64,000 bases of DNA, taken from a virus. The notes under the pieces were generated by a model, which had not been told where the DNA came from, ran no database searches, and saw only the letters and a list, made by a program, of their open reading frames with translations. The DNA is taken from the UHGV virus genome UHGV-1362809; one strand, given 5' to 3'. Position numbers and translations under genes: made by a program. Positions 1 to 64,000 of this stretch are shown here, in pieces (position 1 is the first letter of the stretch; every line of letters begins with the position of its first letter).

Positions 1-117
1 CAGGATGATTAAAAAAGTCCTCATTAACAGATGCAAGTAAATAGCCACCAAGGTCTTTAGACTTACAAATTGTTTTGAGTGTCTTTATTTCTAAGTTCGT
101 TGAAAATAGTTTCATCT

Positions 118-747
118 TTAAATTTCTTGTACTTGGAGTTCAAACGTGTCTTCAAAGTATAATACCTTGTTAGGCATGCAATATAATTGTTCTCTACATA
201 AGTTTATAGGGTCATCCCCTGCCCCTACTATAACTCTTGGTATAGAAGAATAAATACTAAGTAAATCTCTAATCTTATCAAGACGAGTTACAGTACTATT
301 AGGATACAATGTTTCCAACACCAAAAATCCTGGAAGTGCCTCTGGTGGTCTATCCCGTAAGCTATCATTAAGGTTTGCATAAACCGAGTGCCAAACTGGC
401 GGTCTCCAAAACTTATCATACTCTAAATTTTTGTTTGTTTTTAGTTGTTTTGTAAGATATGTATCTAATAAACAAAGTGCTGCTTTTTTAGACTTTACTG
501 CATCTGTCTTCCCACTAATCACATACAAATAAGGTTTTTCGACAAGTTTAAGAGTAGCCTCAAATACCTTTACCTGAGAACTACTCCTAATTTTTTTGAC
601 CTTGTTTTCAAGTTCCATCTCAATACAGCTCAAACTATTTACCAGATCAAACTCTTCTGAAGCTAATACTGACTTCGGAACACCACATTTAAGCAAATTA
701 TAATAATTGGAATCATTGTACGTTATATTCATATTCTCACCTACCAT
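118..747 (-). CDS. hypothetical protein
   Basis: 209-aa ORF, no recognisable motif. Confidence 0.4.
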   Translation of the reverse strand: MVGENMNITYNDSNYYNLLKCGVPKSVLASEEFDLVNSLSCIEMELENKVKKIRSSSQVKVFEATLKLVEKPYLYVISGKTDAVKSKKAALCLLDTYLTKQLKTNKNLEYDKFWRPPVWHSVYANLNDSLRDRPPEALPGFLVLETLYPNSTVTRLDKIRDLLSIYSSIPRVIVGAGDDPINLCREQLYCMPNKVLYFEDTFELQVQEI

Positions 748-760
748 CGTGTATTTACAA

Positions 761-1246
761 CTACCGATAATCTACATGTTTTACGTCCAAAGCATTACCA
801 TAGTACACAGTAAAATCCCCATAGTCTATTTCTACTATGTTGTGTCCAATTTTACCATAACTATCTAGTTTAAATTCACCAAAATAACTACGGGTAGATT
901 CCAGCCCCTTTGTTAGTTCACTCTCCTCTATAGGAGGGGCATACCTAACAATATTAAATAACCCAAATAGAGAGAAATAAGTGGGACACAGACTATATTT
1001 TACTGAATCCCACTTGTACCACTTGTCAAAGCATTTACTTCCTATAACATACCTTTTATAACGCTTTCTTTCCAATATATTCATAATCATACCAGTCAAA
1101 AAACAACAAAAGGAATTAGGAACTTTTAAATTAAATCTCGGAATTTTTATACCAAAATCACAAAAAGGAACTTTGATAAAAATGCGGTATTCACCTTTAA
1201 TCATAATGATCTTCCTGTCTTTTTTCTTAACTCCTGCAATAGACAC
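761..1246 (-). CDS. hypothetical protein
   Basis: 161-aa ORF, co-directional and tightly packed with neighbours. Confidence 0.35.
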   Translation of the reverse strand: MSIAGVKKKDRKIIMIKGEYRIFIKVPFCDFGIKIPRFNLKVPNSFCCFLTGMIMNILERKRYKRYVIGSKCFDKWYKWDSVKYSLCPTYFSLFGLFNIVRYAPPIEESELTKGLESTRSYFGEFKLDSYGKIGHNIVEIDYGDFTVYYGNALDVKHVDYR

Positions 1247-1437
1247 AAGGTAGTTTGATAATTGTGCTCGGCACAGGCGTATTCTCCGGACAAACCATCA
1301 TCACCAATGGAACCCTTTTTTACACCAGCTTCTTTTAAAGCATTTAACTCACTTCTAGTAGCCTCAGCATAACCCTGATAGTATGCCATTAGAACATCGT
1401 CATTATCTCTATTACGACAAGTAAAACAATCACACAT
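1201..1437 (-). CDS. small Cys-containing hypothetical protein
   Basis: 78-aa ORF with CDCFTC motif, overlaps upstream ORF end. Confidence 0.25.
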   Translation of the reverse strand: MCDCFTCRNRDNDDVLMAYYQGYAEATRSELNALKEAGVKKGSIGDDGLSGEYACAEHNYQTTLCLLQELRKKTGRSL

Positions 1438-1438
1438 G

Positions 1439-2235
1439 CTATTCCTCTTTAATTCTCTTTTTAGCTATTTTATAGTAGTCTTCCTCTAACTCAATACCTA
1501 TAAACTTACGGTTTAAATGTTTGCAGGCAACACCAGTAGTGCCAGAACCCATTGTAAAATCTAATACGGTATCTCCCTTTTTGGTATATGTTTGTATAAG
1601 ATATTCTATAAGAGCAACAGGTTTTTGTGTGGGATGTACGTATTTTTTGGCACAATCAAAATAAAGAATATTATTTGGATACCCAGTAAATTTTTGTATA
1701 TATGTAGTATTATCCTGCAGCAAACTATTGTTCTTACCAGTATTATTGGAGTCTTTCATTACTAAACCATGTCTTTTAGCCGTATTCTTACAAACTTTAT
1801 TAACAGGAATAAGATTTTGAGGTTTATAGTACATACAGTTCTGTTTTCCTCCAGAACTCGCATTAGCCCTGCTAAAAACCATAATATCCTCATACTTATT
1901 CATTGGTCTATAGTTAGCATTAGCAAACCCAACGGTCTTATTTTTTACCCACTTATAGTCATATAGTCGGATAAATTAGAAAGTCTTACGTGAGAACTAA
2001 ATGGTTCATTGCCAAATAGTATTATTCCTCCATTAAATTTACATAAGCCATACAACTTTTTCCACATTAAAGGAATCGGTATTACTTTATCCCATTTAGC
2101 TCTTGTTTTATACCCACCATAGGGAGGGTCTGTTATTATAGCGTCTACTTTGACACCTTGTTTTATAAGCTTAGACATAACTTTTAAACAGTCGCCATTA
2201 TATAGTAGAGCTTTTCCTATTTTACAGTGTTTCAA
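1439..2235 (-). CDS. beta-class N6-adenine/N4-cytosine DNA methyltransferase, interrupted by a frameshift (ORFs 1945..2235 and 1439..1903)
   Basis: Upstream ORF carries motif IV ITDPPYGG. Downstream ORF carries motif I DFTMGSGTTGVA. Order IV then I is the beta class. TAA stop at 1945-1947, then a frame change across a T6 run; the 1439..1903 frame stays open upstream to 1975. Confidence 0.6.
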
Positions 2236-3152
2236 AATATTGCCTTTGGTTTTAGAATTTTGTGTTTAGATGTACTATATTCGGGATAATACTGAATACC
2301 ATACTTTTTGATGAATAGACCGTTTGGAGTTTTACCGCTAGCATACTTAGATTTACCTCTTAATTCCGGACCAATAAATATATAATTCGGAGCCTTTATA
2401 TATTTTTTGATTAGCTTGCACCAGTCGTGAAAATCTAAATAATTTGTTTCAAAATCGTCATCCCTTTCCTCAGGTGTTCCAGGCCACCGTTCAGTATTAA
2501 GACCAAAAGGAGGACAAACTACTACGATTTTGTCAGTCTTAATTTTACCACTCAATAAATCACGCTGAGTCCAACCATAATATTTACACAAATTAGGATT
2601 TATATCATAAGCTTCTATTTTAGGAGTTAATCTACGTTTTTTAAACCACGCTTCTGCTCCTCTGATAATACCTCCAAACCCTGCCATGGGACAAAACACA
2701 CCAACAGAAATATCAATACCAGATTCCTCTATGATGGAAGTAAACTTGTTAGGCATTAAGGCAGTCACTTTTGGACATATTTTGGCTATAGTAAATCTTA
2801 ACTGTACCTCTCTCATAGTACCTAAATCACTTTTAAAAGAATTTTTGATACGGTCAACAAAATCGTCATACTGCTCTAATTTTATAGACTTTTTTGTAAT
2901 CCAAAATAAATTATCAATAGCCTTTTTCAACAGTGTCTCGTCTTTCCAACCCTCACGAGGACTCTTTTTACCCGCTACATAACAATCCCAAATAGGATTA
3001 TCTGGACCCCACTTTTCAGTTCCAGGCAAAGGATTCTTTTTACAAAGTTTAAGAATTTCACCTTTTGTACGCTTAAATAGTTTTTCCTCACACCACTCTT
3101 TTTTAGGAGTGATAGTATACGGTTTAGTATACTGGGATAATGTGCTTCTCAT
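2232..3152 (-). CDS. putative SAM-dependent amino-methyltransferase (FxGxG ... CPPF motifs)
   Basis: CPMAGFGG (motif I-like) followed about 58 aa later by VVCPPFG (xPPF motif IV-like), gamma-class spacing; Cys in place of D/N/S is unusual. Confidence 0.3.
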   Translation of the reverse strand: MRSTLSQYTKPYTITPKKEWCEEKLFKRTKGEILKLCKKNPLPGTEKWGPDNPIWDCYVAGKKSPREGWKDETLLKKAIDNLFWITKKSIKLEQYDDFVDRIKNSFKSDLGTMREVQLRFTIAKICPKVTALMPNKFTSIIEESGIDISVGVFCPMAGFGGIIRGAEAWFKKRRLTPKIEAYDINPNLCKYYGWTQRDLLSGKIKTDKIVVVCPPFGLNTERWPGTPEERDDDFETNYLDFHDWCKLIKKYIKAPNYIFIGPELRGKSKYASGKTPNGLFIKKYGIQYYPEYSTSKHKILKPKAIF

Positions 3153-3340
3153 CTCTCAACCGTGTCTGCTAAGTACTTTATTAAACTACGAGCTTTATCT
3201 CCAACTACTACATACTCATCAGGTCGGCAGTCAGATATTTTATACTTTAGTTCATGTTCCCCATCAAAGTTACGTCTATCTGCATAAAAAGCTAACGTTT
3301 TTAGAATTTTACTATATTGTTCATCTGATAAACTAACCAT
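3149..3340 (-). CDS. small hypothetical protein
   Basis: 63-aa ORF, start overlaps upstream stop. Confidence 0.3.
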   Translation of the reverse strand: MVSLSDEQYSKILKTLAFYADRRNFDGEHELKYKISDCRPDEYVVVGDKARSLIKYLADTVER

Positions 3341-3378
3341 ATTATATTCCCTTTCATGTAGTTATTTACACGTTTGGA

Positions 3379-3588
3379 TTATTTAGCAATCAACAAGGTA
3401 TCTTTTATTATACCGTCGCTACATATAAATACTACCTTGGATATTTTATCCTGACAGTCTAATACTTGAACGTACATTTCTACTTTGCATTTGACATTAT
3501 AAAAGATTAACTGCATACATCTATCTAAAATATCGTGTATCTTTGATTCAGGAAATTCTTTCCCCTTTACTCTAAAAACAAATTGCAT
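3379..3588 (-). CDS. small hypothetical protein
   Basis: 69-aa ORF. Confidence 0.3.
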   Translation of the reverse strand: MQFVFRVKGKEFPESKIHDILDRCMQLIFYNVKCKVEMYVQVLDCQDKISKVVFICSDGIIKDTLLIAK

Positions 3589-3592
3589 GGAA

Positions 3593-4837
3593 TTATTCCT
3601 TTATACTCAACATACCTTTAGAAAACCTTTTGGCTTTACCGTACCTATCTAACCAATCCTCTACTTGATCTAAGTTCCAAAACTCAATATGTCTCAGACC
3701 ATTTTGTTTAGCAGTTTTTCTCTTTTTAGGATCTCTAATCGTCCAAGTGCGTATAGCCTCCTTATAATAAGGAGCTTTAACACTACGTTTTTCCCAATCC
3801 TTTAACAACTCTTTATGAGATTTTCTTCGTCTATTATAGGCTTTACCTCCGTGAGTCCAACTACCATTGTACTCTATGTACAAGTCAAACTTTGGTAAAT
3901 AGAAATCACAATCAAAAGGATATAACTCCGAATGATATTGTCTCAGCACACTACGTCTACCAAAGGACTTACATAATAATTTATACATATCTTCTTCTGG
4001 TTGGGAAGTGTTAAAAGAATTATTTGCTCTCTTAGAGGCATTAATCTTTTCATTCGTTTGGTCTAATTTGTCATATATTTTATGAATAAAATCCTTTGTT
4101 TTAGAGTAACTGTCAACACCATATTTATCTAGGCAAGTAGCCTTAGCTTTTTCCCTTATTTGCTCCGCATTATCACGCATAAGCTTACGTTTTTGGTCTG
4201 TTTTAGAAAAACTATCAGTACCAAACTTTTGTAAACAAGTACTTCTTCTTTTAGCTAACCAAGTATCTTTTGTAGCTGTTTGTTGTATCTTATACTGCTG
4301 AGTTTGAGTATAAAAGTCTGTGCCGTAGTGTTCCCTACAAGTTTGTTTGGATTTCTCCACAAACTTTTGTTTATTACATTGCATAAACCTCTTATGCTGT
4401 TTAGTTTTTGCGTAATTATCCACACCGTATTTATCTAAACAAGTCTGCTTAGCTTTAACTTTATATTGGTTGGACTGAGAAAAACTATATGTGCCATATT
4501 TCTCTAAGCAAGTATTATGATAATTTTGCTGTTTAAGTTCACTTTTATCCGCACAGGCACGACAACAATATAAATGATACCTACTGCCATCATAAGGTAC
4601 GGACTTTCCACAAGTTTTACAAAAGAATATATCCTCTGCAAAATCCTTTACGCCATGGCGATACCAATACCCTAATTCCTTATTAGTAAATAGTCCAGGA
4701 AATTTAGCCTCAAAATCTAAATATATAGGAAAACGAGTATATATACAGGAGAGATTTGGATATTTTTTGATTAGATAAGAGATATACTTTTTAATCCCCT
4801 TAAAATGTTTTTCTAACTTATGTCTAGACCAATTCAT
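3593..4837 (-). CDS. homing endonuclease-like protein, Vsr/DUF559-like PD-(D/E)xK C-terminal domain, Cys-rich Zn finger, tandem KYGxDN(Y/F)xKT repeats
   Basis: C-terminal FDLYIEYNGSWTHGG ... LRHIEFWNLDQV resembles the Vsr/DUF559 IEvDGxxH ... RFwnxeV signature. Four KYGVDNYAKTKQ-like repeats. CKTCG..CCRAC zinc finger. Paralogous to 10928..12118, 12105..12875 and 6248..7291. Confidence 0.55.
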   Translation of the reverse strand: MNWSRHKLEKHFKGIKKYISYLIKKYPNLSCIYTRFPIYLDFEAKFPGLFTNKELGYWYRHGVKDFAEDIFFCKTCGKSVPYDGSRYHLYCCRACADKSELKQQNYHNTCLEKYGTYSFSQSNQYKVKAKQTCLDKYGVDNYAKTKQHKRFMQCNKQKFVEKSKQTCREHYGTDFYTQTQQYKIQQTATKDTWLAKRRSTCLQKFGTDSFSKTDQKRKLMRDNAEQIREKAKATCLDKYGVDSYSKTKDFIHKIYDKLDQTNEKINASKRANNSFNTSQPEEDMYKLLCKSFGRRSVLRQYHSELYPFDCDFYLPKFDLYIEYNGSWTHGGKAYNRRRKSHKELLKDWEKRSVKAPYYKEAIRTWTIRDPKKRKTAKQNGLRHIEFWNLDQVEDWLDRYGKAKRFSKGMLSIKE

Positions 4838-4856
4838 ACCAAACCTCTCCTAAATA

Positions 4857-6254
4857 CTAAGATAAATCTTTATAGGAGTTCCACCAAGTACCCTTTTGTT
4901 TGTCGTATTCATTATTGTATTTTGCATACTGCTCGTATCTCTGCTTACGATCCAAAGGTTTGTAAGCGTTCTTACGAGCTTGTGCAATAATATCCCATAC
5001 TCGCCTACAAGTAGCGGACGCCATTTTATAACGAGGTGATTCCCCATTTTTACCACGTCTTAATCCTGGAAATAACTCATACGTCATCAAGGACCTTAAA
5101 CAACCAAGCGACTGGGAAAGACCGTCTATGAACACTCTTATCACAGGCTGTCTTTTACCTGCATAAGGGGTACAAACACGGTTTGCCAACTGATAGAAAA
5201 ACGGACTTCCTACGGGTTGGGGGTTTGCCGACATCGGTGTTTGGATATAAATACAACTTGGTGCTCGGATATCTATACCTTCCTTGACCATACTGCGTAC
5301 CGCTACAATTACACGATGAATCCCTTGGTCTGCTTTATCAAGAATATCTTTACGATTACATCCCGAATAAAACCCTGCTACGAAGTTTCTCCAATCAATG
5401 GACTCACCATTTAAGAGTGTACCTTTACGAGCCAACTTTTTAGCTTTTTTCCTAATCATTTCAACCAGTAGATTCATGTGTTTTTTATGGTCGGTAGGAA
5501 TCAAAATACACTTATGTCCTGCATTTATATCTCTAAATACCTGATTAACAATTAGTTTGTTGCGCTCTGCACTGGAATATAACCATTTCATAGCATATAC
5601 CCAGTTTCCAGGACCACTTCCCTTGTACTTAGTTGTACACACCCCTGTTTCTGTAATATCCACAATAGGAACCATACCTATTGCACTTGATTTAGCCACA
5701 ATGGGACCTACAATTTCCTTAATAAGACAATCTCTGCCATCTTTTCTTAAAGGAGTCGCTGATAGTCCCAAACGATATTTCATCACCAACTTATTGACAA
5801 ACTTAGCAAATGAAACTGCAGCTGCTCCGTGGACTTCATCTAAAATTAGAAAAGAGTATCTACCATTTATATATTTTTTGATACGTTTGTCGCCACTCTC
5901 TCTAATAAATTTTTGGTATGTAACAAGGGCTACCTGTAGATTCTTCATCTCCTTAACGTCCTTTACTACCTTGACAATCGGATGACCAAGTTTTTTCTCA
6001 ATTTTTGGAACATTAGTCATCGACATAAAGGTCTTGTAAAAGTTGTTAAGAAACTCTTCCTGTTTTGCAATTACAATGGTCTTTACCCCAATTTTGCAAC
6101 AACAAAAAACAGACATCACTGTATTATGAGAAATTAATCCATTAGCATAATAGTCGTGATACTTAGGGACGGTTAGATCAAAAACAGGAGACAAGAAATC
6201 ATTAAAAATAATACTGCTAACCTTAGATTCTGTTTTATTTAGTTTGACTAACAT
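4857..6254 (-). CDS. SF2 DExH helicase, C-terminal fragment: 44-aa C-intein (6123..6254) plus C-extein starting TVMSVFCCCKIG
   Basis: N-terminus ...PVFDLTVPKYHDYYANGLISHN|T matches intein blocks F and G (terminal HN, +1 Thr). Extein carries helicase motifs Ia, II (ILDEVH), III (LSATP) and QxxxR. Confidence 0.7.
   Translation of the reverse strand: MLVKLNKTESKVSSIIFNDFLSPVFDLTVPKYHDYYANGLISHNTVMSVFCCCKIGVKTIVIAKQEEFLNNFYKTFMSMTNVPKIEKKLGHPIVKVVKDVKEMKNLQVALVTYQKFIRESGDKRIKKYINGRYSFLILDEVHGAAAVSFAKFVNKLVMKYRLGLSATPLRKDGRDCLIKEIVGPIVAKSSAIGMVPIVDITETGVCTTKYKGSGPGNWVYAMKWLYSSAERNKLIVNQVFRDINAGHKCILIPTDHKKHMNLLVEMIRKKAKKLARKGTLLNGESIDWRNFVAGFYSGCNRKDILDKADQGIHRVIVAVRSMVKEGIDIRAPSCIYIQTPMSANPQPVGSPFFYQLANRVCTPYAGKRQPVIRVFIDGLSQSLGCLRSLMTYELFPGLRRGKNGESPRYKMASATCRRVWDIIAQARKNAYKPLDRKQRYEQYAKYNNEYDKQKGTWWNSYKDLS
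6123..6254 (-). mobile_element. C-terminal half of split intein (C-intein)
   Basis: Blocks F/G VFDLTVPKYHDYYANGLISHN, followed by Thr+1 that restores GKT. Confidence 0.65.
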
Positions 6255-7291
6255 TTTCTTTCCCTTAATTTATTTATAGCCTTTACTATACTATTTACAC
6301 AATGGGGTCTGTTATAGTTCCAATCATATTCCCATATATAAAATACATTATAACCCAATTTTTTTAGCTGCTGTTCTCGTAGCTTGGTATTTTTATTAAG
6401 CATATAGGCAGTTTTAGTAGAAGTAAAACAACATCTTTTTCTAGGACTAAAAAGTTTCAAGTTTCCATGAAAATGGTCGCCATAAAATTCTAATACAATA
6501 CCATACTTTTTATTAAATCCATCTACAAACAAATTATCTATTTGATATTCAGGAATAAACTTAAGCCTTGTCTTTTTGGATATTAAATTAATAAAATCTA
6601 AACCCATAAAGGAGGCTTTTCCTACTCTATCACACACCACGCACTTTTGAATATCTTTATGTATAAAGTACTGCTGTATAACATATTTATCTGTACCGCA
6701 CCTTTTACATTTTAAATGTACTTTGTCTAAAAATCCTGTATACTCTTTTCCAAATACCTTAAAATTGGCATTTCTTTCTATTGCCTCCTTGAAAGCCTTT
6801 TTATTTAGTAGCACAACTGCTTTATTCCTTTGCACAGCTGCGTTACGCTTGTTGCATATACATCCATAAGTAAGGTGTTTATACCAAGAAGTAATTTTCC
6901 AACATTTACATTTTTTACAGTACACAGCTATAGGGGCATCTATACCAACATAATCCGATATATGCGAGTAATCATACCTACTACCATGTTTTTGTCTAGC
7001 CTTCTTTAATAAATCCTTAAGATTATTTTTTATATAAGCATGCGCTGGACTATTGTCCCTTCTACACAAGGGACACACAAACAGACCATTTCTATCGCCT
7101 TCTAATAAATGACAAGGAAGTACTCTATAGTCTACATTATGTACTGTACAAGTAACAATTACAGGAGTAAATTCGTCTACATACTCAACCTTATCAAATG
7201 ATAATTTTCGTCTATAAAGACTTTTACATTTCTTTATTAAAAGGGCAGTATTCATTTTATTCCAACAGGATTTCCAAGCAAGGTAAAACAC
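6248..7291 (-). mobile_element. free-standing Vsr/DUF559-like homing endonuclease gene lying between the two halves of the split-intein helicase
   Basis: C-terminal domain IVLEFYGDHFHGN ... LGYNVFYIWEYDW matches the Vsr/DUF559 IEvDGxxH ... GwxVlRf signature. N-terminal Cys clusters (CPLCRRD, CKKCKCW, CKRCG). In a different frame from both flanking helicase ORFs, overlapping them by 40 and 7 nt. Confidence 0.6.
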
Positions 7292-8274
7292 TTTTGTAAA
7301 ATGGGTTCTAATTCTTTATTAGCTATACTAACACTATCCTTATCTAGAAATAGTATTTTGTACACACCCATAACTACCGATAAATCATAAAAATTATCTG
7401 GAAGTATATAGTGTGAATTATGTTCTAACTCATCAGCTATTTTACTGCATACATCAAAGTTAGCTACTGGAATTTCTGGTATAGACTGGGTTGATAAACA
7501 CAAGGAATCATTAGTTGTTATGTCTTTTAACTGCTTCCATTCTCCATTGTTTACCCACATTCTGTGCTCTGGTGTACCTTCTACTGTAAAACCATCTTCT
7601 GTGACAATCTTAACAGTTTTAGATTTAGACCTGAACAAATGAGATACTTTATTAACACCTTCCTTACCAAATACCTGTATATTATCTACAGGTACAGTAA
7701 TATCTTCTGGTATATTTCCTACTACGTCACCAATTTTACGAATTTTATTATTAGCAACAATAAGAGTATCGTAAACCTGACACTTCCCGCTACGGGGCTG
7801 AGCATTAATCAAACCAAATTTATACTTTAAATAATCCTTAGTAATAGTCACTTGGTCTGCAGTGGGAAACCCATTTACCTTTTCACCATGTCTTAAAGTA
7901 CCAGTAAACTTGATTGGATAATCAAACTTATTCTCTGGTCTAACGTCCTTTACTTTGGATAGGTCAATACCAAACAACCTTTTGATTTTAAAGGCATTTC
8001 CAACAGGAACATATACATATTGTACGCCTTTGACCTTTTTTACACCCCAAGTTCTTAGTTTGGTAATAAATCCCTCACAACCTTGGGCACAAACAGAACA
8101 AGGTCTATCGTGGAAATATTCACATTTAGAACATATTGCGTCATCAAACTGCAACACTTCATAGTTTTGCTTTAAGACATTAGGGTCAACGTCTTTTTTT
8201 GGTATGTACAACTTATCTTTAATAACGGGAACTGGTTTCATTTTTGAATCACATATTATCAATAGGACGGTCAA
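7252..8274 (-). CDS. SF2 helicase, N-terminal fragment: N-extein (7783..8274, Zn-finger domain plus Walker A ...AQPRSGK) fused to 176-aa N-intein (7255..7782)
   Basis: GLINAQPRSGK|CQVYDTLIVANNK: intein block A begins at the Cys right after GK of the P-loop. Block B GTPEHRMWV present. Joining to the C-extein gives AQPRSGKTVMSVF, a canonical helicase motif I. Confidence 0.65.
   Translation of the reverse strand: MTVLLIICDSKMKPVPVIKDKLYIPKKDVDPNVLKQNYEVLQFDDAICSKCEYFHDRPCSVCAQGCEGFITKLRTWGVKKVKGVQYVYVPVGNAFKIKRLFGIDLSKVKDVRPENKFDYPIKFTGTLRHGEKVNGFPTADQVTITKDYLKYKFGLINAQPRSGKCQVYDTLIVANNKIRKIGDVVGNIPEDITVPVDNIQVFGKEGVNKVSHLFRSKSKTVKIVTEDGFTVEGTPEHRMWVNNGEWKQLKDITTNDSLCLSTQSIPEIPVANFDVCSKIADELEHNSHYILPDNFYDLSVVMGVYKILFLDKDSVSIANKELEPILQKCFTLLGNPVGIK
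7255..7782 (-). mobile_element. N-terminal half of split intein (N-intein)
   Basis: Block A CQVYDTLIV, block B TPEHRMW; ends at a stop codon with no block F/G, which are found instead at the start of ORF 4857..6254. Confidence 0.6.
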
Positions 8275-8494
8275 CAGGATTATTCATACCTGCACCAGAT
8301 GGTTTTTCTAAGTCGGAACCTTCAATGTCAGAGGTATCCTTAGTAGGATCAACTTCGCCTTGTTTAATTTGTTTTTCCCTTATTTTTTCAGCATCGGTTT
8401 GTCCGATATCTGAATCTAAGGGGTTGTAGGAAACATTATTTGGTAAAATAACGTCTCCGACTACTTCTAAATCATATTTAGATTTATCAATCAT
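8249..8494 (-). CDS. hypothetical acidic small protein
   Basis: 81-aa ORF. Confidence 0.3.
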   Translation of the reverse strand: MIDKSKYDLEVVGDVILPNNVSYNPLDSDIGQTDAEKIREKQIKQGEVDPTKDTSDIEGSDLEKPSGAGMNNPVDRPIDNM

Positions 8495-8889
8495 TTTCCT
8501 TCTCCTTTAAAACGAGCATTACCTACATGAGACCACCCGTTGTCGCACTCCCGCCACAAAGGAATAGATATTCTTAAGTCTTCATTAACTACCCAAAAAC
8601 CTCCCTCTGTAAACCGTACTACTCCAACAAAACCGTCGTACTCATCAGGCATTTCTGTGTACTTTAATTCTAAAATATCATTCTCATACCAACAGGTGTT
8701 TTCATCCAGTTGTAGACCATATTCTACTTCAAGATTTTGTTTGTATGAATCTGATATTCTACACATGTAGGGCATTAGTATTTCATCAGTATCCCTACCA
8801 AAGTCTAAACCACCACTCTGAGTAATACCAAATTCCTCAATGCAGTATCTCTTTTCTTTTTTATTCCAAACTCTATATACAATTTTCAT
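8491..8889 (-). CDS. hypothetical protein
   Basis: 132-aa ORF, stop/start overlap with neighbours. Confidence 0.4.
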   Translation of the reverse strand: MKIVYRVWNKKEKRYCIEEFGITQSGGLDFGRDTDEILMPYMCRISDSYKQNLEVEYGLQLDENTCWYENDILELKYTEMPDEYDGFVGVVRFTEGGFWVVNEDLRISIPLWRECDNGWSHVGNARFKGEGK

Positions 8890-9275
8890 TTGTCAATACT
8901 TATAAAATGCTGATTATTATTTACTACAATAAGACTAGATTGTGTGGGTTCAGTAAAACAAGTAAATCGCTCATTAGACATACAGGAATATACATTTTCG
9001 TACTCTTGATACCTTTTGTATATTGCCAAATAGTTAGATTTACAATCTATGTGATATGATTTTGGTACTTCAAACAAATTGCCAATAAATATATCACTCA
9101 TAGATATATCATATAACCTTCCTATAGGAAGGTCAGCAAACTTTTCAAATATTATGTCTACCCCTTGTATAGGAAGTTTGTCTAATAATAAAAAACAATT
9201 TAGACCATAGGTCTGTAAGCTAACAAACCTATGGGTTATTAAACCGTCTATTTTGAATAGATCTATATTCATCAC
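8886..9275 (-). CDS. hypothetical protein
   Basis: 129-aa ORF, stop/start overlap with neighbours. Confidence 0.4.
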   Translation of the reverse strand: MMNIDLFKIDGLITHRFVSLQTYGLNCFLLLDKLPIQGVDIIFEKFADLPIGRLYDISMSDIFIGNLFEVPKSYHIDCKSNYLAIYKRYQEYENVYSCMSNERFTCFTEPTQSSLIVVNNNQHFISIDK

Positions 9276-10357
9276 ATTGTACTACAGATGGATTTATACG
9301 CAACTTTATCTTTTTTGTAATTAAATCTAATAAAGTTATCAAATACTTCCATTGTTGTAGCCTTACCGCTAATATTATCTACAACGTCTAACAACATAAA
9401 TTCCTGCAACTGACATTCGTTCAAAGTTCCCTTCGTGTTTACATCGATCTTGGAACTTAACGATCCCAACTCTGAACTGCATCGAATCGTCATAACTCCT
9501 TTTTTGACATCCATCAAAATAAAACTGGACGCTACCTTAACCGATTGAGTGTAGGTAATAGCGTCACAAAGTTTAGAAACGTCAAAATCCTCTATGACCA
9601 ACTTAGATTTCCAGGACTTACTAATTTCATTATATTTATCTATTGGCATCAAGGTATTAATAACAATCTGAGGTAAACAAATCTGCATTGACTTATTTAC
9701 GAGATAAATACAGTTTTGGTCGTGCAAAATTTCAAACTTATCCTGGAACATAGAAAGAATATCCACGTATTGAACGGGAATATGAATTTCAAATTTATCC
9801 ATTTTTTCTTTCATGCAGGCGTAAGTTCCGTGATAACGGTCAATACACAAAAATTCAATCTTAGAGCCATCAGAAGAAACAATAACTTCCAACTGCGATT
9901 CATTTTCACTCAAAGCAGGTGAGGGCGAAACACAAATGTTACTCATAACCTTGAGAATTTCATCTCTTAGATTATCAAATTTAAACAGCTTTTTAGCATT
10001 AGACGTATCAATATTTACTTCCTCATAAGCAAATGTGGTAAGATTCCCTTTAAACTTACCGCACTTGAAGTCCATAATTCTATCATCTAAGCTAAAGTCA
10101 ATTTCGTTAAATCGGCTCAAAGCAGGCAAAAAAGTATCAAGACTAACACAAAAACTACAGTCTTTACCATTCTTGACGCAATCCTTAACCTTGTACTTCA
10201 TTTTATAAAAGTCTGATTGTGCTGACACCCAACAATCGGAACCTTTAATATCCAAATTTACTTTTTCAACAGGAGATACTTTTCTGCAAAGAGAAATCCC
10301 CTCGACAACTTTTTTAATATCCAAAGACATAGTAGATGCCATTTTTATTTGCTCCAT
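9272..10357 (-). CDS. hypothetical protein; possible sliding-clamp (DnaN/gp45-like) candidate by size and position only
   Basis: 361 aa, near DnaN length, alternating hydrophobic pattern; clamp loader encoded elsewhere in the window. No diagnostic motif. Confidence 0.25.
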   Translation of the reverse strand: MEQIKMASTMSLDIKKVVEGISLCRKVSPVEKVNLDIKGSDCWVSAQSDFYKMKYKVKDCVKNGKDCSFCVSLDTFLPALSRFNEIDFSLDDRIMDFKCGKFKGNLTTFAYEEVNIDTSNAKKLFKFDNLRDEILKVMSNICVSPSPALSENESQLEVIVSSDGSKIEFLCIDRYHGTYACMKEKMDKFEIHIPVQYVDILSMFQDKFEILHDQNCIYLVNKSMQICLPQIVINTLMPIDKYNEISKSWKSKLVIEDFDVSKLCDAITYTQSVKVASSFILMDVKKGVMTIRCSSELGSLSSKIDVNTKGTLNECQLQEFMLLDVVDNISGKATTMEVFDNFIRFNYKKDKVAYKSICSTM

Positions 10358-10773
10358 TCGTCTATAATTTGTTTACATTGTTTAATAGTATTTACAATAA
10401 CACTATCTTGGTGTGTATTTTTGATTGCATACAAATACCAAGGACTATATTCTTCTTTTAGCACCACAATCAATCGTTTTTTAGACCCGATAAGACTGTG
10501 CAATTCCATGGTTGTTCCCGGCGAACAAAACGGTACATAAAACACCAAAAAATCACACTTAGACATTGCATAAATGTCCGACTTACATACAGTATTGTAG
10601 TCTTGATAATACCACTTATCTGGTCTAATATAATTTATTTTGTTTGAATCCTTAAACAATGACCGCCAGTTGAAGTGAGAATTGTATTTACCAATAGGAC
10701 CTCCTAAGTATACATTCAATTTAGATTTAGAAAATAATTTATCTACTTCGGGAAACTTTTTAAACCACATCAT
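10345..10773 (-). CDS. nucleoside 2-deoxyribosyltransferase-like protein
   Basis: VYLGGPI and GTTMELHS resemble the YLAGP ... GTxxE motifs of the nucleoside deoxyribosyltransferase / Rcl fold. Confidence 0.4.
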   Translation of the reverse strand: MMWFKKFPEVDKLFSKSKLNVYLGGPIGKYNSHFNWRSLFKDSNKINYIRPDKWYYQDYNTVCKSDIYAMSKCDFLVFYVPFCSPGTTMELHSLIGSKKRLIVVLKEEYSPWYLYAIKNTHQDSVIVNTIKQCKQIIDEWSK

Positions 10774-10927
10774 TTCATAGACTCGTCTCGTAACATAGGC
10801 TTTATCATAACAACCATCACACTACAGTTTTAGGATAGCCATCATAGTATTCTTTAGATATACAACCCATTTTAGTTCTCCTTTGTACAGGTTTCCAATT
10901 ATATATTGTACTATAAGTCTAGTACAG

Positions 10928-12118
10928 TCAATAAGTATGCAGCATACCCTTAGAAAACTTTTTAGCCTTACCATATTTACTCAACCAATTTTTCACTTGG
11001 TCTAAATTCCAAAATTCTATATACCTGAGACCGTTCCGTTTAGCAACTTTACGTTTTAATGGGTCTTTAACAGCCCACACATCAATGGCAATTTTATAAT
11101 ACTTCGACTTCTTACTTTTTTTAACCCACACATCTAACTTTTTATTGTCTGCTTGACTAAAAGGTTTACCGCCATGAGTCCAACTACCATTATATTCTAT
11201 ATACAAATCAAACTTAGGAATATAAAAGTCGCAATTAAAAGGATATAAATTAGAACTATACTGCCTTAAAACATTACGCTTATCAAAGGCTTTACACAGC
11301 AACTTATAAATAGCTTCTTCTGGTTGAGAAGTATTAAATGTACCATTATTTCTCTTAGTAGCATTTGCCTTTTCTATAACAATACCACTTTGCATAGGAT
11401 GGCACACACCATACTTAGATTTGTTAGTACGTTGTCTGTTTAACTCCCTATCTTTATCATCCAAAAGGTCTTTAAACTGTTGTGTTTGAGTATACTTACA
11501 ACCATATTTTTCATTCCAAGTTTTAAGAGTTTTCTTTCTTTGTTCTATACCCCATAAAGAACATGAATTTCCATACCTGTACACATTTGTTTTTCGAGCC
11601 TTATTTTTTAGCTCTTTGTTTTTAGATGGATTATCCACACCATAATTATCAATGCACGTCTTAGCCTTTTTAGCTTTTACGGACTCAAGTTGAGACGGGT
11701 TTTCTACGCCGTATTTAGACATGCACGATTCTTTAATCTTAGACAACACTTCCTTACTTTTAGATGGATTATCTACACCAAATTTTTCGATACTTGTATT
11801 TTTAAAACTGTTATATTTGTGTGGGTCTAAGTCCGCACATTTTTGACTACAATGAAGAGCATATTCTCTATGAAACAAAATTGGTCTAGAACAAACGGGA
11901 CAATAAAACTTGGATACCTTTAAATCTCTTAAATTGTTTTTGTACCAATAACTTAGTTCAGAGGGAGTAAACAAACCACTAAATCTGAAATCAAATTCCT
12001 TGTACAAATTAGAAGAAGGCACCACGTTCTTAACATTAGGATACTTCTTTCTAAGCATTCTTATACAAACTTTTATATCGTCAATATTGGCAGTAAGTTT
12101 ACTCTTAGTCCACTGCAT
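10928..12118 (-). CDS. Vsr/DUF559-like homing endonuclease family protein with KYGVxNPSK tandem repeats
   Basis: Repeats KFGVDNPSKSKE / KYGVENPSQLES / NYGVDNPSKNKE; C-terminal FDLYIEYNGSWTHGGK ... LRYIEFWNLDQV; Cys zinc finger CPVCS..HCSQKCAD. Confidence 0.55.
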   Translation of the reverse strand: MQWTKSKLTANIDDIKVCIRMLRKKYPNVKNVVPSSNLYKEFDFRFSGLFTPSELSYWYKNNLRDLKVSKFYCPVCSRPILFHREYALHCSQKCADLDPHKYNSFKNTSIEKFGVDNPSKSKEVLSKIKESCMSKYGVENPSQLESVKAKKAKTCIDNYGVDNPSKNKELKNKARKTNVYRYGNSCSLWGIEQRKKTLKTWNEKYGCKYTQTQQFKDLLDDKDRELNRQRTNKSKYGVCHPMQSGIVIEKANATKRNNGTFNTSQPEEAIYKLLCKAFDKRNVLRQYSSNLYPFNCDFYIPKFDLYIEYNGSWTHGGKPFSQADNKKLDVWVKKSKKSKYYKIAIDVWAVKDPLKRKVAKRNGLRYIEFWNLDQVKNWLSKYGKAKKFSKGMLHTY

Positions 12119-12875
12119 ACAACATACTCCTGCTAAACCGTTTATAATGGCAGTAAGTATTAGCCCAATGTACTATTTGGTCTAAGTGCCAAAACTCAAT
12201 ATGCCTAAGATTATTCTTTTTAGCAATTTTACGTTTTAATGGGTCTCTAATTGTCCACGTTTGCAACGCTTCCCTATAGTACAGACATTTTTTACACAGT
12301 TTATTCCACTTATATACCATCAACCTATGAGACTTTTTACGAGGATTAAAAGGCTCGTGACAAATACCGTCTCCATGAGTCCAGCTACCATTATACTCTA
12401 TGTAGAGATCAAACTTTGGCAAGTAAAAATCACAGCTGAACGGGTATAAATCCGAATGATACTGTCTTCTTACTTGCCTTTTACCAAAAGACTTACATAA
12501 TAGTTTATAAATGTGTTCTTCCTGTAAAGAAGTATTGAACGTTCCATTAGTCTTGCGAGTTTCAAGTTTTTTGGTCTTAACATCTAATAATTTGGATACA
12601 TTGGATACACCATATTTATTTTTACAGGTAGTAGCTCTCTTTTTAGACGTACAAACATCCAGTTGCGAACATTTACAGCTACAGTGTTTTGGAAAATAAC
12701 AGTATGTCTTGTCATAAGTAACCCTGCTCCCGCAAACCCTGCAAAACAAAGTACTCTCGTTAAATAATATATTTTTATTTTTATACCAGTAGGAAAATTC
12801 AGGGGCAGAGAGTAAATTACTAAATTTAGAATTAAATTCCCTGTAACAAAAAGACGTTTTTGGAACTTTAATCAA
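12105..12875 (-). CDS. Vsr/DUF559-like homing endonuclease family protein (shorter paralogue)
   Basis: CRVCGS...CSCKCSQ zinc finger, one KYGVSNVSK repeat, C-terminal FDLYIEYNGSWTHGDG ... LRHIEFWHLDQI. Confidence 0.5.
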   Translation of the reverse strand: MIKVPKTSFCYREFNSKFSNLLSAPEFSYWYKNKNILFNESTLFCRVCGSRVTYDKTYCYFPKHCSCKCSQLDVCTSKKRATTCKNKYGVSNVSKLLDVKTKKLETRKTNGTFNTSLQEEHIYKLLCKSFGKRQVRRQYHSDLYPFSCDFYLPKFDLYIEYNGSWTHGDGICHEPFNPRKKSHRLMVYKWNKLCKKCLYYREALQTWTIRDPLKRKIAKKNNLRHIEFWHLDQIVHWANTYCHYKRFSRSMLYAVD

Positions 12876-12970
12876 ATTAGGATACTTAGTACGAGGAAAA
12901 TGTATATTTTTCCTTATACTATTCCTGTATTTAGATATTTTACTCTTAGTCCACTACATAATATTTCCTT

Positions 12971-15883
12971 TTACACGGTATCATCCGTTACATTTTCCAC
13001 CTGTAAGTCATCTATATACTGGTCAAAATAAAAAGTTTCAGATGCATAATCTCCACCAAGACTATCCTTAATTTCCTTGTATCTACATTTTCTCAGTACT
13101 TCAAAGTTGTGCAACATCTTTTCATACTGTTCTTTTGTATAAGTCTGCCCTAATTCTTCTTTTTTACCTTTTAAGGCGTCTTGTACAAGTTTAAGAAAAC
13201 CATCTTTGGTGAAATCCCATTTCTCCGCATTGTTACCTGACCAACCTATATCGAACTCCATAACCAAGTTGACTAAAAATCTAAAGTCCCATACTTTACG
13301 CATATATGTGTGTACCAAAGTTGTATAACAATGTTCCACAAGATATAATGCAATGGGTAAGTTAGCCAAAGGTGCTTCAGCCTCGATGGAATCATGGACG
13401 ACGTTACAATGGTGTATTCCTAAATTGATGCCTTTTGAACCAAAGTACTTCCAACACATCTTTTTAAGAAGATAACCACCGATAAAGTTAATATCCGATG
13501 CGTGTCCTTGAATTACGGAGTTAGGTCCTTTTCTATCCATTGACGATGTAATGGATTCATCATCATAAAGATACCCCCACAAATGACGGATACGACCGTT
13601 TGGATACTTTGCTAAACAAGTTTTAGACGCAACATACTGAATTTTCTTAATCCATTCGCCACCCTTTTTAAACTTGGTAAACATCAGCTTAATAAGGTCT
13701 TTTGCCTGTTGCACTGTACCTTTAATGTCCAACGACAAGGAATGAGGTCCTTTACCATAAATAACCCCGAATACGACCTGCTTAACAGACTGACGTTCCT
13801 CGGACGTTTTTGGATACCTACCATAAAAGAATTTGTAATTTAGTTTGTGTACGTCCCCCTCCACTTCAAACCGTTCTAACAGCTCCTTATTATCTTTACC
13901 CTTAAAGTCATTTATACGAAGCTGGTTACTTAAATCTAGAGAATGTTTAAATGGTGCTGCAATACTTGGATCTTGACTAACGTTACCCCAGTCTCTAACT
14001 TCCTGTGCTGAATAGTCAGCGTGAAACTGTACAAAACTATGTTTAGACGGGGTGCAAATAAACTGTCTACGAATTGCTCCTACCATCAACTTAGAGTTTT
14101 CGTCCTTAGCATGGCTCGGAATCTGTTGTTGGTTTGGATTTGAACAAGCAGCACGTCCAGTAACAACACCACTAAACCCATAGCTACAACGCAGGCGACC
14201 ATCTAATCTTAAATCATCGTCAGTTTTGAAACGTTGGTAGGTTGCATTAATGTATGCCGATTTCAGTTTTGAAACACGCCTAAATTCTTGTAAAACTTTT
14301 ACTTCCTCTACCTCGGCATATTGAGTTAAAAATTCTTTATCAGTTTTACCCATACCCTTAGCATTATATTCTAACACAGGAAGTTTCATCACCTTGAAAT
14401 AAAGAGCGTCCTTATCAAACTCCTTACCTAAATCCAGCACCCACGAAGGACTACCACCAAAAATACCACCATCAGTCGGCATACCAAGTTTTTTGAGTTT
14501 AAGAACATTAGCTTTTTGAGCGTTTTTAGATGTTTGTAACATTTTGTTGACGTTTTCAGACACAGTTCCAAAAATACTACCCTTAGCAATCTGCTTTAAA
14601 ATATGCTTTTTGTCAACATAAACCCCTAAGTATTCCATCTCCGACATAACATAGATCATACGACCCAACTGCTTGGTAACACAATCAAAAAAGTTAGGAT
14701 TTTGAAATGCTTTGGCTATTTGTTGCTGGTACCGAGCTATAAAATATGGTACGATAACATCCTTAACACCGTACTCCATAATTTGTTTTAAGGAAAAGGA
14801 CTCCATATTACCACGGTCATCCTTTGTAATATCGCCAGTATTATAAGCATCACTGCCATACTCTAAGGATAACTGCCCCAATGAATACGGTTTAAGAATA
14901 CTCATACCTTTAAGAAGCTTACGGTTTTCTTCCAGACAAAACTCCCCTGCAATCGTATCATAAATAAGATGATTATACCACTGATAATGAGATATATTTT
15001 TAATCTGTTCAAGGTCGAACTTTGCATTATGGTAGATTGTATACTTAGACTTACCTCTTTCACACCAATCTTTAAAACCTTGATTAATAAGGTCTAACTG
15101 TTTACCGTTAAAAGGAGAGTCCTTATGTTGATAGGGAATAAACCATACTGTATCCTTATCCGTCATAACTTGGATTGTCAACAAACGGTTAGATACTCTA
15201 TACAAGTTGACAGTTTCAGTATCAATACAAGGTGTCTTACTTTCGTTTAAAGCTCTAAAAAACTTTTTAATTTTAGATGTATCGTCTACATATATTTGCT
15301 TCGGTGTTGAATATACAAAGTCAATACCAGATAGGTATGTAACCAACTGTTTAATAACATAACCGCAACAATATGCTAAGGATGGTTCATACTGCACTCT
15401 ATCTGTAAGACCATACAAGGAAATAGAACGTATGTATGTAATACTGTCTTCCTTTTGAATTTGACCAATTTTAATATGCCGTTTTTGAAGGAATGTGTCT
15501 AAGTAAAAAACTAAATCTGGCTGATACTTCTGAATTATCAAGTCGATGTTTTTTTCACAATGAAGATAATAGTCCCCTCGACCACCGTCAGACATACCTC
15601 TTGAAGAAGCTTGGTTGAATGGTATCAACAAACACTCTTTTATATTTGGAGTATAGTGATTAACAATCTTAAGAAGATTTTCCCATACTGTTTGACCGTA
15701 TTCGGTAAGAACACAGCCCTGTTTATAAGCTTCCTTACATAGATTATCAGATACAAATAATACCTTTTTACCTTTAGGATTTAAAGTATACTTCAAGGAA
15801 TAAATCTTTTTAAAATCTAAGTCAAATTTATCCTGAAACTTAAAGGGAACATATACACGTTGAATATCCATTTTAATCCTCAT
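12971..15883 (-). CDS. family A DNA polymerase with 3'-5' proofreading exonuclease domain
   Basis: Exo I CIDTETVN, Exo II YHNAKFDLEQI, Exo III YGVKDVIVPY. Pol motif A HADYSAQEVR, motif B KQVVFGVIYGKG, motif C VVHDSIEAE. Confidence 0.85.
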   Translation of the reverse strand: MRIKMDIQRVYVPFKFQDKFDLDFKKIYSLKYTLNPKGKKVLFVSDNLCKEAYKQGCVLTEYGQTVWENLLKIVNHYTPNIKECLLIPFNQASSRGMSDGGRGDYYLHCEKNIDLIIQKYQPDLVFYLDTFLQKRHIKIGQIQKEDSITYIRSISLYGLTDRVQYEPSLAYCCGYVIKQLVTYLSGIDFVYSTPKQIYVDDTSKIKKFFRALNESKTPCIDTETVNLYRVSNRLLTIQVMTDKDTVWFIPYQHKDSPFNGKQLDLINQGFKDWCERGKSKYTIYHNAKFDLEQIKNISHYQWYNHLIYDTIAGEFCLEENRKLLKGMSILKPYSLGQLSLEYGSDAYNTGDITKDDRGNMESFSLKQIMEYGVKDVIVPYFIARYQQQIAKAFQNPNFFDCVTKQLGRMIYVMSEMEYLGVYVDKKHILKQIAKGSIFGTVSENVNKMLQTSKNAQKANVLKLKKLGMPTDGGIFGGSPSWVLDLGKEFDKDALYFKVMKLPVLEYNAKGMGKTDKEFLTQYAEVEEVKVLQEFRRVSKLKSAYINATYQRFKTDDDLRLDGRLRCSYGFSGVVTGRAACSNPNQQQIPSHAKDENSKLMVGAIRRQFICTPSKHSFVQFHADYSAQEVRDWGNVSQDPSIAAPFKHSLDLSNQLRINDFKGKDNKELLERFEVEGDVHKLNYKFFYGRYPKTSEERQSVKQVVFGVIYGKGPHSLSLDIKGTVQQAKDLIKLMFTKFKKGGEWIKKIQYVASKTCLAKYPNGRIRHLWGYLYDDESITSSMDRKGPNSVIQGHASDINFIGGYLLKKMCWKYFGSKGINLGIHHCNVVHDSIEAEAPLANLPIALYLVEHCYTTLVHTYMRKVWDFRFLVNLVMEFDIGWSGNNAEKWDFTKDGFLKLVQDALKGKKEELGQTYTKEQYEKMLHNFEVLRKCRYKEIKDSLGGDYASETFYFDQYIDDLQVENVTDDTV

Positions 15884-15923
15884 ATAAAACGATGTTGTTA
15901 TTATTTACAACAAGGACAAAAAT

Positions 15924-15951
15924 AAGGGTTGGGAAATTAATCCCAACCCTT
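15924..15951 (-). terminator. GC-rich hairpin plus T-run on the minus strand, between the 120-aa gene and the DNA polymerase gene
   Basis: AAGGGTTGGGA..TCCCAACCCTT stem followed on the minus strand by ATTTTTGT. Confidence 0.45.
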
Positions 15952-15968
15952 AGATTAGTTAAAAGGTA

Positions 15969-16331
15969 TTAACCTTCAACTGCGGAAGCTTCAACGAACT
16001 GAGATTTGATGTTGATAACAGTGCCATCTTCTGTCGTAACCTTAACGAAACCAGTCAAGTCACCTTTTGAAGTAGCCCCTTCCCAGAAACCAACTTCCGA
16101 GAAATCTGACAGTGCTGCAACCGAACCTTCACCACCTGCTTCACCTTCAATGTACACAATTTTTTCAGTAGGAATGAAACGATTGATACGTTTGGACGAA
16201 CGAGGTTTCTTATGATTGATTTCAACACCTTCTTCAGTAATGCTCAAAATGTTGCCTTCATAAATGTCAACACCTTTTGCAGTTGCGGAAACCGAATATG
16301 TAATCGCCGAAGCTTTAACTTTCTTAGCCAT
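15969..16331 (-). CDS. hypothetical protein (Ala/Gly/Glu-rich, higher GC than surroundings)
   Basis: 120-aa ORF starting MAKKVKA. Confidence 0.45.
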   Translation of the reverse strand: MAKKVKASAITYSVSATAKGVDIYEGNILSITEEGVEINHKKPRSSKRINRFIPTEKIVYIEGEAGGEGSVAALSDFSEVGFWEGATSKGDLTGFVKVTTEDGTVINIKSQFVEASAVEG

Positions 16332-16385
16332 TTTTCATACCTTTACGTTGATGGGTGAGAGGTTAAACCTCTCACCCTTGTTTCA

Positions 16386-16796
16386 TTACTTACGACCACG
16401 ACCTTTTGCGGGAGCTTTCTTTGCGGGAGCTTTCTTTGCAGGAGCTTTTTTCGCAGGAGCTTTCTTTGCAGGAGCTTTTTTACCACCTTTTTTCACAGGC
16501 TCTTCGTCTTCATCGTCGTCATCATCATCTTCGTCGTCTTCATCGTCGTCTTCATCGTCGTCATCATCTTCGTCGTCTTCTTCATCATCTTCATCGTCGT
16601 CATCGTCGTCTTCATCGTCGTCATCATCTTCTTCATCATCTTCGTCGTCTTCGTCTTCATCGTCGTCATCTTCGTCGCCGCCTTCCTGAGCTGCCAACAT
16701 ATCAGTAGCAACTGTCAAAATTGCGTTCAGACGGTCTTCGTCCAATTCAGCCAAGATTTCTTCGATTTTCGCAACAACTTTATTCTGTTTAGCCAT
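16386..16796 (-). CDS. acidic-tract protein: helical N-terminus, about 70-aa poly-Asp/Glu tract, C-terminal (KKAPA)x5 basic repeats
   Basis: Protein MAKQNKVVAKIEEILAELDEDRL...(D/E)n...KKAPAKKAPAKKAPAKKAPAKKAPAKGRGRK. Five 15/16-bp tandem DNA repeats at 16406-16485. Confidence 0.5.
   Translation of the reverse strand: MAKQNKVVAKIEEILAELDEDRLNAILTVATDMLAAQEGGDEDDDDEDEDDEDDEEDDDDDEDDDDDDEDDEEDDEDDDDDEDDDEDDEDDDDDDEDEEPVKKGGKKAPAKKAPAKKAPAKKAPAKKAPAKGRGRK
16406..16485 (-). repeat. 5 x 15/16-bp tandem repeat (TTGCGGGAGCTTTCT) encoding KKAPA units
   Basis: Direct reading of the sequence. Confidence 0.8.
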
Positions 16797-17095
16797 TTTA
16801 AGTTCTCCATATATGAAAGGTTGTCTACGACTAAATAAACAACCACGTTTATAACCAACGATATTTACAATATCGCCTTTAATTCGTATCGCAAGCGTGT
16901 ATTACTCTACGATACCATTCATCGACATTTACAATAATGCAAATCGCAATATGTAATGCCAACCGTAAGCGTCCCTACTTTACTATGTACCGAGGAAGTT
17001 GCACGTTTAGGCAACAACCCCGATACAGGTCTTGTAATACACGCTTACAAAACTTTATGATTATGACAAATCACCCAAAGTTATTTTACAATACT

Positions 17096-19912
17096 TTAAA
17101 AGTCTTCTTCGTCAAAATCGTCATCATCCGAATCATCTACGTCAATGTCTACTGCATTAATGAATTTTTTGTATTCTCCGGATTCAATTTGTTCAAAACA
17201 TTTAGCTCTAAGGTTTGGTTTGATACCGAGTTTTTTAATTTCGGCTTTTAATTCCTTATTACCAAATACTTCTGCAAGTATCAGTTTTTTGAATGTTAGC
17301 CAATCTAACTCAACCCCTTCAAAACCTTTGATATTTACACTAAACTTTTTACGGCGTTCACCATCATACTGTCCTGTTTCGTATAAATATGCCCAAGTAT
17401 CAAATACAGGGTCTATGCCTCTACCTTTACCATTACCGTCCTTGAACCAAATACGCTGGTATCCCATTTTAAATGGTGTACCCTTTTTGTTTTTGGTATT
17501 TACAATTTTTTTATACTGATATTTATCAGTACCTCCAGCTACTTCAACGGAATCCTCTTCGCCTTCACTCGTTGAATCACCCTTATCCCAAGTACCCATT
17601 TTTACCGATGTAACAGCAATCGAGGTAAATTCACAGCGTACGTCACTATTATGGGATACTATACCATTAACAACAACAGTATGAGATTTTGGCATATTAA
17701 AATCGCAGACATAACGGGAGGATACCAATTCAGATTTTTTAAAGGAATCCCACATTATTTTATTTTTAATACTATAGGAACACAAGTTCAAAATAGAATT
17801 AAGAATTTCTACGTTTTTAACTCTCTCTTGTTCAGTTCTTAAACCAGAGATATAAAACAAATAGTCCTTTTTATTAGACATTAAATCTCTCATGTCTAAA
17901 TGACGTATATGTTTTTTACCAGTATCTACATATTCAAAAATATACTTAAATATTTTTGATTTTCTAACAGTATAGCTGATACAGTCTACGGGGAAGATAT
18001 ATTTTATATCTTTCCCTGTTGTTTTAAGACCTTTTCTTCTCTCTATAATCTTTCTTTTTCTAGCGGTCATACAACCAACAGTGTCATAAAACAAAGTTAA
18101 ATTATAACCGTATAGCGACAAACCAGCATATTTTGTTCTATTATCCTCTGGGGTATGCCAACTGTTGTTAAAGTAGATCTTTCTACCGCAAATTCCCATG
18201 TTTAACAAAAGCAGATGTATTTGGTCCACCATTTGTCTACTCGCAAGGGCTATTGAATACTGCTTATCTCCAAAACTTCCTTCACAGTCCATAAAACAAC
18301 GCAGAAAATCAATAACATACTCTTTTGGAGCAGTCATAATCAACTCAGGAACTTGTTTTCTTCTTGCCGGCTCATTCCCCGAACATTTTTGTATTAAAAA
18401 CTGTCTAAACCAAGCTGATCTTATTTCTACATAGTAGACATATTTTCTACCAAGATTGTCCTTACTATAAAGTTTTTTTATTTTATAGGGAAGTCTTAAT
18501 TTATTACAGCAATACACAATATCATCAATTATCTCTTTATCTTTATTAACTACAGAACATACGTATTCCCTACAAAAACCCTCGGCTAATACATAACCAA
18601 GCAATCGTGCCAATTCGTGAGTTAGTTTTTTTGGATAATTTTTTATTTCTGTCTTAGAATAAACTAACTTGTCATTAAACGGTTCAAAGTTAAGGGACGT
18701 ATTATTTCCCCACACGTTATAACCATACTTAATAGGAATGAAATGTTTACTATTTAAGGAGGATAAACAAGTCCATTGACTATCCAAAGTATTTTTTCTT
18801 TCTTGTTTACAAATAGTTTTAACTCTATGAGACAAACTACCTGTCATAGAATACCCAAGAGAAGTTGTTATAGTGAGACAAGCTTTCTTACCAAAATTTT
18901 TATAAAGTGCGGGCTTCTCCTTACCAATTTCAGAAAGGACACACCCATCTTTATAATCCCTACCTCGTATAATGCCTTTACTGGTAAAAATATAGTCATT
19001 TTCATCAAAGCAAAAGTATTTCAGCGCATTACCGCAGGGTTCCGTTGTTGGTTTCCCATACATAACCATCGGTTTATCCCTTAACTGATTTACACCATAG
19101 ATAACACAATGTTTACGTCTTAGCAACCCTTTTATTTGAGGAACCCATTTACCGTACTCACGAGCTTGTAGAGCTACACCCGAACTATCTTTATCCTCAT
19201 CTTCTCCAATGTCTTCTGGTATAAATGCTGGGTAGGAGTCTAGCATAAACACAGCTTGAAAGTCAGGACTATCAACAGGACACCAAACTTGCTTTCTCGA
19301 TTTGTCAGCTCCTTTTAAACCCAAAGTATTCATCATCTTGACATGGGTCTTACGACTTGGGTCAAATACCAAATACCACTGGTCTTTTTCTTTTTTGTAC
19401 TTTTTATCGGGCAAATTAAGAAGACGCTCTTTAATTACACCGAACACCTTTTCCATTGTGGTATCGTCATAGTAACGAGCGCAACCGTATTTTTCCGTTT
19501 TTCCTTTTTCATTTTTTAACCCAAAAATGTCGGATAAATCTGCAACCCTACAAATTGCAGGCGTATAAGTACCGTCAACAGAACCTTCCCCGTCAAAATA
19601 ATAACAGGGAATATTATGTCTTACACACTCGCCCAAAAACGAAATACAGTTCGTGGATTTTGATGAAGCTTCACCCCCAAGCAATGTGTACCAACCACTA
19701 CTAACACCGCCACCATAAACTATATTAAGCACCAAGCTATCAGCAGGTAGGCGATAAGGTATATCAATAGAAGAGCCAATACCGACATTACGTTCAATCG
19801 TTTCGATATCCTGCATAGCATACTGAGCAAACTTCTGCTGAAACGACAACTCGACGGGAGCTTCCTTTTTAGGAGATACCTTAACTTTTTTCTCTTTAAC
19901 TTTTTTAGCCAT
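17096..19912 (-). CDS. UvsX/RecA-like recombinase carrying an in-frame 455-aa intein with a LAGLIDADG homing endonuclease domain
   Basis: Extein: RecA-like P-loop LLGGEASSKST, GNALKYF|..|SDVRCEF (RecA GNALKFYASVRL), acidic C-terminal tail. Intein: block A CFDENDYIFT, block B GSLSHRV, LAGLIDADG blocks LLGYVLAEGF and DFLRCFMDCEGSF, blocks F/G YVCDFNMPKSHTVVVNGIVSHN|S. Confidence 0.75.
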   Translation of the reverse strand: MAKKVKEKKVKVSPKKEAPVELSFQQKFAQYAMQDIETIERNVGIGSSIDIPYRLPADSLVLNIVYGGGVSSGWYTLLGGEASSKSTNCISFLGECVRHNIPCYYFDGEGSVDGTYTPAICRVADLSDIFGLKNEKGKTEKYGCARYYDDTTMEKVFGVIKERLLNLPDKKYKKEKDQWYLVFDPSRKTHVKMMNTLGLKGADKSRKQVWCPVDSPDFQAVFMLDSYPAFIPEDIGEDEDKDSSGVALQAREYGKWVPQIKGLLRRKHCVIYGVNQLRDKPMVMYGKPTTEPCGNALKYFCFDENDYIFTSKGIIRGRDYKDGCVLSEIGKEKPALYKNFGKKACLTITTSLGYSMTGSLSHRVKTICKQERKNTLDSQWTCLSSLNSKHFIPIKYGYNVWGNNTSLNFEPFNDKLVYSKTEIKNYPKKLTHELARLLGYVLAEGFCREYVCSVVNKDKEIIDDIVYCCNKLRLPYKIKKLYSKDNLGRKYVYYVEIRSAWFRQFLIQKCSGNEPARRKQVPELIMTAPKEYVIDFLRCFMDCEGSFGDKQYSIALASRQMVDQIHLLLLNMGICGRKIYFNNSWHTPEDNRTKYAGLSLYGYNLTLFYDTVGCMTARKRKIIERRKGLKTTGKDIKYIFPVDCISYTVRKSKIFKYIFEYVDTGKKHIRHLDMRDLMSNKKDYLFYISGLRTEQERVKNVEILNSILNLCSYSIKNKIMWDSFKKSELVSSRYVCDFNMPKSHTVVVNGIVSHNSDVRCEFTSIAVTSVKMGTWDKGDSTSEGEEDSVEVAGGTDKYQYKKIVNTKNKKGTPFKMGYQRIWFKDGNGKGRGIDPVFDTWAYLYETGQYDGERRKKFSVNIKGFEGVELDWLTFKKLILAEVFGNKELKAEIKKLGIKPNLRAKCFEQIESGEYKKFINAVDIDVDDSDDDDFDEEDF
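17648..19012 (-). mobile_element. intein (Hint splicing domain plus LAGLIDADG endonuclease) inside the recombinase gene
   Basis: Cys codon at 19010-19012 and terminal His-Asn at 17648-17653 followed by Ser; two LAGLIDADG motifs. Confidence 0.7.
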
Positions 19913-19968
19913 TTTACAACCTCGAAGTTTAACTTAGAGGGGTAAGTTTCCCTACCCCTCTATCTATA

Positions 19969-21180
19969 TTAGTCCCAATCATCATCGTCATCTTCGTCGT
20001 CTTTACGTTTTGATTTTTTCGACTTCTTTTTGGGTTTTTCGTCTTCGTCTTCATCGTCGTCAAAGTCATCAAAGTCGTCATCATCTTCGTCGTCTTCGTC
20101 GTCTTCGTCGTGCTTCGATGGCTTCTTCTTTTTCTTTACAGGTTTTTCGTCCTCATCATCGTCATCATCATCGTCGCCACGTTTTGACTTTTTCTTTTTT
20201 GACGGTTTTTCGTCCTCGTCTTCATCATCATCGAAGTCTTCATCGTCAGAGTCCTCGTCATCCGATTCATCTTCCTCTTCATCATCTTCGTCATATTTTT
20301 TCTTCTTAGACTTTGGCTCATCAAAGTCCTCCACGTCATCGTCGTCATCAAAGGACTTCTTTTTCGACTTCTTTTTGGGCTTTTCGTCTTCTTCGTCGTC
20401 TTCATAATCAACGGAATCAACATCTTCATCTTCGTTTGTAACCGCAACCTGTTTAAGTTTTTTATATTCTTCCTTAGCTTCCGCCAATGTTTCCATAGGA
20501 ATATTATCAATATCAAAAATAAGATACTTACGTTCTTCCTTTGTCAATGGAGTCACTTTTAAGGAGTCAACACGATATTTAGATTCACCCGCTTTTTCAG
20601 GATTATATCTAATAGAAATATCCATACCATATTTTACGTCATTGACATCATGGCATTCCCCATCGTCACCCGTATTATTAGCACCTAAGTCTTTCAATTC
20701 CTGAACAACACCATAGGGGAGATTTAAAACTACAACAGGTGTCCACGAACTCGATTTAGGATCCTTAATATAGCACTTATAGTCCTCAAAAATAGTTTTA
20801 CGTTGTTCTTCTTTTTCGGTACGGGTAACCTTTTTAGGCTCTTTTTCCTGTTCACGCCTAAAAATAGCGTTCACAAGGTACTTACGACCAGCTTTCGGGT
20901 TTAGATTACAGTATGGGCAATTATTATCAGCAAAGCTATCCGTATCAGCGTCATAGTTAAGACACAACTTAGGGATATTAGCGTGCTTTCCGCTTTTAGT
21001 GTTAATTTCAATCCAGTGAGTCGAATAACCACGAATCGGTCCCAGCAGTCTAAAAACTAACTTTTCACCTGCATAATCGCCAAAGTTAAAAAATGAGATG
21101 TCGCCAAGTATTCTTTTACGTTCACCCGACTGGCGAACTTGGCTAAAGCCTTTCAAACCTTTCATAACATAATTCTCCAA
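19969..21180 (-). CDS. gp32-like single-stranded DNA-binding protein with extended acidic C-terminal tail
   Basis: His/Cys zinc site HWIEIN...C..NNCPYC as in T4 gp32 (His-Cys3). About 170-aa Asp/Glu tail punctuated by KKKSKK blocks. Sits directly upstream of the recombinase. Confidence 0.45.
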   Translation of the reverse strand: MENYVMKGLKGFSQVRQSGERKRILGDISFFNFGDYAGEKLVFRLLGPIRGYSTHWIEINTKSGKHANIPKLCLNYDADTDSFADNNCPYCNLNPKAGRKYLVNAIFRREQEKEPKKVTRTEKEEQRKTIFEDYKCYIKDPKSSSWTPVVVLNLPYGVVQELKDLGANNTGDDGECHDVNDVKYGMDISIRYNPEKAGESKYRVDSLKVTPLTKEERKYLIFDIDNIPMETLAEAKEEYKKLKQVAVTNEDEDVDSVDYEDDEEDEKPKKKSKKKSFDDDDDVEDFDEPKSKKKKYDEDDEEEDESDDEDSDDEDFDDDEDEDEKPSKKKKSKRGDDDDDDDEDEKPVKKKKKPSKHDEDDEDDEDDDDFDDFDDDEDEDEKPKKKSKKSKRKDDEDDDDDWD

Positions 21181-21204
21181 ATGTTGTTATGTGTTTATTT
21201 ACAA

Positions 21205-22119
21205 TTATAAATATTCATTCAAACCAAGAACCTCAAGAGCAAACCCAACGTCCTTTATATTTTTTACCTTAGATATAAAAGTCTTAACATCTATGTTTTC
21301 ATCAGTAGTGTTTGCCTCCATAGGAACTTGTTTTGCCGCTTCATCAATTTCATAAGCAAAGTTATTTATACCTAAGTCCTTACCTTTACTTATATCCAAT
21401 TTTAGTGTTTTATTTATCGAATAAGAACTACCATATTCATAGTCAAATCCAGGATTCAATAAATAGTGCTTAAACTGCCACTGTATAAAAGACGACAAAG
21501 ACCCCTTATCTTCTCTATACTTATCAATACCAGATGAAATCGCAATAACCATTGTCTTAAACAGGTCGTCAATATCTATCTGTGTATGGGAACACATATT
21601 ATACCTAGATATAGTCTGCTTATATGCTAACAAATAATACTTTTGCATTACCTTTTCTTTAAAAGCTAAGTACAGCTTTTGATAAGTCAATGCTTTCAAA
21701 TAAGTAATACCTGCGTATTTAATGGAACAGTCTATTTTATCTAACTGTCGTTTATTTATTGCTCCTTCACTTTCTTGTTCGTCATAGTTTTTTAAATAGT
21801 CCAAAAACAGACATAACAATCTGAAAGATATAGTGCGCTCCATTTTTGAAGTTTTATAGCTATCAAAACAACTTTTATTAGGAGACACAATCGTATTATA
21901 CAAACAACATATAACACCCTTTTTATCTAAGGTAGATAACTTCCTCCTTTTGTTAGCCTGTAGCTGAGACATAATATTAGCACAACACCGTTTTCCTAAA
22001 TTAGTTTTAGAAAAAATACCTTCAATAGCACTATTTAAAAAGGTGTCTAGTACTTCTACAACCTGACCACCAGTTAAGTTCTCCATTTGAGGCAATTTTA
22101 GTATTGTTTGTATATCCAA
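21205..22119 (-). CDS. hypothetical protein
   Basis: 304-aa ORF. Confidence 0.4.
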   Translation of the reverse strand: MDIQTILKLPQMENLTGGQVVEVLDTFLNSAIEGIFSKTNLGKRCCANIMSQLQANKRRKLSTLDKKGVICCLYNTIVSPNKSCFDSYKTSKMERTISFRLLCLFLDYLKNYDEQESEGAINKRQLDKIDCSIKYAGITYLKALTYQKLYLAFKEKVMQKYYLLAYKQTISRYNMCSHTQIDIDDLFKTMVIAISSGIDKYREDKGSLSSFIQWQFKHYLLNPGFDYEYGSSYSINKTLKLDISKGKDLGINNFAYEIDEAAKQVPMEANTTDENIDVKTFISKVKNIKDVGFALEVLGLNEYL

Positions 22120-22130
22120 AATACAAACTC

Positions 22131-23084
22131 CTATTTAACTGATTCTAACGTCTTAATCATTAGTTTCTTAGCCCGAGTCAATAAAAAGTTTTTAGTTACA
22201 TACAGCATAAAGGACTCAGCAAATAATTCCTCTACACTCTTATTAGAGTATTCAGTAACCAAAGTTTGATGGTCTAATAGCTGAACGTGTGTAGGAAAGT
22301 ATTTAGAAATATCAAAACCAGTATCAAATAGCAGACATAAATTCTTATAATTTATACCATGATACTGATAAATATAATCTAACACTTCATCTGATACTTT
22401 TTCATATTCTTCCGTGTATTCTTCTGATATACGAGGCCCAGAATCTTTAAAATCATCCTTTACTGTTTGCAGAATTTGTTTATCTACCCCTGTAACAGTA
22501 TAAGCTGATGAATAAAGTTGCACCCACTTAGACTTAAATGAATCAGATACTCTTGTATCCCATATAAAATGCCCAAATTCATGATATATAGTATTCGTCA
22601 AACTCTCACTAAAATCGTGAGGAAATAAGGACATAATTTTTACTTCGTTACCGTCTTTATCCTCTTTATAGGAAGCCATGCCGTAGGTCTTACCACGGGC
22701 ATTACGTATCTCTACATCTAAAGGAAAGATAAAATCCAACCCTTTTGCCTCCATACGTTTTGCGCAACGACTTAAATCCTTAAATAGGTATTTATTCTCT
22801 TCCTTGTTTACCGACCGAAAATAGTACACTGTGCCATACGGGTCGAGGGATTTTCTCTTATGGTATGGTTCAATTTTTACGCCATATACGTTCCCCGATG
22901 GTGGATTCTTACCTAAATAAGCAATAACTGAGTCTGAGTCGAATGATAAGTATTGAGCAGTGCTTGTATGGGCAGCAGTTTTATCTGTAACAATACCTTT
23001 TTTACCTTTTACGTCCACTATTTTTAATAAACGCTTTTTACCGTTATCGTCTAGCGACACAATATAATCATCTAACTCAAACAT
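22131..23084 (-). CDS. putative zinc metallopeptidase (HExxH)
   Basis: TIYHEFGHFIW motif. Confidence 0.35.
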   Translation of the reverse strand: MFELDDYIVSLDDNGKKRLLKIVDVKGKKGIVTDKTAAHTSTAQYLSFDSDSVIAYLGKNPPSGNVYGVKIEPYHKRKSLDPYGTVYYFRSVNKEENKYLFKDLSRCAKRMEAKGLDFIFPLDVEIRNARGKTYGMASYKEDKDGNEVKIMSLFPHDFSESLTNTIYHEFGHFIWDTRVSDSFKSKWVQLYSSAYTVTGVDKQILQTVKDDFKDSGPRISEEYTEEYEKVSDEVLDYIYQYHGINYKNLCLLFDTGFDISKYFPTHVQLLDHQTLVTEYSNKSVEELFAESFMLYVTKNFLLTRAKKLMIKTLESVK

Positions 23085-23094
23085 TCCAACCTCT

Positions 23095-23556
23095 TTAAAT
23101 TAAGTCCACAAAAATATTAGTGGCATTTTCATTAGTAATTTGTTCAGGCACATAGTCACAAGGTTCGTAAAAGTCCCAATTAGGAAAAGTACCATCAATG
23201 TGTGTCTTCGTGCAAACAAAATAACTACCATCAATATTAACAATAGTGTTTTTATCATAGGACGCACTATTATGCCATACTAAGGGCTCCTGCGTAGGAA
23301 TTTGAGGCATAACTCCACCATCAATAACAACCCGCATCCATCCTGTATAAGAATACATGCTGCCAGTTGTTTTTTCTTTTAAATTAACGGCATTAACAAC
23401 GTCAGTCCAAGTATTTTTATCCGAACTATACTGCACTGTAACAGAGGCACCCGCAAAATTACCTCCAACAACAATAGTTTTTGTATTTCTATCAATAGCA
23501 TATACTTGCACAGGTGTTGAAGTTGAATTGGCTAATCCATTATTTAAGATTCGCAT
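23095..23556 (-). CDS. hypothetical protein
   Basis: 153-aa ORF. Confidence 0.4.
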   Translation of the reverse strand: MRILNNGLANSTSTPVQVYAIDRNTKTIVVGGNFAGASVTVQYSSDKNTWTDVVNAVNLKEKTTGSMYSYTGWMRVVIDGGVMPQIPTQEPLVWHNSASYDKNTIVNIDGSYFVCTKTHIDGTFPNWDFYEPCDYVPEQITNENATNIFVDLI

Positions 23557-23565
23557 ATCTTTCTC

Positions 23566-23982
23566 CTATAATTTTTTAACAATTAAATATTTAAGGGCTA
23601 CTATTAAATGTTTGCAAACACCTATTTTATACTTCGGATTACGCACATCTGGCAAAGCATCTTCTGCATAAATAACATCAGCGGCATTACGCATCGCTTG
23701 AGATACTTCAAAAGTGTAAATCCAACGTCCACAATCACAGGAGGTTTTTATATAAGTACATTGTGAAAGGGGACCGATGTAATTAGGTTCGTCCGTATAA
23801 ATTCTGCATTGATGTATATGAAAAGACCCATCAGACTGTAAAGACCTAACAATAAATTTATACCCGTTGTTTCCGTCTTTAAAAACCTTTTCGATAGCAA
23901 CACTTCTAGACCTAATTATATCAGGCTTCCAACAGTAGTGCAGTATTTGGAGTGGTGACAAATGTTGCAACAATTTAGACAT
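23566..23982 (-). CDS. hypothetical protein
   Basis: 138-aa ORF. Confidence 0.4.
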   Translation of the reverse strand: MSKLLQHLSPLQILHYCWKPDIIRSRSVAIEKVFKDGNNGYKFIVRSLQSDGSFHIHQCRIYTDEPNYIGPLSQCTYIKTSCDCGRWIYTFEVSQAMRNAADVIYAEDALPDVRNPKYKIGVCKHLIVALKYLIVKKL

Positions 23983-24009
23983 AATAACACCTTACTTAAA
24001 ATTATTAGA

Positions 24010-24537
24010 CTAACCTAACTTAGTAGCCTTACAATATAAATCTCCATTTACCTGTATATAGGAATCTAAGTCTTCCCAGTCTACTATATAGTCAGATAAA
24101 TCTTCTTCCTTAATGTCTTTTTCTGAGTGTAGGTTGTAGCTGCAAACAGAATTACCAGAAGAATAAGTACTATTAGGGTCTCCTGTCTTTAAAGGATGCC
24201 AATCGGGAAGGTCGTATCCTTTGTATAATAAATAATAGGCACAGCTAAAAAAGTAGGAATCCGACTGTTTGCGTAAATCCTCTAAATCCACTTTTTCACA
24301 CTGATTATTTTTGAATCTATCCGCATATATTTCACATCTACCAGTATGCAAGTTCAAATGAGAGCAAGCCACAGTTGTTGGGTAAAACTTTTTTTTCTTA
24401 ACCCTACACAAACAGCATCTTCCGCATCCACTACAAATGGCTTCCCATTCTTTTTTATTAAAGTCTTTAAGTGGTTTCAGCTTCCAAAAGTTAGGAGATA
24501 CACCTAACTTAGCGGCATAGTCCTCAACTTTGCTCAT
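24010..24537 (-). CDS. YkgJ/UPF0153-like Zn/Fe-chelating CxxCxxCC-domain protein
   Basis: CSGCGRCCLC motif. Confidence 0.4.
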   Translation of the reverse strand: MSKVEDYAAKLGVSPNFWKLKPLKDFNKKEWEAICSGCGRCCLCRVKKKKFYPTTVACSHLNLHTGRCEIYADRFKNNQCEKVDLEDLRKQSDSYFFSCAYYLLYKGYDLPDWHPLKTGDPNSTYSSGNSVCSYNLHSEKDIKEEDLSDYIVDWEDLDSYIQVNGDLYCKATKLG

Positions 24538-25481
24538 TTATATTTCTCCAAAATTGGATTCATAAATTCGTCCATTTCGTCTGCGGACACATCATTTAAC
24601 GTATATAGATCAATAAATTCATGAGCTAAATCTTTTTTGTATAAACCAAGAGCATCACCATTCCAACCGAGATCTAATGAATTATAATTATTAGACTGAT
24701 AGAAAAAGTAATTTATTGCCCAATACTGTGCCGAGGAAACCAACCCATAAGGTTTGTATTTTTCATCATGAGATAAAGCAATAATACCACAAGAGCCCGT
24801 ACCTCCAATATCTCCAATTTGCATCGCACAAACTACTTTATTTGTTTCCAAATCAGTAGCATACACTATACCAAAAGTATCATCTTCAAGATTCCACGTA
24901 TCGCTACAGGTATTCCAATTCGATTGAGGTTTATCAGAAACGGACATAATATGCTCGCAGTGCTCTGTCCATAGCCCGCAAATTTGGTCTTTTAATTGCT
25001 CATACTCAGGCGAATAAACTCTACAGAAATCCCATTTTACTTGTTTAGACTTAGCTCCAAACAAAATAGAAACATAGGATTTTCTATGCTTTCGCATATA
25101 AGCTTCAAAAGTATCGCAATCCTTATACACAACGGGGGAACCACAATAGCCAGAATATAAAACAAATTTATCTTCATCTGGTATCATAGCAAAAAAAGTT
25201 TTATTGACAGACAAGTTAGTACTATATGGCGGTTCAAAAAAGTATGCTCCCCTTTCATTCTTTCTAAGAATTAAAGGTATTTTATACTCCCCTGCTTCAT
25301 AGTAAAACACACACTCCTGAAAAGGTAAAAATACGTTCCAAAACTTTTTTATAGCATCACAGTTATCCGTAGAAATATAATGCAAATAGTTGGAAATAAA
25401 ACCGTCTGACCAACCTACAAAATTCTTTAAACTTGCACGGCAGTCTTTAATGCTACCAAGTTTAATATGATTTATAACCAT
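24534..25481 (-). CDS. hypothetical protein (modification island)
   Basis: 315-aa ORF, 4-nt overlaps on both sides. Confidence 0.4.
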   Translation of the reverse strand: MVINHIKLGSIKDCRASLKNFVGWSDGFISNYLHYISTDNCDAIKKFWNVFLPFQECVFYYEAGEYKIPLILRKNERGAYFFEPPYSTNLSVNKTFFAMIPDEDKFVLYSGYCGSPVVYKDCDTFEAYMRKHRKSYVSILFGAKSKQVKWDFCRVYSPEYEQLKDQICGLWTEHCEHIMSVSDKPQSNWNTCSDTWNLEDDTFGIVYATDLETNKVVCAMQIGDIGGTGSCGIIALSHDEKYKPYGLVSSAQYWAINYFFYQSNNYNSLDLGWNGDALGLYKKDLAHEFIDLYTLNDVSADEMDEFMNPILEKYK

Positions 25482-26783
25482 TTAACCCTCTACGAAAAAC
25501 TGTTCTGGTTCTACCCAATTACATCCAATATCTTTACGATATTGCAACAAGAATGTTTTTATCTTTTTGATACTCTTGTATGCTTTTTCTTTTGACTTTT
25601 CAAAATCTTTATCATAGCCAACAATATAAGCTTGACGGTCTTCCATCCGATGGTACAACCTGCCATTTTTAGAATATTCTGCTTTCATAGGCATACAATT
25701 TTTATCAGCACCCAAAATAACAAACTTATTGCTTGTAGGCAAAATATTATTATAAATCATTTGAGAACAACAAGTTCCTGAATTAAGACATACGCAAGTA
25801 TAATAACCCTCTTTTACTTTTACTTTTTTCAAACCTGCCATATCAGCATATAGGTCTCCATAATTTGAGCAAATATAAGGAGCAACAAACTGCGTTGGAA
25901 ATCCCTCACGACAGGTAAACTCCATAAACATAGGAGCTCCCTTACTTGGTTTTATACAGTTGAGATCAATATACCCCCTATAATCATTTTCTATTAAATA
26001 AGATTCAAGCCTATTTAAAATCTTATCTACTGCTTTAGGAACCTTATTTCTTTTAACCAGTTTAAATACAGTACCGACTTCACCAGTCAAGATATTAGAA
26101 GTATCCCCTTCCAATAACTGCTTGTATTCTTGGTCAAAAACGACTACATTCCCTACCCAGCCTGTACCGTTAAAATATCCACCGACACATAATTCTTTAC
26201 CATTAATTTTCTTTTCAAGAATACAGGACTTATTTTTTAGATAAGATAAAGAATCTTCATGAATAATATCTAAAGCTTCCTCTTTACTAAAAGGAATATA
26301 GGTGCAGCACTTAGGAGAATTTGATTTAAAAACGACGTCCTTGTGCTTTTTAATAAAGGCTTCCAACTGTCCTATATCTAAGGTATCAATATTAGGAGTC
26401 GCTTTAACACCAAAATCCTCACACATACTTTTACCAAAAGGTCTATCTTCTTCAAGGTCATATACTTTATTCGTGTGAAGATTTATGTTCGGGACATTAT
26501 ATTTTTTAGAAAGATCTACATATTTTTTATAGTTCTTTTCATAATAGTCCTTTTGAGCATTAAAAACTACAAAGTCCGAATTTTTGTATAATCCCTCTAA
26601 ATCTCCATTGTACAAAGTAGTATTAGGATTGGAGCAAATAAAGTCGTCTGACTGCTCTTTTGTATCACAAAAATACAAGTTCAATTTATGACCGCTATCC
26701 AAAAAACTTTTTTGGAGCCCTTGTAAATTTAAAAAGTCTACATATCCAATATTAAAACCCATTTTTTTATTTCCTATGCGCAT
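25482..26783 (-). CDS. putative ATP-grasp-like ligase
   Basis: 433 aa; ILEKKINGKELCVGGYFNG and EGDTSNILTGEVGT segments resemble ATP-grasp central and C-terminal regions; weak. Confidence 0.3.
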   Translation of the reverse strand: MRIGNKKMGFNIGYVDFLNLQGLQKSFLDSGHKLNLYFCDTKEQSDDFICSNPNTTLYNGDLEGLYKNSDFVVFNAQKDYYEKNYKKYVDLSKKYNVPNINLHTNKVYDLEEDRPFGKSMCEDFGVKATPNIDTLDIGQLEAFIKKHKDVVFKSNSPKCCTYIPFSKEEALDIIHEDSLSYLKNKSCILEKKINGKELCVGGYFNGTGWVGNVVVFDQEYKQLLEGDTSNILTGEVGTVFKLVKRNKVPKAVDKILNRLESYLIENDYRGYIDLNCIKPSKGAPMFMEFTCREGFPTQFVAPYICSNYGDLYADMAGLKKVKVKEGYYTCVCLNSGTCCSQMIYNNILPTSNKFVILGADKNCMPMKAEYSKNGRLYHRMEDRQAYIVGYDKDFEKSKEKAYKSIKKIKTFLLQYRKDIGCNWVEPEQFFVEG

Positions 26784-27499
26784 TTGTGTAAAATAGGACT
26801 TAACATATAGTCCAAAACACTAATGTCCTTTTTAGTAAGATTGTTTATTTCAGAAATCTCTATAACCCCTACCCTATCTAAATCCAAAGAGGCTAAAAAG
26901 TTTTTTATTTTTTTAGGCGATAAACCATTTTCCACATTGTAATGACATGACCTATAAAACTTAGGGTCTAATGCGTCTACGTCAATACTTATACAAATTT
27001 TTTCGTCCTTAGGAATATCCCCAAACCCACAGATACTCAAGTTTTTAAGATTAGATGTTTCCTTAAAATCCGTACTTCTTGTACCTATTGCATATACCTT
27101 ATTTACAGGATACGAAACTAAAGATACAACATCTGGGTCTCCGACATGCCCTAAACAAGCTAAACCCATGCCATGTTCTTTTTTAGAAGGGGAAGTATCC
27201 CAAGTATTAGCATCTAAGTGTGCGTCTATATAAACAACATTAGGATACTCTTTCAAATAAGGAGCTAAAACTGCAACATTGAGACAATGATTAGACGTAA
27301 AGTACACATTGGGAAGGTCACCTCTCGGTGACACTTCCTTAAATGTATCCTTCAACACACCATACCAGTTATGGTCTTTTAATCTATCCTTAGGATCAAC
27401 GTCATAGGTATAAACCCCTCCTATATGACTAACATATTTGGACACCGACGTATCACAAGGATATTTTCCACCGTACTTACAGTACAATCCTTTAATCAT
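26774..27499 (-). CDS. ureohydrolase-family enzyme (arginase/agmatinase/formiminoglutamase fold)
   Basis: VVYIDAHLDANTWDT (DAHxD) and CISIDVDALDP (SxDxDxxDP) manganese-binding signatures. Confidence 0.5.
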   Translation of the reverse strand: MIKGLYCKYGGKYPCDTSVSKYVSHIGGVYTYDVDPKDRLKDHNWYGVLKDTFKEVSPRGDLPNVYFTSNHCLNVAVLAPYLKEYPNVVYIDAHLDANTWDTSPSKKEHGMGLACLGHVGDPDVVSLVSYPVNKVYAIGTRSTDFKETSNLKNLSICGFGDIPKDEKICISIDVDALDPKFYRSCHYNVENGLSPKKIKNFLASLDLDRVGVIEISEINNLTKKDISVLDYMLSPILHKCA

Positions 27500-28977
27500 T
27501 TAACGTCCTCAAAAAAGTAATGTTCATATTCCTGAACTTCTTTCAAATGATTAATATGAAAGGCGGTTTGCCTTAACTGACAAGGACCGCAGTTACCACA
27601 AGGCTTATCATGGTCACGGTAGCAACTCCAAGTAAGGTGCAAAGGAGCTCCAATTTCCATACCAAGCTTTACAATTTCGTGCTTAACTAAGTTTTCCAAA
27701 CTTGATCTAATAACAGGTTTACTATGACAACCTAATGCCAGCACTTCATTAAATTTGTGCATAAATACAGTCTGGTTATCTCTATAAGCCCCTGCTTCTT
27801 CAAGGTTTAAACCGAGATAAATATTACCAATATTATATCTATCACAATAGGACGCAATCAAACCGATAAAAGCAGTATTACGAGCGGGAACCCAGTCAAT
27901 ATCCTTTTCTGAACCTTCCACAGGCTTACCAATGTCAGAATCATTACCATCAACAATAGTTGAGCCACCAAGATTTTTAATAAAGGATAAATCCATAAAC
28001 TCGCACTTGATTGTTTTTGTAGGGAATTTATCTTGCAGGTATTTGGTAATGTTTTTTACACATTCCACTTCTTTCTTTTCTGCACGACATCCATACAAAA
28101 AGTGCGCTAATGTTATTTCTTTGTATTGAGGGTCTTGACAGGCTAACGTAGCTGAAACGGTCGAATCTAAACCACCTGAACAAATTACGATAGCTTTACT
28201 TTGTGATTTCTTATAAGACTCTTCCTCCACTCCATAAAAAGGCTCTGTCGTATGTCCCTCAGCGGTCAAAACAATATGAGTAAAAGGATTAAAAGTAACA
28301 TGATTATACTTGTAGTTCTTCAACTCCGGCTCAATAAATTCAGACAAGGACGTAAAAATATAACAGTCAAAGTCATAAATATAGTACAGTTCGATTGGAG
28401 CAAAGTTTTTGTACAAGTGAAGGCTTAACTGCTTATCGTCGGTATTAAATAGTGCAGTAGCAATAGCTCCATCTAACTCATTCATTCGATTGTGGTAGGC
28501 ACAATAAGGAATCGCATAGGAATCAATAGATGTAGGAACCTCTACGCCTTTTAAAAGCTGCTTATCGTTGCAAATTGTACCATTATGCACAGCCCAAACT
28601 GTCTTATAATTGTAGGGCTGAATGTCTGCTTTTGAAACTTTGTCTAAACATTCCGTTGTAGGTTCAGCTCTAAAATTGCAAATGATAATACGGGATAAAT
28701 AGTCCAAAGAAATATTTTTATCTATCAACCGATGCAAGTACTTCTCTTTTTCAATTCTGCTACTACCAACAGGGATAGCTTCCTTTGTAGCAAAATGACC
28801 GTCTTCTACTTTGAAACTGTCATAGGATACAAAACCAAAACCGTCCACACCACGTTTAGTACTATTACGCAGAACTGCTTTAAAAAGCAGTTCTAATCGG
28901 TAGCGTTCTTCATCATTTATATCACGGGTTAGATAAACACCATTAATACTGCACATAGTAGTTCCTCTCTTACACAA
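27496..28977 (-). CDS. Gat-QueC fusion: class-II (Ntn) glutamine amidotransferase fused to QueC-like PP-loop ATPase
   Basis: N-terminal MCSINGVY (Ntn Cys2); PP-loop IVICSGGLDST; C-terminal QueC zinc motif WSCYRDHDKPCGNCGPCQLR. Confidence 0.65.
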   Translation of the reverse strand: MCKRGTTMCSINGVYLTRDINDEERYRLELLFKAVLRNSTKRGVDGFGFVSYDSFKVEDGHFATKEAIPVGSSRIEKEKYLHRLIDKNISLDYLSRIIICNFRAEPTTECLDKVSKADIQPYNYKTVWAVHNGTICNDKQLLKGVEVPTSIDSYAIPYCAYHNRMNELDGAIATALFNTDDKQLSLHLYKNFAPIELYYIYDFDCYIFTSLSEFIEPELKNYKYNHVTFNPFTHIVLTAEGHTTEPFYGVEEESYKKSQSKAIVICSGGLDSTVSATLACQDPQYKEITLAHFLYGCRAEKKEVECVKNITKYLQDKFPTKTIKCEFMDLSFIKNLGGSTIVDGNDSDIGKPVEGSEKDIDWVPARNTAFIGLIASYCDRYNIGNIYLGLNLEEAGAYRDNQTVFMHKFNEVLALGCHSKPVIRSSLENLVKHEIVKLGMEIGAPLHLTWSCYRDHDKPCGNCGPCQLRQTAFHINHLKEVQEYEHYFFEDVK

Positions 28978-29998
28978 TACCCATAAATTTGTACATATTA
29001 GCTACACAAGTGCTAACAATATTAGCCATAGGGTAGTCACCTCTAAATTCTGTGCTAATAATTTTGTCTAGTTCTTCATTGTTAGAATAACAGTTTAGAG
29101 GATATAATTCTTTATAACAGGGCATATCATTAAGTACTGGTATAGCCCCACTCAAATAGCCTTCTAAAATAGAATAGCCGAATGTTTCCAATACTGAGTC
29201 TGCCCATATATATTTTACATAACCCAATTTATCATAGTAATCTGCTTTATCTTTTGTAGGAACACATTCTATTAAATTAGGGTCTACTCCATTGTCTAAA
29301 CAAGTTTTAGTAACAGAGTCTCTAATGTTTTTATTGGGACTAAAAACAATAAATTTAAGATCCGACCCCATTTCTTTATATCGCTTTGCCTGTTTTACAA
29401 AGGAGTCAGGTCTTTTATCATCCGCCCAACGATGACAAAATACAATCGTATTTTGCTTATTAGGATGATTTTTAATAACAGATAAGTCTAATGGAAGCCC
29501 AGTCACTTTAATCTTATCTGCAATGGATTTATCACCAACTAATTCAGGCGTTATGCACATATCTTTCATATAATTGGTAGCTACTACCAAACCATCTACA
29601 TATTTTAACAAGTGAGTTTGAAAATCTACTGCCCAATCAGACCCATAAAGATAGTCCCCCGCTGTAATAGGGCTTGAGTGCCAAATACCATAATTTTTAA
29701 CTTTGATGTGCTTGGACGTACAGTAATGAAACAGAGATGTAAGAGCGGGATTCCAAAGGTCGCACCAAAATAGTATATCTCCATCCTTAATTTGGTCAAT
29801 AACTGTCTGAGTAACTTTTAAATAATAACGAGCCAGAACTTCATCATTATACACGGCACCAACTTGCGGAACTGGATATACTCCGTCAGAAATATAGCTA
29901 TAAGGGATATTATTATCCATAGCATATTTAACGATATCTCTTGTAATAGTTATTTCTGGTCTACCCTCAAACAATGGGGCTGCAATAATTCTTAACAT
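28970..29998 (-). CDS. GT-B-fold glycosyltransferase (GT4-like)
   Basis: ETFGYSILEGYLSGAIPVLND matches the E-x7-E donor-binding motif. Confidence 0.4.
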   Translation of the reverse strand: MLRIIAAPLFEGRPEITITRDIVKYAMDNNIPYSYISDGVYPVPQVGAVYNDEVLARYYLKVTQTVIDQIKDGDILFWCDLWNPALTSLFHYCTSKHIKVKNYGIWHSSPITAGDYLYGSDWAVDFQTHLLKYVDGLVVATNYMKDMCITPELVGDKSIADKIKVTGLPLDLSVIKNHPNKQNTIVFCHRWADDKRPDSFVKQAKRYKEMGSDLKFIVFSPNKNIRDSVTKTCLDNGVDPNLIECVPTKDKADYYDKLGYVKYIWADSVLETFGYSILEGYLSGAIPVLNDMPCYKELYPLNCYSNNEELDKIISTEFRGDYPMANIVSTCVANMYKFMGIV

Positions 29999-30010
29999 AT
30001 ATTTTCCTTC

Positions 30011-30958
30011 CTAACCTACTAATGGAATTGAACTAAACACATCATTATTTACAACATCAAAACCTGACTTGTATCTAAACTCTGGATTCCAAATTTGTTT
30101 ATAATCTAACCACCCTATACCCAAGTTTAAAGGCATATTCCACTTTTTGTCGTATATATTTTTTAAGGCGTGCATTATCAGACAATTACCAAGTGCGTCT
30201 TTTTCATACACAGCATCTGTATTTCTTTTTGTTTGAATCCAATAAAGTTCGTCTACATACCTAATAAAATAAGCTACCGCAATTAGCTTATTCCCATCAT
30301 AAATTGAACAGGTATAAACTTGACCACAATCTGCTAAGCAGTATAGGTAGTCCATTTCAAAGTCCCAACTTTTAATGTCTCCTTTTGAAGCCCAGTAGGA
30401 ATAATAATAGGGATTTAAGTCAGCTTCTGCATACAACAAGTCTTTTGAATTGAATACCTGTTTAAAGTCGAATTTAAACTTATTAATAGTCTTTTTATAC
30501 TGTCTATATATTCTATGTAGCTCTTTACTATGCGTTTCAAAGCTGTCTCTTAAAGTAATTACTACCTCAGGACGGGCTTCTTTATTTACGGCTAACCCAA
30601 AAGCACCAACGTAAGGCTCACACTGTTTGTATATAAACTCTTGATTGGGAATATTTAAATCCATTGGCAGTGTACAAAACAGGCTACCGTCTTCTTCTCT
30701 TTTTTGAATAAAAATAGGAAGGGCAAATTCTTTATCTTCGTCCAACAAAACCAAAGGGTCGCTTTGCACATAAGAAGATATAAGATTACCACAGGATGGA
30801 CATCTAAGTTTATTCAAACAAAAACAATTATAATATAAAAAAACACTACCCTCAAAAACACCGCCAGAAAACAGACGTTCAAAATATTTCAATGCTTTGG
30901 AATTAAAATTTGCTAATTTTACAGGTTGCATAGTAGTCCTCTTAGTAAGCAATAACAC
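30011..30958 (-). CDS. hypothetical protein (modification island)
   Basis: 315-aa ORF. Confidence 0.4.
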   Translation of the reverse strand: MLLLTKRTTMQPVKLANFNSKALKYFERLFSGGVFEGSVFLYYNCFCLNKLRCPSCGNLISSYVQSDPLVLLDEDKEFALPIFIQKREEDGSLFCTLPMDLNIPNQEFIYKQCEPYVGAFGLAVNKEARPEVVITLRDSFETHSKELHRIYRQYKKTINKFKFDFKQVFNSKDLLYAEADLNPYYYSYWASKGDIKSWDFEMDYLYCLADCGQVYTCSIYDGNKLIAVAYFIRYVDELYWIQTKRNTDAVYEKDALGNCLIMHALKNIYDKKWNMPLNLGIGWLDYKQIWNPEFRYKSGFDVVNNDVFSSIPLVG

Positions 30959-31883
30959 TCTTACCGTGTCTAGCTAGTTCCTTACAAATACCTTCAAAAT
31001 TGGGATTAATTTTAGCTAATTCATAGCATAAATGTTTATCCTTTAACATGATCCCTTTCAACCAAGTACGAGGTATATTTAATGAGTCCTTATAATCGAA
31101 AAATAACCCAAAGTCTACGGACTTACATCCTAATTTGTACCCCAACCTTACTGCTTCCTGATGTCCTACAACATAGCACCTATGCTTTTTTCTTAATGAT
31201 TCGTTCTCTGTAATCAAAATAAAAGGACCGAAGCATTCTTTTTCATTATTTGTATATGCAATAAATGTAAGTACTTCTTCATTAACAACTTTATCCATAG
31301 CTCTTATAATATAAACTTTATTACCATGTTTAATGTTATAAATAGTCTTAAAGTTTGAAACAAAAGATTCAACGGAAGTATCGGGGTATTGCTTTTGTTT
31401 TAACTGAAACAAGGGAACTAAGGTTTGTACGAAATCATCTAATTGCTTACTATTTTCCTGTATGATAAATTCCTGTACAGAAATATCTAAGTCGTTAAAT
31501 TTAGCTCCTTTTATATAGCTACTTTTACACGGAATACCTTTCTGCCAATCCTCAAAAGAAATATTTGTTAAATCTAATTTAGCAATAGGTGTAGAATCTA
31601 TACATTCAAATTCTGTATTGTTTTCCAACAGCTTAGTTATTACTTCGTGTTTATCTATTAGCTCATCAAACAACAAAAACGTCATAGGCTCCCCAGTAAG
31701 GCAGTCTACACCGAAGTAATAAACAAGCAAGTCTATATCATCACAAATGTAGTACAAAGTTTGATATTTTTCATCTAACTCTTTAAGAGAAGCTTGTTGG
31801 TCTTCATACTTTAGATTGTAGGTATGCTCAAACTTTTGTTTAACATCGTTATTTAAGTCTTCAAAAAATTTATGCAAAGCCAT
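30942..31883 (-). CDS. hypothetical protein (modification island)
   Basis: 313-aa ORF. Confidence 0.4.
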   Translation of the reverse strand: MALHKFFEDLNNDVKQKFEHTYNLKYEDQQASLKELDEKYQTLYYICDDIDLLVYYFGVDCLTGEPMTFLLFDELIDKHEVITKLLENNTEFECIDSTPIAKLDLTNISFEDWQKGIPCKSSYIKGAKFNDLDISVQEFIIQENSKQLDDFVQTLVPLFQLKQKQYPDTSVESFVSNFKTIYNIKHGNKVYIIRAMDKVVNEEVLTFIAYTNNEKECFGPFILITENESLRKKHRCYVVGHQEAVRLGYKLGCKSVDFGLFFDYKDSLNIPRTWLKGIMLKDKHLCYELAKINPNFEGICKELARHGKSVIAY

Positions 31884-31885
31884 TT

Positions 31886-32410
31886 TTACACCATCCTTGA
31901 ATAAGTCTGCACCGTAGTATCAAAGGAATCTACAACCCAAGATTGACTCTTATAATGACTTTTGATAACTTCAGCCATTGAGTCACCTTGAATAATAATA
32001 TCTGCTCCCTTTATACCATACCCAAAAACAAATAGATTCGGTACAAGAGTTTTACAGGTTTTAATTATACTGCCGACCTGCTTATGGTGGGGATGACCAT
32101 ACTCTCCAAACTCGTTATGGGATAACACCACATCATAGCACATACATAGGTCTTTAATTTGACGAATCAGTTGTTCGCTATCCCAACTGCTAATATGAGA
32201 TTCAAAATCGTTAGGGTTATCTTCGTGTTCTAAATTTAAAGCATACACCTTGCGTTTTTGAATAAAGGACTGAAAGCTATTCAGTTCTTCTAATCTTTCA
32301 GGAGTAGCTGAACAGGTAACAATATCCCAATCAAAGTTAAAAGTCTTTTCAAAATTTACACCGAACACGGCATCATCATCAGGATGTGCTATAATCATAC
32401 ATGCTTTCAT
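31886..32410 (-). CDS. LmbE/PIG-L-family deacetylase
   Basis: MIIAHPDDDAVFG matches the AHPDDE motif. Confidence 0.5.
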   Translation of the reverse strand: MKACMIIAHPDDDAVFGVNFEKTFNFDWDIVTCSATPERLEELNSFQSFIQKRKVYALNLEHEDNPNDFESHISSWDSEQLIRQIKDLCMCYDVVLSHNEFGEYGHPHHKQVGSIIKTCKTLVPNLFVFGYGIKGADIIIQGDSMAEVIKSHYKSQSWVVDSFDTTVQTYSRMV

Positions 32411-32418
32411 TTAATTCC

Positions 32419-33231
32419 TCAATTCACAGGTAAATCCATTATGTCTTTCACAAGCATATTAATACTTGCGTAATCCACAGAATTTTTACCTTCGTTATAC
32501 AGAATATCTAACAACTGCCAGTCGAACAAATCATTCCACCTAAGCACTACGTTGTTATTTACAATAGTAACAGGAGTATCCCGTGTTATATCATTCTCCT
32601 GTAAAGGAGCAACCTTATCGAAATAGCCAAAAGTTATATGCGCATGGTCTGAAAAGAATACGTCATAAACCATATTATCTGTAAGTTTTTCTACTCTAAT
32701 GGGAGTACGGTTTCCACTTTTTAGCATAGATATACAATGACCAGCTAAATCCCAACAGGTGTCTTCAAAAGTATTAACCCAGTCTGGTTTATGAGAGTGA
32801 CATTCGCATACTGAATTAACGTCTATGTACTTTAATGTAGGATGATAAGTCCATTCATAGCCAACAAAAAGAGTAAAAGCATACGGTTTAAACTCGATAG
32901 TTCTACCGCAAGGTTTTTCACACAGCACCTTACCAGTATAGCCACACCTTTGCAGACTATCTAAATAATGAATATGATAATCCGTAGGACAACATATAAT
33001 AACAAGGTCGGGGCTATCATTTACGAGATGTCTTATACTATCATATTTTGTAGGGGTTTCAGGAATATATACACCCTCTTCAATATCAGCCCATTTGTTT
33101 AATACATAGTCCCCCTTAGATAAAACAGTATCCGATGTATCATAGTACCCGATAAAATCGTTACCTGTTCTGACAATAGAACAAATATGAGCACTACCGA
33201 TGTTGAAAGCCCCTATTACAGAAATTCTCAT
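32419..33231 (-). CDS. Gfo/Idh/MocA-family NAD(P)-dependent oxidoreductase
   Basis: MRISVIGAFNIGSAH Rossmann start; DLVIICCPTDYHIHYLDSLQRCGYTGKVLCEKP matches the family's consensus-domain EKP motif. Confidence 0.5.
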   Translation of the reverse strand: MRISVIGAFNIGSAHICSIVRTGNDFIGYYDTSDTVLSKGDYVLNKWADIEEGVYIPETPTKYDSIRHLVNDSPDLVIICCPTDYHIHYLDSLQRCGYTGKVLCEKPCGRTIEFKPYAFTLFVGYEWTYHPTLKYIDVNSVCECHSHKPDWVNTFEDTCWDLAGHCISMLKSGNRTPIRVEKLTDNMVYDVFFSDHAHITFGYFDKVAPLQENDITRDTPVTIVNNNVVLRWNDLFDWQLLDILYNEGKNSVDYASINMLVKDIMDLPVN

Positions 33232-33241
33232 ACTACCCCTC

Positions 33242-34672
33242 TCACTTGTTGACCTTGAAAGTTTCCTTCATATTAGGATTATGATATTTATCCAGTACCT
33301 CTTTAATTCTATCCTTATGTTCATTAACATAAGAATACAAAGTATCTGTACTATCGTCTACTAAGGAACCCATAGTAGCGGATGAAAAAATACCTTGTGA
33401 GAAATACGGTTTAAATCTAGTGTCCGCTTTTTGCAAACCGTCATTCATATAACTCTCAACATAATCCAGCCCTAAAGAACATACGTTTTTACCGCTGTGG
33501 GTGCCGAGCATTTTTAAAATAACGGCTCTATAATCCTTAAAAGACAAATTTCTACTCAAAGTTGCTATAGACATCAAAGTTCTATAAATCTCTGAAATAT
33601 TATGTATTGTCAAACAGCGAATAACTGGATTAGATAACATGAAACTAAACACATCCATATATTTAACTAATCTACAAACAGCACATTGACAACACATTAA
33701 TCTATTGGGATTAAAAAACGAAAGATTGTTATGAATACTGCCAATTTGCAACCGTTCCGGAGACCTATTAAACTCTCTCTGCAAATGATACATACCTGAT
33801 CTTGCACTTTGCAAAGGAGTGCTTGAATCTGACGTAATCATTATATCGGGAAACTCATTTTCTGCTAAATATATGAAGGACGCCAAAATAGCAGGATTAT
33901 AAATTCCCAAAATATGAAAATGCTTATAACGGTCCTTATAATTAGATACAATCTGAATAAAGCTAGATATACACCCTACAATAGTAGAAGACGTATTCAA
34001 ACCCCCGATACAAAGTCTATCAATTCTATCATCATCCACAATATCTAAGTATCTTTTATATTTATCAGGCTCATACCCGTGGCAAACATTGATAAGCTCA
34101 ACACTACCGTCCAAGTTATCAATCAGTTTATTTGTATTCTGACGCTGTGTTTTTGCTGCATAAGTAAGAGTACTAATATCAATATTGTTATAGAGAGGTA
34201 TATCTAGCACAATACCCAAGTCAGCATTTTTATTATAAAAATTAGCTAAGTTAGCGGTATCAATATAATCTACTCTTCCAACCGCAACCTGATAACCGCC
34301 CGAATCACAAACAATTTTCAACCGATTAGGGTCTTTACCTTTTTTACAGCTCTGAGCTGACTTACTAAATTTACCATAGTTAGCTACATAGTTTATCATA
34401 GCTATTTCAGGATAGTCGATATTATCTGAAGTTTTATGAAAGGGAGAAATAGGAAGACATTCATCCCAGTCATAAATTTTGGTATGACTTAGTTTATCAG
34501 AGTCTTGTGTAAAAGTCAAGATACGGTCAGGTAATTGTAACTGCAAAATACGGGAATTTTGTTTGAGCACTTTCATAGTGTTTCCAAAATTCCCATACTT
34601 AACATATAAGGTTGTAGGAGCTTCTTGAGATGTGTCAAGCCCAGCCGGAATGTAAGAAAACATTTTTATCAC
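33242..34672 (-). CDS. dpdA: DpdA-like tRNA-guanine-transglycosylase-family protein (DNA 7-deazaguanine transglycosylase candidate)
   Basis: IVCDSGGYQVA (TGT DSGGFQ motif); zinc subdomain CCQCAVC...H. Confidence 0.6.
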   Translation of the reverse strand: MIKMFSYIPAGLDTSQEAPTTLYVKYGNFGNTMKVLKQNSRILQLQLPDRILTFTQDSDKLSHTKIYDWDECLPISPFHKTSDNIDYPEIAMINYVANYGKFSKSAQSCKKGKDPNRLKIVCDSGGYQVAVGRVDYIDTANLANFYNKNADLGIVLDIPLYNNIDISTLTYAAKTQRQNTNKLIDNLDGSVELINVCHGYEPDKYKRYLDIVDDDRIDRLCIGGLNTSSTIVGCISSFIQIVSNYKDRYKHFHILGIYNPAILASFIYLAENEFPDIMITSDSSTPLQSARSGMYHLQREFNRSPERLQIGSIHNNLSFFNPNRLMCCQCAVCRLVKYMDVFSFMLSNPVIRCLTIHNISEIYRTLMSIATLSRNLSFKDYRAVILKMLGTHSGKNVCSLGLDYVESYMNDGLQKADTRFKPYFSQGIFSSATMGSLVDDSTDTLYSYVNEHKDRIKEVLDKYHNPNMKETFKVNK

Positions 34673-34698
34673 CTTTGATTATTAGTATTATATAACAT

Positions 34699-34833
34699 TT
34701 ACAACATACCTTTAGAAAAGCGTTTAGCTTTTCTATACTTATCTAACCAGTGTTGTACTTGATCTAAATTCCAAGATTCAATGTATCTAAGACCGTTTTG
34801 TTTAGCAACTTTGTTCTTTAATGGAACCTTTAC
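34699..34833 (-). pseudogene. decayed remnant of a Vsr-like homing endonuclease gene (last ~45 codons only)
   Basis: VKVPLKNKVAKQNGLRYIESWNLDQVQHWLDKYRKAKRFSKGML aligns to the C-terminus of the 10928..12118 and 3593..4837 proteins; the rest of the ORF is unrelated. Confidence 0.4.
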
Positions 34834-34906
34834 AGTCCATATTTCGTCTAAATACAAAAATAGAGGTAAGCCCCATCCATAAATGATGGTAGGGCTTACC
34901 ACAAAA

Positions 34907-35599
34907 TTACATAGTAAAACAAGAAGTTTTAATATTCTGAACCTGCGTATAAAATCTCTGTTCCATTGAAGCTTCCTCAAAGTAGCCACGAACTACTGTA
35001 GAGGAAGTAAGTCCATTACTTAATACCCCACGACAAGCCATACATCCATGACGACCAATTACCATAACAGCGGAACCATCACTGTCTATGCCTTCCAGCC
35101 AACTATTACCCTTATAAAGAACATCTGCTAAATTACGAGCATACTCTTCCTGCAACATAGGAAATTTAGGAATTTCACGAGCAATACGAGTCAATTTACT
35201 AAGTCCCAGTACCTTAGGAGCCTTCTTATTAGGAATGTAGCTTACATAAACTTCATAATTGACGGGCAAAAAATGATGTGGACATAAACCAATTACAGCT
35301 TCTTTAATGGACTGTGTAACGATTCCAGGATCGTACTGGGTAGGCTCCACTTGAAAGGTCTTCAAAAATCGTTTGCAGTTTTCAGCAATTTCAGTTTTAG
35401 GACGACACATATCAGCGAAAGCTTTTGCAGAACGCAGGTCAGATCCTGCAAAGTTAGCCATTTCGGCTCCTTCAAACTGACCTCCCGCGCACACTTGTTC
35501 AATCCATTTCTGTTTCAAACGATAAGACTCATCTAACAAAGTCATATCCAACTGGTCTCTATTTACTGTTGCCATTTTCATTTTCTCCAAAATGTACAA
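34907..35599 (-). CDS. folE: GTP cyclohydrolase I (FolE)
   Basis: GLCPHHFLP and VIGRHGCMACRGV signatures; VLGLSKLTRIA. Confidence 0.75.
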   Translation of the reverse strand: MYILEKMKMATVNRDQLDMTLLDESYRLKQKWIEQVCAGGQFEGAEMANFAGSDLRSAKAFADMCRPKTEIAENCKRFLKTFQVEPTQYDPGIVTQSIKEAVIGLCPHHFLPVNYEVYVSYIPNKKAPKVLGLSKLTRIAREIPKFPMLQEEYARNLADVLYKGNSWLEGIDSDGSAVMVIGRHGCMACRGVLSNGLTSSTVVRGYFEEASMEQRFYTQVQNIKTSCFTM

Positions 35600-36296
35600 T
35601 CTTGTTGTTTAATAGCCTATAATCATTAAACAACCATTTAATAAAGCTTACAGGGTATTCTTTTGTACCATAGCTATTATAGTTCACACCTTTCCCCTGC
35701 TGTTTAAAACTATACAATAATTTACAACATTTAACAAAGTCTTTTTTACTCTTAATAAGACCAAAAAACCGTTTCAATAAATATCTGTCAAAGGAATTTT
35801 TTACATATTCTTCATAGCCTATCTTATAATTCCCTGCAAACCAGTTGTTGTATAGTTTTAAAAGAAATTCTGCTCTTTTATCGCCTATACTGGAACAGTC
35901 TAATAGATAAAATAGTTCTCTTCCTATTTTACCTTTTGGACGATACCCTACAAAATTAGGCAAATAATCAATATTATACTGCTTATCCTTTGCAACAATG
36001 TTTATGTCTTCATAGTGAAAAGGAATAGATACATAACTGCTAAACTTATTAACCTTACAGTCAACAATAGGACATCCAATCTCTGTTAAAAACAAAACAT
36101 TGTCAAATAAGACAATAGTGCTTTTTGATTTAGATAGTAGGTCAAAGCACTTGAAAAAAGTATTAGCACAAGGACATAATAGATAATCAGAATCTTTTAT
36201 CTTTTTACCTTTGATTATACCAACCTTCTTTCCGTGTTCTTTTAAAGCTAAATAAACATCAGCTACGCTATTATTGCATATACCTACGAGCTTCAT
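35559..36296 (-). CDS. hypothetical protein
   Basis: 245-aa ORF. Confidence 0.4.
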   Translation of the reverse strand: MKLVGICNNSVADVYLALKEHGKKVGIIKGKKIKDSDYLLCPCANTFFKCFDLLSKSKSTIVLFDNVLFLTEIGCPIVDCKVNKFSSYVSIPFHYEDINIVAKDKQYNIDYLPNFVGYRPKGKIGRELFYLLDCSSIGDKRAEFLLKLYNNWFAGNYKIGYEEYVKNSFDRYLLKRFFGLIKSKKDFVKCCKLLYSFKQQGKGVNYNSYGTKEYPVSFIKWLFNDYRLLNNKIVHFGENENGNSK

Positions 36297-36859
36297 TTTT
36301 TACCTCTTATATGATTAATCAATTTTTGCAGCCTAATAGATGTATCCACTTTATACTTGGTTTGGATACTTGAGGCTTTAGATGCAAATTTAGATAAATC
36401 TAATGTATTGGTGGTAACATAATCTAACAAGTTTCTTTCTATAAAAGTTTCCCAACCTTTACTGTATACAGCTCTTCCACGGCAAACATCATAATAAATA
36501 GATTGATTAGTAAATAGACATGCCTTTAATAAATTGTCTACTTTTATTTCAAATCCATAGTCCGTCAAATTTTTAGACTGGTCTAAATACCACAAATCAT
36601 ATTTATTAATACCGTCTGAAAAGCGTGTACCACCAAAGTTATTTACAGTAGTGGAATACTTAGATAGTAGCCAATTTATAGAAGCCTTATCTTTACACTC
36701 TATAACTAAGTCTAAGTCTACATATTTTTTACCTGTAAGAATAGAGGTAACACAGTCTCCATACATATATACGTTGGTACAGTATTTTGTAAGATACCTT
36801 ATAAAGTCTATGCTACAAGTACGGCACATAAGAGAGTTCCAATTTTGAAGAATCTTCAT
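36293..36859 (-). CDS. hypothetical protein
   Basis: 188-aa ORF. Confidence 0.4.
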   Translation of the reverse strand: MKILQNWNSLMCRTCSIDFIRYLTKYCTNVYMYGDCVTSILTGKKYVDLDLVIECKDKASINWLLSKYSTTVNNFGGTRFSDGINKYDLWYLDQSKNLTDYGFEIKVDNLLKACLFTNQSIYYDVCRGRAVYSKGWETFIERNLLDYVTTNTLDLSKFASKASSIQTKYKVDTSIRLQKLINHIRGKK

Positions 36860-37878
36860 TCGCAGTCCTTTATTATTTTGGAAGGTTTTAATGAATTAGA
36901 ACAACATAATGATAAATAAGGACATTCCTCATTACCGAAATATCCTTTTTTCATATACACTTCCCAATCCTTACGACACTTACAAGGTCTATATTTTAGT
37001 ATCTTTTTAAGATATTTATCGTCCTTAGTCTTAGCGTACTTTTCTACATACTTTCTTCCTGTGCAAGCACGTTCGATAGTAGCTAATCTAAAATCATACA
37101 TTTCCTTTGTCCAAGGAAACACAAAAGCCTTAAAATAATATGTGTCTTTCTTTTTAGGACATTCTCTACTAACATAAATAATAGAGTATTCATCAAAATT
37201 TATATTGTACAGGAGTTTAGCCATCACGCAATAAGCTTCAATTTGACCATAGTGCTTAGAATAGGGTAGATACTTCATCTGCCACTTATTAAACAAATAA
37301 CCTGTTCCTGTAGTCTTGTATTCAAACCCGCACCATTTGTGACGATATTTAGAACTATTATAATCCTTTTGAAGCTCCCTACAAAACGTGCGAGCCTTAT
37401 CAGGAGGTAGTTTTAAAAAATTACCTTTGGAATCACAAGGGTAGCAAGCCATCATATCTTGATGTCCCGATAAACCTTTATAGTTATAGGCAACTTCCAC
37501 ATAATTAAGTAGCTTATGTCCACACTCGCATTTACGAGGTCTAAAGCACATATTATACTCTTTACCACAAATAGGACATTTCCAAGAACCAAATACATAT
37601 CTACCCAGTTCTCCCATACCGCACATATTTTGCAAATTTTCATGTACAGCAGTTCCTATATGACAATAAAAATTTAGGTCGTACCCTTCTTCTCCTGGAG
37701 CGTCAACAATTATTGACTGCAAATCCTGTATAGGACAATAGGGAAGACTTGATGTTCTAAACTCGTGACGAGGCGATGTCGGATAACTAACTGCTATTGC
37801 GGATTTAATCATCCTATCTACAAAGTGTTCTGGTTTAAACATTGTTATCCTTATTTTGTTTTTCCCATTGGTTAGCAC
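36856..37878 (-). CDS. Cys-rich hypothetical protein
   Basis: 340 aa, CPICGKEYNMCFRPRKCECGH and further Cys clusters. Confidence 0.4.
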   Translation of the reverse strand: MLTNGKNKIRITMFKPEHFVDRMIKSAIAVSYPTSPRHEFRTSSLPYCPIQDLQSIIVDAPGEEGYDLNFYCHIGTAVHENLQNMCGMGELGRYVFGSWKCPICGKEYNMCFRPRKCECGHKLLNYVEVAYNYKGLSGHQDMMACYPCDSKGNFLKLPPDKARTFCRELQKDYNSSKYRHKWCGFEYKTTGTGYLFNKWQMKYLPYSKHYGQIEAYCVMAKLLYNINFDEYSIIYVSRECPKKKDTYYFKAFVFPWTKEMYDFRLATIERACTGRKYVEKYAKTKDDKYLKKILKYRPCKCRKDWEVYMKKGYFGNEECPYLSLCCSNSLKPSKIIKDCE

Positions 37879-38026
37879 TACCTTCTATAATTCTGTACGC
37901 ACAGTAAGGAAGGGTGAGAACAAAAACTGTACACATTAGAACTACAACGTATATACATATACAAAGAGCCATAAGATATGCTATAATATTGATGAATGTT
38001 TTATATAGTGTATTTTTTACAGCCAT
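37835..38026 (-). CDS. small putative membrane protein
   Basis: 63 aa with a hydrophobic stretch. Confidence 0.25.
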   Translation of the reverse strand: MAVKNTLYKTFINIIAYLMALCICIYVVVLMCTVFVLTLPYCAYRIIEGSANQWEKQNKDNNV

Positions 38027-38577
38027 TAGAAGTCCAAGTCCAATTTATTTTCAATACGCTTTATTATATTCGTATATTTTCCATTTTCATTGTGATTCAT
38101 ATAATAGCTATGCACTTGTCTTAATGTATTTTCATTATCCACATTGTTTATAAAATCAAGAATATCTTTCAAATTGGATAAATCTTCTTTAGGCAAAGGC
38201 ATACTGTCAACAATATCAGAATCATATTCCTTTTTTACGGATTGAACATCATCAGAAAATTCATCATCTTCATAGGTTTCTAATTTATCTTGTTTGTAAT
38301 CGTCTTCTACTTCTAAGTCTTTGTCGAAACTATCAGAAATATAGTCGTCTTCAGCATCGTCAAAATCATCGTCAAAGTCGTCCTCTGCACAAAGCTCATC
38401 AGGATAAACGTCGTCATCAATACTAACTTCTTCATCTTTATCTAACATCGTAGCCAAGGCTTGGCACAAAACATCAGTCAACGTATCAAGCTTTTTGAGA
38501 TGTGTAAGACCAACTATAAGTGCGATTGTTTGCAAAACAACCACAAACATCAAAGTAATATCTAAATCTAAATACAT
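38026..38577 (-). CDS. acidic protein with N-terminal transmembrane helix
   Basis: FVVVLQTIALIVGL followed by a DDFDDDFDDAEDD-rich region. Confidence 0.4.
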   Translation of the reverse strand: MYLDLDITLMFVVVLQTIALIVGLTHLKKLDTLTDVLCQALATMLDKDEEVSIDDDVYPDELCAEDDFDDDFDDAEDDYISDSFDKDLEVEDDYKQDKLETYEDDEFSDDVQSVKKEYDSDIVDSMPLPKEDLSNLKDILDFINNVDNENTLRQVHSYYMNHNENGKYTNIIKRIENKLDLDF

Positions 38578-38789
38578 TTTTAACTCCTAAAAAATACAAG
38601 TCAACTAATGTATATTTACACCATCGAAAAATTCATAATATTGGAAATTTCAAGACAAAAAATACCCCGCCAAAGGGGGGGTGCCGCGCAATGGGGGGGT
38701 TTATTATCCGAACAAAGAGAGGATATACGTGGATAAAATCCACGGCAATGCAAGACATAGAAATAGGCGTTTTAAAAGAAGAGTTACAT

Positions 38790-39214
38790 TGTTCTGTTTT
38801 GAACCAGTAGGAATTATTGTTCTTTAGAACAATTTTCCGAATGGTTCTTCTTAGAACATTTAAACAATAGGAAATATATTAAACATATATAAGCAACTAA
38901 CTTAACGGAGTTAAGTTAGTTGATAGTCCCCAAAGGGGACTTTCTACTATATTTAATTTCATCAATTTAACTGGTTTGGAATTATATAAAGAATCAATAG
39001 GATTAAGAATCAATAGGAACCAAAAGTGTCTTATATAGTAAATTGGACTAACTGTTCTTTAGAACAAATTTGTCCAAGAATATTTATTAAACTAGAATAT
39101 GTATTTGTTCAGTAAGATTCAAACTATCTAATTGTTCAAATATGTCTTTAGACTAAATTGAACAGGAAATATAATTAAAAACATGTTCCAATGGACTGTA
39201 TTGTTCTTTAGAAC
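38790..39214. repeat. cluster of palindromic GTTCTTTAGAAC sites (3 perfect, 2 variant) in a non-coding region
   Basis: Perfect copies at 38819-38830, 39054-39065, 39203-39214. Variants GTTCTGTTTTGAAC (38790-38803) and GTTCTTCTTAGAAC (38844-38857). Confidence 0.7.
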
Positions 39215-41112
39215 GAATTAGTCAAATAGGACTTAGTAGATCAAATGTATTTTAGTAACTCTTTAGTATGTCTGTATTGGGTCGCTAACGCCTTAGCTCC
39301 ACGCCCCCGAAAAACGAGTTTTTCTCCTCTACATCTTGGCTTTGAGCGACTCCAAAACCATTATTTTTAGTAGATTTTCTGCCGTTTTTAAAGACACTGC
39401 CCCTATCTGCGCCGCCTCTTCCCTTCCAATTCTCTGTAAAGATGAAAAATCGGTCAACTATTCTGTACTAAAGAGTTATGAATGTTGTTTTTCACCAATG
39501 TTGCAAAGGCGTTACTTTGCCGCCTTATACGAGGTGGGTGTTTTAAGGGGAGAGACGCCCATTGGTGTATGTGCAAGTACACCGCCAGGAACGTATATCG
39601 CTATACGCTGCGCAAAAAGGGTTTCCCAGATTTCCTAAACTATACAATAGATTGGATTATTGTAATTTGCACTACGACAGGGGCATTAACAGGCTGTTTG
39701 GTGTTTATCCCAAAGTAAGGCGGTCCGGCGGTACCTTACAAAAACTGCTCATCCATTTTTACATAGACGCTATATACGATATGGTGTCTTCAATCATATC
39801 GCAAAAACAAGTTGCCAAGCATCCTAATGCCAGTTCAGCTCGGCACGTTCTCTGTGTATAACCAAATACACAAACCCGAATATATTTGTATGTTCCTCAC
39901 CTGTTTTCACAGGATTACCTTCTTCGTGCGGGTAGATAAATAGTTATTTTCTACTTATAGGAGGTTTTTAACTACGGGTAAGGTTCTCTTAATATAGCAT
40001 GTATTTTACGAGATTTATAAAAGGGATTTAAAAAATTGTACAAGGTTTTATTTGCTTGAAGTACAGTGGAGGAGAGCTTTCTTCACGTTTTTTATTCCAA
40101 TCCGCTACTACAAAGTTCCATATATACGACACAACAATAGTTTTCTGTGTACTTTTTTAAATATATTAGAAATATGACCTATATTAAGTGCTACTTGAGA
40201 AAGTCTGTACATCTCTTTTCTTCTGCCTGACCTACTACGTTGTAACTATTCCGCATAGGTATTAGAGGTTGCTTCGCCGTCCCCCAATTTGGTGTATCTG
40301 TACTGTGTAAAAATACATTGTTAGGCATTATGCTTGACTCATTATAAACAAACTCAGTGTTTTACTCCAGCGTTTAACCCTTCGCTAATCCATTTAACGA
40401 TTTTTACGTCGCTTTGTTTACATGTAATCTCACATTAGTTTTGTGAATCCACCTTTATTATTTCAGCCGCTCAGTACGTCCCTGGCAAACAAAGTATCTG
40501 CTCCGTCGACGCCTGGCGATATGGTTTTTATTATCTATTAAATTTTAATATCAGAGAAGAGCTATCGCTCAACCCCAAAGTTTATATATCCATATAATAA
40601 TGTTATCTGCCTTATTCAGGACTTTCCGCCATACTCGGTTGACAGTAACCTAATTTAATTAGGCTCATCTCTGGTTCTATGTATGTATACTATAAATTCT
40701 CGTGACGTTTGATTGCTTAGTTATAGCCCGTTATACAACAATATAATATATCATCATATATTAGGCTAGCCTTACGGTACAACCAACGATTATGCTGTTT
40801 TCCTGTCCGATTATCAGCCGCCGTCATAAAATTTATAGCCGAAATCAATCACGCTTCGTACCATTTTATTATGAGATGTATTTAATGGTAGTTACCGTTG
40901 CCGTAGAATAAATAATTCCTTGAAGCACACGTACATCCAACACTGGACATATTGTACAACGTACAACAGCTGTTCGTATTGCAGATATATCTCGTATAGT
41001 ATCTTAGCCTAAAACATATTTTTAAGGATTTAAAAATACTACCAGTAGAGATAACTCTGCTCAAACCGATTGTAGCTACAAAGCTAAATCTTTGCACCTA
41101 AAATTGGTCTGA

Positions 41113-41138
41113 GGGTTGGTGATAAATGTCACCAACCC
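41113..41138 (-). terminator. hairpin downstream of minus-strand gene 41174..41818 (weak T-run)
   Basis: GGGTTGGTGA..TCACCAACCC stem. Confidence 0.3.
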
Positions 41139-41173
41139 ATAATATAAATTATTTACACCACTAATATAAATTA

Positions 41174-41818
41174 TTATTCGTCATACAGTCCATATCGAGT
41201 AAGTATATCAATCCATTTAAACGCTTTTCGTTTGTTGAAGCACAATGACAGTTGTAGATCTTCTACCTTATTGAAATACTGATGGGCATTTGGCATAAGA
41301 CTAAAATCTGTTGTTAAACAATGGCATCTTTCATCGTTTAGAGGTCCGAATCTTATATCGTCGCACACTGTAATTACTCTCTTGCCCAACATATATGATT
41401 CATCAGTTATCGTTTTGATTATATCGGGAGCTCTAACGCCTTTTTTATCAAACATTAAAACCCAACCACGAGAAAATGCTTTATTTAAAAATGCGTCTAT
41501 TTCTTGTCGATTATAACCAGTAATCCAACTGTCCATTACTCCGATTATTTGTATCTTATCCTCTTGACACTTAAAGATGTTAGGTAATACATCCAGCTGA
41601 GAAACTTTATTCTTTTTTATGTATGGAAATAAGTCTATTACAACAATAATTTCTTTGTTACGATCTACCCATTTCACCGTTTGGACATTAGAAGTACGAA
41701 TGTCCATGTTTCTATCTAACATCCAACCAGTAATCATACAGGTCTTAATTTTCTGATCCAGTGTTAGTTTGTTATATCCTTTTTGTTTACTTATCAAAAC
41801 TGGTTTTCTGTTCGTCAT
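41174..41818 (-). CDS. hypothetical protein
   Basis: 214-aa ORF. Confidence 0.4.
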   Translation of the reverse strand: MTNRKPVLISKQKGYNKLTLDQKIKTCMITGWMLDRNMDIRTSNVQTVKWVDRNKEIIVVIDLFPYIKKNKVSQLDVLPNIFKCQEDKIQIIGVMDSWITGYNRQEIDAFLNKAFSRGWVLMFDKKGVRAPDIIKTITDESYMLGKRVITVCDDIRFGPLNDERCHCLTTDFSLMPNAHQYFNKVEDLQLSLCFNKRKAFKWIDILTRYGLYDE

Positions 41819-42622
41819 CTAAAACCTACAATCAAAAAAGTTTCCACATTTAACTAATCTAACTACATTTAGATTCTTTTTTAGTTTTATAGCTTTATAT
41901 CTATTTTCCAGTTGCTCCTTTGGTATTTGGTAGTTTTTTATGACGTAATTTACAACCTTTTTCCATTTATTATATTTGTTTAGAACTTGCACTATTGGCT
42001 TTCTTCTAATTCTATACATTAAAGTAGGTATGTTATCGGATGGATCCCCAAAAAGGCACTTATACCAAACAATTTTGTACCATTTATCTACCCCGTATTT
42101 AGCAACTAAATCCTTTTTTGTTATGTACTGCAGCTTATTTATATGTAGGATTTTTGTGTCTTTGTTTTTTATTTGGTAGATATCTTGGTCTGAACAACAA
42201 ATATGACAAATATTGCCCTTTTGTCTAATTTTATAGACTAACGTAGCAATAGCATCATCAGCTTCCTCGCCTTGGCAAAAAACACTGATATGTTTCTTAA
42301 TTAAGGATTCTCCTATTATTTTAACAGGATTAATAGGAAGTGGTTTTCTTTGTTCCTTATATCCACCTCCCAGTAATTCATTTTTGTTAGACCTTCCTGC
42401 ATCTAAAACAAGAACAATAGGGAGCTTTGTTATTTCATATATAAGGTTAAGTTTAGACTTAGCCTGTTTTATTAACATATCTGCAGGGGGTTGTATTTCT
42501 CCATCCCATCTCTTGTTAAGTATAAATACACATCTATAATATATAGAATATGCCAGAGCTGAAAAGTCTACCAAGGTGCAGCTTTCAACTTCAACATCTC
42601 CCGTAGAAAACTTTATTTTCAT
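41819..42622 (-). CDS. 5'-3' exonuclease / flap endonuclease (T4 RNase H-like)
   Basis: IVLVLDAGRSNKNELLGGGYKEQRKP (vFDg...fR...YKanR) and CCSDQDIYQI (sxDkDlxQL). Confidence 0.55.
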   Translation of the reverse strand: MKIKFSTGDVEVESCTLVDFSALAYSIYYRCVFILNKRWDGEIQPPADMLIKQAKSKLNLIYEITKLPIVLVLDAGRSNKNELLGGGYKEQRKPLPINPVKIIGESLIKKHISVFCQGEEADDAIATLVYKIRQKGNICHICCSDQDIYQIKNKDTKILHINKLQYITKKDLVAKYGVDKWYKIVWYKCLFGDPSDNIPTLMYRIRRKPIVQVLNKYNKWKKVVNYVIKNYQIPKEQLENRYKAIKLKKNLNVVRLVKCGNFFDCRF

Positions 42623-42984
42623 TACTGAACTCGATTAGCAATATCTTTTCTTACTGCTTCAGCACCCTTTACAATAGCAGCATATTCTTCCATAATATCG
42701 TCTACTACCATTGTCATTACTTCAACAGCCTTTTTGTCAGGGGATTTTTCTAATAATTTTACTGTTCCTTCTCTAACATTTTGTAAGTATTCTTCCGCAT
42801 TATTGGCAAAATACTTATCGTATAGACATAGATGCATTAACAAAGTTTTGACCATCGTGTTGTTCATAGCTGTGCTAACCTGTTGGATCAAGTAGGCTTC
42901 TGTTGCCTTTTCTTTTAATTCCTTATCCATTTTAAATTGTCCTTTTTTGAATTTCCCAAATTTTGTATAAATAATGTATCTCAA
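42622..42984 (-). CDS. hypothetical protein
   Basis: 120-aa ORF. Confidence 0.35.
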   Translation of the reverse strand: MRYIIYTKFGKFKKGQFKMDKELKEKATEAYLIQQVSTAMNNTMVKTLLMHLCLYDKYFANNAEEYLQNVREGTVKLLEKSPDKKAVEVMTMVVDDIMEEYAAIVKGAEAVRKDIANRVQ

Positions 42985-43591
42985 ATACTTTGAACTCGTA
43001 TTCTGTACACAATTTATTTACACTATCCCATTTATTACTCGATGCCTCCTTACACACTTGTAAGAAGTTTTTATTATTTAAACTGTTTAGTAAATCCTTA
43101 AACTGTTTTACTCCTTTGCCTCTTTTAGGCATAAATTTTTGTAAGCTTTGACACACCTTAGAATAATTATGGCTTTTAAAAAGGTATTTTAGTATTATTG
43201 CCTGTAGTTCAGACCTCCTTTCTTGGTCTAACGTGGGTTTATACAAAACTTTGTTTAGTATTGATAGGAAACTTCCTTTTACAGCAGTATTTATCTGTTG
43301 TTGCACAAGATCTATATTTTGACTGCCTTCCCATTCTGGTACTTTTTGTTTTATCTGTTCTATTCTATGTATTATGCAGCAGTTGTATTTTACTAGATTT
43401 TCATCTATATCGAATAGGATTACTTTTCCTTTGAACCATTGTAAAAAGTCCATATTTCTATTTAGAGTTCTCACACCATTCACTAAATAAATTTTGTACT
43501 TATTACCGTCTGCACGTCCAAGTATTTTACAATCTTTCAACTGTTGGCTTGCCCAGTAGCTACTAAAATTACTTGTTCCATATAATTGCAT
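42932..43591 (-). CDS. hypothetical protein
   Basis: 219-aa ORF. Confidence 0.35.
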   Translation of the reverse strand: MQLYGTSNFSSYWASQQLKDCKILGRADGNKYKIYLVNGVRTLNRNMDFLQWFKGKVILFDIDENLVKYNCCIIHRIEQIKQKVPEWEGSQNIDLVQQQINTAVKGSFLSILNKVLYKPTLDQERRSELQAIILKYLFKSHNYSKVCQSLQKFMPKRGKGVKQFKDLLNSLNNKNFLQVCKEASSNKWDSVNKLCTEYEFKVFEIHYLYKIWEIQKRTI

Positions 43592-45802
43592 TTAATCCTC
43601 CACCAACTTACTTATACCTTTTTTCTTAATTACCATATACTCTTTAGATCCTTCAATCCATAATGTTTTTTTATCTAAGGGAGTTATAATAACTACTTTA
43701 GGAATAAGCGTTTTAAGCTGTGGTATAAATTCGTTGCATAATTTTTCCCTAAACTTTTTAGATAAACCACTTTCCATTTCGTCTAATATAACAGTATCAG
43801 TTCTATACTTTTCAGGAATAAAACTAATTAGAGTAAGTACGCATAACAACTGAAAAGCTCTTGACTGCGCCCCAGATAAAGTAGCCACGTCAGCTATTCG
43901 CTTATCTCTTTCTGCCAATATGTTGAAATTATTTTCATCCACTTTTATACTAAACTTAATGGGTTCAGGAAATATAAGAGAACTATATAAATTTAGCTGA
44001 TTGCAAAATAGATTAGCAATATTTTCAATTTGTTGTATTCTAATGCCCTTTGTGCTATAAGCCTTAATCAATACCTCGTACAAATCAGCATTAGATATAT
44101 CTAATTGTTCTTTTTCCTGTTGAACCTGTTTTATATTAGACTTTAGACTTTTATTTTGTTGAATTACAGCCTTTAATTTTCCTACTTTTTCATTTAGTTT
44201 AGAGACTTTAGAGGAATTTTTTGTAATCCATCCATTGATTTTTGGGTACTTGGAAGTATCTATATCTATTTGCTGCAGTTGTCTTAGACTTGTATAATTA
44301 GATCTAAAATACTCTAACTGCTCGCTATATTCTTTTTTAAACTTCTGATACTTAGAATACTCTATCGGCTGTATATACTCGTACTTTTTTAGGTTTTTAA
44401 TTTGTTGTTTGTTCTGTTCAGACTTAATAATTTTTTCAATTTTAGAATCTAACTTATCTAATTTTGTTTCGTATTCGTCAATTTTTTGTAGTAGCTGGTT
44501 CTTATCCAACTGCGGTTTTTCTACTTTGTTGTACCAAATGTCAATATACTGATCTTGATCCTCATACTTCGACAGTTTATCTATTTCCTGTTGGGCATGT
44601 TGGATCATTACTTTCCAGTGCTTAGTATCTATAACTGACCCACAAGTAGGACACTCCTTAATATCTTTTAGTTTATTAGCTTTTTGAACAATTTGTTCAT
44701 CTAAGGATATTCTTTTAAGAAGTTTTTTATAGGATAACTTAGCCTCGTCCAATCCATTTTTAAACTTCGAGGATAAATTTTCATCAGCCTTTTTCCATCT
44801 TTGATACTTTAGTACCGCATCATCGTACTCTTTTATTTTGGCTTTTAGGTTTTGTATCTCCTTTTGATACTGACTTCTTTTATCCTTGTACCAATTTACC
44901 CCTTTATCGTCTTCTACAATATCTTGTTGCAGCTTTTGTTTTTGTTGAACATACTCCTCGTACTTTTCATTATTAGCTTCAATCTTTAAACCTTTTTCTA
45001 TCTTAGATTCACATTGTTCTATTCTACTTTGTAAATCCTCAATGTTTTGTTTGCAAGCTTTAATATCTTTTTCTTTTATTGTCTCGTACAAAGTCTGGTA
45101 CTGATTATAAGTAGATAAATACTGTGTATATTTTAGATTTAACTTGTTATACTTAGAGGACTTTTCTTTTAATTCGTAATAGTCCTTTTTATCTACATCT
45201 TGTACATTGGATTGCAAAGCTTTTATATTTTCTTCTAAAGAATCATACTTCAGCTTATTAGATTTAACTGTGGAGTATTTTTCTTTTAACGCACTTTGTA
45301 TGTAGTCATACCATTGAAGCTCGAAGAAATTTATAAAAAATTCCTTTCTTTGAGGTCCTGTTCCAAATAACAATGGATGCGCACTGCTTCTGTATGCGTT
45401 TAAGTATACAGTTGTGTAAAATTGTTCTGCGCTAAGGGGAAAAATAGTAGAAATTTTATCGGTAGCCTCTGTAATTGTATGAAGTGCCAAATCATTCTCA
45501 TTTTGACTTATTTTGTACGCAACAGATTTCCCTTTACTAAACTGGCTAATCTTATAATTTGTTTTACCATTATCTAGATCAATAGTTATGTTTCCATCTT
45601 TATCAAACATTTGTTTAGCATTATTTTTCTTTGTAGATAATGGAGGAGTAGCATATAGTACGTTGGCAAGTGTGTTTAGGATAAGACTTTTTCCACTTCC
45701 ATTTTCACCTCTAATTATACTTACTCCTTTACTAAACTTAAATTCAGTATCCTTATGGGTGATTATGTTGTGCAGTTTTATACCGTTAAATTTAATTTTC
45801 AT
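43592..45802 (-). CDS. Rad50/SbcC-like recombination ATPase (gp46-like)
   Basis: Walker A RGENGSGKSLILNTL; long coiled coil; zinc hook CPTCGS; signature LSGAQSRAF; Walker B VILDEMESGL. Confidence 0.65.
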   Translation of the reverse strand: MKIKFNGIKLHNIITHKDTEFKFSKGVSIIRGENGSGKSLILNTLANVLYATPPLSTKKNNAKQMFDKDGNITIDLDNGKTNYKISQFSKGKSVAYKISQNENDLALHTITEATDKISTIFPLSAEQFYTTVYLNAYRSSAHPLLFGTGPQRKEFFINFFELQWYDYIQSALKEKYSTVKSNKLKYDSLEENIKALQSNVQDVDKKDYYELKEKSSKYNKLNLKYTQYLSTYNQYQTLYETIKEKDIKACKQNIEDLQSRIEQCESKIEKGLKIEANNEKYEEYVQQKQKLQQDIVEDDKGVNWYKDKRSQYQKEIQNLKAKIKEYDDAVLKYQRWKKADENLSSKFKNGLDEAKLSYKKLLKRISLDEQIVQKANKLKDIKECPTCGSVIDTKHWKVMIQHAQQEIDKLSKYEDQDQYIDIWYNKVEKPQLDKNQLLQKIDEYETKLDKLDSKIEKIIKSEQNKQQIKNLKKYEYIQPIEYSKYQKFKKEYSEQLEYFRSNYTSLRQLQQIDIDTSKYPKINGWITKNSSKVSKLNEKVGKLKAVIQQNKSLKSNIKQVQQEKEQLDISNADLYEVLIKAYSTKGIRIQQIENIANLFCNQLNLYSSLIFPEPIKFSIKVDENNFNILAERDKRIADVATLSGAQSRAFQLLCVLTLISFIPEKYRTDTVILDEMESGLSKKFREKLCNEFIPQLKTLIPKVVIITPLDKKTLWIEGSKEYMVIKKKGISKLVED

Positions 45803-46326
45803 TATATAGTCTCTGGTTTAGACGCTAATTTTAATACTTCTACTAAGCTTTTAATAGCCCATGATGCTTGGTCAATATCATTTATAATCAAGTCACTTAT
45901 TTCTAATATAACATCTAACTGACTTGTAATTAACTCGGAATCATCTAAGACGGAGCAAATAGCACTGTCTCTTTCACTATTTGTTTTGTACGCACCAAGT
46001 TCTGCTCTATATTGTATTCTTAAATAATTTATTAAGGACTCTCTATATTGTTCAATACTTTGCTGAGTTCTATAACAAATCATTTTTATTTCTACGCATC
46101 TACTACGGTATGCTTGGTTTTGTATAAGAGCATCAACAATCTTAGATTGCGCATTATGTAAAACGTCCTTTTTAGTAAGTAGACGTATATTGCGAGTAGC
46201 ATGCATACGGTCTAGTTCTTCCATGTATTTAGACGTATCAATGGAAAAATCGCCTTCCGTTATTCTTCGGTTGAACTTTTTGACCTTTGGGTCTGCCGAC
46301 AACTTTTTAAGAATTATACTACCCAT
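45802..46326 (-). CDS. hypothetical protein
   Basis: 174-aa ORF. Confidence 0.35.
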   Translation of the reverse strand: MGSIILKKLSADPKVKKFNRRITEGDFSIDTSKYMEELDRMHATRNIRLLTKKDVLHNAQSKIVDALIQNQAYRSRCVEIKMICYRTQQSIEQYRESLINYLRIQYRAELGAYKTNSERDSAICSVLDDSELITSQLDVILEISDLIINDIDQASWAIKSLVEVLKLASKPETI

Positions 46327-47066
46327 TTATTCTTTCCTCCGCAATACCATAATAATCTTTGTTTATTTCAATACCTATGAATTTACGATTTAGGTTTTTG
46401 CAAGCTACTCCTGTACTTCCTGACCCCATAAAAGGATCTAACACAGTATCGCCTTTATTAGTCCATATATTAACGCATCTTTCCATTAATGCAACTGGCT
46501 TTTGTGTTGGGTGTTGTACACGTTCAGGACTCCAAGGCACTATGGGAGGTATGTCACTCCATACATTACTTAATGCTCTATACTTACATCCATTCTTTAT
46601 ACCCATTCCACCAGTCTTTTTAACTATATTGGACGGTATTTTATTATAAGTATAGGAGGTTTCCCTTTACAAACCATAGTAAGTCCTCTCTTGTACTTAC
46701 TAAATTCGTTTTGGCACCCCTGCCTTTTATTCTGTCATAGATAATCCAGTTTTTGAGGATAAACTTTTTGTTGGAATGTATAACATTGCACACGTTAGAC
46801 CATCCTTGGAATATAAGTAAATTTCCACAGGGCTTAAGTATCTTATAGAATAATTTATACAATGTACTCCAATCTAAACTTGTTTTATCCCAACTTTCAT
46901 TATTATAACCAATTTCATAAGGAGGATCTGTTATTATAGCGTCTACTTTAATACCCTGTTTTATTAAATACTTTAGTTTTGTTATACAATCCTCGTTGTA
47001 CAGGTTATTCTTCCTCATTTTCTTCCATCCACAACAAGACTTTAGACATATACAAATGATACTCAT
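46319..47066 (-). CDS. second beta-class DNA methyltransferase, also frameshifted between motif IV and motif I (ORFs 46644..47066 and 46319..46606)
   Basis: ITDPPYEIGY upstream, DPFMGSGSTGVACKNLNRKFIGIE downstream; paralogue of 1439..2235 (FIGIEL/FIGIEI, QKPVAL conserved); TAA stop then a frame change. Confidence 0.6.
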
Positions 47067-48063
47067 TGATGGAATATGTATACATTTCTTTTCTTAAATC
47101 TGTCAAAAGTGCGTGTACATGAGGAGCTTTTTGTTGCCAATTCTTGCAGTCCTTCGTTATTTTTTCCCATAATTTATTACGGTCAGGACTCCAATAATAC
47201 TTGTTTACTTGTAATCCTTGCCCTTTTAGCATATTATCAAATACAAAACGATGCAACTCTAAAGCCTTGTTTATCAAACTGGAATAATCAGTTGTATTTG
47301 TTATGACTTCCATAACTACTTTGTAATTAGATTTATACAATCCAGCGATAAATCTTAATACTGATGTACTGTCTGTTGTTTTTAAGATATCCTGTACTGC
47401 TAATTTTAATCCTTTACTTGTTCCATCCCAACTATAGGATACTTGCTGCAACAACTGTAGACTTACACGAGGTTGTCCATTTGCAGCTTCCGCTATTTTT
47501 AACAGCGTTTCATCATCAATTTTTAGACCTTCTTTTTTGCACACTTTTTTAAGATTTGGTACTAACATATCTGGCGTTAGCTGTTCAAGGTTTATAACCG
47601 TGCAACGTCCATAAATCGTTTTTAATAGTTTATCCGGTTGGTCTGTACACAAAATAAAAATACAGTGCTCAGGAGGTTCCTCAATTACTTTAAGCAACGC
47701 ACTTGCCATTTGTTGAGTTGCCATGTGAATTTCGTCTAATATTACTATTTTGTATTCATATTGCATCGGTTTAAACTTGACGGACTGCGCTAAATTTCTA
47801 GCACTTTCAATACCACGTTCGTCGCCAATGTTAATTTCAATAATGTCAGAGCATTCTTCTCCTTTTGGTACTTTGTTTATTTCTCTAGATAATAAACGAG
47901 CTAATGACGTTTTACCGTTACCTGTCCCGCCAGTCAATAATAACGTGTGCGGATACTTATTTTTGGTAATCATACCTTGCAACGTCCGTCTTACGTTGTC
48001 ATAACAAATATACGAACTCAAGGATTTAGGTCTATATTTAACTGAGAATTGTGTCGTTGACAT
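47005..48063 (-). CDS. AAA+ clamp-loader subunit (gp44/RFC/DnaX-like)
   Basis: Walker A LLTGGTGNGKTSLA, Walker B VILDEIHM, sensor/SRC-like YGRCTV. Confidence 0.6.
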   Translation of the reverse strand: MSTTQFSVKYRPKSLSSYICYDNVRRTLQGMITKNKYPHTLLLTGGTGNGKTSLARLLSREINKVPKGEECSDIIEINIGDERGIESARNLAQSVKFKPMQYEYKIVILDEIHMATQQMASALLKVIEEPPEHCIFILCTDQPDKLLKTIYGRCTVINLEQLTPDMLVPNLKKVCKKEGLKIDDETLLKIAEAANGQPRVSLQLLQQVSYSWDGTSKGLKLAVQDILKTTDSTSVLRFIAGLYKSNYKVVMEVITNTTDYSSLINKALELHRFVFDNMLKGQGLQVNKYYWSPDRNKLWEKITKDCKNWQQKAPHVHALLTDLRKEMYTYSINEYHLYMSKVLLWMEENEEE

Positions 48064-48088
48064 TATACACTCCTTAAAATTTTTAAGT

Positions 48089-48514
48089 TTGAAATTATTT
48101 ACAATAATTTTAAATATAATAGGTATGTTTAAGAGGTATGTTATGTACGAGGAACTCGCAAGGGGTGTGTCTTTAAAACAGTGGAAGGCTATGACAGCCG
48201 TTCAAAAAAATGATTATTTGAGAATACACCCGAATAGTATATATGCCAAAAAAATAAAGGCTATACGGTTAGCCTTTCAACGTGGCATTGAACAAAATAG
48301 GATAAATGCTTTTCCTAAGTTTAACATTGTAAAAGTGGGTGAAACGTTTGAATACAGTTTAACCTTGCAAGGTAAGATACTTTTTAGTGGTACGAATTTT
48401 TATTCTGCCTCTGAAGCAGCGAAAGATTTAGTATCTAATTTACCCCAAGAGCAGTGGTTGCAAAACGGTATGCAAAATTTTCTTGACGACGTAAAAAGAC
48501 AATTTGGAGAATAA
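48089..48514 (+). CDS. hypothetical protein
   Basis: 141-aa ORF, first plus-strand gene after the strand switch. Confidence 0.4.
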   Translation: MKLFTIILNIIGMFKRYVMYEELARGVSLKQWKAMTAVQKNDYLRIHPNSIYAKKIKAIRLAFQRGIEQNRINAFPKFNIVKVGETFEYSLTLQGKILFSGTNFYSASEAAKDLVSNLPQEQWLQNGMQNFLDDVKRQFGE

Positions 48515-50219
48515 TATGTTGCAGTTAAATAGGTTGAAAGTATTGGCAATGTCGAAAGACTTGGAGAATAGCTTTATATCATACCTTAAATTTTTATCCT
48601 CTATTGTAGCCTCTCAAGCTGACTTGTCCATTCCTGACGAAAAAGTTGTTGATAAATGGATTGAGCAGTCTATGCCTTTTGTTGAGAACTCCGTTAAACA
48701 AAAAAGGTTTAACTTATTAAGAAAATATATGTATGACCACAATTCCCGTTGGGAACAGTACATAAATAATCTTGGTAATGAAATTAAGGATTCTATTCTT
48801 CCTTCTTTAGCTTATGATAGCTCTATACCTACTTCCTATCTTGACTTGTTGAAGTATTTTGGTGGTTATTTCAGGAACCTATCTGAATCACCTCTAAAAA
48901 ACATTATGCAAAAGTCTAATGTGTTGAATGATCCAAATGTTAGTAAAATTTTTACTTATGATGTCAGTACAACGCAAGACCAAGCTATTAAAAATGCAAC
49001 TCGTTTAGCTGAAAAAATACTGGGTAAAGGTGCTGATCCTAATATTCCTGCAGCTACGAAAAAAGAACTTCGTAAAAAATATGCCGATAATGATAAAATG
49101 TTGGATTTAATTAAGGAACAAACAAAAGCATATTCCGAAATTAAAAACATATATAAACAGCATTTATCCAATATTATTAGACGTTCAGGAAAACCTTACT
49201 TACCTGTTGAACAAGTAAAGAAACAGCTGGCAAAAGAAGGTATTGTGCGTCATACTATTCCAAAAGGTTTTGTGGGTAATGTTGGTGACGATGGCTCTTT
49301 GTACACGACAGAGGGTCTAAAAATTCAAGGCGTTCCTAACGGTTCAGTTCGTATGAATCCTGACTACGATCCTAAAAAAGATAATACATCAGTATTTTTG
49401 TCTGATGGTGATGGTACATTTAAAGAGGAACACGGTTACTACACCGTCCATTATAAAGATCGTGGAAGAAAACATAAATTTGAAACAGTGGAAAAAGTCA
49501 ATGAGGTAATCGACGGTGTACGGGAAAAGTGGCTGAAGAACTTGCACCGTTGGACAGGTGACCGTGCTAATGTCGCTTCCTTGATGATGGAAATTATGTA
49601 CAATGTTAGTTCTCGTATCGGTAGTGAAGGTGCTGCTACCGACGGTAAGCCCACTTTTGGTACTTCTACTTGGCGTGTTAAGCATATCAAATTTGATGGA
49701 GACCGTGCTATTATAAAGTACACAGGTAAAAAAGGTCAGCCTCTTAGACATGTTCTTGACCCAAATAAATTTCCTGAACATCGGTTAATCATAGATCGTC
49801 TTAAAAAACTGGTAAAAGATAAAAAACCGAATGACAGAGTTTTCACAGACAACAAGGGTAAACCTGTTACTGCTCCTATGGTAAATGCACAACTAAAAGC
49901 CTATGGTTGCCCTGCGACAGCACATAAGTTAAGACATGTCAAAGGTACTCGAATGGCTAAGAAGTTGTTTGCAAAATCCCCATTTGATAAACGTAAAAAC
50001 CCTCCAAAACAAGCAGAGGTAGACAAGTGGGTAAAAACAACTGTTGAAAAAATCGGTAAACAGCTCGGTCACCAAGTTACAAAGGCAGACGGTACTAAGA
50101 AAGTTCAATGGAGTACATCCATGAACAACTACATTTCACCTTCCGTTGTGAAAGACTTTTATAATAGAATTGGAGTACATATACCCAAGTTCTTAGAGAA
50201 GTTAAAGGAAGAGGACTAA
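48504..50219 (+). CDS. tyrosine-recombinase / topoisomerase-IB-fold protein (integrase or protelomerase-like)
   Basis: ATAHKLRHVKGTRMA (HxxR box) ... KQLGHQV ... SMNNYISPS (candidate Tyr nucleophile). Likely true start is M5 at 48516, after the GGAG RBS. Confidence 0.35.
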   Translation: MENNMLQLNRLKVLAMSKDLENSFISYLKFLSSIVASQADLSIPDEKVVDKWIEQSMPFVENSVKQKRFNLLRKYMYDHNSRWEQYINNLGNEIKDSILPSLAYDSSIPTSYLDLLKYFGGYFRNLSESPLKNIMQKSNVLNDPNVSKIFTYDVSTTQDQAIKNATRLAEKILGKGADPNIPAATKKELRKKYADNDKMLDLIKEQTKAYSEIKNIYKQHLSNIIRRSGKPYLPVEQVKKQLAKEGIVRHTIPKGFVGNVGDDGSLYTTEGLKIQGVPNGSVRMNPDYDPKKDNTSVFLSDGDGTFKEEHGYYTVHYKDRGRKHKFETVEKVNEVIDGVREKWLKNLHRWTGDRANVASLMMEIMYNVSSRIGSEGAATDGKPTFGTSTWRVKHIKFDGDRAIIKYTGKKGQPLRHVLDPNKFPEHRLIIDRLKKLVKDKKPNDRVFTDNKGKPVTAPMVNAQLKAYGCPATAHKLRHVKGTRMAKKLFAKSPFDKRKNPPKQAEVDKWVKTTVEKIGKQLGHQVTKADGTKKVQWSTSMNNYISPSVVKDFYNRIGVHIPKFLEKLKEED

Positions 50220-50381
50220 TTACTTGTTGACTGTTTCCTGAAAGGATGCTAACTATTTACGCCCTACGTTGAAGGATTATTTTAGGGTTGTAAATAAAGT
50301 GTCCAAAGATAGGAACTGGGCAACAAGACCGTTGTTAAAATCAGTTGTTAAGTTCTAATCAATTTACTAAGGAAGAATATA

Positions 50382-51914
50382 ATGACAGAAGTTATAAAGG
50401 GTAATTTAGTAGACCCTTCAAGTTTAGACGTTTCTAAACTAAATAGTGAAGCTTTGGTTGCTAACATACAAAGTTCAGGTGTGCCTCTTGGTGGCGGTAG
50501 TTTGGTTTCTGGTAGTTCTGTATACTGGGGTAAAAGTGGTAATTCCTTGTTAGTGGATACTCCTACTACTCTGCAAATTGTATATTCTATGGGAGTAAAA
50601 TGGTTAAAACCATTAGCTTCCTTTAGAGAGGACTTGGCACCTTTATACTATTACAACGTATACAAATCAGGTGATAAAAACTACGCCAATTTATCCGTTG
50701 GGGCTATATACAACATAACTACTTCTAAAGTCATAGACTTACAAACTGTACGAGCTAAGCTAAATACAAATGACCTATACATACAGGATATATACACCGT
50801 TGACATAAGTTCTTTATCTGGCTGCGGTTCAGATAGTACTATGGGAGACAGTATTATAGTTTATGTACAGTCTTTACCAAGTACAAAAGATTCTGTTGTA
50901 GATTTGAGTATTTCCCGCAAGTGTAATCTTAGAGACTTACCATATCAACATGGAGACTCTACTGCTGTTGAATATACAGGTGTGGATGGCATTATGAGTT
51001 ATGGTCTTAAGCTCGGTAGTTTGTCTACAACGTCTAACTTTGAAGTAGAATTAGACGTAGATACTTCTAAGAATTGTACTTTGTTTTCGAGTGATAATCT
51101 TATACGTCTTGAGATAAAAAATGGAAAAATTACTGGTGTGATTGGCGGTCACAATACTGTTAATAATGCCACAGCAATAGATACCATTTATATCAATACA
51201 GAAAACTATGGTGGATCAGCACAGTATTTTACTGTTGATGCAGACTTAAATGGAAAGCGTACTTATAAATGGGTTAGTTCTCCCATTCAGGAGAACCATA
51301 CAGTATCTCGTTGGCAAGTAAAACGTGTTTCTGATAATAAACTATTTTGGACAGATACAGAAAAATCAAGTACCGCAACGGATGATAAGGTTCCTGAAGG
51401 TTGTACTATATATGAAGACGTTTATACTTATACTGTGTGCTGTACGGCAAAAGCAGACCAGTTTGTTTATGTCTCTCCTGCAGTCCAAGGTGAGATAACA
51501 TATACAGTTCAAAATCACATTTATTGTTATAATGGTCAGCAACAGTTATTTGATATAAGTTTCAAATTACATAGACCCTTAGTGTGCGACATATATTGTC
51601 TTAACAGCACCTACAAAATTGGTGACTCCCATAATGTTGTGCTGGTAAATGCTTCTAATAATGGAATATCCTTACCAGAATTTTGGACATTGTACGACGT
51701 GCCTGAACAAAAAAAGTTATTGAATGACGGCACTTATTTGGTGTTAGCTGACAATATTACGACAACAAATTATATAATAGTTGCTAAATCTGATTGTAAG
51801 AGAGATCCTGATGGTCTGTGGGTAAATGGTGTTGTTAGTTCCAAAATAATTGTTGGTTCCTTTGACGTTGTAGCTAATGCTATTGTAAGTGCCTTTAAAT
51901 ATAGTCAGGTGTAA
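50382..51914 (+). CDS. hypothetical protein, possibly virion/tail-associated
   Basis: 510 aa, Ser/Thr/Gly/Val-rich, lies just upstream of the sigma factor and tail-fibre genes. Confidence 0.35.
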   Translation: MTEVIKGNLVDPSSLDVSKLNSEALVANIQSSGVPLGGGSLVSGSSVYWGKSGNSLLVDTPTTLQIVYSMGVKWLKPLASFREDLAPLYYYNVYKSGDKNYANLSVGAIYNITTSKVIDLQTVRAKLNTNDLYIQDIYTVDISSLSGCGSDSTMGDSIIVYVQSLPSTKDSVVDLSISRKCNLRDLPYQHGDSTAVEYTGVDGIMSYGLKLGSLSTTSNFEVELDVDTSKNCTLFSSDNLIRLEIKNGKITGVIGGHNTVNNATAIDTIYINTENYGGSAQYFTVDADLNGKRTYKWVSSPIQENHTVSRWQVKRVSDNKLFWTDTEKSSTATDDKVPEGCTIYEDVYTYTVCCTAKADQFVYVSPAVQGEITYTVQNHIYCYNGQQQLFDISFKLHRPLVCDIYCLNSTYKIGDSHNVVLVNASNNGISLPEFWTLYDVPEQKKLLNDGTYLVLADNITTTNYIIVAKSDCKRDPDGLWVNGVVSSKIIVGSFDVVANAIVSAFKYSQV

Positions 51915-51916
51915 TT

Positions 51917-52681
51917 ATGACTACTTACGTAGATAGACAGACTTTGCAAACTCAGCTAACAAATTTTGTGTTTCCTGACCTACTGCAAGGATCTATAAAA
52001 AGTATATTTGGAAGAATTAAAAATATTCCATCTCTTACAAAAGAGGACGCCAACTGGTTAATATCTATCAATAGTAAACAGTCTAGAGATTTGCTCGTTT
52101 ATTACAATGCTAGAATTTTGTATAGATGGGCATATAGTTTCTCTAAAGGTAATATACACTGGTTTAAAGATATTTTTACTGCGGGAATTTGTCATTTATT
52201 AGAACTAACGGAACGTTGGGACGTTTCTAAAGACTGTTCCTTTATTACATTTTTATACAACTATACATACACATCAGTAAGAATTAGCTTTTTGAAGGAA
52301 CTCAACGTTGTAAAGCCTTCAAATCAGTACTTGGTTGGTAACACTAATGCACAGCCTCCTTCATATAAGGACTTTTCTCATACTAATCCAATGGTGCAAT
52401 ATGATATGGAAAGATATATTGATTATAGGCGTGCAAAGGGCAGAATAAGAGATTTTATTAGTACCCTTCCTACTAGACATAGAAACATACTTACTGACTA
52501 CTTTAACGGGCTATCCTGTGCTGAAATTTCTCGGAACCTTAATGTTTCCCGACAAGCAGTACATGCTATTATTACCAAATACAAGAATAAATTAAAAAAA
52601 GAGGTTGTAAATGTCAAACAACTTAAATCCAAAAATAATGAAACCTGTTCCTGCAACAGAAGAGAGTATGCAGCAGGTTAA
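51917..52681 (+). CDS. sigma-70-family sigma factor
   Basis: Region-4 HTH LPTRHRNILTDYFNGLSCAEISRNLNVSRQAVHAIITKYKNKL; region-2-like FKDIFTAGICHLLELTERWD. Confidence 0.5.
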   Translation: MTTYVDRQTLQTQLTNFVFPDLLQGSIKSIFGRIKNIPSLTKEDANWLISINSKQSRDLLVYYNARILYRWAYSFSKGNIHWFKDIFTAGICHLLELTERWDVSKDCSFITFLYNYTYTSVRISFLKELNVVKPSNQYLVGNTNAQPPSYKDFSHTNPMVQYDMERYIDYRRAKGRIRDFISTLPTRHRNILTDYFNGLSCAEISRNLNVSRQAVHAIITKYKNKLKKEVVNVKQLKSKNNETCSCNRREYAAG

Positions 52682-53300
52682 AGACACACTTCAAACCAAG
52701 GCTAATGCTTCTGATGTAGTAGACCTTACTTCTGAACAAACTATTAGCGGTTTGAAGACTTTTAATGCAAACGTTACTTTAAGCGGTACGAATGTCACCC
52801 GTACATCTACCTTAGCTGACGATGATAATAGTACTGAAATACCAACGACTGCTTGGGTAACTAAAAAAGTTAGTTCTGGCGGTAGTACTCTTCCCGATAA
52901 TATACAGTGTAAATCCTTAGAAGCTACTGAATGGCAATCTGACCTTACGTCTATTGCCTTCGCAGGTAACTTGGTTTATACTGGGGACGCAGGAAACGGT
53001 AGTCTTGGTACTTTTACCATCAATAGAATAGAATCAAAAGGCGGTTATTTTAGGTTTAATAATGGGGAATTAGCCTTGGGTGGTGTTAGCAGTGAAGTGT
53101 TTTTAGCTTCTACACAGTCTCAAGCTGATGGTTTGCCCAGAGTTAATGCCAACTGTAAAATGTATTGTTCAGAAACACCTTCCGTGACAGATAATTCCAC
53201 GCAGGTTGTTAATACTGCATACATAAACAATAAATTTAAAGCCGTTTCTGTTGAACCCGCTGAAAAAGAAGAAGGTGTGTTTTATTTTGTCAGAGAGTAA
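52611..53300 (+). CDS. tail fibre protein (conserved N-terminal tail-fibre motif)
   Basis: DLTSEQTISGLKTFNANVTLSG ... IPTTAWVTKKV is typical of phage tail-fibre N-termini; the real start is probably M at 52668 (MQQVKD). Confidence 0.5.
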   Translation: MSNNLNPKIMKPVPATEESMQQVKDTLQTKANASDVVDLTSEQTISGLKTFNANVTLSGTNVTRTSTLADDDNSTEIPTTAWVTKKVSSGGSTLPDNIQCKSLEATEWQSDLTSIAFAGNLVYTGDAGNGSLGTFTINRIESKGGYFRFNNGELALGGVSSEVFLASTQSQADGLPRVNANCKMYCSETPSVTDNSTQVVNTAYINNKFKAVSVEPAEKEEGVFYFVRE

Positions 53301-53317
53301 TTAATGTGAGGAAATAA

Positions 53318-53794
53318 ATGAAATATAAATACAATCAAGTAATAGAATATCAGGACTGCACTCTCGATAAAAATTTTGAGGAAGCATGTTCTTGGGCTCG
53401 GTCTAACGGTACGTCTTTCGAGGAGGACATTGACGCCCGTGTTCGGGTAGAAAAAGAATTTATGGACGAGTTTGGTAATAAATCTACCAAAAAAGTGTTG
53501 ATGCGCTATTTTAAAATCGGTTCCAAGCCTGTTGTATATGTTGAAACTGAAGAAGAAATAATAGCTCGTAAACAGTCCCGAGTTCGTCAGATAAGAGACC
53601 AGTATTTGAATGACTGCCAGGATAGAGTAGACCGCTTCCGCAACCAAAATGATGCTGGTATTACCACTACTGATTCTACTGATACATTTAAACATTTGTT
53701 AGAATATATGGAAGTTTTACGCAACTTCCCACAACAGCCTAACTGGTGGGAAGCTAATCCTTTGACTTTTGAAGAATACACAAAAACTGAATAA
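53318..53794 (+). CDS. hypothetical protein (downstream of tail fibre)
   Basis: 158-aa ORF. Confidence 0.4.
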   Translation: MKYKYNQVIEYQDCTLDKNFEEACSWARSNGTSFEEDIDARVRVEKEFMDEFGNKSTKKVLMRYFKIGSKPVVYVETEEEIIARKQSRVRQIRDQYLNDCQDRVDRFRNQNDAGITTTDSTDTFKHLLEYMEVLRNFPQQPNWWEANPLTFEEYTKTE

Positions 53795-54270
53795 ATCAAA
53801 TACATCCTTTTTTAAACCCAAGGTGAAGTATAAAGGAATATAAAAATATGGGTATATTGCTAAGACCAGTATTGCAAAGTGAGGACATACATAAATACCC
53901 TACTACTGCTACTACTGATATTACTGGTACAATATGCCAAAATTTTACTAAAAATATACCCGCAGACCAATACACACTACAGCATAATTTGTGTTCGCAC
54001 ATATTTAGATACTATTATACTGATAATTCGCTAGATACAAACTGGCTTATTTTTGGTTGGTATTTTTAGGAGATGTATAATTACTTTGGGTTAGATATAT
54101 TGGTATGAAATATATTGGTATTTGAGATATATGGGTATTTTGTAGAGTATTGTGGTAGTATTATAGCAACATATACGCTGGAATATATTTACAAATAAGG
54201 TTAAGTTAGGGGTATATACATATAATAGGGTGTACAAAGGGCGCAGTGATTTAAGTGGTATATTCAGATA

Positions 54271-54412
54271 ATACTGTCATACTGTCATATTGGCATATTG
54301 GCATACTGTCATATTGGCATATTGGCGTACTGTAATACTAATACTGTAATACTGATATATGGTCTATTACTGATATACTGGCATACTGGCATACTGGCAT
54401 ATTGGCATATTG
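54271..54412. repeat. about 18 tandem copies of an 8-bp unit A(C/T)TG(G/T)CAT
   Basis: ACTGTCAT / ATTGGCAT / ACTGGCAT units, read directly. Confidence 0.8.
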
Positions 54413-54780
54413 ATTATATTTTCGCTATGTTCCTCATCATTTTATTCCTTATTATATTCCGGAAAATTAATTACCTAATTACCTTAAATTATACCCATAT
54501 AATAAAAAGATATACCTAAATATGTCGATATACTCCACACACCGAATACTATAGCGAGTTATACAAAATAGAGTGTGTACATAAATAGATTATTACCCTA
54601 TATGTATGGACTAATCGAGTAAATCGGGTTGTATGTTAGCTATTATATGTATGATGTATATTAGAACATTTTGACGTATATTGGATATATTGATATGCGT
54701 AAATACTTGGAACAAACAACGTCTGGTTTATTCGGCATATTATACAGCTGCATATTTATGATATATTTGTGATACTGTTA

Positions 54781-54850
54781 GAATGTAAGAATGTATGAAT
54801 ATATGTATGAATAAGCGAATATACGAATATATGTATGAATAAATGTCTAA
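54781..54850. repeat. imperfect direct repeats of GAATATATGTATGAATAA
   Basis: Read directly. Confidence 0.6.
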
Positions 54851-54885
54851 ATACCAAACGTATTAAGATACGCCAATACTAAACA

Positions 54886-55052
54886 AATATATGTCAAAAT
54901 ATATGCTAAAATATGCCAAAATATATGCTAAAATATGTCAAAATATATGCTAAAATATGCCAAAATATATGCTAAAATATGTCAAAATATATGCTAAAAT
55001 ATGCCAAAATATATGCTAAAATATGTCAAAATATGCTAAAATATGTCAAAAT
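54886..55052. repeat. about 7.5 tandem copies of a 22-bp unit ATATGCTAAAATATG(C/T)CAAAAT, alternating C/T variants
   Basis: Read directly. Confidence 0.85.
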
Positions 55053-55080
55053 GACACACAAAATCGCACGTTGTTACGTT

Positions 55081-55215
55081 GACCCCCCCCCCTACCCAGA
55101 AATACCCAGAATATGCTGGATACAGTAGGTATGGAGATATGAGACTTATAGGCGTACACGGTGGACACAGGGGGATATGGGGGATACAGTAGGTATGGGG
55201 GATATGGAAGGTATG
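55081..55215. repeat. C10 homopolymer followed by repeated GATACAGTAGGTATGGxGATATG / GGGGGATATGG units
   Basis: Read directly. Confidence 0.7.
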
Positions 55216-55526
55216 GTTAAACTTCCTACCAGATGCTGGAGTTTGGTATAAATATCCATATAAACACCGATATAAATGCCCATATTTAGTAGAGATGCCC
55301 ATATAAATGCCAATATTAGGGTATAAGCGATAGAACTTGCGTTAAAATCTATAATTTTATGGTATATATGGTATGTATACGGTAGACATGTGAGAATATG
55401 CCGTATATGTAGAGTGTATGGTTGTGTGGGGATATGTAGAATATATAAGGTAAATATATGTTAAGAATTCTGCAAAATATACTGCAAAGTATTTCTAAAT
55501 TTATTAAATTCTTACAGGAGAAAATA

Positions 55527-56264
55527 ATGCCAATTTTTAATATTTCCAAGGTTGGATCCGTTAATAGTGGATCCGACGTAATTTCCAAGGTGTACGCTGG
55601 ATCAGATTTGGTGTACAGTGCAGTACAGCCAAATGGTTATTTGTTTAGAGATCTTGACGATACAACAGGTACTTTGAGTGCAGCTACTGGTGAACTGGAA
55701 GATGCATCGGAGATTACTGAAATACCAGATCATGGTTTGTATTATGGTTTTTATGAATGTACTGGTCTTACTGGTAGTGTTTCATTTCCTAATTTAACAA
55801 GTGTGGCAGATTATGGTATGAATTATGGTTTTTATGGATGTACTGGTCTTACTGGTAGTGTATCATTTCCTAGCCTTACAAGTATAGAAAGTAATGGTAT
55901 GGAGTATTGCTTTTATAGATGTACTGGTCTAACTGGTAGTGTATCATTTCCTAATTTAACAAGTGTAGCATTTATTGGTTTGAGTAGTTGTTTTAAAGGT
56001 TGCACAGGTTTAACTGGTAGTGTATCATTTCCTAGCCTTACAAGTATAGAAAGTAGAAGTATGATGCACTGTTTTATGGGTTGTACTGGTCTAACTGGTA
56101 GTGTATCATTTCCTAGCCTAACAAGTATAGGAGACTATGGTATGAATAATTGTTTTAGCAATACCAGTGTTACACAAGTACATTTTAAATCCTCCCTATC
56201 AGGAAATACACAGTGTACAGCTTCTAACCTTGGTATTACTGGTAATGTATATTTCGACCTTTAA
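55527..56264 (+). CDS. BspA-type leucine-rich-repeat protein
   Basis: Six tandem ~23-aa units CFxGCTGLTGSVSFP(S/N)LTSI. Start chosen at M24 of the ORF, after the AGGAG RBS. Confidence 0.55.
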   Translation: MPIFNISKVGSVNSGSDVISKVYAGSDLVYSAVQPNGYLFRDLDDTTGTLSAATGELEDASEITEIPDHGLYYGFYECTGLTGSVSFPNLTSVADYGMNYGFYGCTGLTGSVSFPSLTSIESNGMEYCFYRCTGLTGSVSFPNLTSVAFIGLSSCFKGCTGLTGSVSFPSLTSIESRSMMHCFMGCTGLTGSVSFPSLTSIGDYGMNNCFSNTSVTQVHFKSSLSGNTQCTASNLGITGNVYFDL

Positions 56265-56430
56265 CTTTAAATTCCTGTAAGCCTGCTTAACAGGTTTTTG
56301 TGAATCCATATATGAATTCTTGTAAATACCTGTTGCAAGTGGTGATTTGACTATATCCACTTAGCCTCTTAATCGAGTATCTAAACCGTTGTCAACTGTG
56401 CTTGCGGTTAGGTAAACAGGAGAATATATC

Positions 56431-57270
56431 ATGTATAATAGTATAGGCGCAGACCTTAACTTTATAGAGGAGATGGACTTGCTAAAGTCTGTTGGTAACA
56501 AGGAGATTGTTAAACAGGTAGTTGGTTCTAACTGTCCTTCAAACCCGTCCAAACCGTTTGTGCGAATGACTGCAGCTGGAAGAGAACACTTCAACAATTT
56601 TGTCCATAATCGTATCCTGAATAAGGACTATGCAACTATTAGTCAGCTGTTTGATTGTTTTCTCAACTGGTGTAAATGGACTAATTGCGATGTGTCCTTT
56701 AAGTGGTACGCAAGTAACTACGCCGCCAAGTACAAAGGTAAGTTTGGCGGTGTGTCTAAGGCTTTTTACAAGGCTTTTCATGCGGACATACTTGATAGCG
56801 ACTTGTTTTTGGAAGATGGTAAGGTGCTTAGTATACCCTCTACCAGTGATGGTAATTGGGTACGGTCAGGCGAGTTTGACACGGGAATGCATAACACGAA
56901 TAACATTTGTATAGCGTCCCGTAAATGTTATGACGTTACCAACTGGGAGTCCTTTAACACGATTGAGTCCTGCGGTACGGTATATGATCTAGAAGAACCT
57001 TACCACCTTACGATTGAACAACAGGACGATAGGTCGTTTGTTACCATTAGGCTTTTGACTCGAGAACCTTTAGATGTAGCCAAAATTGAAAAAGATGGCT
57101 TAGATATAAATAACTATAGTTGCAAGGTACGGTTGCTTGAATTTAGTCGTATAAAAGGCGACGTTCCCTGTTGGACGTTTGACGTGACTGAATGGGATGG
57201 ACATCCGATGACAGCTGTTGCCTTTGTGTCTAATGTGCGTTTTGACTTTGATACCGAGTATCGTTTGTGA
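56431..57270 (+). CDS. hypothetical protein
   Basis: 279-aa ORF. Confidence 0.4.
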   Translation: MYNSIGADLNFIEEMDLLKSVGNKEIVKQVVGSNCPSNPSKPFVRMTAAGREHFNNFVHNRILNKDYATISQLFDCFLNWCKWTNCDVSFKWYASNYAAKYKGKFGGVSKAFYKAFHADILDSDLFLEDGKVLSIPSTSDGNWVRSGEFDTGMHNTNNICIASRKCYDVTNWESFNTIESCGTVYDLEEPYHLTIEQQDDRSFVTIRLLTREPLDVAKIEKDGLDINNYSCKVRLLEFSRIKGDVPCWTFDVTEWDGHPMTAVAFVSNVRFDFDTEYRL

Positions 57271-57278
57271 GGCTTATA

Positions 57279-57529
57279 TGGATGATATTTCTGATATACT
57301 TAACCAGTATCACTATAGCATACCCTGTGCGGAGTTTAGTGTGCAGTTAGGCGACTCTACAATTAAGTGTGCTAAGGGTAAGGAGCATATTTCCCAGCAC
57401 GTTTATACAGGTGAGGACCAATTTGTTTGCCTTACTGGTGTGTCTCCCTCTATTAGGGTGAGGTACACGAGGCAAGCTTACAACGTACTCAGCTCTAAAG
57501 GCATCAAGCCCTTTGGTTTGGATCTGTAG
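57279..57529 (+). CDS. small hypothetical protein
   Basis: Start placed at MDDISD after the GAGG RBS, just past the upstream stop. Confidence 0.3.
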
Positions 57530-57567
57530 CATATACGCTAATATCTGTAGTACATACATTAATATAT

Positions 57568-57603
57568 AGGTGTGACTCTTTTGGGTCACACCTATTTTTT
57601 TGT
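57568..57603 (+). terminator. rho-independent terminator
   Basis: AGGTGTGACTCTTTTGGGTCACACCT hairpin followed by a T-run. Confidence 0.65.
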
Positions 57604-57632
57604 TTGACATTCCCATTTTGGTATGTTAGTAT
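57604..57632 (+). promoter_or_regulatory. sigma-70-like promoter TTGACA-N17-TAGTAT
   Basis: Perfect -35 hexamer, 17-bp spacer; AAGGAG RBS and ATG at 57674 downstream. Confidence 0.55.
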
Positions 57633-57673
57633 GCACAATTAAACAAAGGTCAACCCAACCAAAAGGAGAAACC

Positions 57674-57853
57674 ATGATTACCGAATACCAACGTGAAGCA
57701 CTCAAAGAGTGTCGTGAAAAAATTGCACATTTTAATCAGACATATCAGGACGGGTTAATCCCTACCGAGGAGTACCTTTGTAAAATGGCTAACCTGTGGT
57801 GGGACTATAACGAGGTGTTGCATACAATCGAACAGGAACCCGTAAACTCGTAA
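57674..57853 (+). CDS. small hypothetical protein (59 aa, MITEYQREALKECREKIAHF...)
   Basis: Start moved to M18 of the track ORF because the first ATG lies inside the -10 element; strong RBS. Confidence 0.4.
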   Translation: MITEYQREALKECREKIAHFNQTYQDGLIPTEEYLCKMANLWWDYNEVLHTIEQEPVNS

Positions 57854-57867
57854 TTTAGGAGGTATTT

Positions 57868-58122
57868 ATGTTTGTGATAATTGGTCAAGAGGTACTGATG
57901 TACGACGACCCGTCTAAAATTATGTTGGGTGCGTTAAAAGCACTGGCAGAAACCCAAGGTAAACCCTTCAAGTGTTTTTGTGCGGTGAACGATGGTAAGG
58001 ACGGGGTGATTGTTAGCCCGAATAATGATGAACCCAAATATTTTGCTTCCGAACAGGAGGCAGACAGGTACGCAAGAAACAAACAGTGTGACGTGTATTA
58101 CTGTAAAGCAGTACAGGTTTAA
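57868..58122 (+). CDS. small hypothetical protein
   Basis: 84 aa; GGAGG RBS. Confidence 0.4.
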   Translation: MFVIIGQEVLMYDDPSKIMLGALKALAETQGKPFKCFCAVNDGKDGVIVSPNNDEPKYFASEQEADRYARNKQCDVYYCKAVQV

Positions 58123-58130
58123 GTTTTTGT

Positions 58131-58161
58131 TTGACATTGATGTTTAGCTGTGTTATAGTAT
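58131..58161 (+). promoter_or_regulatory. sigma-70-like promoter TTGACA-N17-TATAGT with conserved leader ACGCATAATCAAA...CCAACCAAAAGGAGAAGTAGT
   Basis: Same promoter plus leader repeated at 63480-63561. Confidence 0.55.
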
Positions 58162-58214
58162 ACGCATAATCAAACGAACCCAAAGGGGTTTAACCAACCA
58201 AAAGGAGAAGTAGT

Positions 58215-58493
58215 ATGACTAAAAATTTCAAACGTGAAGAATACATTACCACGGTGTACGGTTACGGATGTCAGTTGTTCGTTGTATACAACAGTACCGC
58301 AGCCTGCAAGCTCGACGTTCACTCTGTGTTAGTTCAAGACGGTGACCGTTGTTTAACTTGGTCTAATCAGTATGACTTGCACGGGGTAGACTTTGACGAA
58401 GCGGTTACTAAAGCGGTGACCGACCACGTTAAACACTATAAACAAGGTGACGATTTACCTGTTCCTAATTGTGTGATTCGTAAGAGAGGGTAA
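58215..58493 (+). CDS. small hypothetical protein (MTKNFKREEY...)
   Basis: 92 aa, strong RBS. Confidence 0.45.
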   Translation: MTKNFKREEYITTVYGYGCQLFVVYNSTAACKLDVHSVLVQDGDRCLTWSNQYDLHGVDFDEAVTKAVTDHVKHYKQGDDLPVPNCVIRKRG

Positions 58494-58511
58494 TTTACCC
58501 TCTCTTTTTTG
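58483..58511 (+). terminator. rho-independent terminator
   Basis: AGAGAGGGTAATTTACCCTCTCT followed by TTTTTT. Confidence 0.6.
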
Positions 58512-58527
58512 TTATGGGAGAAGAGTT

Positions 58528-59151
58528 ATGTACGTTAGAACTAAAACAGGTGAGTTTGCTCTCGATTATGTGTGGTTTAGAAGCAAAGGGTTTAGCGATG
58601 AAATGAATATGTACTACTATGAAGCGATGCCCGACCTTCGTGAACGAGTGCTCAATTATTTCAAAGGGGTAGAGACCGTACCTTGTTTTCACGAGTATCA
58701 AGCAAAGAAGAAGGGAGACCTTTGGTGGTTTAAAAATGTTAGACCCTATGGGGGAGGTACTAATGTGGTGTTTGGTAAAGGTCTTATCAAATTTTTTAAG
58801 AGTCAGCCCGACGTTGAAGAAGTATATGTACCCATACCTTCCTACAATAATGGTAAGGGTTATTTAGATTACCTCTATGATGGTGAGTGGTTGGGATGCA
58901 AGGTTACAAAAAAGCAGTGGGATACCTATTGCGGGTGCATCGGTATGATACGTTTTCATCTCGCAACGCAGCACATAGACACAGATGACATTACCATTAA
59001 AGGTATGACTCTGCGACGTTATAACAAGCTGGTAGGTATGGTTGGTCCTATCACGTTTGTCAATAGTATAAAGAGTGCTAAATGTGCTAACAGAGAAAAG
59101 GTTACTTTGCGCAAGTTAGACATCGTGAATGGTAAAATTGTTGAGTTGTAA
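58528..59151 (+). CDS. hypothetical protein
   Basis: 207-aa ORF. Confidence 0.45.
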   Translation: MYVRTKTGEFALDYVWFRSKGFSDEMNMYYYEAMPDLRERVLNYFKGVETVPCFHEYQAKKKGDLWWFKNVRPYGGGTNVVFGKGLIKFFKSQPDVEEVYVPIPSYNNGKGYLDYLYDGEWLGCKVTKKQWDTYCGCIGMIRFHLATQHIDTDDITIKGMTLRRYNKLVGMVGPITFVNSIKSAKCANREKVTLRKLDIVNGKIVEL

Positions 59152-59160
59152 ATAATTTGT

Positions 59161-59191
59161 AGGGGTGACAATATTGTCACCTCTATTTTTT
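59161..59191 (+). terminator. rho-independent terminator
   Basis: AGGGGTGACAATATTGTCACCTCT followed by ATTTTTTGT. Confidence 0.6.
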
Positions 59192-59205
59192 GTTAGAGGT
59201 AATTT

Positions 59206-60576
59206 ATGACTCAAGATGTTGAAATTGTGTTTGAAGATTGTGATGAAGGTATCACCGACACAAAAAGAGCTTTTGATGACGTTGTTGAGCGACTTAATCG
59301 AGTGAGAGAAATTCTTAATAATCAAATTCTTGAAAGAAAGCAAGAAATTGATGGTATTTTGATTACAATTATGGCGGACTCCTCCTGCCTATTTTTAGGT
59401 GATCCGGGAACTGCAAAAACCCAGATGGTTAAGTATGCTTCTTATTTGTTTGGTCTTGTGTCGTTTGATATTTTACTTGGGGAGACCACCAAACCCGAAC
59501 AGGTATTTGGTCCCACAAATATACCAGCTTTAGCACAAGGTAAGCTGTATACTTCTACAAAAGGGTATGCACCAGAGTGTGAGGTGTTGTTTCTAGACGA
59601 AGTGTTCAAATCTAATGGTACGGTGCTTAACCCTCTGCTGTGGTTGATTAATGAAAAACAATATCGTAATGGGGATTTAGGCGTTATAGACTGCCCTATT
59701 AAGGCTGTGTTCGCTGCTTCTAACGAGTTACCCAACGATGATTCCTTGGGAGCATTTTTTGACCGTCTTGTTTTGAGATACGAGGTGCAACCTCTTAAAA
59801 GTGTGCAGAATATATCTAAGATGATTAACAATTTTCTGCACCACCCAGCTAAACCCCAGCCCATATTCAACACGCATTTGTTTGACGTTTTGAGAGGGTT
59901 TGTTAAGCAGGTAGTCATACCAGAGGAACTAATTACTACTTTGTACAATATCAAGTGTCAGCTAGAACGTGTACATAAGATTACTATTTCTGACCGTCGT
60001 CTAAACAAGTGCATACGATTGGTACAAGCACAAGCAGTTCTTAATGGTCGGCTTAAAGCAGAGCTTAGAGATTTTGAAATTTTGCAGCATTGTCTATGGG
60101 ATACTCCTGAAACTAAGTCTAAAATTCAGTCAACGGTAATGTCTTTTGTCAACACCAGTATTCCTCAGCTTATCGCCTATTCAGATATGTGTACTAATCT
60201 ATATAATACCGCATTTGAAACAGGTAATATGAAAAGGGCTCTTGCCAAGCTTAAAAAACTATATGCTAAGGTTAAACCTTATACTGGAGCTACAGCTGAG
60301 AATGTTGTCAATGACATCAAGTCTAAGTTTAGTAAGATCGCACAAGTATGTAAGCAACGTGAGCAGTTTGTGCTGTATCGAGTAAAAGCTGGTAGTAATG
60401 TCTACTACCAAGTTGACAACACAACTGCCTCTTTGTGGACGTATAAACAGATGAGAGCTTGTGAATTTAGACAACGACGTAAGGGTAATTACTGGTATTC
60501 TTCTGATAGTAAGGACGTTATTGCCTCCCGTATTTCTCAAACCTTGGGTGTGCAGGTAGTTATCAAGAAGCTTTGA
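59206..60576 (+). CDS. MoxR-family AAA+ ATPase
   Basis: Walker A FLGDPGTAKTQMV; Walker B VLFLDEVFK; MoxR-type NGTVLNPLLWLINEKQY. Confidence 0.6.
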   Translation: MTQDVEIVFEDCDEGITDTKRAFDDVVERLNRVREILNNQILERKQEIDGILITIMADSSCLFLGDPGTAKTQMVKYASYLFGLVSFDILLGETTKPEQVFGPTNIPALAQGKLYTSTKGYAPECEVLFLDEVFKSNGTVLNPLLWLINEKQYRNGDLGVIDCPIKAVFAASNELPNDDSLGAFFDRLVLRYEVQPLKSVQNISKMINNFLHHPAKPQPIFNTHLFDVLRGFVKQVVIPEELITTLYNIKCQLERVHKITISDRRLNKCIRLVQAQAVLNGRLKAELRDFEILQHCLWDTPETKSKIQSTVMSFVNTSIPQLIAYSDMCTNLYNTAFETGNMKRALAKLKKLYAKVKPYTGATAENVVNDIKSKFSKIAQVCKQREQFVLYRVKAGSNVYYQVDNTTASLWTYKQMRACEFRQRRKGNYWYSSDSKDVIASRISQTLGVQVVIKKL

Positions 60577-60625
60577 TATACTGGGTGAAGTATTCTCATT
60601 TAGTATAAGATACATAGAGGTAGGT

Positions 60626-62575
60626 ATGATTACACAACAGGACATTAAGCAAGCTTTACAGACGTTGACCTCTAAGTTCGAGGTTGACTTTACTAAGCTA
60701 CCAGTTATTGTGACAGACGACGTTGACATAGCCCGCACCGACTTTGAATACATCTATCTTAGTGATAAACTTAGAGCTAAAGACCTATCTACGGTTATAG
60801 CTCATGAAGTGATGCACTTTTTGACTGGTAGCGGGGAGTTAGACTATAAGTATGGATCTATCCAGTGTAATATTGCAGAGGACTTGATAATAAATCAGTG
60901 GTTGAAGCAGTATGGTTTAGACGTAACCAAGTTGAGTCGTAAAGGTTTGTTGGACTCTAAACCTTGGTCTCTTACTAAACGTCTTAGCAAATTACCTATT
61001 GTCAATCAGCCCTGCGTTAGTCGGTTAGTTCCTAACGAGCTGATGCGTTGTGCTATAGAAATTAGTCACAAAAAAAGGTTTAAGCATTATTCTTTGTTGC
61101 AGGATACTTTAATGGACGAGGTAGAGTTTGCTGAATCCTTGGTAAACACTGTATCCACTTCTTTACCGATAAATCTTTATGCTGTAATGCGGTTTTGGTT
61201 TGATTGGTTGTACAAGGAAGACCAAATTAATACTGATTATGTTCTAAACACAGAGTATGACTATTCGCATTTGATATGTTGGGGAGCTCCTAAATGGTCT
61301 CGTAAATTGTACGACGACCCTGCCTTAACTATAAGTTGCACAAGTATGTATCTCAGCAACGTAGCCTATCATACTGCATGGCTGGTAGACCGTAAGAGAA
61401 GGCTACAGAATAGTTTGTCCTCCTGTCAACGAAAAATTAGTGACCTAAAGCAACAAACTTATACAGCCAAGGTACGAAAGGATTTAAATAATGCTATTCG
61501 TAGAAAGAAATCCTTAAAATATCGTATCAAACATTTTGACACACGGGGAGCAGATTATTGGCTTACTAATACTTCTTTAATGGGCAGGTATTATAGTACT
61601 GCATATACTCCTACGCTCTTTCACAAGGTTAATACTCCTGATGATTGCATACCGTATAGTAAGTGTCCAACTCCTTTATATAAACAGCTGGGTTGGTGCC
61701 TAAGACAGGCAGTTAAGAATAACGAACTATGCGCCGACCTTTACAACAAGTTAGAAGAAATACTTGGTGAAATGAAGTGCGAACTAAAAAATGGTCAGCC
61801 TGATTTAAAGTACCAAAGAATTAGGTCTAAAATTGCTGACATTTTGACCATTAATAGACTGACTCATCTTATATCTAAAATTCTTAAATTAAAAGGTGGG
61901 TTTGATTCTACTCTTAAACTTAATAGAAGTAAACCATCGGATAATAGTTCCTCAAGTGTGGGCTATACTCTTGGTAGTGATATTTCTAATGCAGTTATAT
62001 CAGAGCTGGGATTACTTGCTAACGAATGTACAAAATTGGATTTTTTGGTAAAGTTGTCGCAGGGTAGCCTTTTTCAAGTAAGCAGTATGGTTAGTAAGAG
62101 ACTGCCTTTGATTATGTATATTGATACCAGTGGGAGTATGGGCTCCCAAGGTAGATTTAGTATGTGTATAGCCTATGCCTTGAGTATAGCTACTATTCTT
62201 AAAAAGGAGAAACGTGGAGTAGCTATTGTGTTGTTTGACGATTGTATTAGATATTCCAAAGTGATTGACGACAACTATAGCATGACGGATTTGTTAGACC
62301 TTATCTCTACCCAAACAAGCGGTGGTGGTACGAATTTTGAGCTAGCCTATAAAGAAGGTAAGCGCATACAACAGGAACAAGGTTGGGGAAATAGTATCCA
62401 CGTAGTAATGAGCGACGGTCAATTTGTAGTACCTGCTGAGAAACAACCAAACGACCAGCACTATGCCCTGTTATTTAAATCTTCTAATACTGACGCTGAT
62501 ATGCAGTCTTTCTTTGATAATGGGTGTTGGCAGTGTTCTTTGTCGAGTATTACCAAAATTACTCTTAAATTATAA
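60626..62575 (+). CDS. VWA-domain protein with N-terminal putative HExxH metallopeptidase domain (DUF2201-like partner of MoxR ATPases)
   Basis: N-terminal VIAHEVMHFLTG; C-terminal MIDAS LIMYIDTSGSMGS ... TSGGGTNF. Confidence 0.5.
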   Translation: MITQQDIKQALQTLTSKFEVDFTKLPVIVTDDVDIARTDFEYIYLSDKLRAKDLSTVIAHEVMHFLTGSGELDYKYGSIQCNIAEDLIINQWLKQYGLDVTKLSRKGLLDSKPWSLTKRLSKLPIVNQPCVSRLVPNELMRCAIEISHKKRFKHYSLLQDTLMDEVEFAESLVNTVSTSLPINLYAVMRFWFDWLYKEDQINTDYVLNTEYDYSHLICWGAPKWSRKLYDDPALTISCTSMYLSNVAYHTAWLVDRKRRLQNSLSSCQRKISDLKQQTYTAKVRKDLNNAIRRKKSLKYRIKHFDTRGADYWLTNTSLMGRYYSTAYTPTLFHKVNTPDDCIPYSKCPTPLYKQLGWCLRQAVKNNELCADLYNKLEEILGEMKCELKNGQPDLKYQRIRSKIADILTINRLTHLISKILKLKGGFDSTLKLNRSKPSDNSSSSVGYTLGSDISNAVISELGLLANECTKLDFLVKLSQGSLFQVSSMVSKRLPLIMYIDTSGSMGSQGRFSMCIAYALSIATILKKEKRGVAIVLFDDCIRYSKVIDDNYSMTDLLDLISTQTSGGGTNFELAYKEGKRIQQEQGWGNSIHVVMSDGQFVVPAEKQPNDQHYALLFKSSNTDADMQSFFDNGCWQCSLSSITKITLKL

Positions 62576-62635
62576 ACTTGACATTGCTCCTAAAATGTGA
62601 TACTATACAATTACACTTGAAAAAGGAGTACGACC

Positions 62636-63214
62636 ATGTACATACAAAACGAAGATTTACACCCGAATATATCAAAACAAGTCGGAGACGTATTTATGGA
62701 CGGGTATTTCGACCGTTATGTTATTACCGAATTAGACCACTTGTTGAAAGCCAATATATGCCACAATAGAGCGGGTCAAATCGTTAATTTCTCCGTCGAT
62801 TTACCTGTTGAGGCTAATTGGCTGACGAAAATTGCCCATTACGACAACGTGCAGGACGCTTTGGATAGTCCCCATTTTAAGATTGACCTAGATGTCGTAT
62901 TTTTACACAAAACCCTTGATCTCAACACGGGACGAATTACCTTTTTGTATTGCAATTATTGTGACAACGACTTTCAGTCTAAAAAGGGTATTCAGACTCC
63001 CGGCTTCATAACCCACCGATTGACTTATGCCCAAGGTAAGAACCTATGGGATTACCTTGAGTTTAGTGACGACCTGTTGTACTACACTCGCTACGGTACG
63101 GACCGAAACTTGCGGTTTGATAAATGGGATAAGCTGCAGGAAGAAATGGTTTTTCGTGCCTTACCAAAAGAAGAACGTTTGATTAAAATGTTGCAGAGTT
63201 TGAATGTAGCTTAA
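62636..63214 (+). CDS. hypothetical protein
   Basis: 192-aa ORF. Confidence 0.4.
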   Translation: MYIQNEDLHPNISKQVGDVFMDGYFDRYVITELDHLLKANICHNRAGQIVNFSVDLPVEANWLTKIAHYDNVQDALDSPHFKIDLDVVFLHKTLDLNTGRITFLYCNYCDNDFQSKKGIQTPGFITHRLTYAQGKNLWDYLEFSDDLLYYTRYGTDRNLRFDKWDKLQEEMVFRALPKEERLIKMLQSLNVA

Positions 63215-63226
63215 AGGAGACCTAAG

Positions 63227-63472
63227 ATGGTACACTACTTTATAAAATTTGAACCCGTTCCTGTAAAGGAGAGCGGTTACGTGGAAGGGTTTAACACCCG
63301 TACTTTGTCCTTAGACCCTTCTTATTCAGACAAGGTAGACTTTAGTACTACGCAAGTGATTAACTCCTCTAAGAATAGAGGCTTTGAAGTAGATAGAAAT
63401 ACCTTTTTCAAAGTGTTAGAAAATGCCCAACGGTATAATTCCGCATTGAGAGGGGTAAACATACTGCACTAA
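63227..63472 (+). CDS. small hypothetical protein
   Basis: 81 aa, GGAG RBS. Confidence 0.35.
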   Translation: MVHYFIKFEPVPVKESGYVEGFNTRTLSLDPSYSDKVDFSTTQVINSSKNRGFEVDRNTFFKVLENAQRYNSALRGVNILH

Positions 63473-63479
63473 AATATGT

Positions 63480-63510
63480 TTGACCTTGATGTTTAGCTGT
63501 GCTGTAGTAT
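63480..63510 (+). promoter_or_regulatory. sigma-70-like promoter (TTGACC ... TAGTAT) plus duplicated leader, paralogous to 58131-58214
   Basis: Near-identical ~85-bp promoter-leader-RBS copy, including the MTKN start. Confidence 0.5.
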
Positions 63511-63561
63511 ACGCATAATCAAAAACCCAAAGAGGTCTAACCAACCGAAAGGAGAAGTAGT

Positions 63562-63888
63562 ATGACTAAAAATAATCCTGTTAAAGCGAGGTTTGTACGC
63601 ACTGGCGTAGATGGCATATTGCATCTTTTTTATGAAGACCGTGCGCATGAAATATACACGATTGAAAAACAGCAGGTACAGACTGTGTTGCAACAGTGCC
63701 TAGAGTTAGCTAAATTAAACAATCGGTGTATTACCATCGAATTGTGCGGTGATTATTTTTCTGTATCTTGGTTTTTCAATCCAAACAAAGCTGTACTGAC
63801 CTTTGGCGACACACATGTTTGTCCGCAACTGCCTGATTCCGTACAGGATACTTTTAGGTATGACGACGTAGCTCGTATAGACGCATAG
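63562..63888 (+). CDS. small hypothetical protein (MTKNNPVKARF...)
   Basis: 108-aa ORF. Confidence 0.45.
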   Translation: MTKNNPVKARFVRTGVDGILHLFYEDRAHEIYTIEKQQVQTVLQQCLELAKLNNRCITIELCGDYFSVSWFFNPNKAVLTFGDTHVCPQLPDSVQDTFRYDDVARIDA

Positions 63889-63922
63889 GTGTGACTCTCT
63901 TGGGTCGCACCTATTTTTTTTT
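63887..63922 (+). terminator. rho-independent terminator, variant copy of the one at 57568
   Basis: AGGTGTGACTCTCTTGGGTCGCACCT followed by T9. Confidence 0.65.
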
Positions 63923-63923
63923 G

Positions 63924-63952
63924 TTGACACCGATATTTTGGTATGGTATAGT
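63924..63952 (+). promoter_or_regulatory. sigma-70-like promoter TTGACA-N17-TATAGT plus ACGCATAATCAAAC leader
   Basis: Same architecture as the 57604 and 58131 promoters; gene lies beyond the window end. Confidence 0.5.
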
Positions 63953-64000
63953 TTACGCATAATCAAACGGGGTAACCCAAACCCCACCAACCAAAAGGAG

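Follow-up and report, generated by a model that had tools for sequence, protein, structure and literature searches.

A helicase gene fractured at its P-loop by a predicted split intein and a Vsr-like endonuclease gene in a phage genome

Fractured genes have been proposed as the route to natural split inteins, and split inteins of this origin (gp41-1, NrdJ-1, IMPDH-1) are in wide use for protein ligation. The published examples originate from fragmentary metagenome reads. This kind of arrangement has been known since 2009, when fractured genes, e.g. those of gp41-1, NrdJ-1 and IMPDH-1, were described by Dassa, London, Stoddard, Schueler-Furman and Pietrokovski (NAR 37:2560; PMC2677866); charge complementarity between the halves of these split inteins has also been reported. 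Other related systems are (i) the homing endonucleases of the I-Bth0305I or 'EDxHD' family (Taylor et al. 2011, PMC3239194; PDB 3R3P), together with E. coli Vsr (1VSR, 1CW0), (ii) the contiguous inteins of P-loop ATPases, namely DnaB-b, MCM-a and RFC-S-a (Novikova et al. 2016, PMC4760082), and (iii) the non-canonical inteins of actinophages, which contain out-of-frame or antisense endonuclease ORFs (bioRxiv 10.1101/2025.01.02.630785).

The window analysed in this study is a stretch of 64,000 nt from the UHGV virus genome UHGV-1362809, and lies in a phage contig of approximately 237 kb. Its minus strand contains three tightly packed ORFs, each in its own frame. Judging from the sequence, they probably represent a fractured gene (we place the probability of this reading at roughly 85%), i.e. 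an SF2 (ResIII/XPB-like) helicase gene interrupted within Walker A, between the codons for Lys and Thr, by a class 1 intein, which is itself broken by an endonuclease gene of the Vsr/EDxHD type. The preliminary description had proposed a split intein at the helicase P-loop with an endonuclease gene between the halves, and all of the elements that it described were found; each of its suggested checks that lends itself to computation also spoke for it. The arrangement agrees with that given by Dassa et al. (PMC2677866), and the host protein is new. The features of the locus are as follows.

8241..7252, minus strand: N-half ORF, helicase N-part (153 aa) plus N-intein (176 aa), 329 aa in all
7783..8241, minus strand: N-extein, 153 aa, Cys-rich N-domain, with AQPRSGK as the Walker A end
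7255..7782, minus strand: N-intein (IntN), 176 aa; its stop codon is at 7252..7254
7255..6248, minus strand: middle ORF, free-standing homing endonuclease gene (6248..7255), 335 aa
~6611..7255, minus strand: N-terminal Cys-rich repeats of the endonuclease
~6251..6610, minus strand: C-terminal Vsr/I-Bth0305I-like nuclease domain of the endonuclease
6254..4857, minus strand: C-half ORF, C-intein (44 aa) plus helicase C-part (421 aa), 465 aa in all
6123..6254, minus strand: C-intein (IntC), 44 aa, MLVKLNKTESKVSSIIFNDFLSPVFDLTVPKYHDYYANGLISHN, blocks F and G
4857..6122, minus strand: C-extein, 421 aa plus stop; its first residue is the Walker A Thr, the +1 nucleophile
6123..7782, minus strand: whole intervening element (IntN, endonuclease gene and IntC), 1660 bp, defined against the empty-site allele L004

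Within Walker A, the 1660-bp element sits exactly between the codons for Lys and Thr, and the empty-site allele lacks it precisely at the 6123/7782 boundaries. The length of the element is not divisible by 3. The end coordinates of the three ORFs give 0, 1 and 2 modulo 3, so that they occupy three frames, as had been claimed, and this use of three frames is seen in three independent assemblies (the window, L007 and L008). The latter two come from other samples and contain ORFs of 329, 335 and 465 aa that overlap just as in the window, which excludes an assembly artefact. The extents of the ORFs originally listed need partial correction: the elements stand, while the starts probably do not. The N-half is likely to begin at the ATG at 8241, in agreement with the N-termini of its orthologues, rather than at the listed TTG (7252..8274), and the endonuclease at the ATG at 7255 rather than at the listed GTG (6248..7291). 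With these starts, the ATG of the middle ORF overlaps the IntN stop codon (ATGA), and its own stop overlaps the ATG of the C-half (ATGTTAG). The coding strand between the ORFs contains no terminator-like site and no excess of promoter-like sites. Since the ORFs share one strand, have overlapping stop and start codons and are not separated by a terminator, they would most likely be carried on one mRNA and expressed by coupled translation. None of the Rfam families was matched in the window, and there is thus no recognisable group I intron.

The two exteins together have the properties of an SF2 helicase. The C-extein contains motifs Ia, II (DEVH) and III (SAT), which, with the GKT motif and a Pfam ResIII match above the threshold in the C-half (39.6 vs a cut-off of 22.5), place the enzyme in this superfamily; the XPB and rad25 models gave weak matches, far below their cut-offs. 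The same part matches PHROG 16 (DNA helicase) and, in a tblastn search, 698 phage records. The initial assignment to SF2 thus holds. In relatives the gene is annotated as 'DNA repair helicase', and a separate helicase of the DnaB type is encoded nearby on the same contig, so the assignment to a replication helicase is unproven.

The N-half reads ...INAQPRSGK followed directly by CQVYDTLIV...GTPEHRMW... and then a stop, while the C-half begins with MLVKL and runs through VFDLTVPKYHDYYANGLISHN into TVMSVF, followed by DEVH and SAT. Intein-less proteins of close relatives, i.e. P0001 (locus L004) and P0180, allowed this junction to be examined. The N-extein is identical to residues 1-153 of both, and the C-extein to residues 154-574 of P0180. 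The latter protein, from related phages, is therefore 100% identical over 574 aa to the predicted spliced product, and joining of the exteins would rebuild Walker A. The N-extein also aligns to the helicase of Dickeya phage JA29, and the alignment with this protein is gapless across the GK/T junction, as expected for collinear halves.

Intein blocks, previously noted from the sequence alone, are recognised by profiles in both halves. IntN has Cys1 in block A (CQVYDTLIV) and GTPEH in block B, and scores 26.9 bits with NCBIfam intein_Nterm TIGR01445 (cut-off 24.5); IntC has a penultimate His and a terminal Asn (it ends in SHN) and scores 28.4 with intein_Cterm TIGR01443 (cut-off 15.6). The Pfam Intein_splicing profile is divided between the halves: the N-half matches its positions 2-96 and the C-half its positions 122-155. 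All of the class 1 residues are present (C1 in CQVYD, GTPEH, VFDLTVPKYHDYYANGLISHN and T+1), and they are conserved in the distant relative L005 and in full-length inteins inserted at the same site. The Thr at +1 counts against the fractured-gene reading, since as a nucleophile it reacts less readily than Cys or Ser. We infer that the intein halves bring the two helicase fragments together and that protein trans-splicing then joins them, by way of Cys1 attack, Thr+1 transesterification and cyclisation of the terminal Asn; this would yield a helicase of 574 aa whose GKT P-loop is intact.

The HINT part of IntN covers approximately residues 1-100 (7483..7782) and is followed by a further tail of ~75 aa (7255..7482), which is conserved with L005. 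The AF2 model of IntN is poor overall, with pLDDT of 71-89 in the tail. The net charges of IntN and IntC are -1 and 0, i.e. without charge complementarity. The length of IntN (176 aa), its tail and the absence of charge complementarity are atypical and count against the reading of the locus as a fractured gene.

The endonuclease, which contains EFYGDHFHGN and GYNVFYIWEYDW, had been described as Vsr/DUF559-like, and only the first part of this designation is retained. The nuclease domain was modelled by AF2 with a pLDDT of 97.6, and a Foldseek search of the PDB placed 3r3p (I-Bth0305I, E 2.9e-4) at ranks 1-2, followed by 1vsr and 1cw0; the domain is thus predicted to fold like I-Bth0305I and Vsr. 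Vsr was also the best match in a profile search of the PDB (E 0.06). The DUF559 structure 3hrl was found only at rank 14, and Pfam DUF559 gave no match; MTES_1575 (23.7 vs 38.2) and RAP (20.2 vs 24.2) both remained below their Pfam gathering thresholds. When compared with the EDxHD composite motif (Vsr E25, D51, H64, H69, D97), the Asp of VDG and the His of FHG, which vary little or not at all among 35 relatives, fall in the HMM alignment at D51 and H69, respectively. An extra Glu (LEF) is conserved at the position of Vsr F62, the position of D97 is occupied by Glu (RE) instead of Asp, and the first Glu (EY.I) was assigned by eye. The N-terminus consists of three Cys-rich repeats of ~65 aa each, with weak matches to DUF723, CapR and zinc ribbons and no match to NUMOD. 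The cluster representatives include 6650 relatives of the endonuclease at E<=0.001, and many of them are ~300-400 aa long and aligned over nearly their full length, which is consistent with their being free-standing genes.

Comparison with near-identical phages (~98% nt) identified both an empty site (P0001, with the intein-less protein also in P0180) and a form in which the same intein is a single contiguous mini-intein of 221 aa (L009/P0156). The boundaries of the difference between the fractured and contiguous alleles were defined by aligning L009 (3500-5887) to the window with blastn and comparing the two codon by codon. Two further features of the locus are needed here.

6251..7258, minus strand: cassette of 1008 nt distinguishing the fractured from the contiguous mini-intein allele
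3593..4837, minus strand: second endonuclease-like gene (Pfam DUF7487; PHROG 3339, 'homing endonuclease')

The cassette replaces 11 nt (TGATAGTGGTC) of L009 in the intein linker, and is the sole difference between the window intein and the contiguous mini-intein. It corresponds essentially to the endonuclease ORF and brings with it the IntN stop codon, a ribosome-binding site (AAGGGA) and the ATG of the C-half. The P0175 intein differs from the window intein in one residue and in the linker. Larger contiguous inteins (~430-445 aa) occupy the same insertion site in Vibrio phage GR7B and in P0157, P0158, P0161, P0163 and P0166; most of them have a precomputed Pfam LAGLIDADG_3 match, the exceptions being P0161 and GR7B. 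The contiguous form at ~98% nt and the cassette boundaries are new here; the sections of Dassa et al. 2009 (PMC2677866) considered in this study describe no contiguous-intein precursor allele matching a fractured gene.

The second endonuclease-like gene is situated 19 nt downstream of the helicase and belongs to a different family from the middle-ORF endonuclease. It lies outside the split-intein unit and inside the same invaded locus, and it is present in L009 and L007 and absent from L004.

We infer that the change ran from contiguous to fractured, i.e. that insertion of the endonuclease gene into a contiguous mini-intein broke the latter in two, which would correspond to step II of the gene-breaking model of Dassa et al. 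(PMC2677866). The endonuclease presumably spreads the cassette, the whole element, or both, by cutting alleles that lack them. We give an even chance to a broader reading, according to which a single phage population, as sampled in public data, shows the very step of gene breaking that was put forward in 2009. The 1008-nt cassette would have homed to the linker of a mini-intein and not to the host gene, thereby creating a functional split intein, and its own stop, ribosome-binding site and start would keep both halves translated. L005 would represent a later stage, a plain split intein from which the endonuclease has been lost, and nrdD, in the same genome, would have been fractured by a paralogous endonuclease. 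If this is true, the phage group offers a natural setting in which to reconstruct and test how a split intein is born.

The distant relative L005 bears on the direction of change. It is split at the same point and has no endonuclease, only a 65-nt spacer; its IntN, 39% identical to that of the window, ends with a stop in the same alignment column, its IntC starts with ML and has the same AAATGTTAG junction, and the splicing residues are nonetheless conserved. A break point shared with such a divergent intein suggests an old break and is awkward for a recent invasion. It could be accommodated by the opposite course of events, in which the fractured allele is ancestral, and loss of the endonuclease with in-frame fusion of the halves generated the 221-aa mini-intein of the L009/P0156 type. 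This history, which resembles the 'healing' of step IIIa in the Dassa model (PMC2677866), would leave the identity of the element unaltered. We regard it as unlikely, since the 11 nt of the contiguous allele match neither end of the cassette on inspection, and a simple spanning deletion would not be expected to leave them. Moreover, contiguous alleles are more numerous and diverse (seven distinct sequences, as against two fractured variants), and the score of the L005 spacer mini-ORF against the endonuclease is not significant, being reached by 354 of 1000 shuffles.

Still less probable, in our opinion, is that no splicing occurs, and that the intein parts hold the halves together non-covalently in a working complex, or that the phage can do without the helicase and the gene is in decay. 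A precedent would be phage Aeh1, whose fragmented NrdA is reportedly functional without splicing, and the atypical IntN tail and uncomplementary charges fit this explanation. On the other hand, all of the splicing residues are intact and are shared with L005 despite its divergence, and a break inside the P-loop (GK/T) makes it improbable that a non-covalent join could rebuild the nucleotide-binding loop. Substitutions between the fractured alleles also argue against decay: 24 synonymous and 3 non-synonymous in the exteins (omega ~0.03), and 5 and 0 in the HINT part of IntN. The corresponding numbers are 11 and 2 for the endonuclease (vs L007; omega ~0.04) and 0 and 2 for the ~75-aa tail. The synonymous bias could partly result from recombination with intact alleles, and not from selection on the fractured state.

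The idea of one contiguous intein with an in-frame endonuclease, obscured by assembly or sequencing errors or read through two programmed -1 frameshifts, is arithmetically feasible (upstream of its ATG, the endonuclease frame stays open for a further 12 codons, and a pair of -1 shifts would bring the reading back into frame), but it is essentially refuted by the identical ORF structure of three assemblies from different samples, the endonuclease's own ATG and the unbroken, cassette-free intein of the contiguous allele, as well as being disfavoured by the near-full-length alignment of many of the 6650 relatives and by the lack, on inspection, of a canonical slippery heptamer at either junction.

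The window locus provides a complete example of a fractured gene in a phage contig, with a new host protein and a P-loop site. The availability of empty, contiguous and fractured alleles at ~98% nt allows a direct test of which allele the endonuclease cuts, and of whether the insertion alone yields a working split intein. The locus also supplies a new predicted split-intein pair, in which the +1 residue is Thr and the N-fragment is unusually long, and its very compact design, with overlapping ORFs and putative translational coupling, differs from that of the published loci.

Of the systems compared, the contiguous P-loop inteins (PMC4760082) share the insertion in Walker A and the use of the GK[T/S] motif as the source of a nucleophilic +1 residue; in contrast to them, the window intein is naturally split and accompanied by a separate endonuclease gene in another frame. 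I-Bth0305I and Vsr are the best PDB matches for the nuclease fold, with the D51 and H69 equivalents and the Glu at the F62 position conserved, although identity is only ~15-19% and the window endonuclease family has Glu (RE) at the position of Vsr D97. Like I-Bth0305I (PMC3239194), the enzyme has two parts, an N-terminal one presumed to bind DNA and a C-terminal nuclease, but this N-terminal part is Cys-rich and the gene is flanked by intein halves and not harboured by a group I intron. The actinophage inteins (10.1101/2025.01.02.630785) resemble the locus in containing an endonuclease ORF of free-standing type, in some cases Vsr/EDxHD-like, within the intein region in a different frame, and in their proposed origin, in which a free-standing endonuclease gene invades an intein; they keep a continuous reading frame, whereas the window intein is predicted to be translated as two halves.

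The arrangement corresponds to that of the loci of Dassa et al. (PMC2677866). In both cases a conserved phage enzyme of DNA metabolism is broken at an intein insertion site, at the place where intein endonuclease domains normally sit; the N-part with IntN, a Vsr-like endonuclease ORF and IntC with the C-part follow one another on one strand; and the endonuclease is missing from a related locus (gp41-7 in their set, L005 here). The differences concern the host protein, an SF2 ResIII/XPB-like helicase with a GK/T P-loop site, which is not one of their eight; the length of IntN (176 aa vs 88-105 aa); and the N-terminus of the endonuclease, with Cys-rich repeats in place of NUMOD motifs. Instead of the 27-51-nt non-coding leader with putative control elements or a hairpin, the ORFs described here overlap (ATGA, ATGTTAG); such a leader describes the 2009 loci and is not strictly required. 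Finally, unlike those loci, the fractured helicase gene is contained in a complete contig of ~237 kb and is matched, at ~98% nt, by both empty and contiguous-intein alleles.

The helicase locus lies on the minus strand, and its first gene was originally listed from a TTG codon:

7252..8274, minus strand, ORF of the N-terminal half (N-half), from TTG

An ATG at 8241, located 8 nt past the stop codon of the upstream gene, gives MKPVPVIKDKLYIP..., in agreement with the N-termini of orthologues. Read from this ATG, the N-half comprises 329 aa, of which the first 153 are helicase and close with ...INAQPRSGK; the 176 aa of IntN (CQVYDTLIV...GTPEHRMW...) and a stop codon follow. The middle ORF (335 aa) most likely starts at ATG 7255, which overlaps the N-half stop as ATGA, while the C-half starts at ATG 6254, preceded by AAGGGA and overlapping the stop of the middle ORF as ATGTTAG. 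The C-half consists of 44 aa (IntC) ending with ...VFDLTVPKYHDYYANGLISHN, and of 421 aa of helicase, TVMSVF..., with DEVH and SAT. Curated models support the reading of these ORFs as a split-intein helicase: NCBIfam intein_Nterm and intein_Cterm scored above cut-off in the N-half and C-half, respectively, the two halves matched complementary parts of Pfam Intein_splicing, and ResIII was above threshold in the C-half. The preliminary description of a helicase gene divided into two halves, each bearing part of an intein, with the endonuclease gene between them and all three ORFs in different frames, was thus confirmed.

The 237-kb contig that includes the window is of metagenomic origin and phage-like (it encodes PolA, a DnaB-type helicase, RNase H and NrdD, and there is a RecA-like gene within the window itself). 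No match to the locus was obtained by megablast among 50,697 phage records; the phage is known from metagenomes only. An assembly artefact is ruled out by L007 and L008, two assemblies from other samples, in which ORFs of 329, 335 and 465 aa and their overlaps are as in the window. In tblastn searches the N-extein and C-extein fell in one gene of jumbo phages, e.g. Dickeya phage JA29, and the alignment with the intact JA29 orthologue is gapless through PRSGK-TV.

An intein-less allele was found in a close relative. The 574-aa protein P0001, obtained by protein search, is 100% identical to the N-extein, and its contig (L004) shows approximately 95-98% DNA identity to the window. A codon-level comparison placed the difference between the Lys and Thr codons, where precisely window 6123..7782 is missing from L004; the empty site of L004 reads ...CGTAGTGGAAAA|ACAGTG..., and the element is 1660 bp long, which is not a multiple of 3. 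Another intein-less protein of the same cluster, P0180, matches the predicted spliced product with 100% identity and is encoded on four contigs, the longest being 207 kb.

A third form of the locus was identified, through a neighbouring window protein, in a 234-kb contig of a near-identical phage (L009), whose flanking helicase DNA is 98.2-98.6% identical to that of the window. Its helicase is a single 795-aa ORF containing the window's intein in one piece, as a 221-aa mini-intein (...LLGNPVGI-DSG-LVKLNKTESK...; linker DNA ...GGAATTGATAGTGGTCTAGTC...). The sole structural difference between the two loci is the replacement of 11 nt (TGATAGTGGTC) by 1008 nt (6251..7258). The inserted cassette amounts essentially to the endonuclease ORF: the IntN stop codon is created by the first bases of the cassette, AAGGGA and the ATG of IntC come from the last ones, and the stop codon of the endonuclease is drawn from the resident cTAGtc. 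Another contiguous intein (P0175) differs from that of the window by one residue and the linker. In the clustered collection, the distinct sequences comprised 7 contiguous, 8 empty and 2 fractured variants.

As judged from these sequences, the simplest history would be that a free-standing endonuclease gene invaded a contiguous mini-intein, i.e. step II of the gene-breaking model of Dassa et al. 2009 (PMC2677866). The reverse order, with an old fracture and a contiguous allele produced by secondary fusion, is unlikely. The main argument in its favour comes from a distant relative, L005 (43% identity to the window N-half), in which the intein is split at the same aligned position, with a 65-nt spacer and without an endonuclease. 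However, the 11 nt of the contiguous allele are on inspection unlike either end of the cassette, and would not be expected to be left by a simple deletion; the greater diversity of contiguous alleles also argues against fusion. Contiguous inteins of about 430-445 aa occupy the same GK|[C] site in Vibrio phage GR7B and in P0157, P0158, P0161, P0163 and P0166; their blocks F/G are clearly related to those of the window, and 4 of the 6 have precomputed Pfam LAGLIDADG_3 matches.

L005 corresponds to step III of the Dassa model, their gp41-7 case. The catalytic residues of the intein are conserved between the window and L005. Its spacer shares with the window only the AAATGTTAG junction, and a 22-codon ORF within it (ending KKC*) was rejected as an endonuclease remnant, the observed score being attained by 354 of 1000 shuffles. 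In the C-half of L005 (7431-9755), motif II is interrupted by a further intein, which is contiguous (DE|C...GN|CH); the same contig also encodes a DnaB that contains a LAGLIDADG intein, and a protein of 1563 aa in which there are two intein matches.

In the empty allele, a TAGTGG hexamer lies 4 nt upstream of the point of insertion (L004 about 4727-4732), and this hexamer is also present inside the 11 nt exchanged for the cassette (L009 helicase nt about 986-991). Noted post hoc, its presence in both places may be due to chance, or may hint at the recognition sequence of the endonuclease.

Comparison of the window with L007 (both fractured) revealed 24 synonymous and 3 non-synonymous substitutions in the exteins (omega about 0.03), 5 and 0 in the HINT part of IntN, 11 and 2 in the endonuclease (omega about 0.04), and 0 and 2 in the IntN tail. 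This pattern is consistent with purifying selection, as would be expected if the helicase continues to be required and the endonuclease gene has kept its activity; part of the synonymous bias could stem from recombination with intact alleles. Over 1725 nt, the predicted spliced CDS and L004 differ at 26 positions, and 25 of these differences are synonymous. Three of the 26 lie inside 7 nt, in the three codons adjoining the junction: the Ser-Gly-Lys codons 5' of the intein (window 7783..7791, minus strand; L004 4728-4736) read AGC/AGT GGG AAG versus AGT GGA AAA, all synonymous differences. GGG AAG is common to both fractured alleles, versus GGA AAA in L004, the sole empty-site allele compared at the DNA level. 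These differences may reflect either co-conversion over a short tract or variation in the target site.

The last 75 or so residues of IntN (the tail) are conserved with L005, and helices are predicted there with moderate confidence. To the eye, and in a MAFFT alignment with same-site full-length inteins, the tail plausibly resembles LAGLIDADG; its identification as a degenerate LAGLIDADG half-domain gained support from none of the statistical tests run. Pfam gave no match there, and hhalign against LAGLIDADG regions gave a probability of 0.2-0.4%. The AF2 model of IntN was poor (pLDDT 59.5) and Foldseek retrieved nothing with it at E<=0.001, while in BLASTP against the GR7B intein the HINT part alone aligned.

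An exhaustive HMMER search detected 6650 relatives of the endonuclease at E<=0.001. Many have about 300-400 aa and align nearly end to end; others exceed this length and show several separate matching stretches, as expected if the number of N-terminal repeats varies. In a 35-sequence alignment of the C-terminal domain, VDG, E-F, G-D, WHG, T..RE and WE are invariant or nearly so. A single-sequence search of PDB gave nothing meaningful, so that a profile and a structure model were required. The top profile matches were the three E. coli Vsr entries, with a weak E-value (0.06) and the known motifs correctly aligned. The AlphaFold model of the nuclease domain was very confident (pLDDT 97.6), and its best Foldseek match was the catalytic domain of I-Bth0305I (3r3p), followed by Vsr, RAP-domain proteins and a DUF559 structure. 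The earlier designation "Vsr/DUF559-like" therefore stands at the level of fold, but not at that of the Pfam DUF559-type models, which remained below threshold. Three Cys-rich repeats, only weakly similar to DUF723, CapR and zinc ribbons, are found in the N-terminal 215 aa; this region presumably binds DNA. An HMM of the nuclease domain found no second copy in the window. The G+C content of the endonuclease gene (0.28-0.30; window 6001..6750) is lower than that of the helicase C-extein (0.37-0.42), which is consistent with a foreign origin of the cassette.

The same phage lineage carries a second fractured gene, nrdD (L009 15592-19222), in which an N-part with IntN (268 aa), a 375-aa endonuclease and IntC with the C-part (566 aa) overlap as TAATG and ATGA. 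This endonuclease belongs to the same family as that of the helicase locus (nuclease domain 30% identical, E 1e-15), and the nrdD N-part is also present on the window's contig (L003 21099.., outside the window, about 5 kb past its position 1). A contiguous intein with a LAGLIDADG_3 domain, ending ...VVNGIVSHN|S, is present in a 938-aa RecA/UvsX-like protein (window 17096..19912, minus strand). Two free-standing endonuclease-like ORFs of the DUF7487 family (PHROG 3339 "homing endonuclease"; window 3593..4837 and 10928..12118, both minus strand) represent a different family from the helicase-locus endonuclease. Neither is present in L004, only 3593..4837 occurs in L009 and both occur in L007, which indicates that even near-identical phages differ, in mosaic fashion, in their content of selfish genes. 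On inspection, the C-termini of the two ORFs (FDCDFYLP..LYIEYNGSWTHGG) resemble a nuclease of the restriction-endonuclease-like (PD-(D/E)xK) or Vsr type; no model match confirmed a nuclease there. Other genes unusual in a phage encode a eukaryotic-type topoisomerase IB (window 48504..50219, plus strand; Pfam Topoisom_I, 58.6 bits), a glutamine-amidotransferase-QueC fusion (27496..28977, minus strand), possibly indicative of DNA modification with 7-deazaguanine, and a MoxR-type AAA+ ATPase adjoining a VWA-domain protein (59206..62575, plus strand).

We propose that the three ORFs would be expressed from a single transcript with coupled translation, as suggested by their overlaps, by the lack of a coding-strand terminator between them and by the absence of any RNA family from the window. 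Promoter and terminator signals were no more frequent than in shuffled sequences, and scanning the entire window with Rfam detected no family, so that the endonuclease gene is not surrounded by any recognisable group I intron. IntN and IntC would then associate and undergo class-1 trans-splicing with Thr+1, rebuilding the GKT P-loop in a predicted product of 574 aa (about 65 kDa), and the spread of the element would be driven by the endonuclease.

The phenomenon has been known since 2009, and the locus agrees with the definition of a fractured gene in Dassa et al. 2009 (PMC2677866); the observation made in the preliminary description is confirmed and its interpretation supported. Insertion into a P-loop is as such typical of inteins (PMC4760082). 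According to a 2025 survey (bioRxiv 10.1101/2025.01.02.630785), the only earlier reports of intein-associated Vsr-like endonucleases were those made in the split-intein context of 2009, so documented cases are still few. Compared with the loci of Dassa et al., the helicase host protein and the insertion site are new, IntN is longer (176 aa versus 88-105 aa), and the ORFs overlap, whereas the 2009 loci have a 27-51-nt leader with control elements. Also unlike those loci, the present one is without NUMOD motifs and without evident charge complementarity of IntN and IntC, which was looked for. Nature thus offers the empty, the contiguous and the fractured allele at some 98% identity, as well as a second fractured gene (nrdD) with a paralogous endonuclease in the same phage lineage, and the gene-breaking model can be tested directly.

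Follow-up and report, generated by a model that had tools for sequence, protein, structure and literature searches.

Does a phage locus that joins 7-deazaguanine genes to sugar- and amide-tailoring enzymes make an undescribed DNA base, or a known one next to genes that serve another purpose? We addressed this question in a window of 64 kb (64,000 nucleotides) of the virus genome UHGV-1362809, a phage of ~234 kb. We consider it moderately probable that this phage region serves 7-deazaguanine modification, with a core that is conserved and a tailoring cassette that can be exchanged. The likeliest product would be a glycosylated, aminoacylated 7-deazaguanine in DNA, where we infer both the chemistry and the DNA target.

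Organization of the locus

FolE, a TGT-like gene, Gat-QueC and the accessory genes are tightly packed within the replication module of the phage (Table 1). UvsX, SSB and PolB share this replication/recombination module with the TGT-like gene. All genes claimed by the first-pass annotation are found at their positions in one co-directional block on the minus strand. It had also described overlaps of 4-8 nt: the tight packing stands, with a measured intergenic spacing of -17 to +13 nt and an exception of 234 nt between FolE and the TGT-like gene.

Table 1. Features of the locus and their positions in the window
Feature	Position	Strand	Basis or remark
245-aa protein	35559..36296	-	Upstream of FolE; no family match
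FolE, GTP cyclohydrolase I	34907..35599	-	Pfam PF01227 GTP_cyclohydroI 1.8e-22; CPHH, HGCMACRG
TGT-superfamily transglycosylase, DpdA-like	33242..34672	-	DSGGYQ, TSDSST, CCQCAVC..H; 12-sequence profile
Gfo/Idh/MocA-family NAD(P) oxidoreductase, 270 aa	32419..33231	-	Pfam GFO_IDH_MocA 1.3e-6; EKP motif
PIG-L/LmbE-family metal-dependent de-N-acetylase, 174 aa	31886..32410	-	Pfam PF02585 2.6e-6 (28.4 bits; cut-off 28.2); AHPDDD, HPHH
313-aa protein, no assigned function	30942..31883	-	Possibly a distant family X relative
315-aa protein, putative FemAB-type GNAT C-terminal half	30011..30958	-	Pfam Acetyltransf_6 3e-3, below cut-off
GT4-family (GT-B fold) retaining glycosyltransferase	28970..29998	-	Profile and model
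Gat-QueC, class II glutamine amidotransferase-QueC fusion	27496..28977	-	QueC 3.7e-50, GATase_7 2e-5, phrog_10428 2e-82
Arginase-family ureohydrolase, 241 aa	26774..27499	-	Pfam Arginase 2e-14; DAHLD, DVDALDP
PurD-like ATP-grasp ligase (carboxylate-amine ligase)	25482..26783	-	GARS_A 1.3e-8, GARS_C, TIGR purD 7e-19
Family X, 315 aa, rare phage family	24534..25481	-	Low-confidence fold
CxxCxxCC (YkgJ/YcgN-like) Cys-rich protein, 175 aa	24010..24537	-	CSGCGRCC; last gene of the cassette
Tailoring cassette, ten genes	24007..33359	-	Limits where all nucleotide similarity to sister phage L003 ends

Homology supports a 7-deazaguanine core

FolE is the first step towards 7-deazaguanines, and both its motifs and its Pfam family bear out the original call. 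The gene is conserved and lies outside the swappable cassette described below, with 86% identity to the sister phage L003 and 49% to L005.

The TGT-like protein has no Pfam match as a single sequence, and its NCBIfam matches to tgt, arcTGT and DpdA reach only ~5e-3. A profile built from 12 sequences matches arcTGT (PDB 1iq8, 4e-10), DpdA (7ui4, 6e-4) and also bacterial TGTs. D123, D157, D282, C328, C330, C333 and H357, which include the catalytic residues, are invariant in the alignment, so that the family assignment first made from the DSGGYQ signature and the zinc site holds. Relatives with 26-30% identity are found in jumbo phages, in synteny with sigma, SSB and UvsX genes. The protein falls in a jumbo-phage clade that cannot be assigned to any of DpdA1-4, and we predict it to be the base-exchange enzyme. 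Because its best solved relative, arcTGT, is a tRNA enzyme, DNA specificity is assumed from phage precedent.

The reported fusion of a glutamine amidotransferase to QueC is also confirmed. Translation probably begins at the ATG at 28956, which yields the MCSI terminus, and Met8/Cys9, SGGLDS and CxxCxxC are invariant among homologs. QueD and QueE had been noted as missing, and searches with phage QueD/QueE queries (phmmer and hmmsearch) found neither in the 64-kb window; as the genome measures ~234 kb, they could sit elsewhere.

Finally, the 245-aa protein upstream of FolE has 55% identity to its L003 counterpart compared to 81-99% for the neighbouring genes. Since it is unusually diverged between cassette variants, we tentatively associate it with the system.

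Accessory genes point to sugar and amino-acid chemistry

The ureohydrolase, GT-B, PIG-L/LmbE, Gfo/Idh/MocA and ATP-grasp identities proposed earlier are each supported by Pfam or profile matches. The arginase-family protein retains its metal ligands, and its best PDB matches are N-omega-hydroxy-L-arginine amidinohydrolase (7euq, 3e-9) and arginases. The PurD-like ligase matches PurD (PDB 2xcl, 2e-7, residues 110-423), with a TIGR purD score far under the equivalog cut-off.

For the glycosyltransferase, the single sequence matches Glycos_transf_1 at only 1.5e-3, and its profile matches the GT4 enzymes GtfA (7e-7), WbaZ and TarM in the PDB. R190, K195, E271 and E279 are conserved. The AF2 model has a pLDDT of 90.7, and its Foldseek matches include GlgM, BshA, MshA and SenB; the closest viral models are TGT-adjacent proteins of phage ACP17 and a 370-aa protein equal in length to the GT4 of phage BCSR5.

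Five ORFs had been described as devoid of motifs. At least one of these, family X, is probably a tandem-GNAT aminoacyl-tRNA-dependent transferase: its model, of low confidence (pLDDT 57), matches the aminoacyl-tRNA-dependent transferases MprF, FemX and ATE1 and also the tandem-GNAT protein MshD. The 313-aa protein stays without a family match in Pfam, PHROG and NCBIfam. It is possibly a distant relative of family X, as weakly suggested by hhalign (E 0.012 over 164 columns, with GAK and DxG..YK motifs in both). The neighbouring 315-aa protein may carry a FemAB-type GNAT fold in its C-terminal half, and in L091 its homolog (29% identity, E 3e-26) is the gene immediately upstream of GT4.

Pfam support for the CxxCxxCC protein is faint (E 0.32). 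The motif is present as described, and the ORF falls just outside the island start originally proposed.

The island is a swappable cassette

Comparison of the window with the near-identical sister phage L003 (blastn) gives 90% identity at 43000-34847, 75% at 34777-33360, none at 33359-24007 and 85% from 24006 down. Genes on either side of the gap share 90-99% identity with L003. Accordingly, the unrelated DNA in the sister phage defines the island as a swappable cassette downstream of FolE-TGT, and these limits include the 175-aa ORF, which is absent from L003. The window cassette is 99% identical in L094-L097. The L003 cassette contains two QueC-like genes, an amidoligase, a KamA-like radical-SAM enzyme and family X paralogs, and the L005 cassette contains a homolog of the PurD-like ligase (27-30% identity).

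Overall, we found four cassette variants, all directly downstream of FolE-TGT and each with QueC-type enzymes. Family X is the only tailoring family common to all four. Given this exchange of cassettes between sister phages, we propose that the lineage varies its DNA base, with evasion of restriction and of modification-dependent nucleases as the most plausible benefit.

GT4 recurs beside TGT-like and Gat-QueC genes

GT4 homologs are found on the same strand and 0-5.5 kb from a related TGT-like gene in 56 of 80 viral loci (11 of 24 TGT clusters at 60% identity), with 15 directly abutting. In a comparison set of 80 ordinary Gat-QueC loci, GT4 is nearby in only 4; the other 76 are without it, and none of the 80 has PIG-L, arginase-like, ATP-grasp or family X genes. 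The pairing also occurs in the cultured phages ACP17, BCSR5 and PA5oct. GT4 is thus a widespread partner of this TGT clade and not specific to the island. The earlier view that the accessory enzymes lie outside known deazaguanine pathways stands in that the searchable deazaguanine literature makes no mention of sugar or aminoacyl tailoring of deazaguanine DNA, but needs this correction for GT4.

Gfo homologs adjoin Gat-QueC and GT4 in L030, L088, L090, L111, L113 and L132. The order is contiguous in L111 and L113 (FolE-GatQueC-Gfo-GT4) and in L132 (GatQueC-Gfo-GT4), and L091 has a PIG-L homolog between Gat-QueC and GT4. The L088 cluster also encodes a CxxCxxCC protein. No TGT-like gene was detected within 8-20 kb around L088, L090 and L091. 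A contiguous Gat-QueC-Gfo-GT4 module recurs in unrelated phages, and the suggested co-occurrence with DpdA-type genes is borne out for GT4, Gfo and PIG-L, which recur beside Gat-QueC and/or TGT-like genes on several unrelated backbones. The arginase-like, PurD-like and family X genes were not found beside deazaguanine genes outside this lineage.

A tblastn search with GT4 found nothing in phiST and CP220, the experimentally characterised DpdA3 phages, which fully replace guanine. Base exchange as such thus does not require GT4.

The recurring linkage bears on an unlikely alternative, in which FolE, the TGT-like enzyme and Gat-QueC yield only dG+ (or dPreQ0/dADG) and the sugar/amide enzymes are engaged in something unconnected, for instance making a small-molecule or pterin glycoside, remodelling the cell envelope or contributing to other auxiliary metabolism. 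GT4 is strongly and specifically enriched beside the TGT clade and a subset of Gat-QueC genes, on unrelated backbones and often with overlapping reading frames. In favour of the alternative, large phages and giant viruses commonly encode GT4 enzymes, the structural matches include at rank 44 a GT4 whose substrate for glucosylation is the FolE-derived pterin tetrahydrobiopterin, known deazaguanine side chains offer no obvious sugar acceptor, and Gat-QueC with DpdA alone yields dG+. Nonetheless, the same slot holds QueC-like ligases in sister phages, and the gene types expected of an envelope glycan cluster (flippase, polymerase, lipid carrier) are missing from the cassette.

DNA as the proposed target

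All phage TGT homologs with experimental data in the searched literature act on DNA, and the TGT-like gene lies among UvsX, SSB and PolB. We therefore hold it quite unlikely that an elaborated deazaguanine is placed into tRNA (archaeosine- or queuosine-like) or onto protein in the manner of type IV CBASS Cap9/Cap10, even though the archaeal tRNA enzyme outscores DpdA in the profile search, sister cassettes have two QueC-like genes, and Cap9 (QueC-like) and Cap10 (TGT-like) modify a protein N-terminus with the TGT catalytic geometry kept. In PA5oct, which has a related member of the clade, virion DNA shows G-specific restriction resistance, the window has no tRNA genes, and no CD-NTase-like family was found in any scanned ORF (Pfam, PHROGs, NCBIfam).

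Two separate modifications, with the sugar enzymes acting on another base such as a T-even-like hydroxymethyl-pyrimidine, are very improbable: glycosylation of 5hmC by phage GT-B enzymes is well documented, a cyanophage S-TIM5 protein annotated 'DNA alpha-GT' is among the structural matches and several DNA-modification systems are reported in PA5oct, but the scanned window ORFs include no thymidylate-synthase-like hydroxymethylase, TET/JBP dioxygenase or 5hmU kinase, and GT4 recurs with TGT and Gat-QueC, not with pyrimidine-modifying genes.

Proposed pathway

In the preferred reading, a tailored 7-deazaguanine in DNA, the core steps (FolE, Gat-QueC and the TGT/DpdA-like enzyme) are supported by homology and the tailoring steps are proposals from enzyme family. 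FolE would increase the supply of H2NTP, which QueD and QueE, from the host or from elsewhere in the ~234-kb genome, would convert to 7-carboxy-7-deazaguanine (CDG). Gat-QueC would turn CDG into preQ0 and/or the amidine G+. CDG, preQ0 and G+ show no obvious acceptor hydroxyl for glycosylation. The TGT/DpdA-like enzyme would swap guanine in phage DNA for the deazaguanine.

GT4 may transfer a hexose or HexNAc from a UDP-sugar to the deazaguanine side chain, with either the free base or DNA as substrate. The Gfo-type enzyme could oxidize or reduce this sugar, and the PIG-L deacetylase could expose its amine, which would be acylated with amino acid(s) by the PurD-like ligase together with between one and three transferases of FemX/MprF type (family X and perhaps the 313- and 315-aa proteins). 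The arginase-like enzyme might cut back a guanidino group, as in a change from arginyl to ornithyl. In place of this cassette, sister phages carry others made up of QueC-like ligases, an amidoligase, a KamA-like aminomutase and family X paralogs. Together, known guanine-replacement genes and a recurring sugar/amino-acid cassette point to an undescribed, more elaborate DNA base.

Comparison with known systems

The dG+ (deoxyarchaeosine) system of phage 9g and the Seuratvirus type comprises FolE, QueD, QueE, Gat-QueC and DpdA1, of which Gat-QueC and DpdA suffice for dG+ (Hutinet et al. 2019, PMC6884629). The window phage likewise clusters FolE, a Gat-QueC fusion matching in architecture and motifs (30-37% identity to viral Gat-QueCs) and a TGT-superfamily transglycosylase. 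Unlike phage 9g, its window is without QueD/QueE, its transglycosylase comes from a separate and highly divergent clade, and nine further enzymes are predicted to be co-transcribed with Gat-QueC.

In DpdA3/DpdA4 systems, the tailoring enzymes DpdL, DpdM and DpdN lead to dDG, mdPreQ1 and fdPreQ1 (Cui et al. 2023, PMC10516641). As in the window phage, a TGT homolog too diverged for Pfam is combined with small tailoring enzymes that vary the C7 substituent. Their tailoring consists of one-carbon changes (methyl, formyl, decarboxylation), compared to sugar, deacetylase, ligase and aminoacyl-transferase types here, and that paper never mentions glycosyl or sugar. Cellulophaga or Campylobacter phages were not among the tblastn matches listed for the window and L020 TGT-like queries.

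The TGT-like clade of PA5oct and BCSR5 (in ACP17, its DpdA) and their GT4 family are homologous to those of the window, and the two genes are adjacent or at most ~0.7 kb apart in all three phages. FolE, QueD and QueE lie near the pair in ACP17, and FolE and QueE in BCSR5; no Gat-QueC, deacetylase, ligase or arginase genes are seen within ±8 kb as annotated in these two phages. PA5oct DNA resists restriction at G-containing sites and appears G-modified, and jumbo-phage deazaguanine systems were noted by Iyer et al. 2021. These pairs offer a lead, not an explanation.

The cassette has the same order of enzyme types as mycothiol/bacillithiol synthesis, a likeness at superfamily level only that means 'works like' and not membership (NCBIfam gives no equivalog match). 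In those pathways MshA/BshA (GT4), MshB/BshB (LmbE), MshC/BshC (ligase) and MshD (tandem GNAT) act. The analogy, drawn already in the first-pass annotation, gains support from BshA and MshA, which rank near the top among structures similar to the GT4 model, and from the match of MshD to family X. The ligase is PurD-like here and Cys-tRNA-synthetase-like there, and the context is phage DNA metabolism.

For the proposed ATP-dependent amide ligation between an amine and a nucleobase carboxyl, two systems are comparable: CmoX/CmoY, which make 5cxmC-glycine and in which CmoY joins glycine to a DNA carboxyl handle (PMC12783734), and Cap9/Cap10, in which QueC-like Cap9 couples CDG to an amine and the N-substituted base fits into TGT-like Cap10 (bioRxiv 10.1101/2025.04.06.647259). 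They differ from the window system in base (cytosine for CmoX/CmoY) or target (protein for Cap9/Cap10), and neither has sugar enzymes or swappable cassettes. Nonetheless, Cap9/Cap10 set a precedent for a QueC-family enzyme that takes amines besides ammonia and for a TGT-family pocket that admits an N-substituted base.

A deazaguanine core accompanied by putative tailoring enzymes

The enzyme classes that the first-pass annotation had called from motifs are all correct, and profile searches back them well beyond chance. FolE matches PF01227 (1.8e-22), while Gat-QueC, the sole protein of the ten in the island that PHROGs recognises, matches QueC (3.7e-50), GATase_7 (2.1e-5) and phrog_10428 (2e-82). 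Gat-QueC joins a class II (Ntn) amidotransferase with a Met-Cys start to a QueC PP-loop and a C-terminal Cys cluster, and its M8, C9, S267-S272 (SGGLDS), C452, C460, C463 and C466 are invariant among homologs. Because the Met-Cys pair is among these residues, the protein likely starts at 28956. QueD and QueE had been noted as missing, and phmmer and hmmsearch indeed find neither in the six-frame ORFs of the 64-kb window using five QueE-like, two QueD and two further PTPS-like queries (the latter from contig L030 and phage ACP17), all of them phage sequences; Pfam searches of the neighbours were also negative. The self-sufficient phage preQ0 pathway (FolE, QueD, QueE and QueC) is therefore incomplete within the window.

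The TGT-like gene has FolE upstream and Gat-QueC downstream, and QueC-like genes also lie downstream in the contigs L003, L005 and L007. As a single sequence, its product (476 aa) has no Pfam match, an NCBIfam E value of only about 5e-3 and an empty PDB search. A profile of 12 TGT-like homologs was required, and it matches arcTGT (1iq8, 4.2e-10), DpdA (7ui4, 5.8e-4) and bacterial TGT (about 4e-3). The translated sequence shows the aspartates for catalysis and base binding (in DSGGxQ, LDxP and xDSxx) as well as the CxCxxC...H zinc site, and D123, D157, D282, C328, C330, C333 and H357 are invariant in the 12 homologs, down to 24% identity. Homology, catalytic and zinc residues and clustering with deazaguanine genes all place the protein in the TGT superfamily.

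By sequence, the protein does not fall into any one of the described subfamilies bDpdA and DpdA1-4, the NCBIfam DpdA model giving 15 bits against a cut-off of 200. Matches in tblastn are limited to jumbo-phage TGT-domain proteins at 23-30% identity, with no 9g-like phage among them, and the DpdA of ACP17 matches the TGT-like profile at only 2e-5. A DpdA3 clade likewise found no support: among the matches listed by tblastn with the TGT-like proteins of the window and of contig L020 there was no Cellulophaga or Campylobacter phage.

Among the candidate tailoring enzymes, the arginase-family protein matches at 2e-14, its best solved relatives being N-omega-hydroxy-arginine amidinohydrolase and arginases. 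The ATP-grasp protein is PurD-like (GARS_A 1.3e-8; PurD in the PDB 2e-7) and the Gfo/Idh/MocA-type oxidoreductase (Gfo) matches GFO_IDH_MocA at 1.3e-6. The PIG-L protein is short (174 aa) and just passes the Pfam threshold (PF02585, 28.4 bits against 28.2, E 2.6e-6); it carries the AHPDDD and HPHH zinc-binding motifs that place it in the family. For the GT-B glycosyltransferase the Pfam match is weak (1.5e-3), and a family profile matches the GT4 enzymes GtfA (7e-7) and TarM. Its two-Rossmann GT-B fold, phosphate-binding Arg/Lys pair (R190 and K195, invariant) and EX7E motif (E271 and E279, conserved) make it a GT4 member, and its AF2 model (pLDDT 90.7) matches GlgM, BshA, MshA, SenB and PimA in Foldseek at 1e-10 to 1e-11. 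The co-encoded PIG-L deacetylase and the GlcNAc-using matches BshA, MshA, GtfA and TarM hint at a HexNAc donor.

Three ORFs that had been left without a motif call gave less. Family X, a 315-aa protein, is rare, with 24 clusters among 1.84 billion representatives in a single-sequence search. Its profile has no match among PDB sequences, and the AF2 model, although poor as a whole (pLDDT 57), has a core that is predicted well. The 313-aa ORF matches family X weakly in hhalign, with GAK and DxG..YK motifs in common. A second 315-aa ORF has a FemAB-type GNAT match below threshold, and hhalign finds nothing between it and family X.

The locus lies in a replication module

All substantial ORFs from about 17.1 to 38.6 kb of the window are on the minus strand, and G+C is even (0.32-0.36) over the island and its flanks. 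Judging from the neighbouring genes (table), the surroundings form a large phage's module for replication and recombination. Scanning the window turned up neither a tRNA gene nor an Rfam match. The region is present at 99% identity on a 234-kb metagenomic contig and on further contigs, and the TGT-like protein itself is found on 17 contigs; a megablast search of GenBank phages with the island returned no DNA-level match.

Positions of the features discussed and gene content of the compared loci
Feature	Contig	Position	Strand	Content or context
Homing endonuclease (phrog_3339)	window	3593-4837
Homing endonuclease (phrog_3339)	window	10928-12118
DUF7487-like ORF	window	12105-12875
PolB	window	12971-15883
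UvsX-like recombinase	window	17096-19912	minus
gp32-like SSB	window	19969-21180	minus
Sigma factor	window	21205-22119	minus
138-aa Cys/His-rich ORF	window	23566-23982
Island	window	24007-33359	minus	ten genes
Family X	window	24534-25481	minus	315 aa
GNAT-like ORF	window	30011-30958	minus	315 aa
313-aa ORF	window	30942-31883	minus
TGT-like gene	window	33242-34672	minus
DUF7487 remnant	window	34673-34906		96-aa ORF 34699-34989
FolE	window	34907-35599	minus
245-aa ORF	window	35559-36296		upstream of FolE
188-aa ORF	window	36293-36859
Gene-poor stretch	window	38578-41173		palindrome at 38818, 39053, 39202
SbcCD-like genes	window	41819-45802
Clamp loader	window	47005-48063
DUF7487 gene	L094	8445-9965		between FolE and TGT-like gene
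DUF7487 gene	L095/L097	8429-9967		between FolE and TGT-like gene
DUF7487 gene	L004	4942-6462		between FolE and TGT-like gene
DUF7487 gene	L005	8893-9999		between FolE and TGT-like gene
Post-cassette gene	L005	19574-20989		471-491 aa in L005 and L007
Post-cassette gene	L007	15636 onward
NADAR domain protein	L030	14024-14563		between Gat-QueC and Gfo
HPRT-like phosphoribosyltransferase	L020	5114-5620		adjoins FolE
Cassette slot	L003			QueC, QueC-like paralog, Amidoligase_2 protein, family X, two unknowns, lysine-2,3-aminomutase-like radical-SAM enzyme
Cassette slot	L005			two QueC-likes, three family X paralogs, PurD-like ATP-grasp, one unknown, aminomutase
Cassette slot	L007			MetK, methyltransferase, QueC, three family X paralogs, unknowns, aminomutase
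GT4 adjoining Gat-QueC	L088 (PolA phage)			also Gfo, CxxCxxCC protein, ATE_C-like protein, GNAT
GT4 adjoining Gat-QueC	L090			with QueD, FolE, QueE-like gene, Gfo
GT4 adjoining Gat-QueC	L091			with PIG-L, homolog of the window's 315-aa GNAT-like ORF
GT4 adjoining Gat-QueC	L030			with DpdA, NADAR protein, Gfo

Several features of the module stand out on their own. At 938 aa, the UvsX-like ORF exceeds the usual size more than twofold; residues 1-301 match phrog_97 and residues 429-757 match phrog_9666, a second family of unknown function, and the ORF may be a fusion or contain an inserted element. The SSB ends in a tail of about 150 residues consisting nearly entirely of Asp/Glu runs alternating with Lys-rich patches. 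A gene-poor stretch of about 2.6 kb is devoid of ORFs of 90 aa or more except two short ones on the plus strand, and in L003 and L094 the corresponding DNA is likewise poor in genes. In the window, the palindrome TGTTCTTTAGAACA occurs there three times, once with a single mismatch; a scan allowing up to 2 mismatches gives 6 matches against 1.5 expected, and 0 of 100 shuffles reach 6. Rfam has no match in this stretch, which may be a regulatory or origin region. The 188-aa ORF contains GDCVTSILTGKKYVDLDL; on visual inspection this stretch looks like the head motif of CCA-adding/poly(A) polymerase-type nucleotidyltransferases, a likeness that no profile match backs. The 245-aa ORF, at 55% identity to its L003 counterpart compared to 81-99% for the neighbours, marks a local hotspot of divergence beyond the swapped block and may have a link to modification.

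The island is exchanged as a cassette

Relatives of the TGT-like protein on metagenomic contigs have 74%, 53% and 46% identity. The backbone of L003 is that of the window, with flanking proteins 90-99% and flanking DNA 85-90% identical, and yet from 33359 to 24007 the window has zero nucleotide similarity to it. The differing gene contents of the window, L003, L005 and L007 (table) amount to four enzyme sets at one position directly downstream of FolE-TGT. Each of the four has a QueC-type enzyme, and family X is common to all. More distant jumbo phages (GR11A, Illi-2) keep the order TGT, sigma, SSB, UvsX without a cassette, and in L011, also a more distant relative, NrdG/NrdD come after FolE and TGT, with none either. 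From these alignments, the island is a swappable cassette.

Between cassette variants the TGT-like protein itself is 74% identical, below the backbone genes. Its divergence is greatest over the last 120 residues, at the end adjoining the recombination junction (44-62% identity compared to 75-90% in the core). The divergence therefore gives no warrant for inferring a substrate pocket adapted to the cassette, and does not prove co-adaptation to the substrate.

Selfish elements are scattered through the replication module as well. Among otherwise 99%-identical contigs, a DUF7487 gene (506-512 aa) is present or absent between FolE and the TGT-like gene; the window and L096 have only a short remnant homologous to its end. 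This gene looks like a mobile, homing-endonuclease-like insertion. A second DUF7487-like ORF (Pfam 3e-3) adjoins a homing-endonuclease gene just downstream of PolB, and a further homing endonuclease lies beyond. Just past the cassette, the place of the window's 138-aa Cys/His-rich ORF is taken in L005 and L007 by a longer gene with a Pfam Intein_splicing domain; by BLAST, the L005 gene is a split homolog of the 138-aa ORF. An intein in so small a protein hints that the protein is of functional importance.

Glycosyltransferases accompany deazaguanine genes in other phages

The accessory enzymes also co-occur with deazaguanine genes elsewhere, as the first-pass annotation would predict: GT4 adjoins Gat-QueC in other phage backbones, together with Gfo, PIG-L or GNAT-like genes (table). 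The TGT profile recovered 80 IMG/VR loci, and in 56 of them a GT4 profile search places a homolog on the same strand and 0-5.5 kb away from the TGT-like gene. The two genes abut in 15 of the 80. Counted by TGT clusters, the association holds for 11/24 at 60% identity and 4/13 at 40%. As a control, GT4 is found in only 4 of the 80 best viral Gat-QueC loci, which are mostly 9g-like. In three of these four, Gat-QueC, Gfo and GT4 are contiguous, and in two FolE directly precedes the run.

Cultured phages show the same arrangement. In ACP17, a QueD-FolE-...-QueE cluster includes GT4, with the DpdA gene on one side of it and a 127-aa gene on the other; the BCSR5 GT4 directly adjoins the TGT-like gene, and in PA5oct about 0.7 kb separate the two. 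Xanthomonas X1/BUDD carry the pair as well. PA5oct virion DNA is resistant to restriction at G-containing sites (PMC12191111).

Two further neighbours were observed, both at unrelated deazaguanine loci. The NADAR protein of L030 is a possible ADP-ribosyl-guanine hydrolase, and the HPRT-like gene of L020 would be in keeping with a deazaguanine base that is handled at the nucleotide level (pre-replicatively).

A candidate pathway and its alternatives

Co-occurrence and cassette position support, as a hypothesis, and sharpen the pathway first proposed for this island. Homology and precedent support the first steps: FolE, together with QueD and QueE supplied by the host or encoded distally, would yield 7-carboxy-7-deazaguanine (CDG), Gat-QueC would convert it to preQ0 or G+, and the TGT-like enzyme would swap guanine for the deazaguanine base. 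For the later steps, we infer that GT4 may attach a hexose or HexNAc, Gfo adjust the sugar, PIG-L uncover an amine, the ATP-grasp ligase and FemX-like transferases acylate that amine, and the arginase-like enzyme trim a guanidino group. Tailoring could take place either on the free base or on DNA. The QueC-type Cap9 can ligate CDG to amines besides ammonia, and the TGT pocket of Cap10 holds an N-substituted base (bioRxiv 10.1101/2025.04.06.647259); CmoY carries out amide ligation directly on DNA (PMC12783734).

In a more far-reaching and less certain proposal, phages would make a whole family of large 7-deazaguanine DNA bases that bear sugars and amino acids. GT4, often with Gfo, would be a widespread and overlooked deazaguanine component (PA5oct, ACP17 and BCSR5 included). 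In this jumbo lineage, exchangeable cassettes would attach amino sugars as well as aminoacyl or peptidyl groups, with tRNA-dependent FemX-like transferases responsible for the latter, and swapping of the cassettes by recombination would alter the chemical identity of G.

Alternatively, the core could make a known product only. In phage 9g, the only case demonstrated for dG+, Gat-QueC and DpdA suffice (PMC6884629), and the accessory genes would then do something else, for example make a pterin glycoside, since a BH4 glucosyltransferase is among the structural matches of GT4. We consider this unlikely given the co-occurrence statistics and the cassette position, together with the absence of pyrimidine-hydroxymethylating genes among the ORFs scanned in the window, which counts jointly against this explanation and against modification of another base. 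A target in tRNA or protein is quite improbable in view of phage precedent and the PA5oct data; the replication-module location and the restriction resistance of PA5oct, which carries a related enzyme, indirectly point to DNA as the substrate of the TGT-like enzyme. Sugars placed on another base are very improbable, as the same co-occurrence, cassette position and missing hydroxymethylating genes speak against them.

If the large-base proposal is true, a deazaguanine bearing a sugar, an aminoacyl group or both would be the first hypermodified purine to match glucosyl-hmC or the thymidine hypermodifications in size and a candidate for the G modification of PA5oct, and aminoacyl-tRNA would for the first time be seen to serve in decorating DNA. 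It would also supply new enzymes for site-specific DNA derivatisation. Cassette swapping would give one phage backbone different base chemistries, which makes the arms-race logic testable, and the cassette variants are natural controls for assigning each enzyme. The purine hypermodification predicted from the system would form a new class, and cultured phages make this prediction open to test at once.

Comparison with known systems

To our knowledge, the C7 substituents of the 7-deazaguanines described in DNA so far are all small (nitrile, amide, amidine, aminomethyl, methyl/formyl derivatives, carboxyl, H). Deazaguanine systems are already known in phages, including the jumbo phages Motura and PA5oct, and the core described here is a recognisable one. 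The tailoring steps described so far are DpdL, DpdM and DpdN only. A full-text literature search up to mid-2026 found no description of a sugar- or ATP-grasp-tailored deazaguanine or DpdA pathway, and "glycosyl" and "sugar" are absent from the text of the key 2023 paper (PMC10516641). Accordingly, the tailoring cassette and its exchangeability appear undescribed, as do the associations TGT-GT4 and Gat-QueC-Gfo-GT4.

The likeness to mycothiol and bacillithiol synthesis suggested by the first-pass annotation holds for enzyme classes and folds and fails for orthology, with no island protein reaching the NCBIfam equivalog level of MshA-D or BshA-C. In type IV CBASS, Cap9 and Cap10 act with a partner CD-NTase whose N-terminus they modify; no CD-NTase-like family was reported among the window ORFs by Pfam, PHROGs or NCBIfam. 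Type IV CBASS is encoded in a defence operon, whereas the island is set in the replication module of a lytic jumbo phage.

Follow-up and report, generated by a model that had tools for sequence, protein, structure and literature searches.

At iteron origins such as lambda ori, P1 oriR/incA, the plasmid iterons and T4 oriE, the number and sequence of the iterons do not vary within a lineage, and known iterons lie in or beside the initiator gene. Phage pac sites are usually found in or beside terminase genes, and both the T7 genome, close to its ends, and the T5 repeat regions contain short repeat arrays. Plasmid sites of the parC/parS type are arrays bound cooperatively by small dimeric proteins, and bacterial contingency loci adjoin genes for surface proteins. 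Initiation can also leave VNTRs behind at an origin as a by-product, for example in mitochondrial control regions. To our knowledge, no phage genome has been described with at least four array families within 1.4 kb (the literature was not systematically searched).

The untranslated repeat regions within the left terminal repeat of T5 (Repeat Region 3, the injection stop signal) are gene-free stretches of 1.2-1.7 kb with many different direct repeats (10.1101/866236). A T5 repeat region holds nine copies of one unit and adjoins poorly conserved genes, and the T5 regions, which contain 131-bp inverted repeats, palindromes and eight paired DnaA boxes, are highly conserved in 25 relatives (10.1101/866236). 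Receptor-binding genes of Campylobacter phages have been described as carrying hypermutable polyG tracts (PMC10877375), and published accounts of mitochondrial control regions describe several VNTRs whose copy number varies within and between individuals (PMC13353940, PMC9494961).

We analyzed a 64-kb stretch of DNA (the window), which is one contig end of an uncultivated human-gut jumbo phage of ~237 kb. Like the T5 regions, the tract at 54071-55450 is gene-free, dense in different direct repeats and situated by poorly conserved genes; unlike them, it is hypervariable, has neither a DnaA box nor a long inverted repeat, and has no evident terminal location. It shares with iteron origins direct repeats of about two helical turns beside an easily melted AT-rich stretch, but its repeat number ranges between 0 and 16 and it has no initiator next to it. 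As in VNTR and contingency loci, short-unit arrays and a homopolymer vary between near-identical genomes beside host-interaction genes, and perfect higher-order units indicate recent expansion; however, no array in the tract could be tied to a reading frame or promoter, and the nearest start is 0.5-1.25 kb away. The mitochondrial control region likewise concentrates several VNTRs in one non-coding region, but an origin and promoters are known there, whereas the tract is only a candidate for either role.

Repeat content and extent of the tract

JGI contig Ga0495776_003993 (237,166 bp) matches the window at 100% identity, and the same phage is present in two further assemblies. We retrieved the same locus from about 10 other assemblies or strains with flanking genes 98-99% identical (tract contigs compared: L007, L008, L011, L020, L022, L023, L024, L025, L026, L030 and L035), the sources being JGI, ENA SPAdes and MEGAHIT, and Logan assemblies of different samples. 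The closest sequenced relatives, PaBG, Lu11, phiRSL1 and NCTB, share only ~30% protein identity. Shine-Dalgarno usage in the phage points to a Firmicute as its host. No distant relative bearing the locus was found in IMG/VR, JGI metagenome contigs or GTDB genomes; protein searches returned only strains 96-99% identical and one 62% relative, a 5-kb contig that does not contain the locus. Searches by megablast and blastn found no similar DNA in 50,697 phage records, blastn against 72,556 plasmids gave a single chance-level match, and the 22-bp unit described below was not found in IMG/VR.

No credible gene lies between 54070 and 55527 of the window (~1.5 kb); the right end of the gene-free span is 55457 or 55527, depending on whether the downstream leucine-rich-repeat (LRR) gene is taken to start at 55458 or at 55528, where the ATG is preceded by AGGAG. 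The preliminary description had given a gene-free tract at 54071-55450, which agrees with our finding that no ORF on either strand is conserved among strains. A hidden gene was considered and rejected, since the ORFs of both strands are low-complexity and their frames differ among strains, and recoding of TAG, TGA or TAA stop codons opened no long ORF. At the left edge, a doubtful 73-aa ORF has no Pfam or PHROG match, and between the window and L011 it shows ~5 amino-acid replacements and two in-frame indels against ~1 synonymous change. The gene-free tract may therefore start at 53795, if this ORF is spurious. Within this ORF lie a 9-bp x3.4 repeat (53900-53930) and a single ATATGCCAAAAT motif (53932).

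TRF arrays scoring >=50 cover 36% of 54071-55450 compared with 1.4% of the remaining window. The 497 bases covered greatly exceed the mean of 6 and maximum of 90 obtained in 200 composition-matched simulations, indicating that array density is far beyond chance. The four tandem-repeat families named in the preliminary description were all found in the positions given there (Table 1). One of these, the 22-bp array, had been put at ~7.5 copies, the number that TRF also returned. It consists of 15 ATG(TC/CT/CC)AAAAT subunits (ATATGYYAAAAT) at a spacing of alternately 12 and 10 bp, with A4 tracts ~11 bp apart. Its self-identity is 95.4% at a lag of 22 and 100% at a lag of 44, bearing out the 44-bp higher-order unit that had been proposed; since this unit is perfect, the expansion is recent. 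The GAATATA... repeats placed at 54781-54850 correspond to the 28-bp unit, and the C10 tract and repeats placed at 55081-55215 correspond to the homopolymer and to GATACAGTAGGTATGG / GGGGGATATGG repeats at 55111-55216, to its right. For the 8-bp array, described as ~18 copies of A(C/T)TG(G/T)CAT, the array itself stood (17.4 copies at 54271-54409 by TRF), but matches are only 76% and the exact consensus occurs at only 10 sites. Good blocks (54271-54326 and 54376-54412) flank a degenerate middle that carries a 14-bp x2.1 repeat (54328-54357), and the array can likewise be scored as a 24-bp super-unit x5.9.

Arrays that had escaped the preliminary description are the 17-bp array, a 10-bp x1.9 array at 55093-55111, the 12-bp x3.2 array and the 9-bp x2.3 array. 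The pentamer ATATG is enriched 12-fold throughout the tract, and such tract-wide enrichment of short motifs is cryptic simplicity. The motifs show strand bias (GATAT 15 vs 1, ATATG 34 vs 15). In a nearest-neighbour free-energy scan, the least stable duplex ranked top at the 100-, 200- and 400-bp scales (z = 2.8).

Table 1. Features of the tract and its edges (window coordinates)
Feature	Coordinates	Strand	Basis and remarks
Doubtful 73-aa ORF	53848..54069	+	Called by gene callers in all assemblies
Terminator-like hairpin and T-run, GCTAGATACAAACTGGC TTATTTTTGG	54030..54056	+	Scan
17-bp array (A/G)ATATAT(T/G)GGTAT..	54093..54140	+	TRF, 2.9 copies
Conserved block	54134..54193	.	Four strains; minus-strand promoter-like TTGTAAAT at 54187-54194
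8-bp array TA(C/T)TG(G/T)CA	54271..54412	+	~17 units
Least stable duplex	54644..55043	.	400 bp, most AT-rich (20-30% GC); lowest stability in whole 64-kb window
28-bp unit GAATATACGAATATATGTATGAATAAGC	54789..54842	+	TRF, x1.9, 92% matches
22-bp array	54886..55052	+	TRF x7.5 (54889-55052), 93% matches, score 293
Conserved unique block CACACAAAATCGCACGTTGTTACGTTGA, directly left of C tract	55055..55082	+	Identical in window, L011, L023 and L035
Homopolymer C10	55083..55092	+	Sequence
G-rich repeat block	55093..55216	+	TACCCAGAAA x1.9, then ATATGSNGGATACAGTAGGTATGG x3 and GGGGGATATGG; families D7, D11
12-bp units CCATATAAA(Y)(R)C	55247..55317	+	~3.2 copies (TRF x3.2, 55247-55285); D8, D13, D14
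TATGGTATA x2.3 and GGGGATATGTAGAATAT repeats	55358..55457	+	Then conserved LRR-gene leader; TRF 9-bp x2.3 at 55358-55378
BspA-type LRR gene, downstream	55458..56264	+	Pfam LRR_5, 2.7e-11

Variation among strains and assemblies

Whole-unit indels occur in all arrays between strains whose flanking genes are 98-99% identical. The 17-bp array has 2.9 copies in the window, one in L011, two in L022 and L035, and three in L020 and L023. Units of the 8-bp array number 16 in the window, ~12 in L035 and ~4-8 in L011, L020, L022 and L023 by a loose motif (10, 6 and 2-3, respectively, by the exact motif), and the 28-bp repeat region is arranged otherwise in those last four strains. Exact matches to ATATGYYAAAAT fall from 16 in the window (15 in the 22-bp array plus one at 53932) to 5 in L023, 3 in L011 and 0 in L035, with at least 4 in L022. 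The C run is C10 in the window, C8 in L011 and L023 and C7 in L035, and the G-rich block is shorter in these three strains. Best conserved is the 12-bp array, with ~3 copies in all four of the four complete tracts. The copy-number heterogeneity predicted in the preliminary description was thus seen between strains, though it would be equally expected of functionless VNTRs.

Strains also carry private tandem duplications (20 bp x2.5 in L011, 11 bp x2.3 and 21 bp x2.2 in L023, 20 bp x2.0 in L035), which copy different local sequences unrelated to each other. An extra, self-promoted 83-aa gene is inserted within the 55358-55457 region in L011, and ~100 bp of tract backbone are replaced in L035; the tract tolerates such gross change.

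Nine assemblies break within or at arrays, at four different arrays. Of the further assemblies of the window phage, the BRIT16 scaffold has a 100-N gap inside the 22-bp array and the k119 contig ends there, its two ends overlapping inside the array, so that the genome assembles as a circle. Contigs L022 and L024 also terminate inside the 22-bp array and L025 inside the 17-bp array, L026 and L030 stop at the left edge of the 8-bp array, and L007 and L008 start just right of C10. For this reason, copy number as given in the window is unreliable, being assembler-dependent for the 22-bp array. Two contigs, of 207 and 235 kb, traverse the tract uninterrupted. Since contigs spanning the tract are biased to short-array strains and nine others break, long arrays may be the rule, not the exception, among strains.

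Among strains, the flanking genes show differences at 3.5-5.3% of their 4-fold sites and at 0.4-0.6% of codon positions 1+2, and the tract at 4.8-9.4% of its aligned, non-indel columns. The non-repeat backbone thus diverges at approximately the synonymous rate and is about neutral, and this comparison rejects purifying selection on the tract as a whole, although local conserved blocks exist. Substitutions are clustered, with invariant runs of 60, 43 and 38 nt, the longest of which was reached in <=0.25% of shuffles; some parts of the tract are therefore constrained. In addition to the blocks in Table 1, 54033-54070 is invariant in four strains. Gene-free DNA at 39317-40916 of the window shows only 1 change/1600 nt between strains, indicating that the non-coding DNA of this phage is not intrinsically fast-evolving. 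In all complete strains, a spacer of ~1.1-1.5 kb with the same motif families is held at the same place.

Flanking genes and regulatory signals

The 48 kb to the left of the tract form a replication/recombination module (DNA polymerase, helicase, SSB, UvsX-like protein and clamp loader), and 2 kb to the right begins a small-gene cluster whose promoters are strong and sigma-70-like. The genes upstream in the window encode topoisomerase IB, an ORFan, a sigma-like protein and a chimeric protein of the tail-fibre-assembly (Tfa-like) kind; besides these and the LRR protein, the neighbours by Pfam and PHROGs are MoxR, VWA and ORFans. An earlier placement of the tract between late genes therefore half holds, as tail-fibre and chaperone cassettes lie directly upstream in the sister strains. 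Fibre and Tfa cassettes differ in every strain, and the window strain is without 5.3 kb of cassettes, lost via recombination between two chaperone genes. A fibre-cassette ORF in the same phage lineage carries a frame-shifting poly-C (C8-C11) ~30 nt in, so that repeat-mediated switching does occur at the locus. We considered whether the poly-C region of the tract is a relic of the 5' end of a fibre gene; the contexts are alike (CGAC, then a C run), but there is no convincing nucleotide homology. The LRR gene has repeats of its own (81-bp x5.4 at 55722-56156 by TRF), and its product is 268, 244, 214, 212 or 191 aa long depending on the strain.

The hairpin at the left edge of the tract probably ends the upstream operon. 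An apparent phage promoter motif, TTGTAAAT, has 21 occurrences, co-oriented with genes. We found no promoter cluster in the tract, where this motif occurs once only, on the opposite strand; that copy is lost in L023 and L030 and so is not essential. Sigma-70-like sites in the tract are not enriched (15 found vs 20.9 expected), and no promoter could be placed beside or across any array or the C tract. A search for the DnaA box TTATCCACA with <=1 mismatch found no site in 51826-64000. Pfam and PHROGs scans of ORFs (small ORFs in part) found no initiator-type gene near the tract, and no terminase was found near it, the one weak partial match lying at 7252-8274, 46 kb away. We saw no partition, tubulin or actin-like gene in the window. 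No long inverted repeats were found in the tract (longest arms 31 nt, 77% complementary), Rfam gave no match except one at chance level (E 0.81), and a structured ncRNA was rejected because the conserved blocks fold no better than shuffles (z +1.0, +0.7). Nor is the tract a CRISPR array, as the units are head-to-tail without spacers.

Candidate roles of the tract

The explanation we favor, to which we would give an even chance, is that the tract is an almost unconstrained spacer at a host-range hotspot and that its arrays are slippage-made VNTRs, not conserved iterons. The tract is a non-coding, AT-rich spacer at the downstream edge of the most variable locus of the phage, and its arrays would have arisen in DNA with little or no constraint on sequence, through slippage during replication or through unequal recombination. 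Between near-identical strains the repeats vary in number or vanish, and hence look like slippage filler; the several-fold copy differences, the near absence of some arrays and the roughly neutral backbone all argue against conserved iterons. We infer that slippage is the process generating the arrays and that the arrays themselves lack a sequence-specific function. The few conserved pieces appear to be ordinary punctuation, namely the terminator at 54030-54056 and the LRR leader/promoter at ~55440-55527. Against an unconstrained spacer, the spacer and its motif families are retained in a densely coded genome, some parts are constrained as judged by the clustered substitutions, the least stable duplex lies beside helically phased A-tracts in a layout known from origins and pac sites, and nine breaks accompany a short-array bias among the crossing contigs. 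Since VNTRs can be a by-product of an origin, neutral arrays are also compatible with a functional site between them.

It is unlikely, in our judgment, that the tract is instead a functional control region tuned by repeat length, either an origin or a population-level rheostat for the fibre and LRR genes. The preliminary description had proposed the repeats as candidate iterons of an origin, pac series or terminus, a proposal that gained no positive support, as no initiator, convincing terminase or DnaA box is near. A replication origin, whose direct repeats would bind an initiator, with 54644-55043 as the unwinding element and variability tolerated or a by-product, is doubtful, though it is the strongest single competitor. 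The lowest-stability duplex of the window lies inside the tract, as a candidate AT-rich unwinding element adjoining the repeats, the fifteen subunits ~11 bp apart amount to phased A-tracts, the array motifs are nearly confined to the tract, the spacer is kept in all strains, and the replication/recombination module lies to the left. However, neither an adjacent initiator-like gene nor DnaA boxes are present, the tract lies among fibre/LRR genes, outside the replication module and at 6 kb from the strand switch, and the repeat number is not conserved as in fixed iterons, with 0-5 subunits in three strains. Gene-free DNA at 38.6-39.3 kb, inside the module, is at least as good a candidate, containing three 16-bp palindromes, exact or nearly so, and a duplex that ranks second in instability, and since UvsX-type recombination functions are encoded, a single fixed origin may be unneeded. 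We consider it less probable again that the tract is a contingency or "volume-control" locus, in which changes in repeat number and C-tract length would alter the spacing or the curvature ahead of the LRR gene, or beyond the end of the fibre operon, and so vary the expression of host-interaction genes within the phage population. Host-range-type genes on both flanks, copy-number polymorphism that includes a poly-C of C7 to C10 among strains, the frame-shifting poly-C (C8-C11) in neighbouring fibre-cassette ORFs of sister strains and variation of the LRR gene itself by 81-bp units are consistent with such tuning, but most arrays are 0.5-1.25 kb away from the LRR start, on its upstream side, no promoter could be located beside or across any of them or the C tract, and the inserted gene in L011 parts the arrays from the LRR gene.

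The chance that the tract is a pac signal or physical terminus, its repeats flanking a site where terminase recognizes or cuts the DNA or else a terminal-repeat edge, seems slim. The anatomy is like that of the 1.2-1.7-kb untranslated, repeat-dense T5 regions (10.1101/866236), the small-gene cluster with strong sigma-70-like promoters 2 kb to the right is typical of first-injected early regions, and the tract interrupts nine assemblies. These interruptions, however, are spread over four different arrays and share no single point, a pattern to be expected from repeats alone; assembly of the genome gives a circle (k119), the 207- and 235-kb contigs span the tract, the only terminase candidate is the weak match 46 kb off where a pac site would be expected beside its terminase, long inverted repeats and DnaA boxes are missing, and the T5 regions are highly conserved among relatives while the tract is not. 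We think it very improbable that the tract is a binding-site field for another DNA-binding protein (such as a centromere-like site for partition, an array that titrates the protein or acts as a decoy, or a nucleoprotein scaffold): the contiguous 8-bp and 10/12-bp units may resemble cooperatively bound arrays and the motifs have strong strand bias, but no partition, tubulin or actin-like gene accompanies them, copy numbers are not maintained, and the strain-private duplications hit unrelated sequences. That the arrays are mis-assembled low-complexity sequence is barely credible; the 22-bp array has a 100-N gap in one assembly and a contig end in another, yet identical units recur in independent assemblies (JGI, ENA SPAdes, MEGAHIT and Logan) from different samples.

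If the tract is a slippage-prone spacer, its importance is mainly practical: it would be a short-read assembly breakpoint for this phage lineage, and array copy numbers in database contigs would be untrustworthy. VNTR typing of the tract could tell strains of this rare gut jumbo phage apart at high resolution, and the tract marks the edge of a host-range hotspot where fibre cassettes, chaperone genes and the LRR gene are reshuffled. If one of the functional explanations is true, the tract, as origin or expression rheostat, would be the first cis-acting site of this uncultivated lineage, and a rheostat working together with the fibre poly-C would constitute a phage contingency locus that joins VNTRs, homopolymers and cassette exchange.

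Repeat families and coding potential of the tract

We read 53800-55800 directly and ran Tandem Repeats Finder (TRF) over the whole window. All four repeat families named in the preliminary description were present, along with several more, among them a 17-bp array, a 12-bp array and still smaller ones. The 8-bp array was also scored by TRF as a 24-bp super-unit in 5.9 copies. The 22-bp array consists of 15 ATG(TC/CT/CC)AAAAT subunits spaced alternately by 12 and 10 bp, and its self-identity is 100% at lag 44 vs. 95.4% at lag 22; the 44-bp higher-order unit proposed earlier is therefore real. Arrays scoring at least 50 covered 36% of 54071-55450 vs. 1.4% of the remaining window, and the 497 covered bases compare with a maximum of 90 in composition-matched simulations. 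A motif scan of the 64 kb found the repeat units almost confined to the tract. ATATG is pervasive across the tract at a 12-fold excess, which fits cryptic simplicity made by slippage. The least stable duplex of the window lay inside the tract at all three scales tested and is adjoined by A-tracts phased at ~11 bp, presumably curved DNA through A-tract bending.

The tract had been described as gene-free, and it is indeed non-coding. Its ORFs are short, of low complexity and not conserved in frame, with frames that differ from strain to strain; stop-codon reassignment opened no long frame, Rfam returned no match, and the conserved blocks fold no better than shuffles. Since a 73-aa ORF at the left edge is doubtful, the gene-free span is put at 1.46 to 1.73 kb. 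This ORF had no family match, and most of its differences from the counterpart in strain L011 are amino-acid replacements and repeat indels that keep the frame.

Coordinates of repeat arrays and other features (window positions unless a strain is named), with the assemblies that end or have gaps at each array
Feature	Position	Details	Assembly breaks
73-aa ORF	53848-54069	left edge of tract; doubtful	
17-bp array	54093-54140	x2.9 (TRF)	L025
8-bp array	54271-54409	17.4 copies, 76% matches (TRF)	L026, L030 (start of array)
28-bp array	54789-54842	x1.9 (TRF)	
22-bp (10/12-bp) array	54889-55052	x7.5, 93% matches, score 293 (TRF)	L022, L024, k119 contig, BRIT16 scaffold
C10 homopolymer	55083-55092		L007, L008 (just right of C tract)
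GATACAGTAGGTATGG / GGGGGATATGG repeats	55111-55216		
12-bp array	55247-55285	x3.2 (TRF)	
BspA-LRR gene repeat	55722-56156	81-bp x5.4 (162-bp x2.5)	
158-aa chimeric chaperone gene	53318-53794		
Sigma-like genes	21205-22119; 51917-52681		
16-bp palindrome TTGTTCTTTAGAACAA	38817-38832; 39052-39067; 39201-39216	three copies, 0-1 mismatch; AT-rich gene-free stretch in replication module	
G7 runs	38675-38699		
TTGTAAAT(A), minus-strand examples	753; 15903; 16863; 16927; 34697; 48097		
TTGTAAAT(A), plus-strand examples	50288; 52605; 56320; 59146		
TTGACA-N17-TATA(G/C)T promoters	57590-57625; 58131-58215; 62578-62636; 63478-63561; 63924-64000	before small genes	
Tail-fibre-cassette poly-C sites	L022 14825; L023 12923; L024 15026; L025 15026; L030 15022 and 15761	sister strains; cassette absent from window	

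Strain variation and reliability of the arrays

The window matches the final 64 kb of JGI contig Ga0495776_003993 (237,166 bp) at 100% identity, and the same phage occurs in two ENA assemblies (237,238 and 237,192 bp). Searches of IMG/VR, GTDB genomes and JGI metagenome contigs yielded no relatives of this rare lineage, and those of phage and plasmid collections no similar DNA. Exact-protein look-ups retrieved the locus from about ten other assemblies (L-numbered here). Complete tracts were available from the window, L011, L023 (207-kb contig) and L035 (235-kb contig), spanning 1707, 2175, 1461 and 1455 nt, respectively, between common anchors.

Every array differs between strains by whole units. 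The 17-bp array has three copies in the window, L020 and L023, two in L022 and L035, and one in L011; exact 8-bp motifs number 10 in the window (~17 copies by TRF), six in L035 and two to three in L011, L020, L022 and L023; ATATGYYAAAAT subunits number 16 in the window, five in L023, three in L011 and none in L035; and the poly-C run is C10 in the window, C8 in L011 and L023, and C7 in L035. Private tandem duplications of unrelated local sequence were also present in L011 (20 bp x2.5), L023 (11 bp x2.3 and 21 bp x2.2) and L035 (20 bp x2.0). In L011 the right part of the tract contains an additional 83-aa gene (L011 19700-20900; between window 55367 and 55456) with its own TTGACA-N17-TATATA promoter and AAGGAG ribosome-binding site, a moron-like insertion, and ~100 bp of tract backbone is replaced in L035.

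Divergence in aligned, non-indel columns of the tract was 4.8-9.4%, vs. 3.5-5.3% at 4-fold sites of flanking genes (0.4-0.6% at codon positions 1 and 2), so the tract overall is no better conserved than synonymous sites. Substitutions were clustered, leaving runs of 60, 43 and 38 nt invariant in the four strains, the longest of which was matched in at most 0.25% of shuffles. One of these runs corresponds to a terminator-like hairpin at the end of the upstream operon; in another, the promoter-like motif TTGTAAAT occurs on the minus strand, but two further strains have lost it.

Nine assemblies break off or are gapped precisely at arrays, so the contigs that cross the tract are biased toward short-array strains, and long arrays may be common in this lineage. 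In two of these nine, both of the window's own phage, the 22-bp array either carries a 100-N gap (BRIT16 scaffold) or contains both contig ends (k119 contig), which overlap by 65 nt, so that the genome assembles as a circle. Because two of the three assemblies of this phage thus failed to close the array, we infer an array of greater length or heterogeneity than the stated 7.5 copies, and the array copy number in the window is not secure.

Genomic neighbourhood

The left 48 kb of the window, on the minus strand, form a replication, recombination and nucleotide-modification module encoding DNA polymerase A, a helicase, SSB, UvsX-like and SbcC-like proteins, a clamp loader, exonucleases and QueC / GTP-cyclohydrolase-type enzymes. 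The jumbo phages PaBG, Lu11, NCTB and phiRSL1 encode counterparts ~30% identical to the polymerase and to a eukaryote-type topoisomerase IB. An N6/N4 DNA methyltransferase gene (46326-47066) is split by a 1-nt insertion in the window strain (GGGAAACCTCC vs. GGGAAACTCC) and intact, at 248 aa, in L011, L020 and L024. After a strand switch at ~48.08 kb come topoisomerase IB, a 510-aa ORFan, one of two sigma-like proteins, a 229-aa protein and a 158-aa tail-fibre-assembly-like protein; right of the tract lie a BspA-type LRR gene, a 279-aa gene, small genes with sigma-70-like promoters, and a MoxR ATPase and VWA protein. In L022 (9838-10561), the ORFan and the N-terminal portion of the sigma-like gene seem to be missing, with only a 186-aa product called directly after topoisomerase IB.

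Given this gene order, the immediate neighbours are not classic late genes, and the earlier placement of the tract between late genes holds only in that other strains carry tail-fibre-type cassettes directly upstream. In all other strains, 3.5-5.5 kb of strain-variable cassettes precede the tract, built of large ORFs each followed by a tail-fibre-assembly-type chaperone. The window strain is without them, having lost ~5.3 kb of fibre cassette, and its 158-aa protein is chimeric: the first and last chaperones meet at a shared NWWE motif, the N-terminus deriving from the sister strains' 169-aa gene and the final 13 residues from their 110-aa gene. Downstream, the LRR gene varies by 81-bp units, with products of 268, 244, 214, 212 and 191 aa across strains and samples. 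With variable cassettes on one side and a repeat-variable LRR gene on the other, the tract lies at the edge of a host-range hotspot.

The cassette ORFs begin MDEFIKS, and in several a poly-C run of 8, 9 or 11 replaces codons ~30 nt in, where paralogues have mixed proline/threonine codons. In six contigs from sister strains it throws a fibre-cassette ORF out of frame, and at none of the seven observed lengths does the ATG read into the long ORF downstream (in L023, C10 or C7 would put it back in frame). These runs probably confer phase-variable fibre expression.

A second gene-free stretch, at 39250-40950, is extremely conserved, with one substitution in 1600 nt vs. L020 (39317-40916) while flanking 4-fold sites differ by 5.3%. 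It contained no ORF in any genetic code tried and had no Rfam match. The minus strand, the likely one, folds better at 39250-40050 than all 20 shuffles (z = -3.2; plus strand, z = -1.5), making the stretch a candidate large structured RNA of no known family. The nearby TTGTTCTTTAGAACAA sites, equalled in number in 0 of 100 shuffles, look like operators or origin elements. Window-wide, TTGTAAAT(A) occurs 21 times vs. ~10 expected, almost always co-oriented with genes and often in upstream gaps, and probably represents the core of a phage-specific promoter (middle or late). Most TTGACA-N17-TATA(G/C)T promoters share a leader (ACGCATAATCAAA...CCAACCAAAAGGAGA), some after terminator hairpins, and the genes resemble an early cluster of the host-takeover type. 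Both the JGI and the BRIT16 contig stop in the gene that follows the last promoter copy, no more than ~110 bp beyond that copy.

Interpretation of the tract

Our best reading, to which we give about even odds, is of a spacer under almost no constraint at a host-range hotspot, its arrays being strain-specific VNTRs. The whole-unit differences, private duplications, inserted gene and replaced backbone point to a generally duplication-prone, weakly constrained spacer rather than to a maintained set of binding sites; another kind of binding-site field is highly improbable. That the arrays are an assembly artefact we consider barely credible. A replication origin is unlikely: an AT-rich stretch beside direct repeats is suggestive, but the neighbours include no initiator gene, the tract holds no DnaA boxes and lies outside the replication module, and its repeat number is not conserved. 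An origin could be placed at least as well in the gene-free region at 38.6-39.3 kb, which contains the second least stable duplex together with three 16-bp palindromes.

The frame-shifting poly-C tracts (C8-C11) of sister-strain cassettes would suit an expression rheostat, but no promoter could be linked to any array in the tract, and we regard such control as distinctly unlikely. For a terminus or pac site the chances are slim. In its anatomy the tract resembles the untranslated repeat regions within the T5 terminal repeat, but strong conservation and a layout based on inverted repeats and DnaA boxes mark those regions (10.1101/866236), and all of these hallmarks are missing here; moreover, assemblies break at four different arrays, not at one point, and two contigs of >200 kb run across the tract.

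Unless read-level data show an origin or terminus, the general interest of the tract is modest. As strain-specific VNTRs, the arrays make it a new example of an already known kind of sequence, useful for marking strains and as a caution in assembly.
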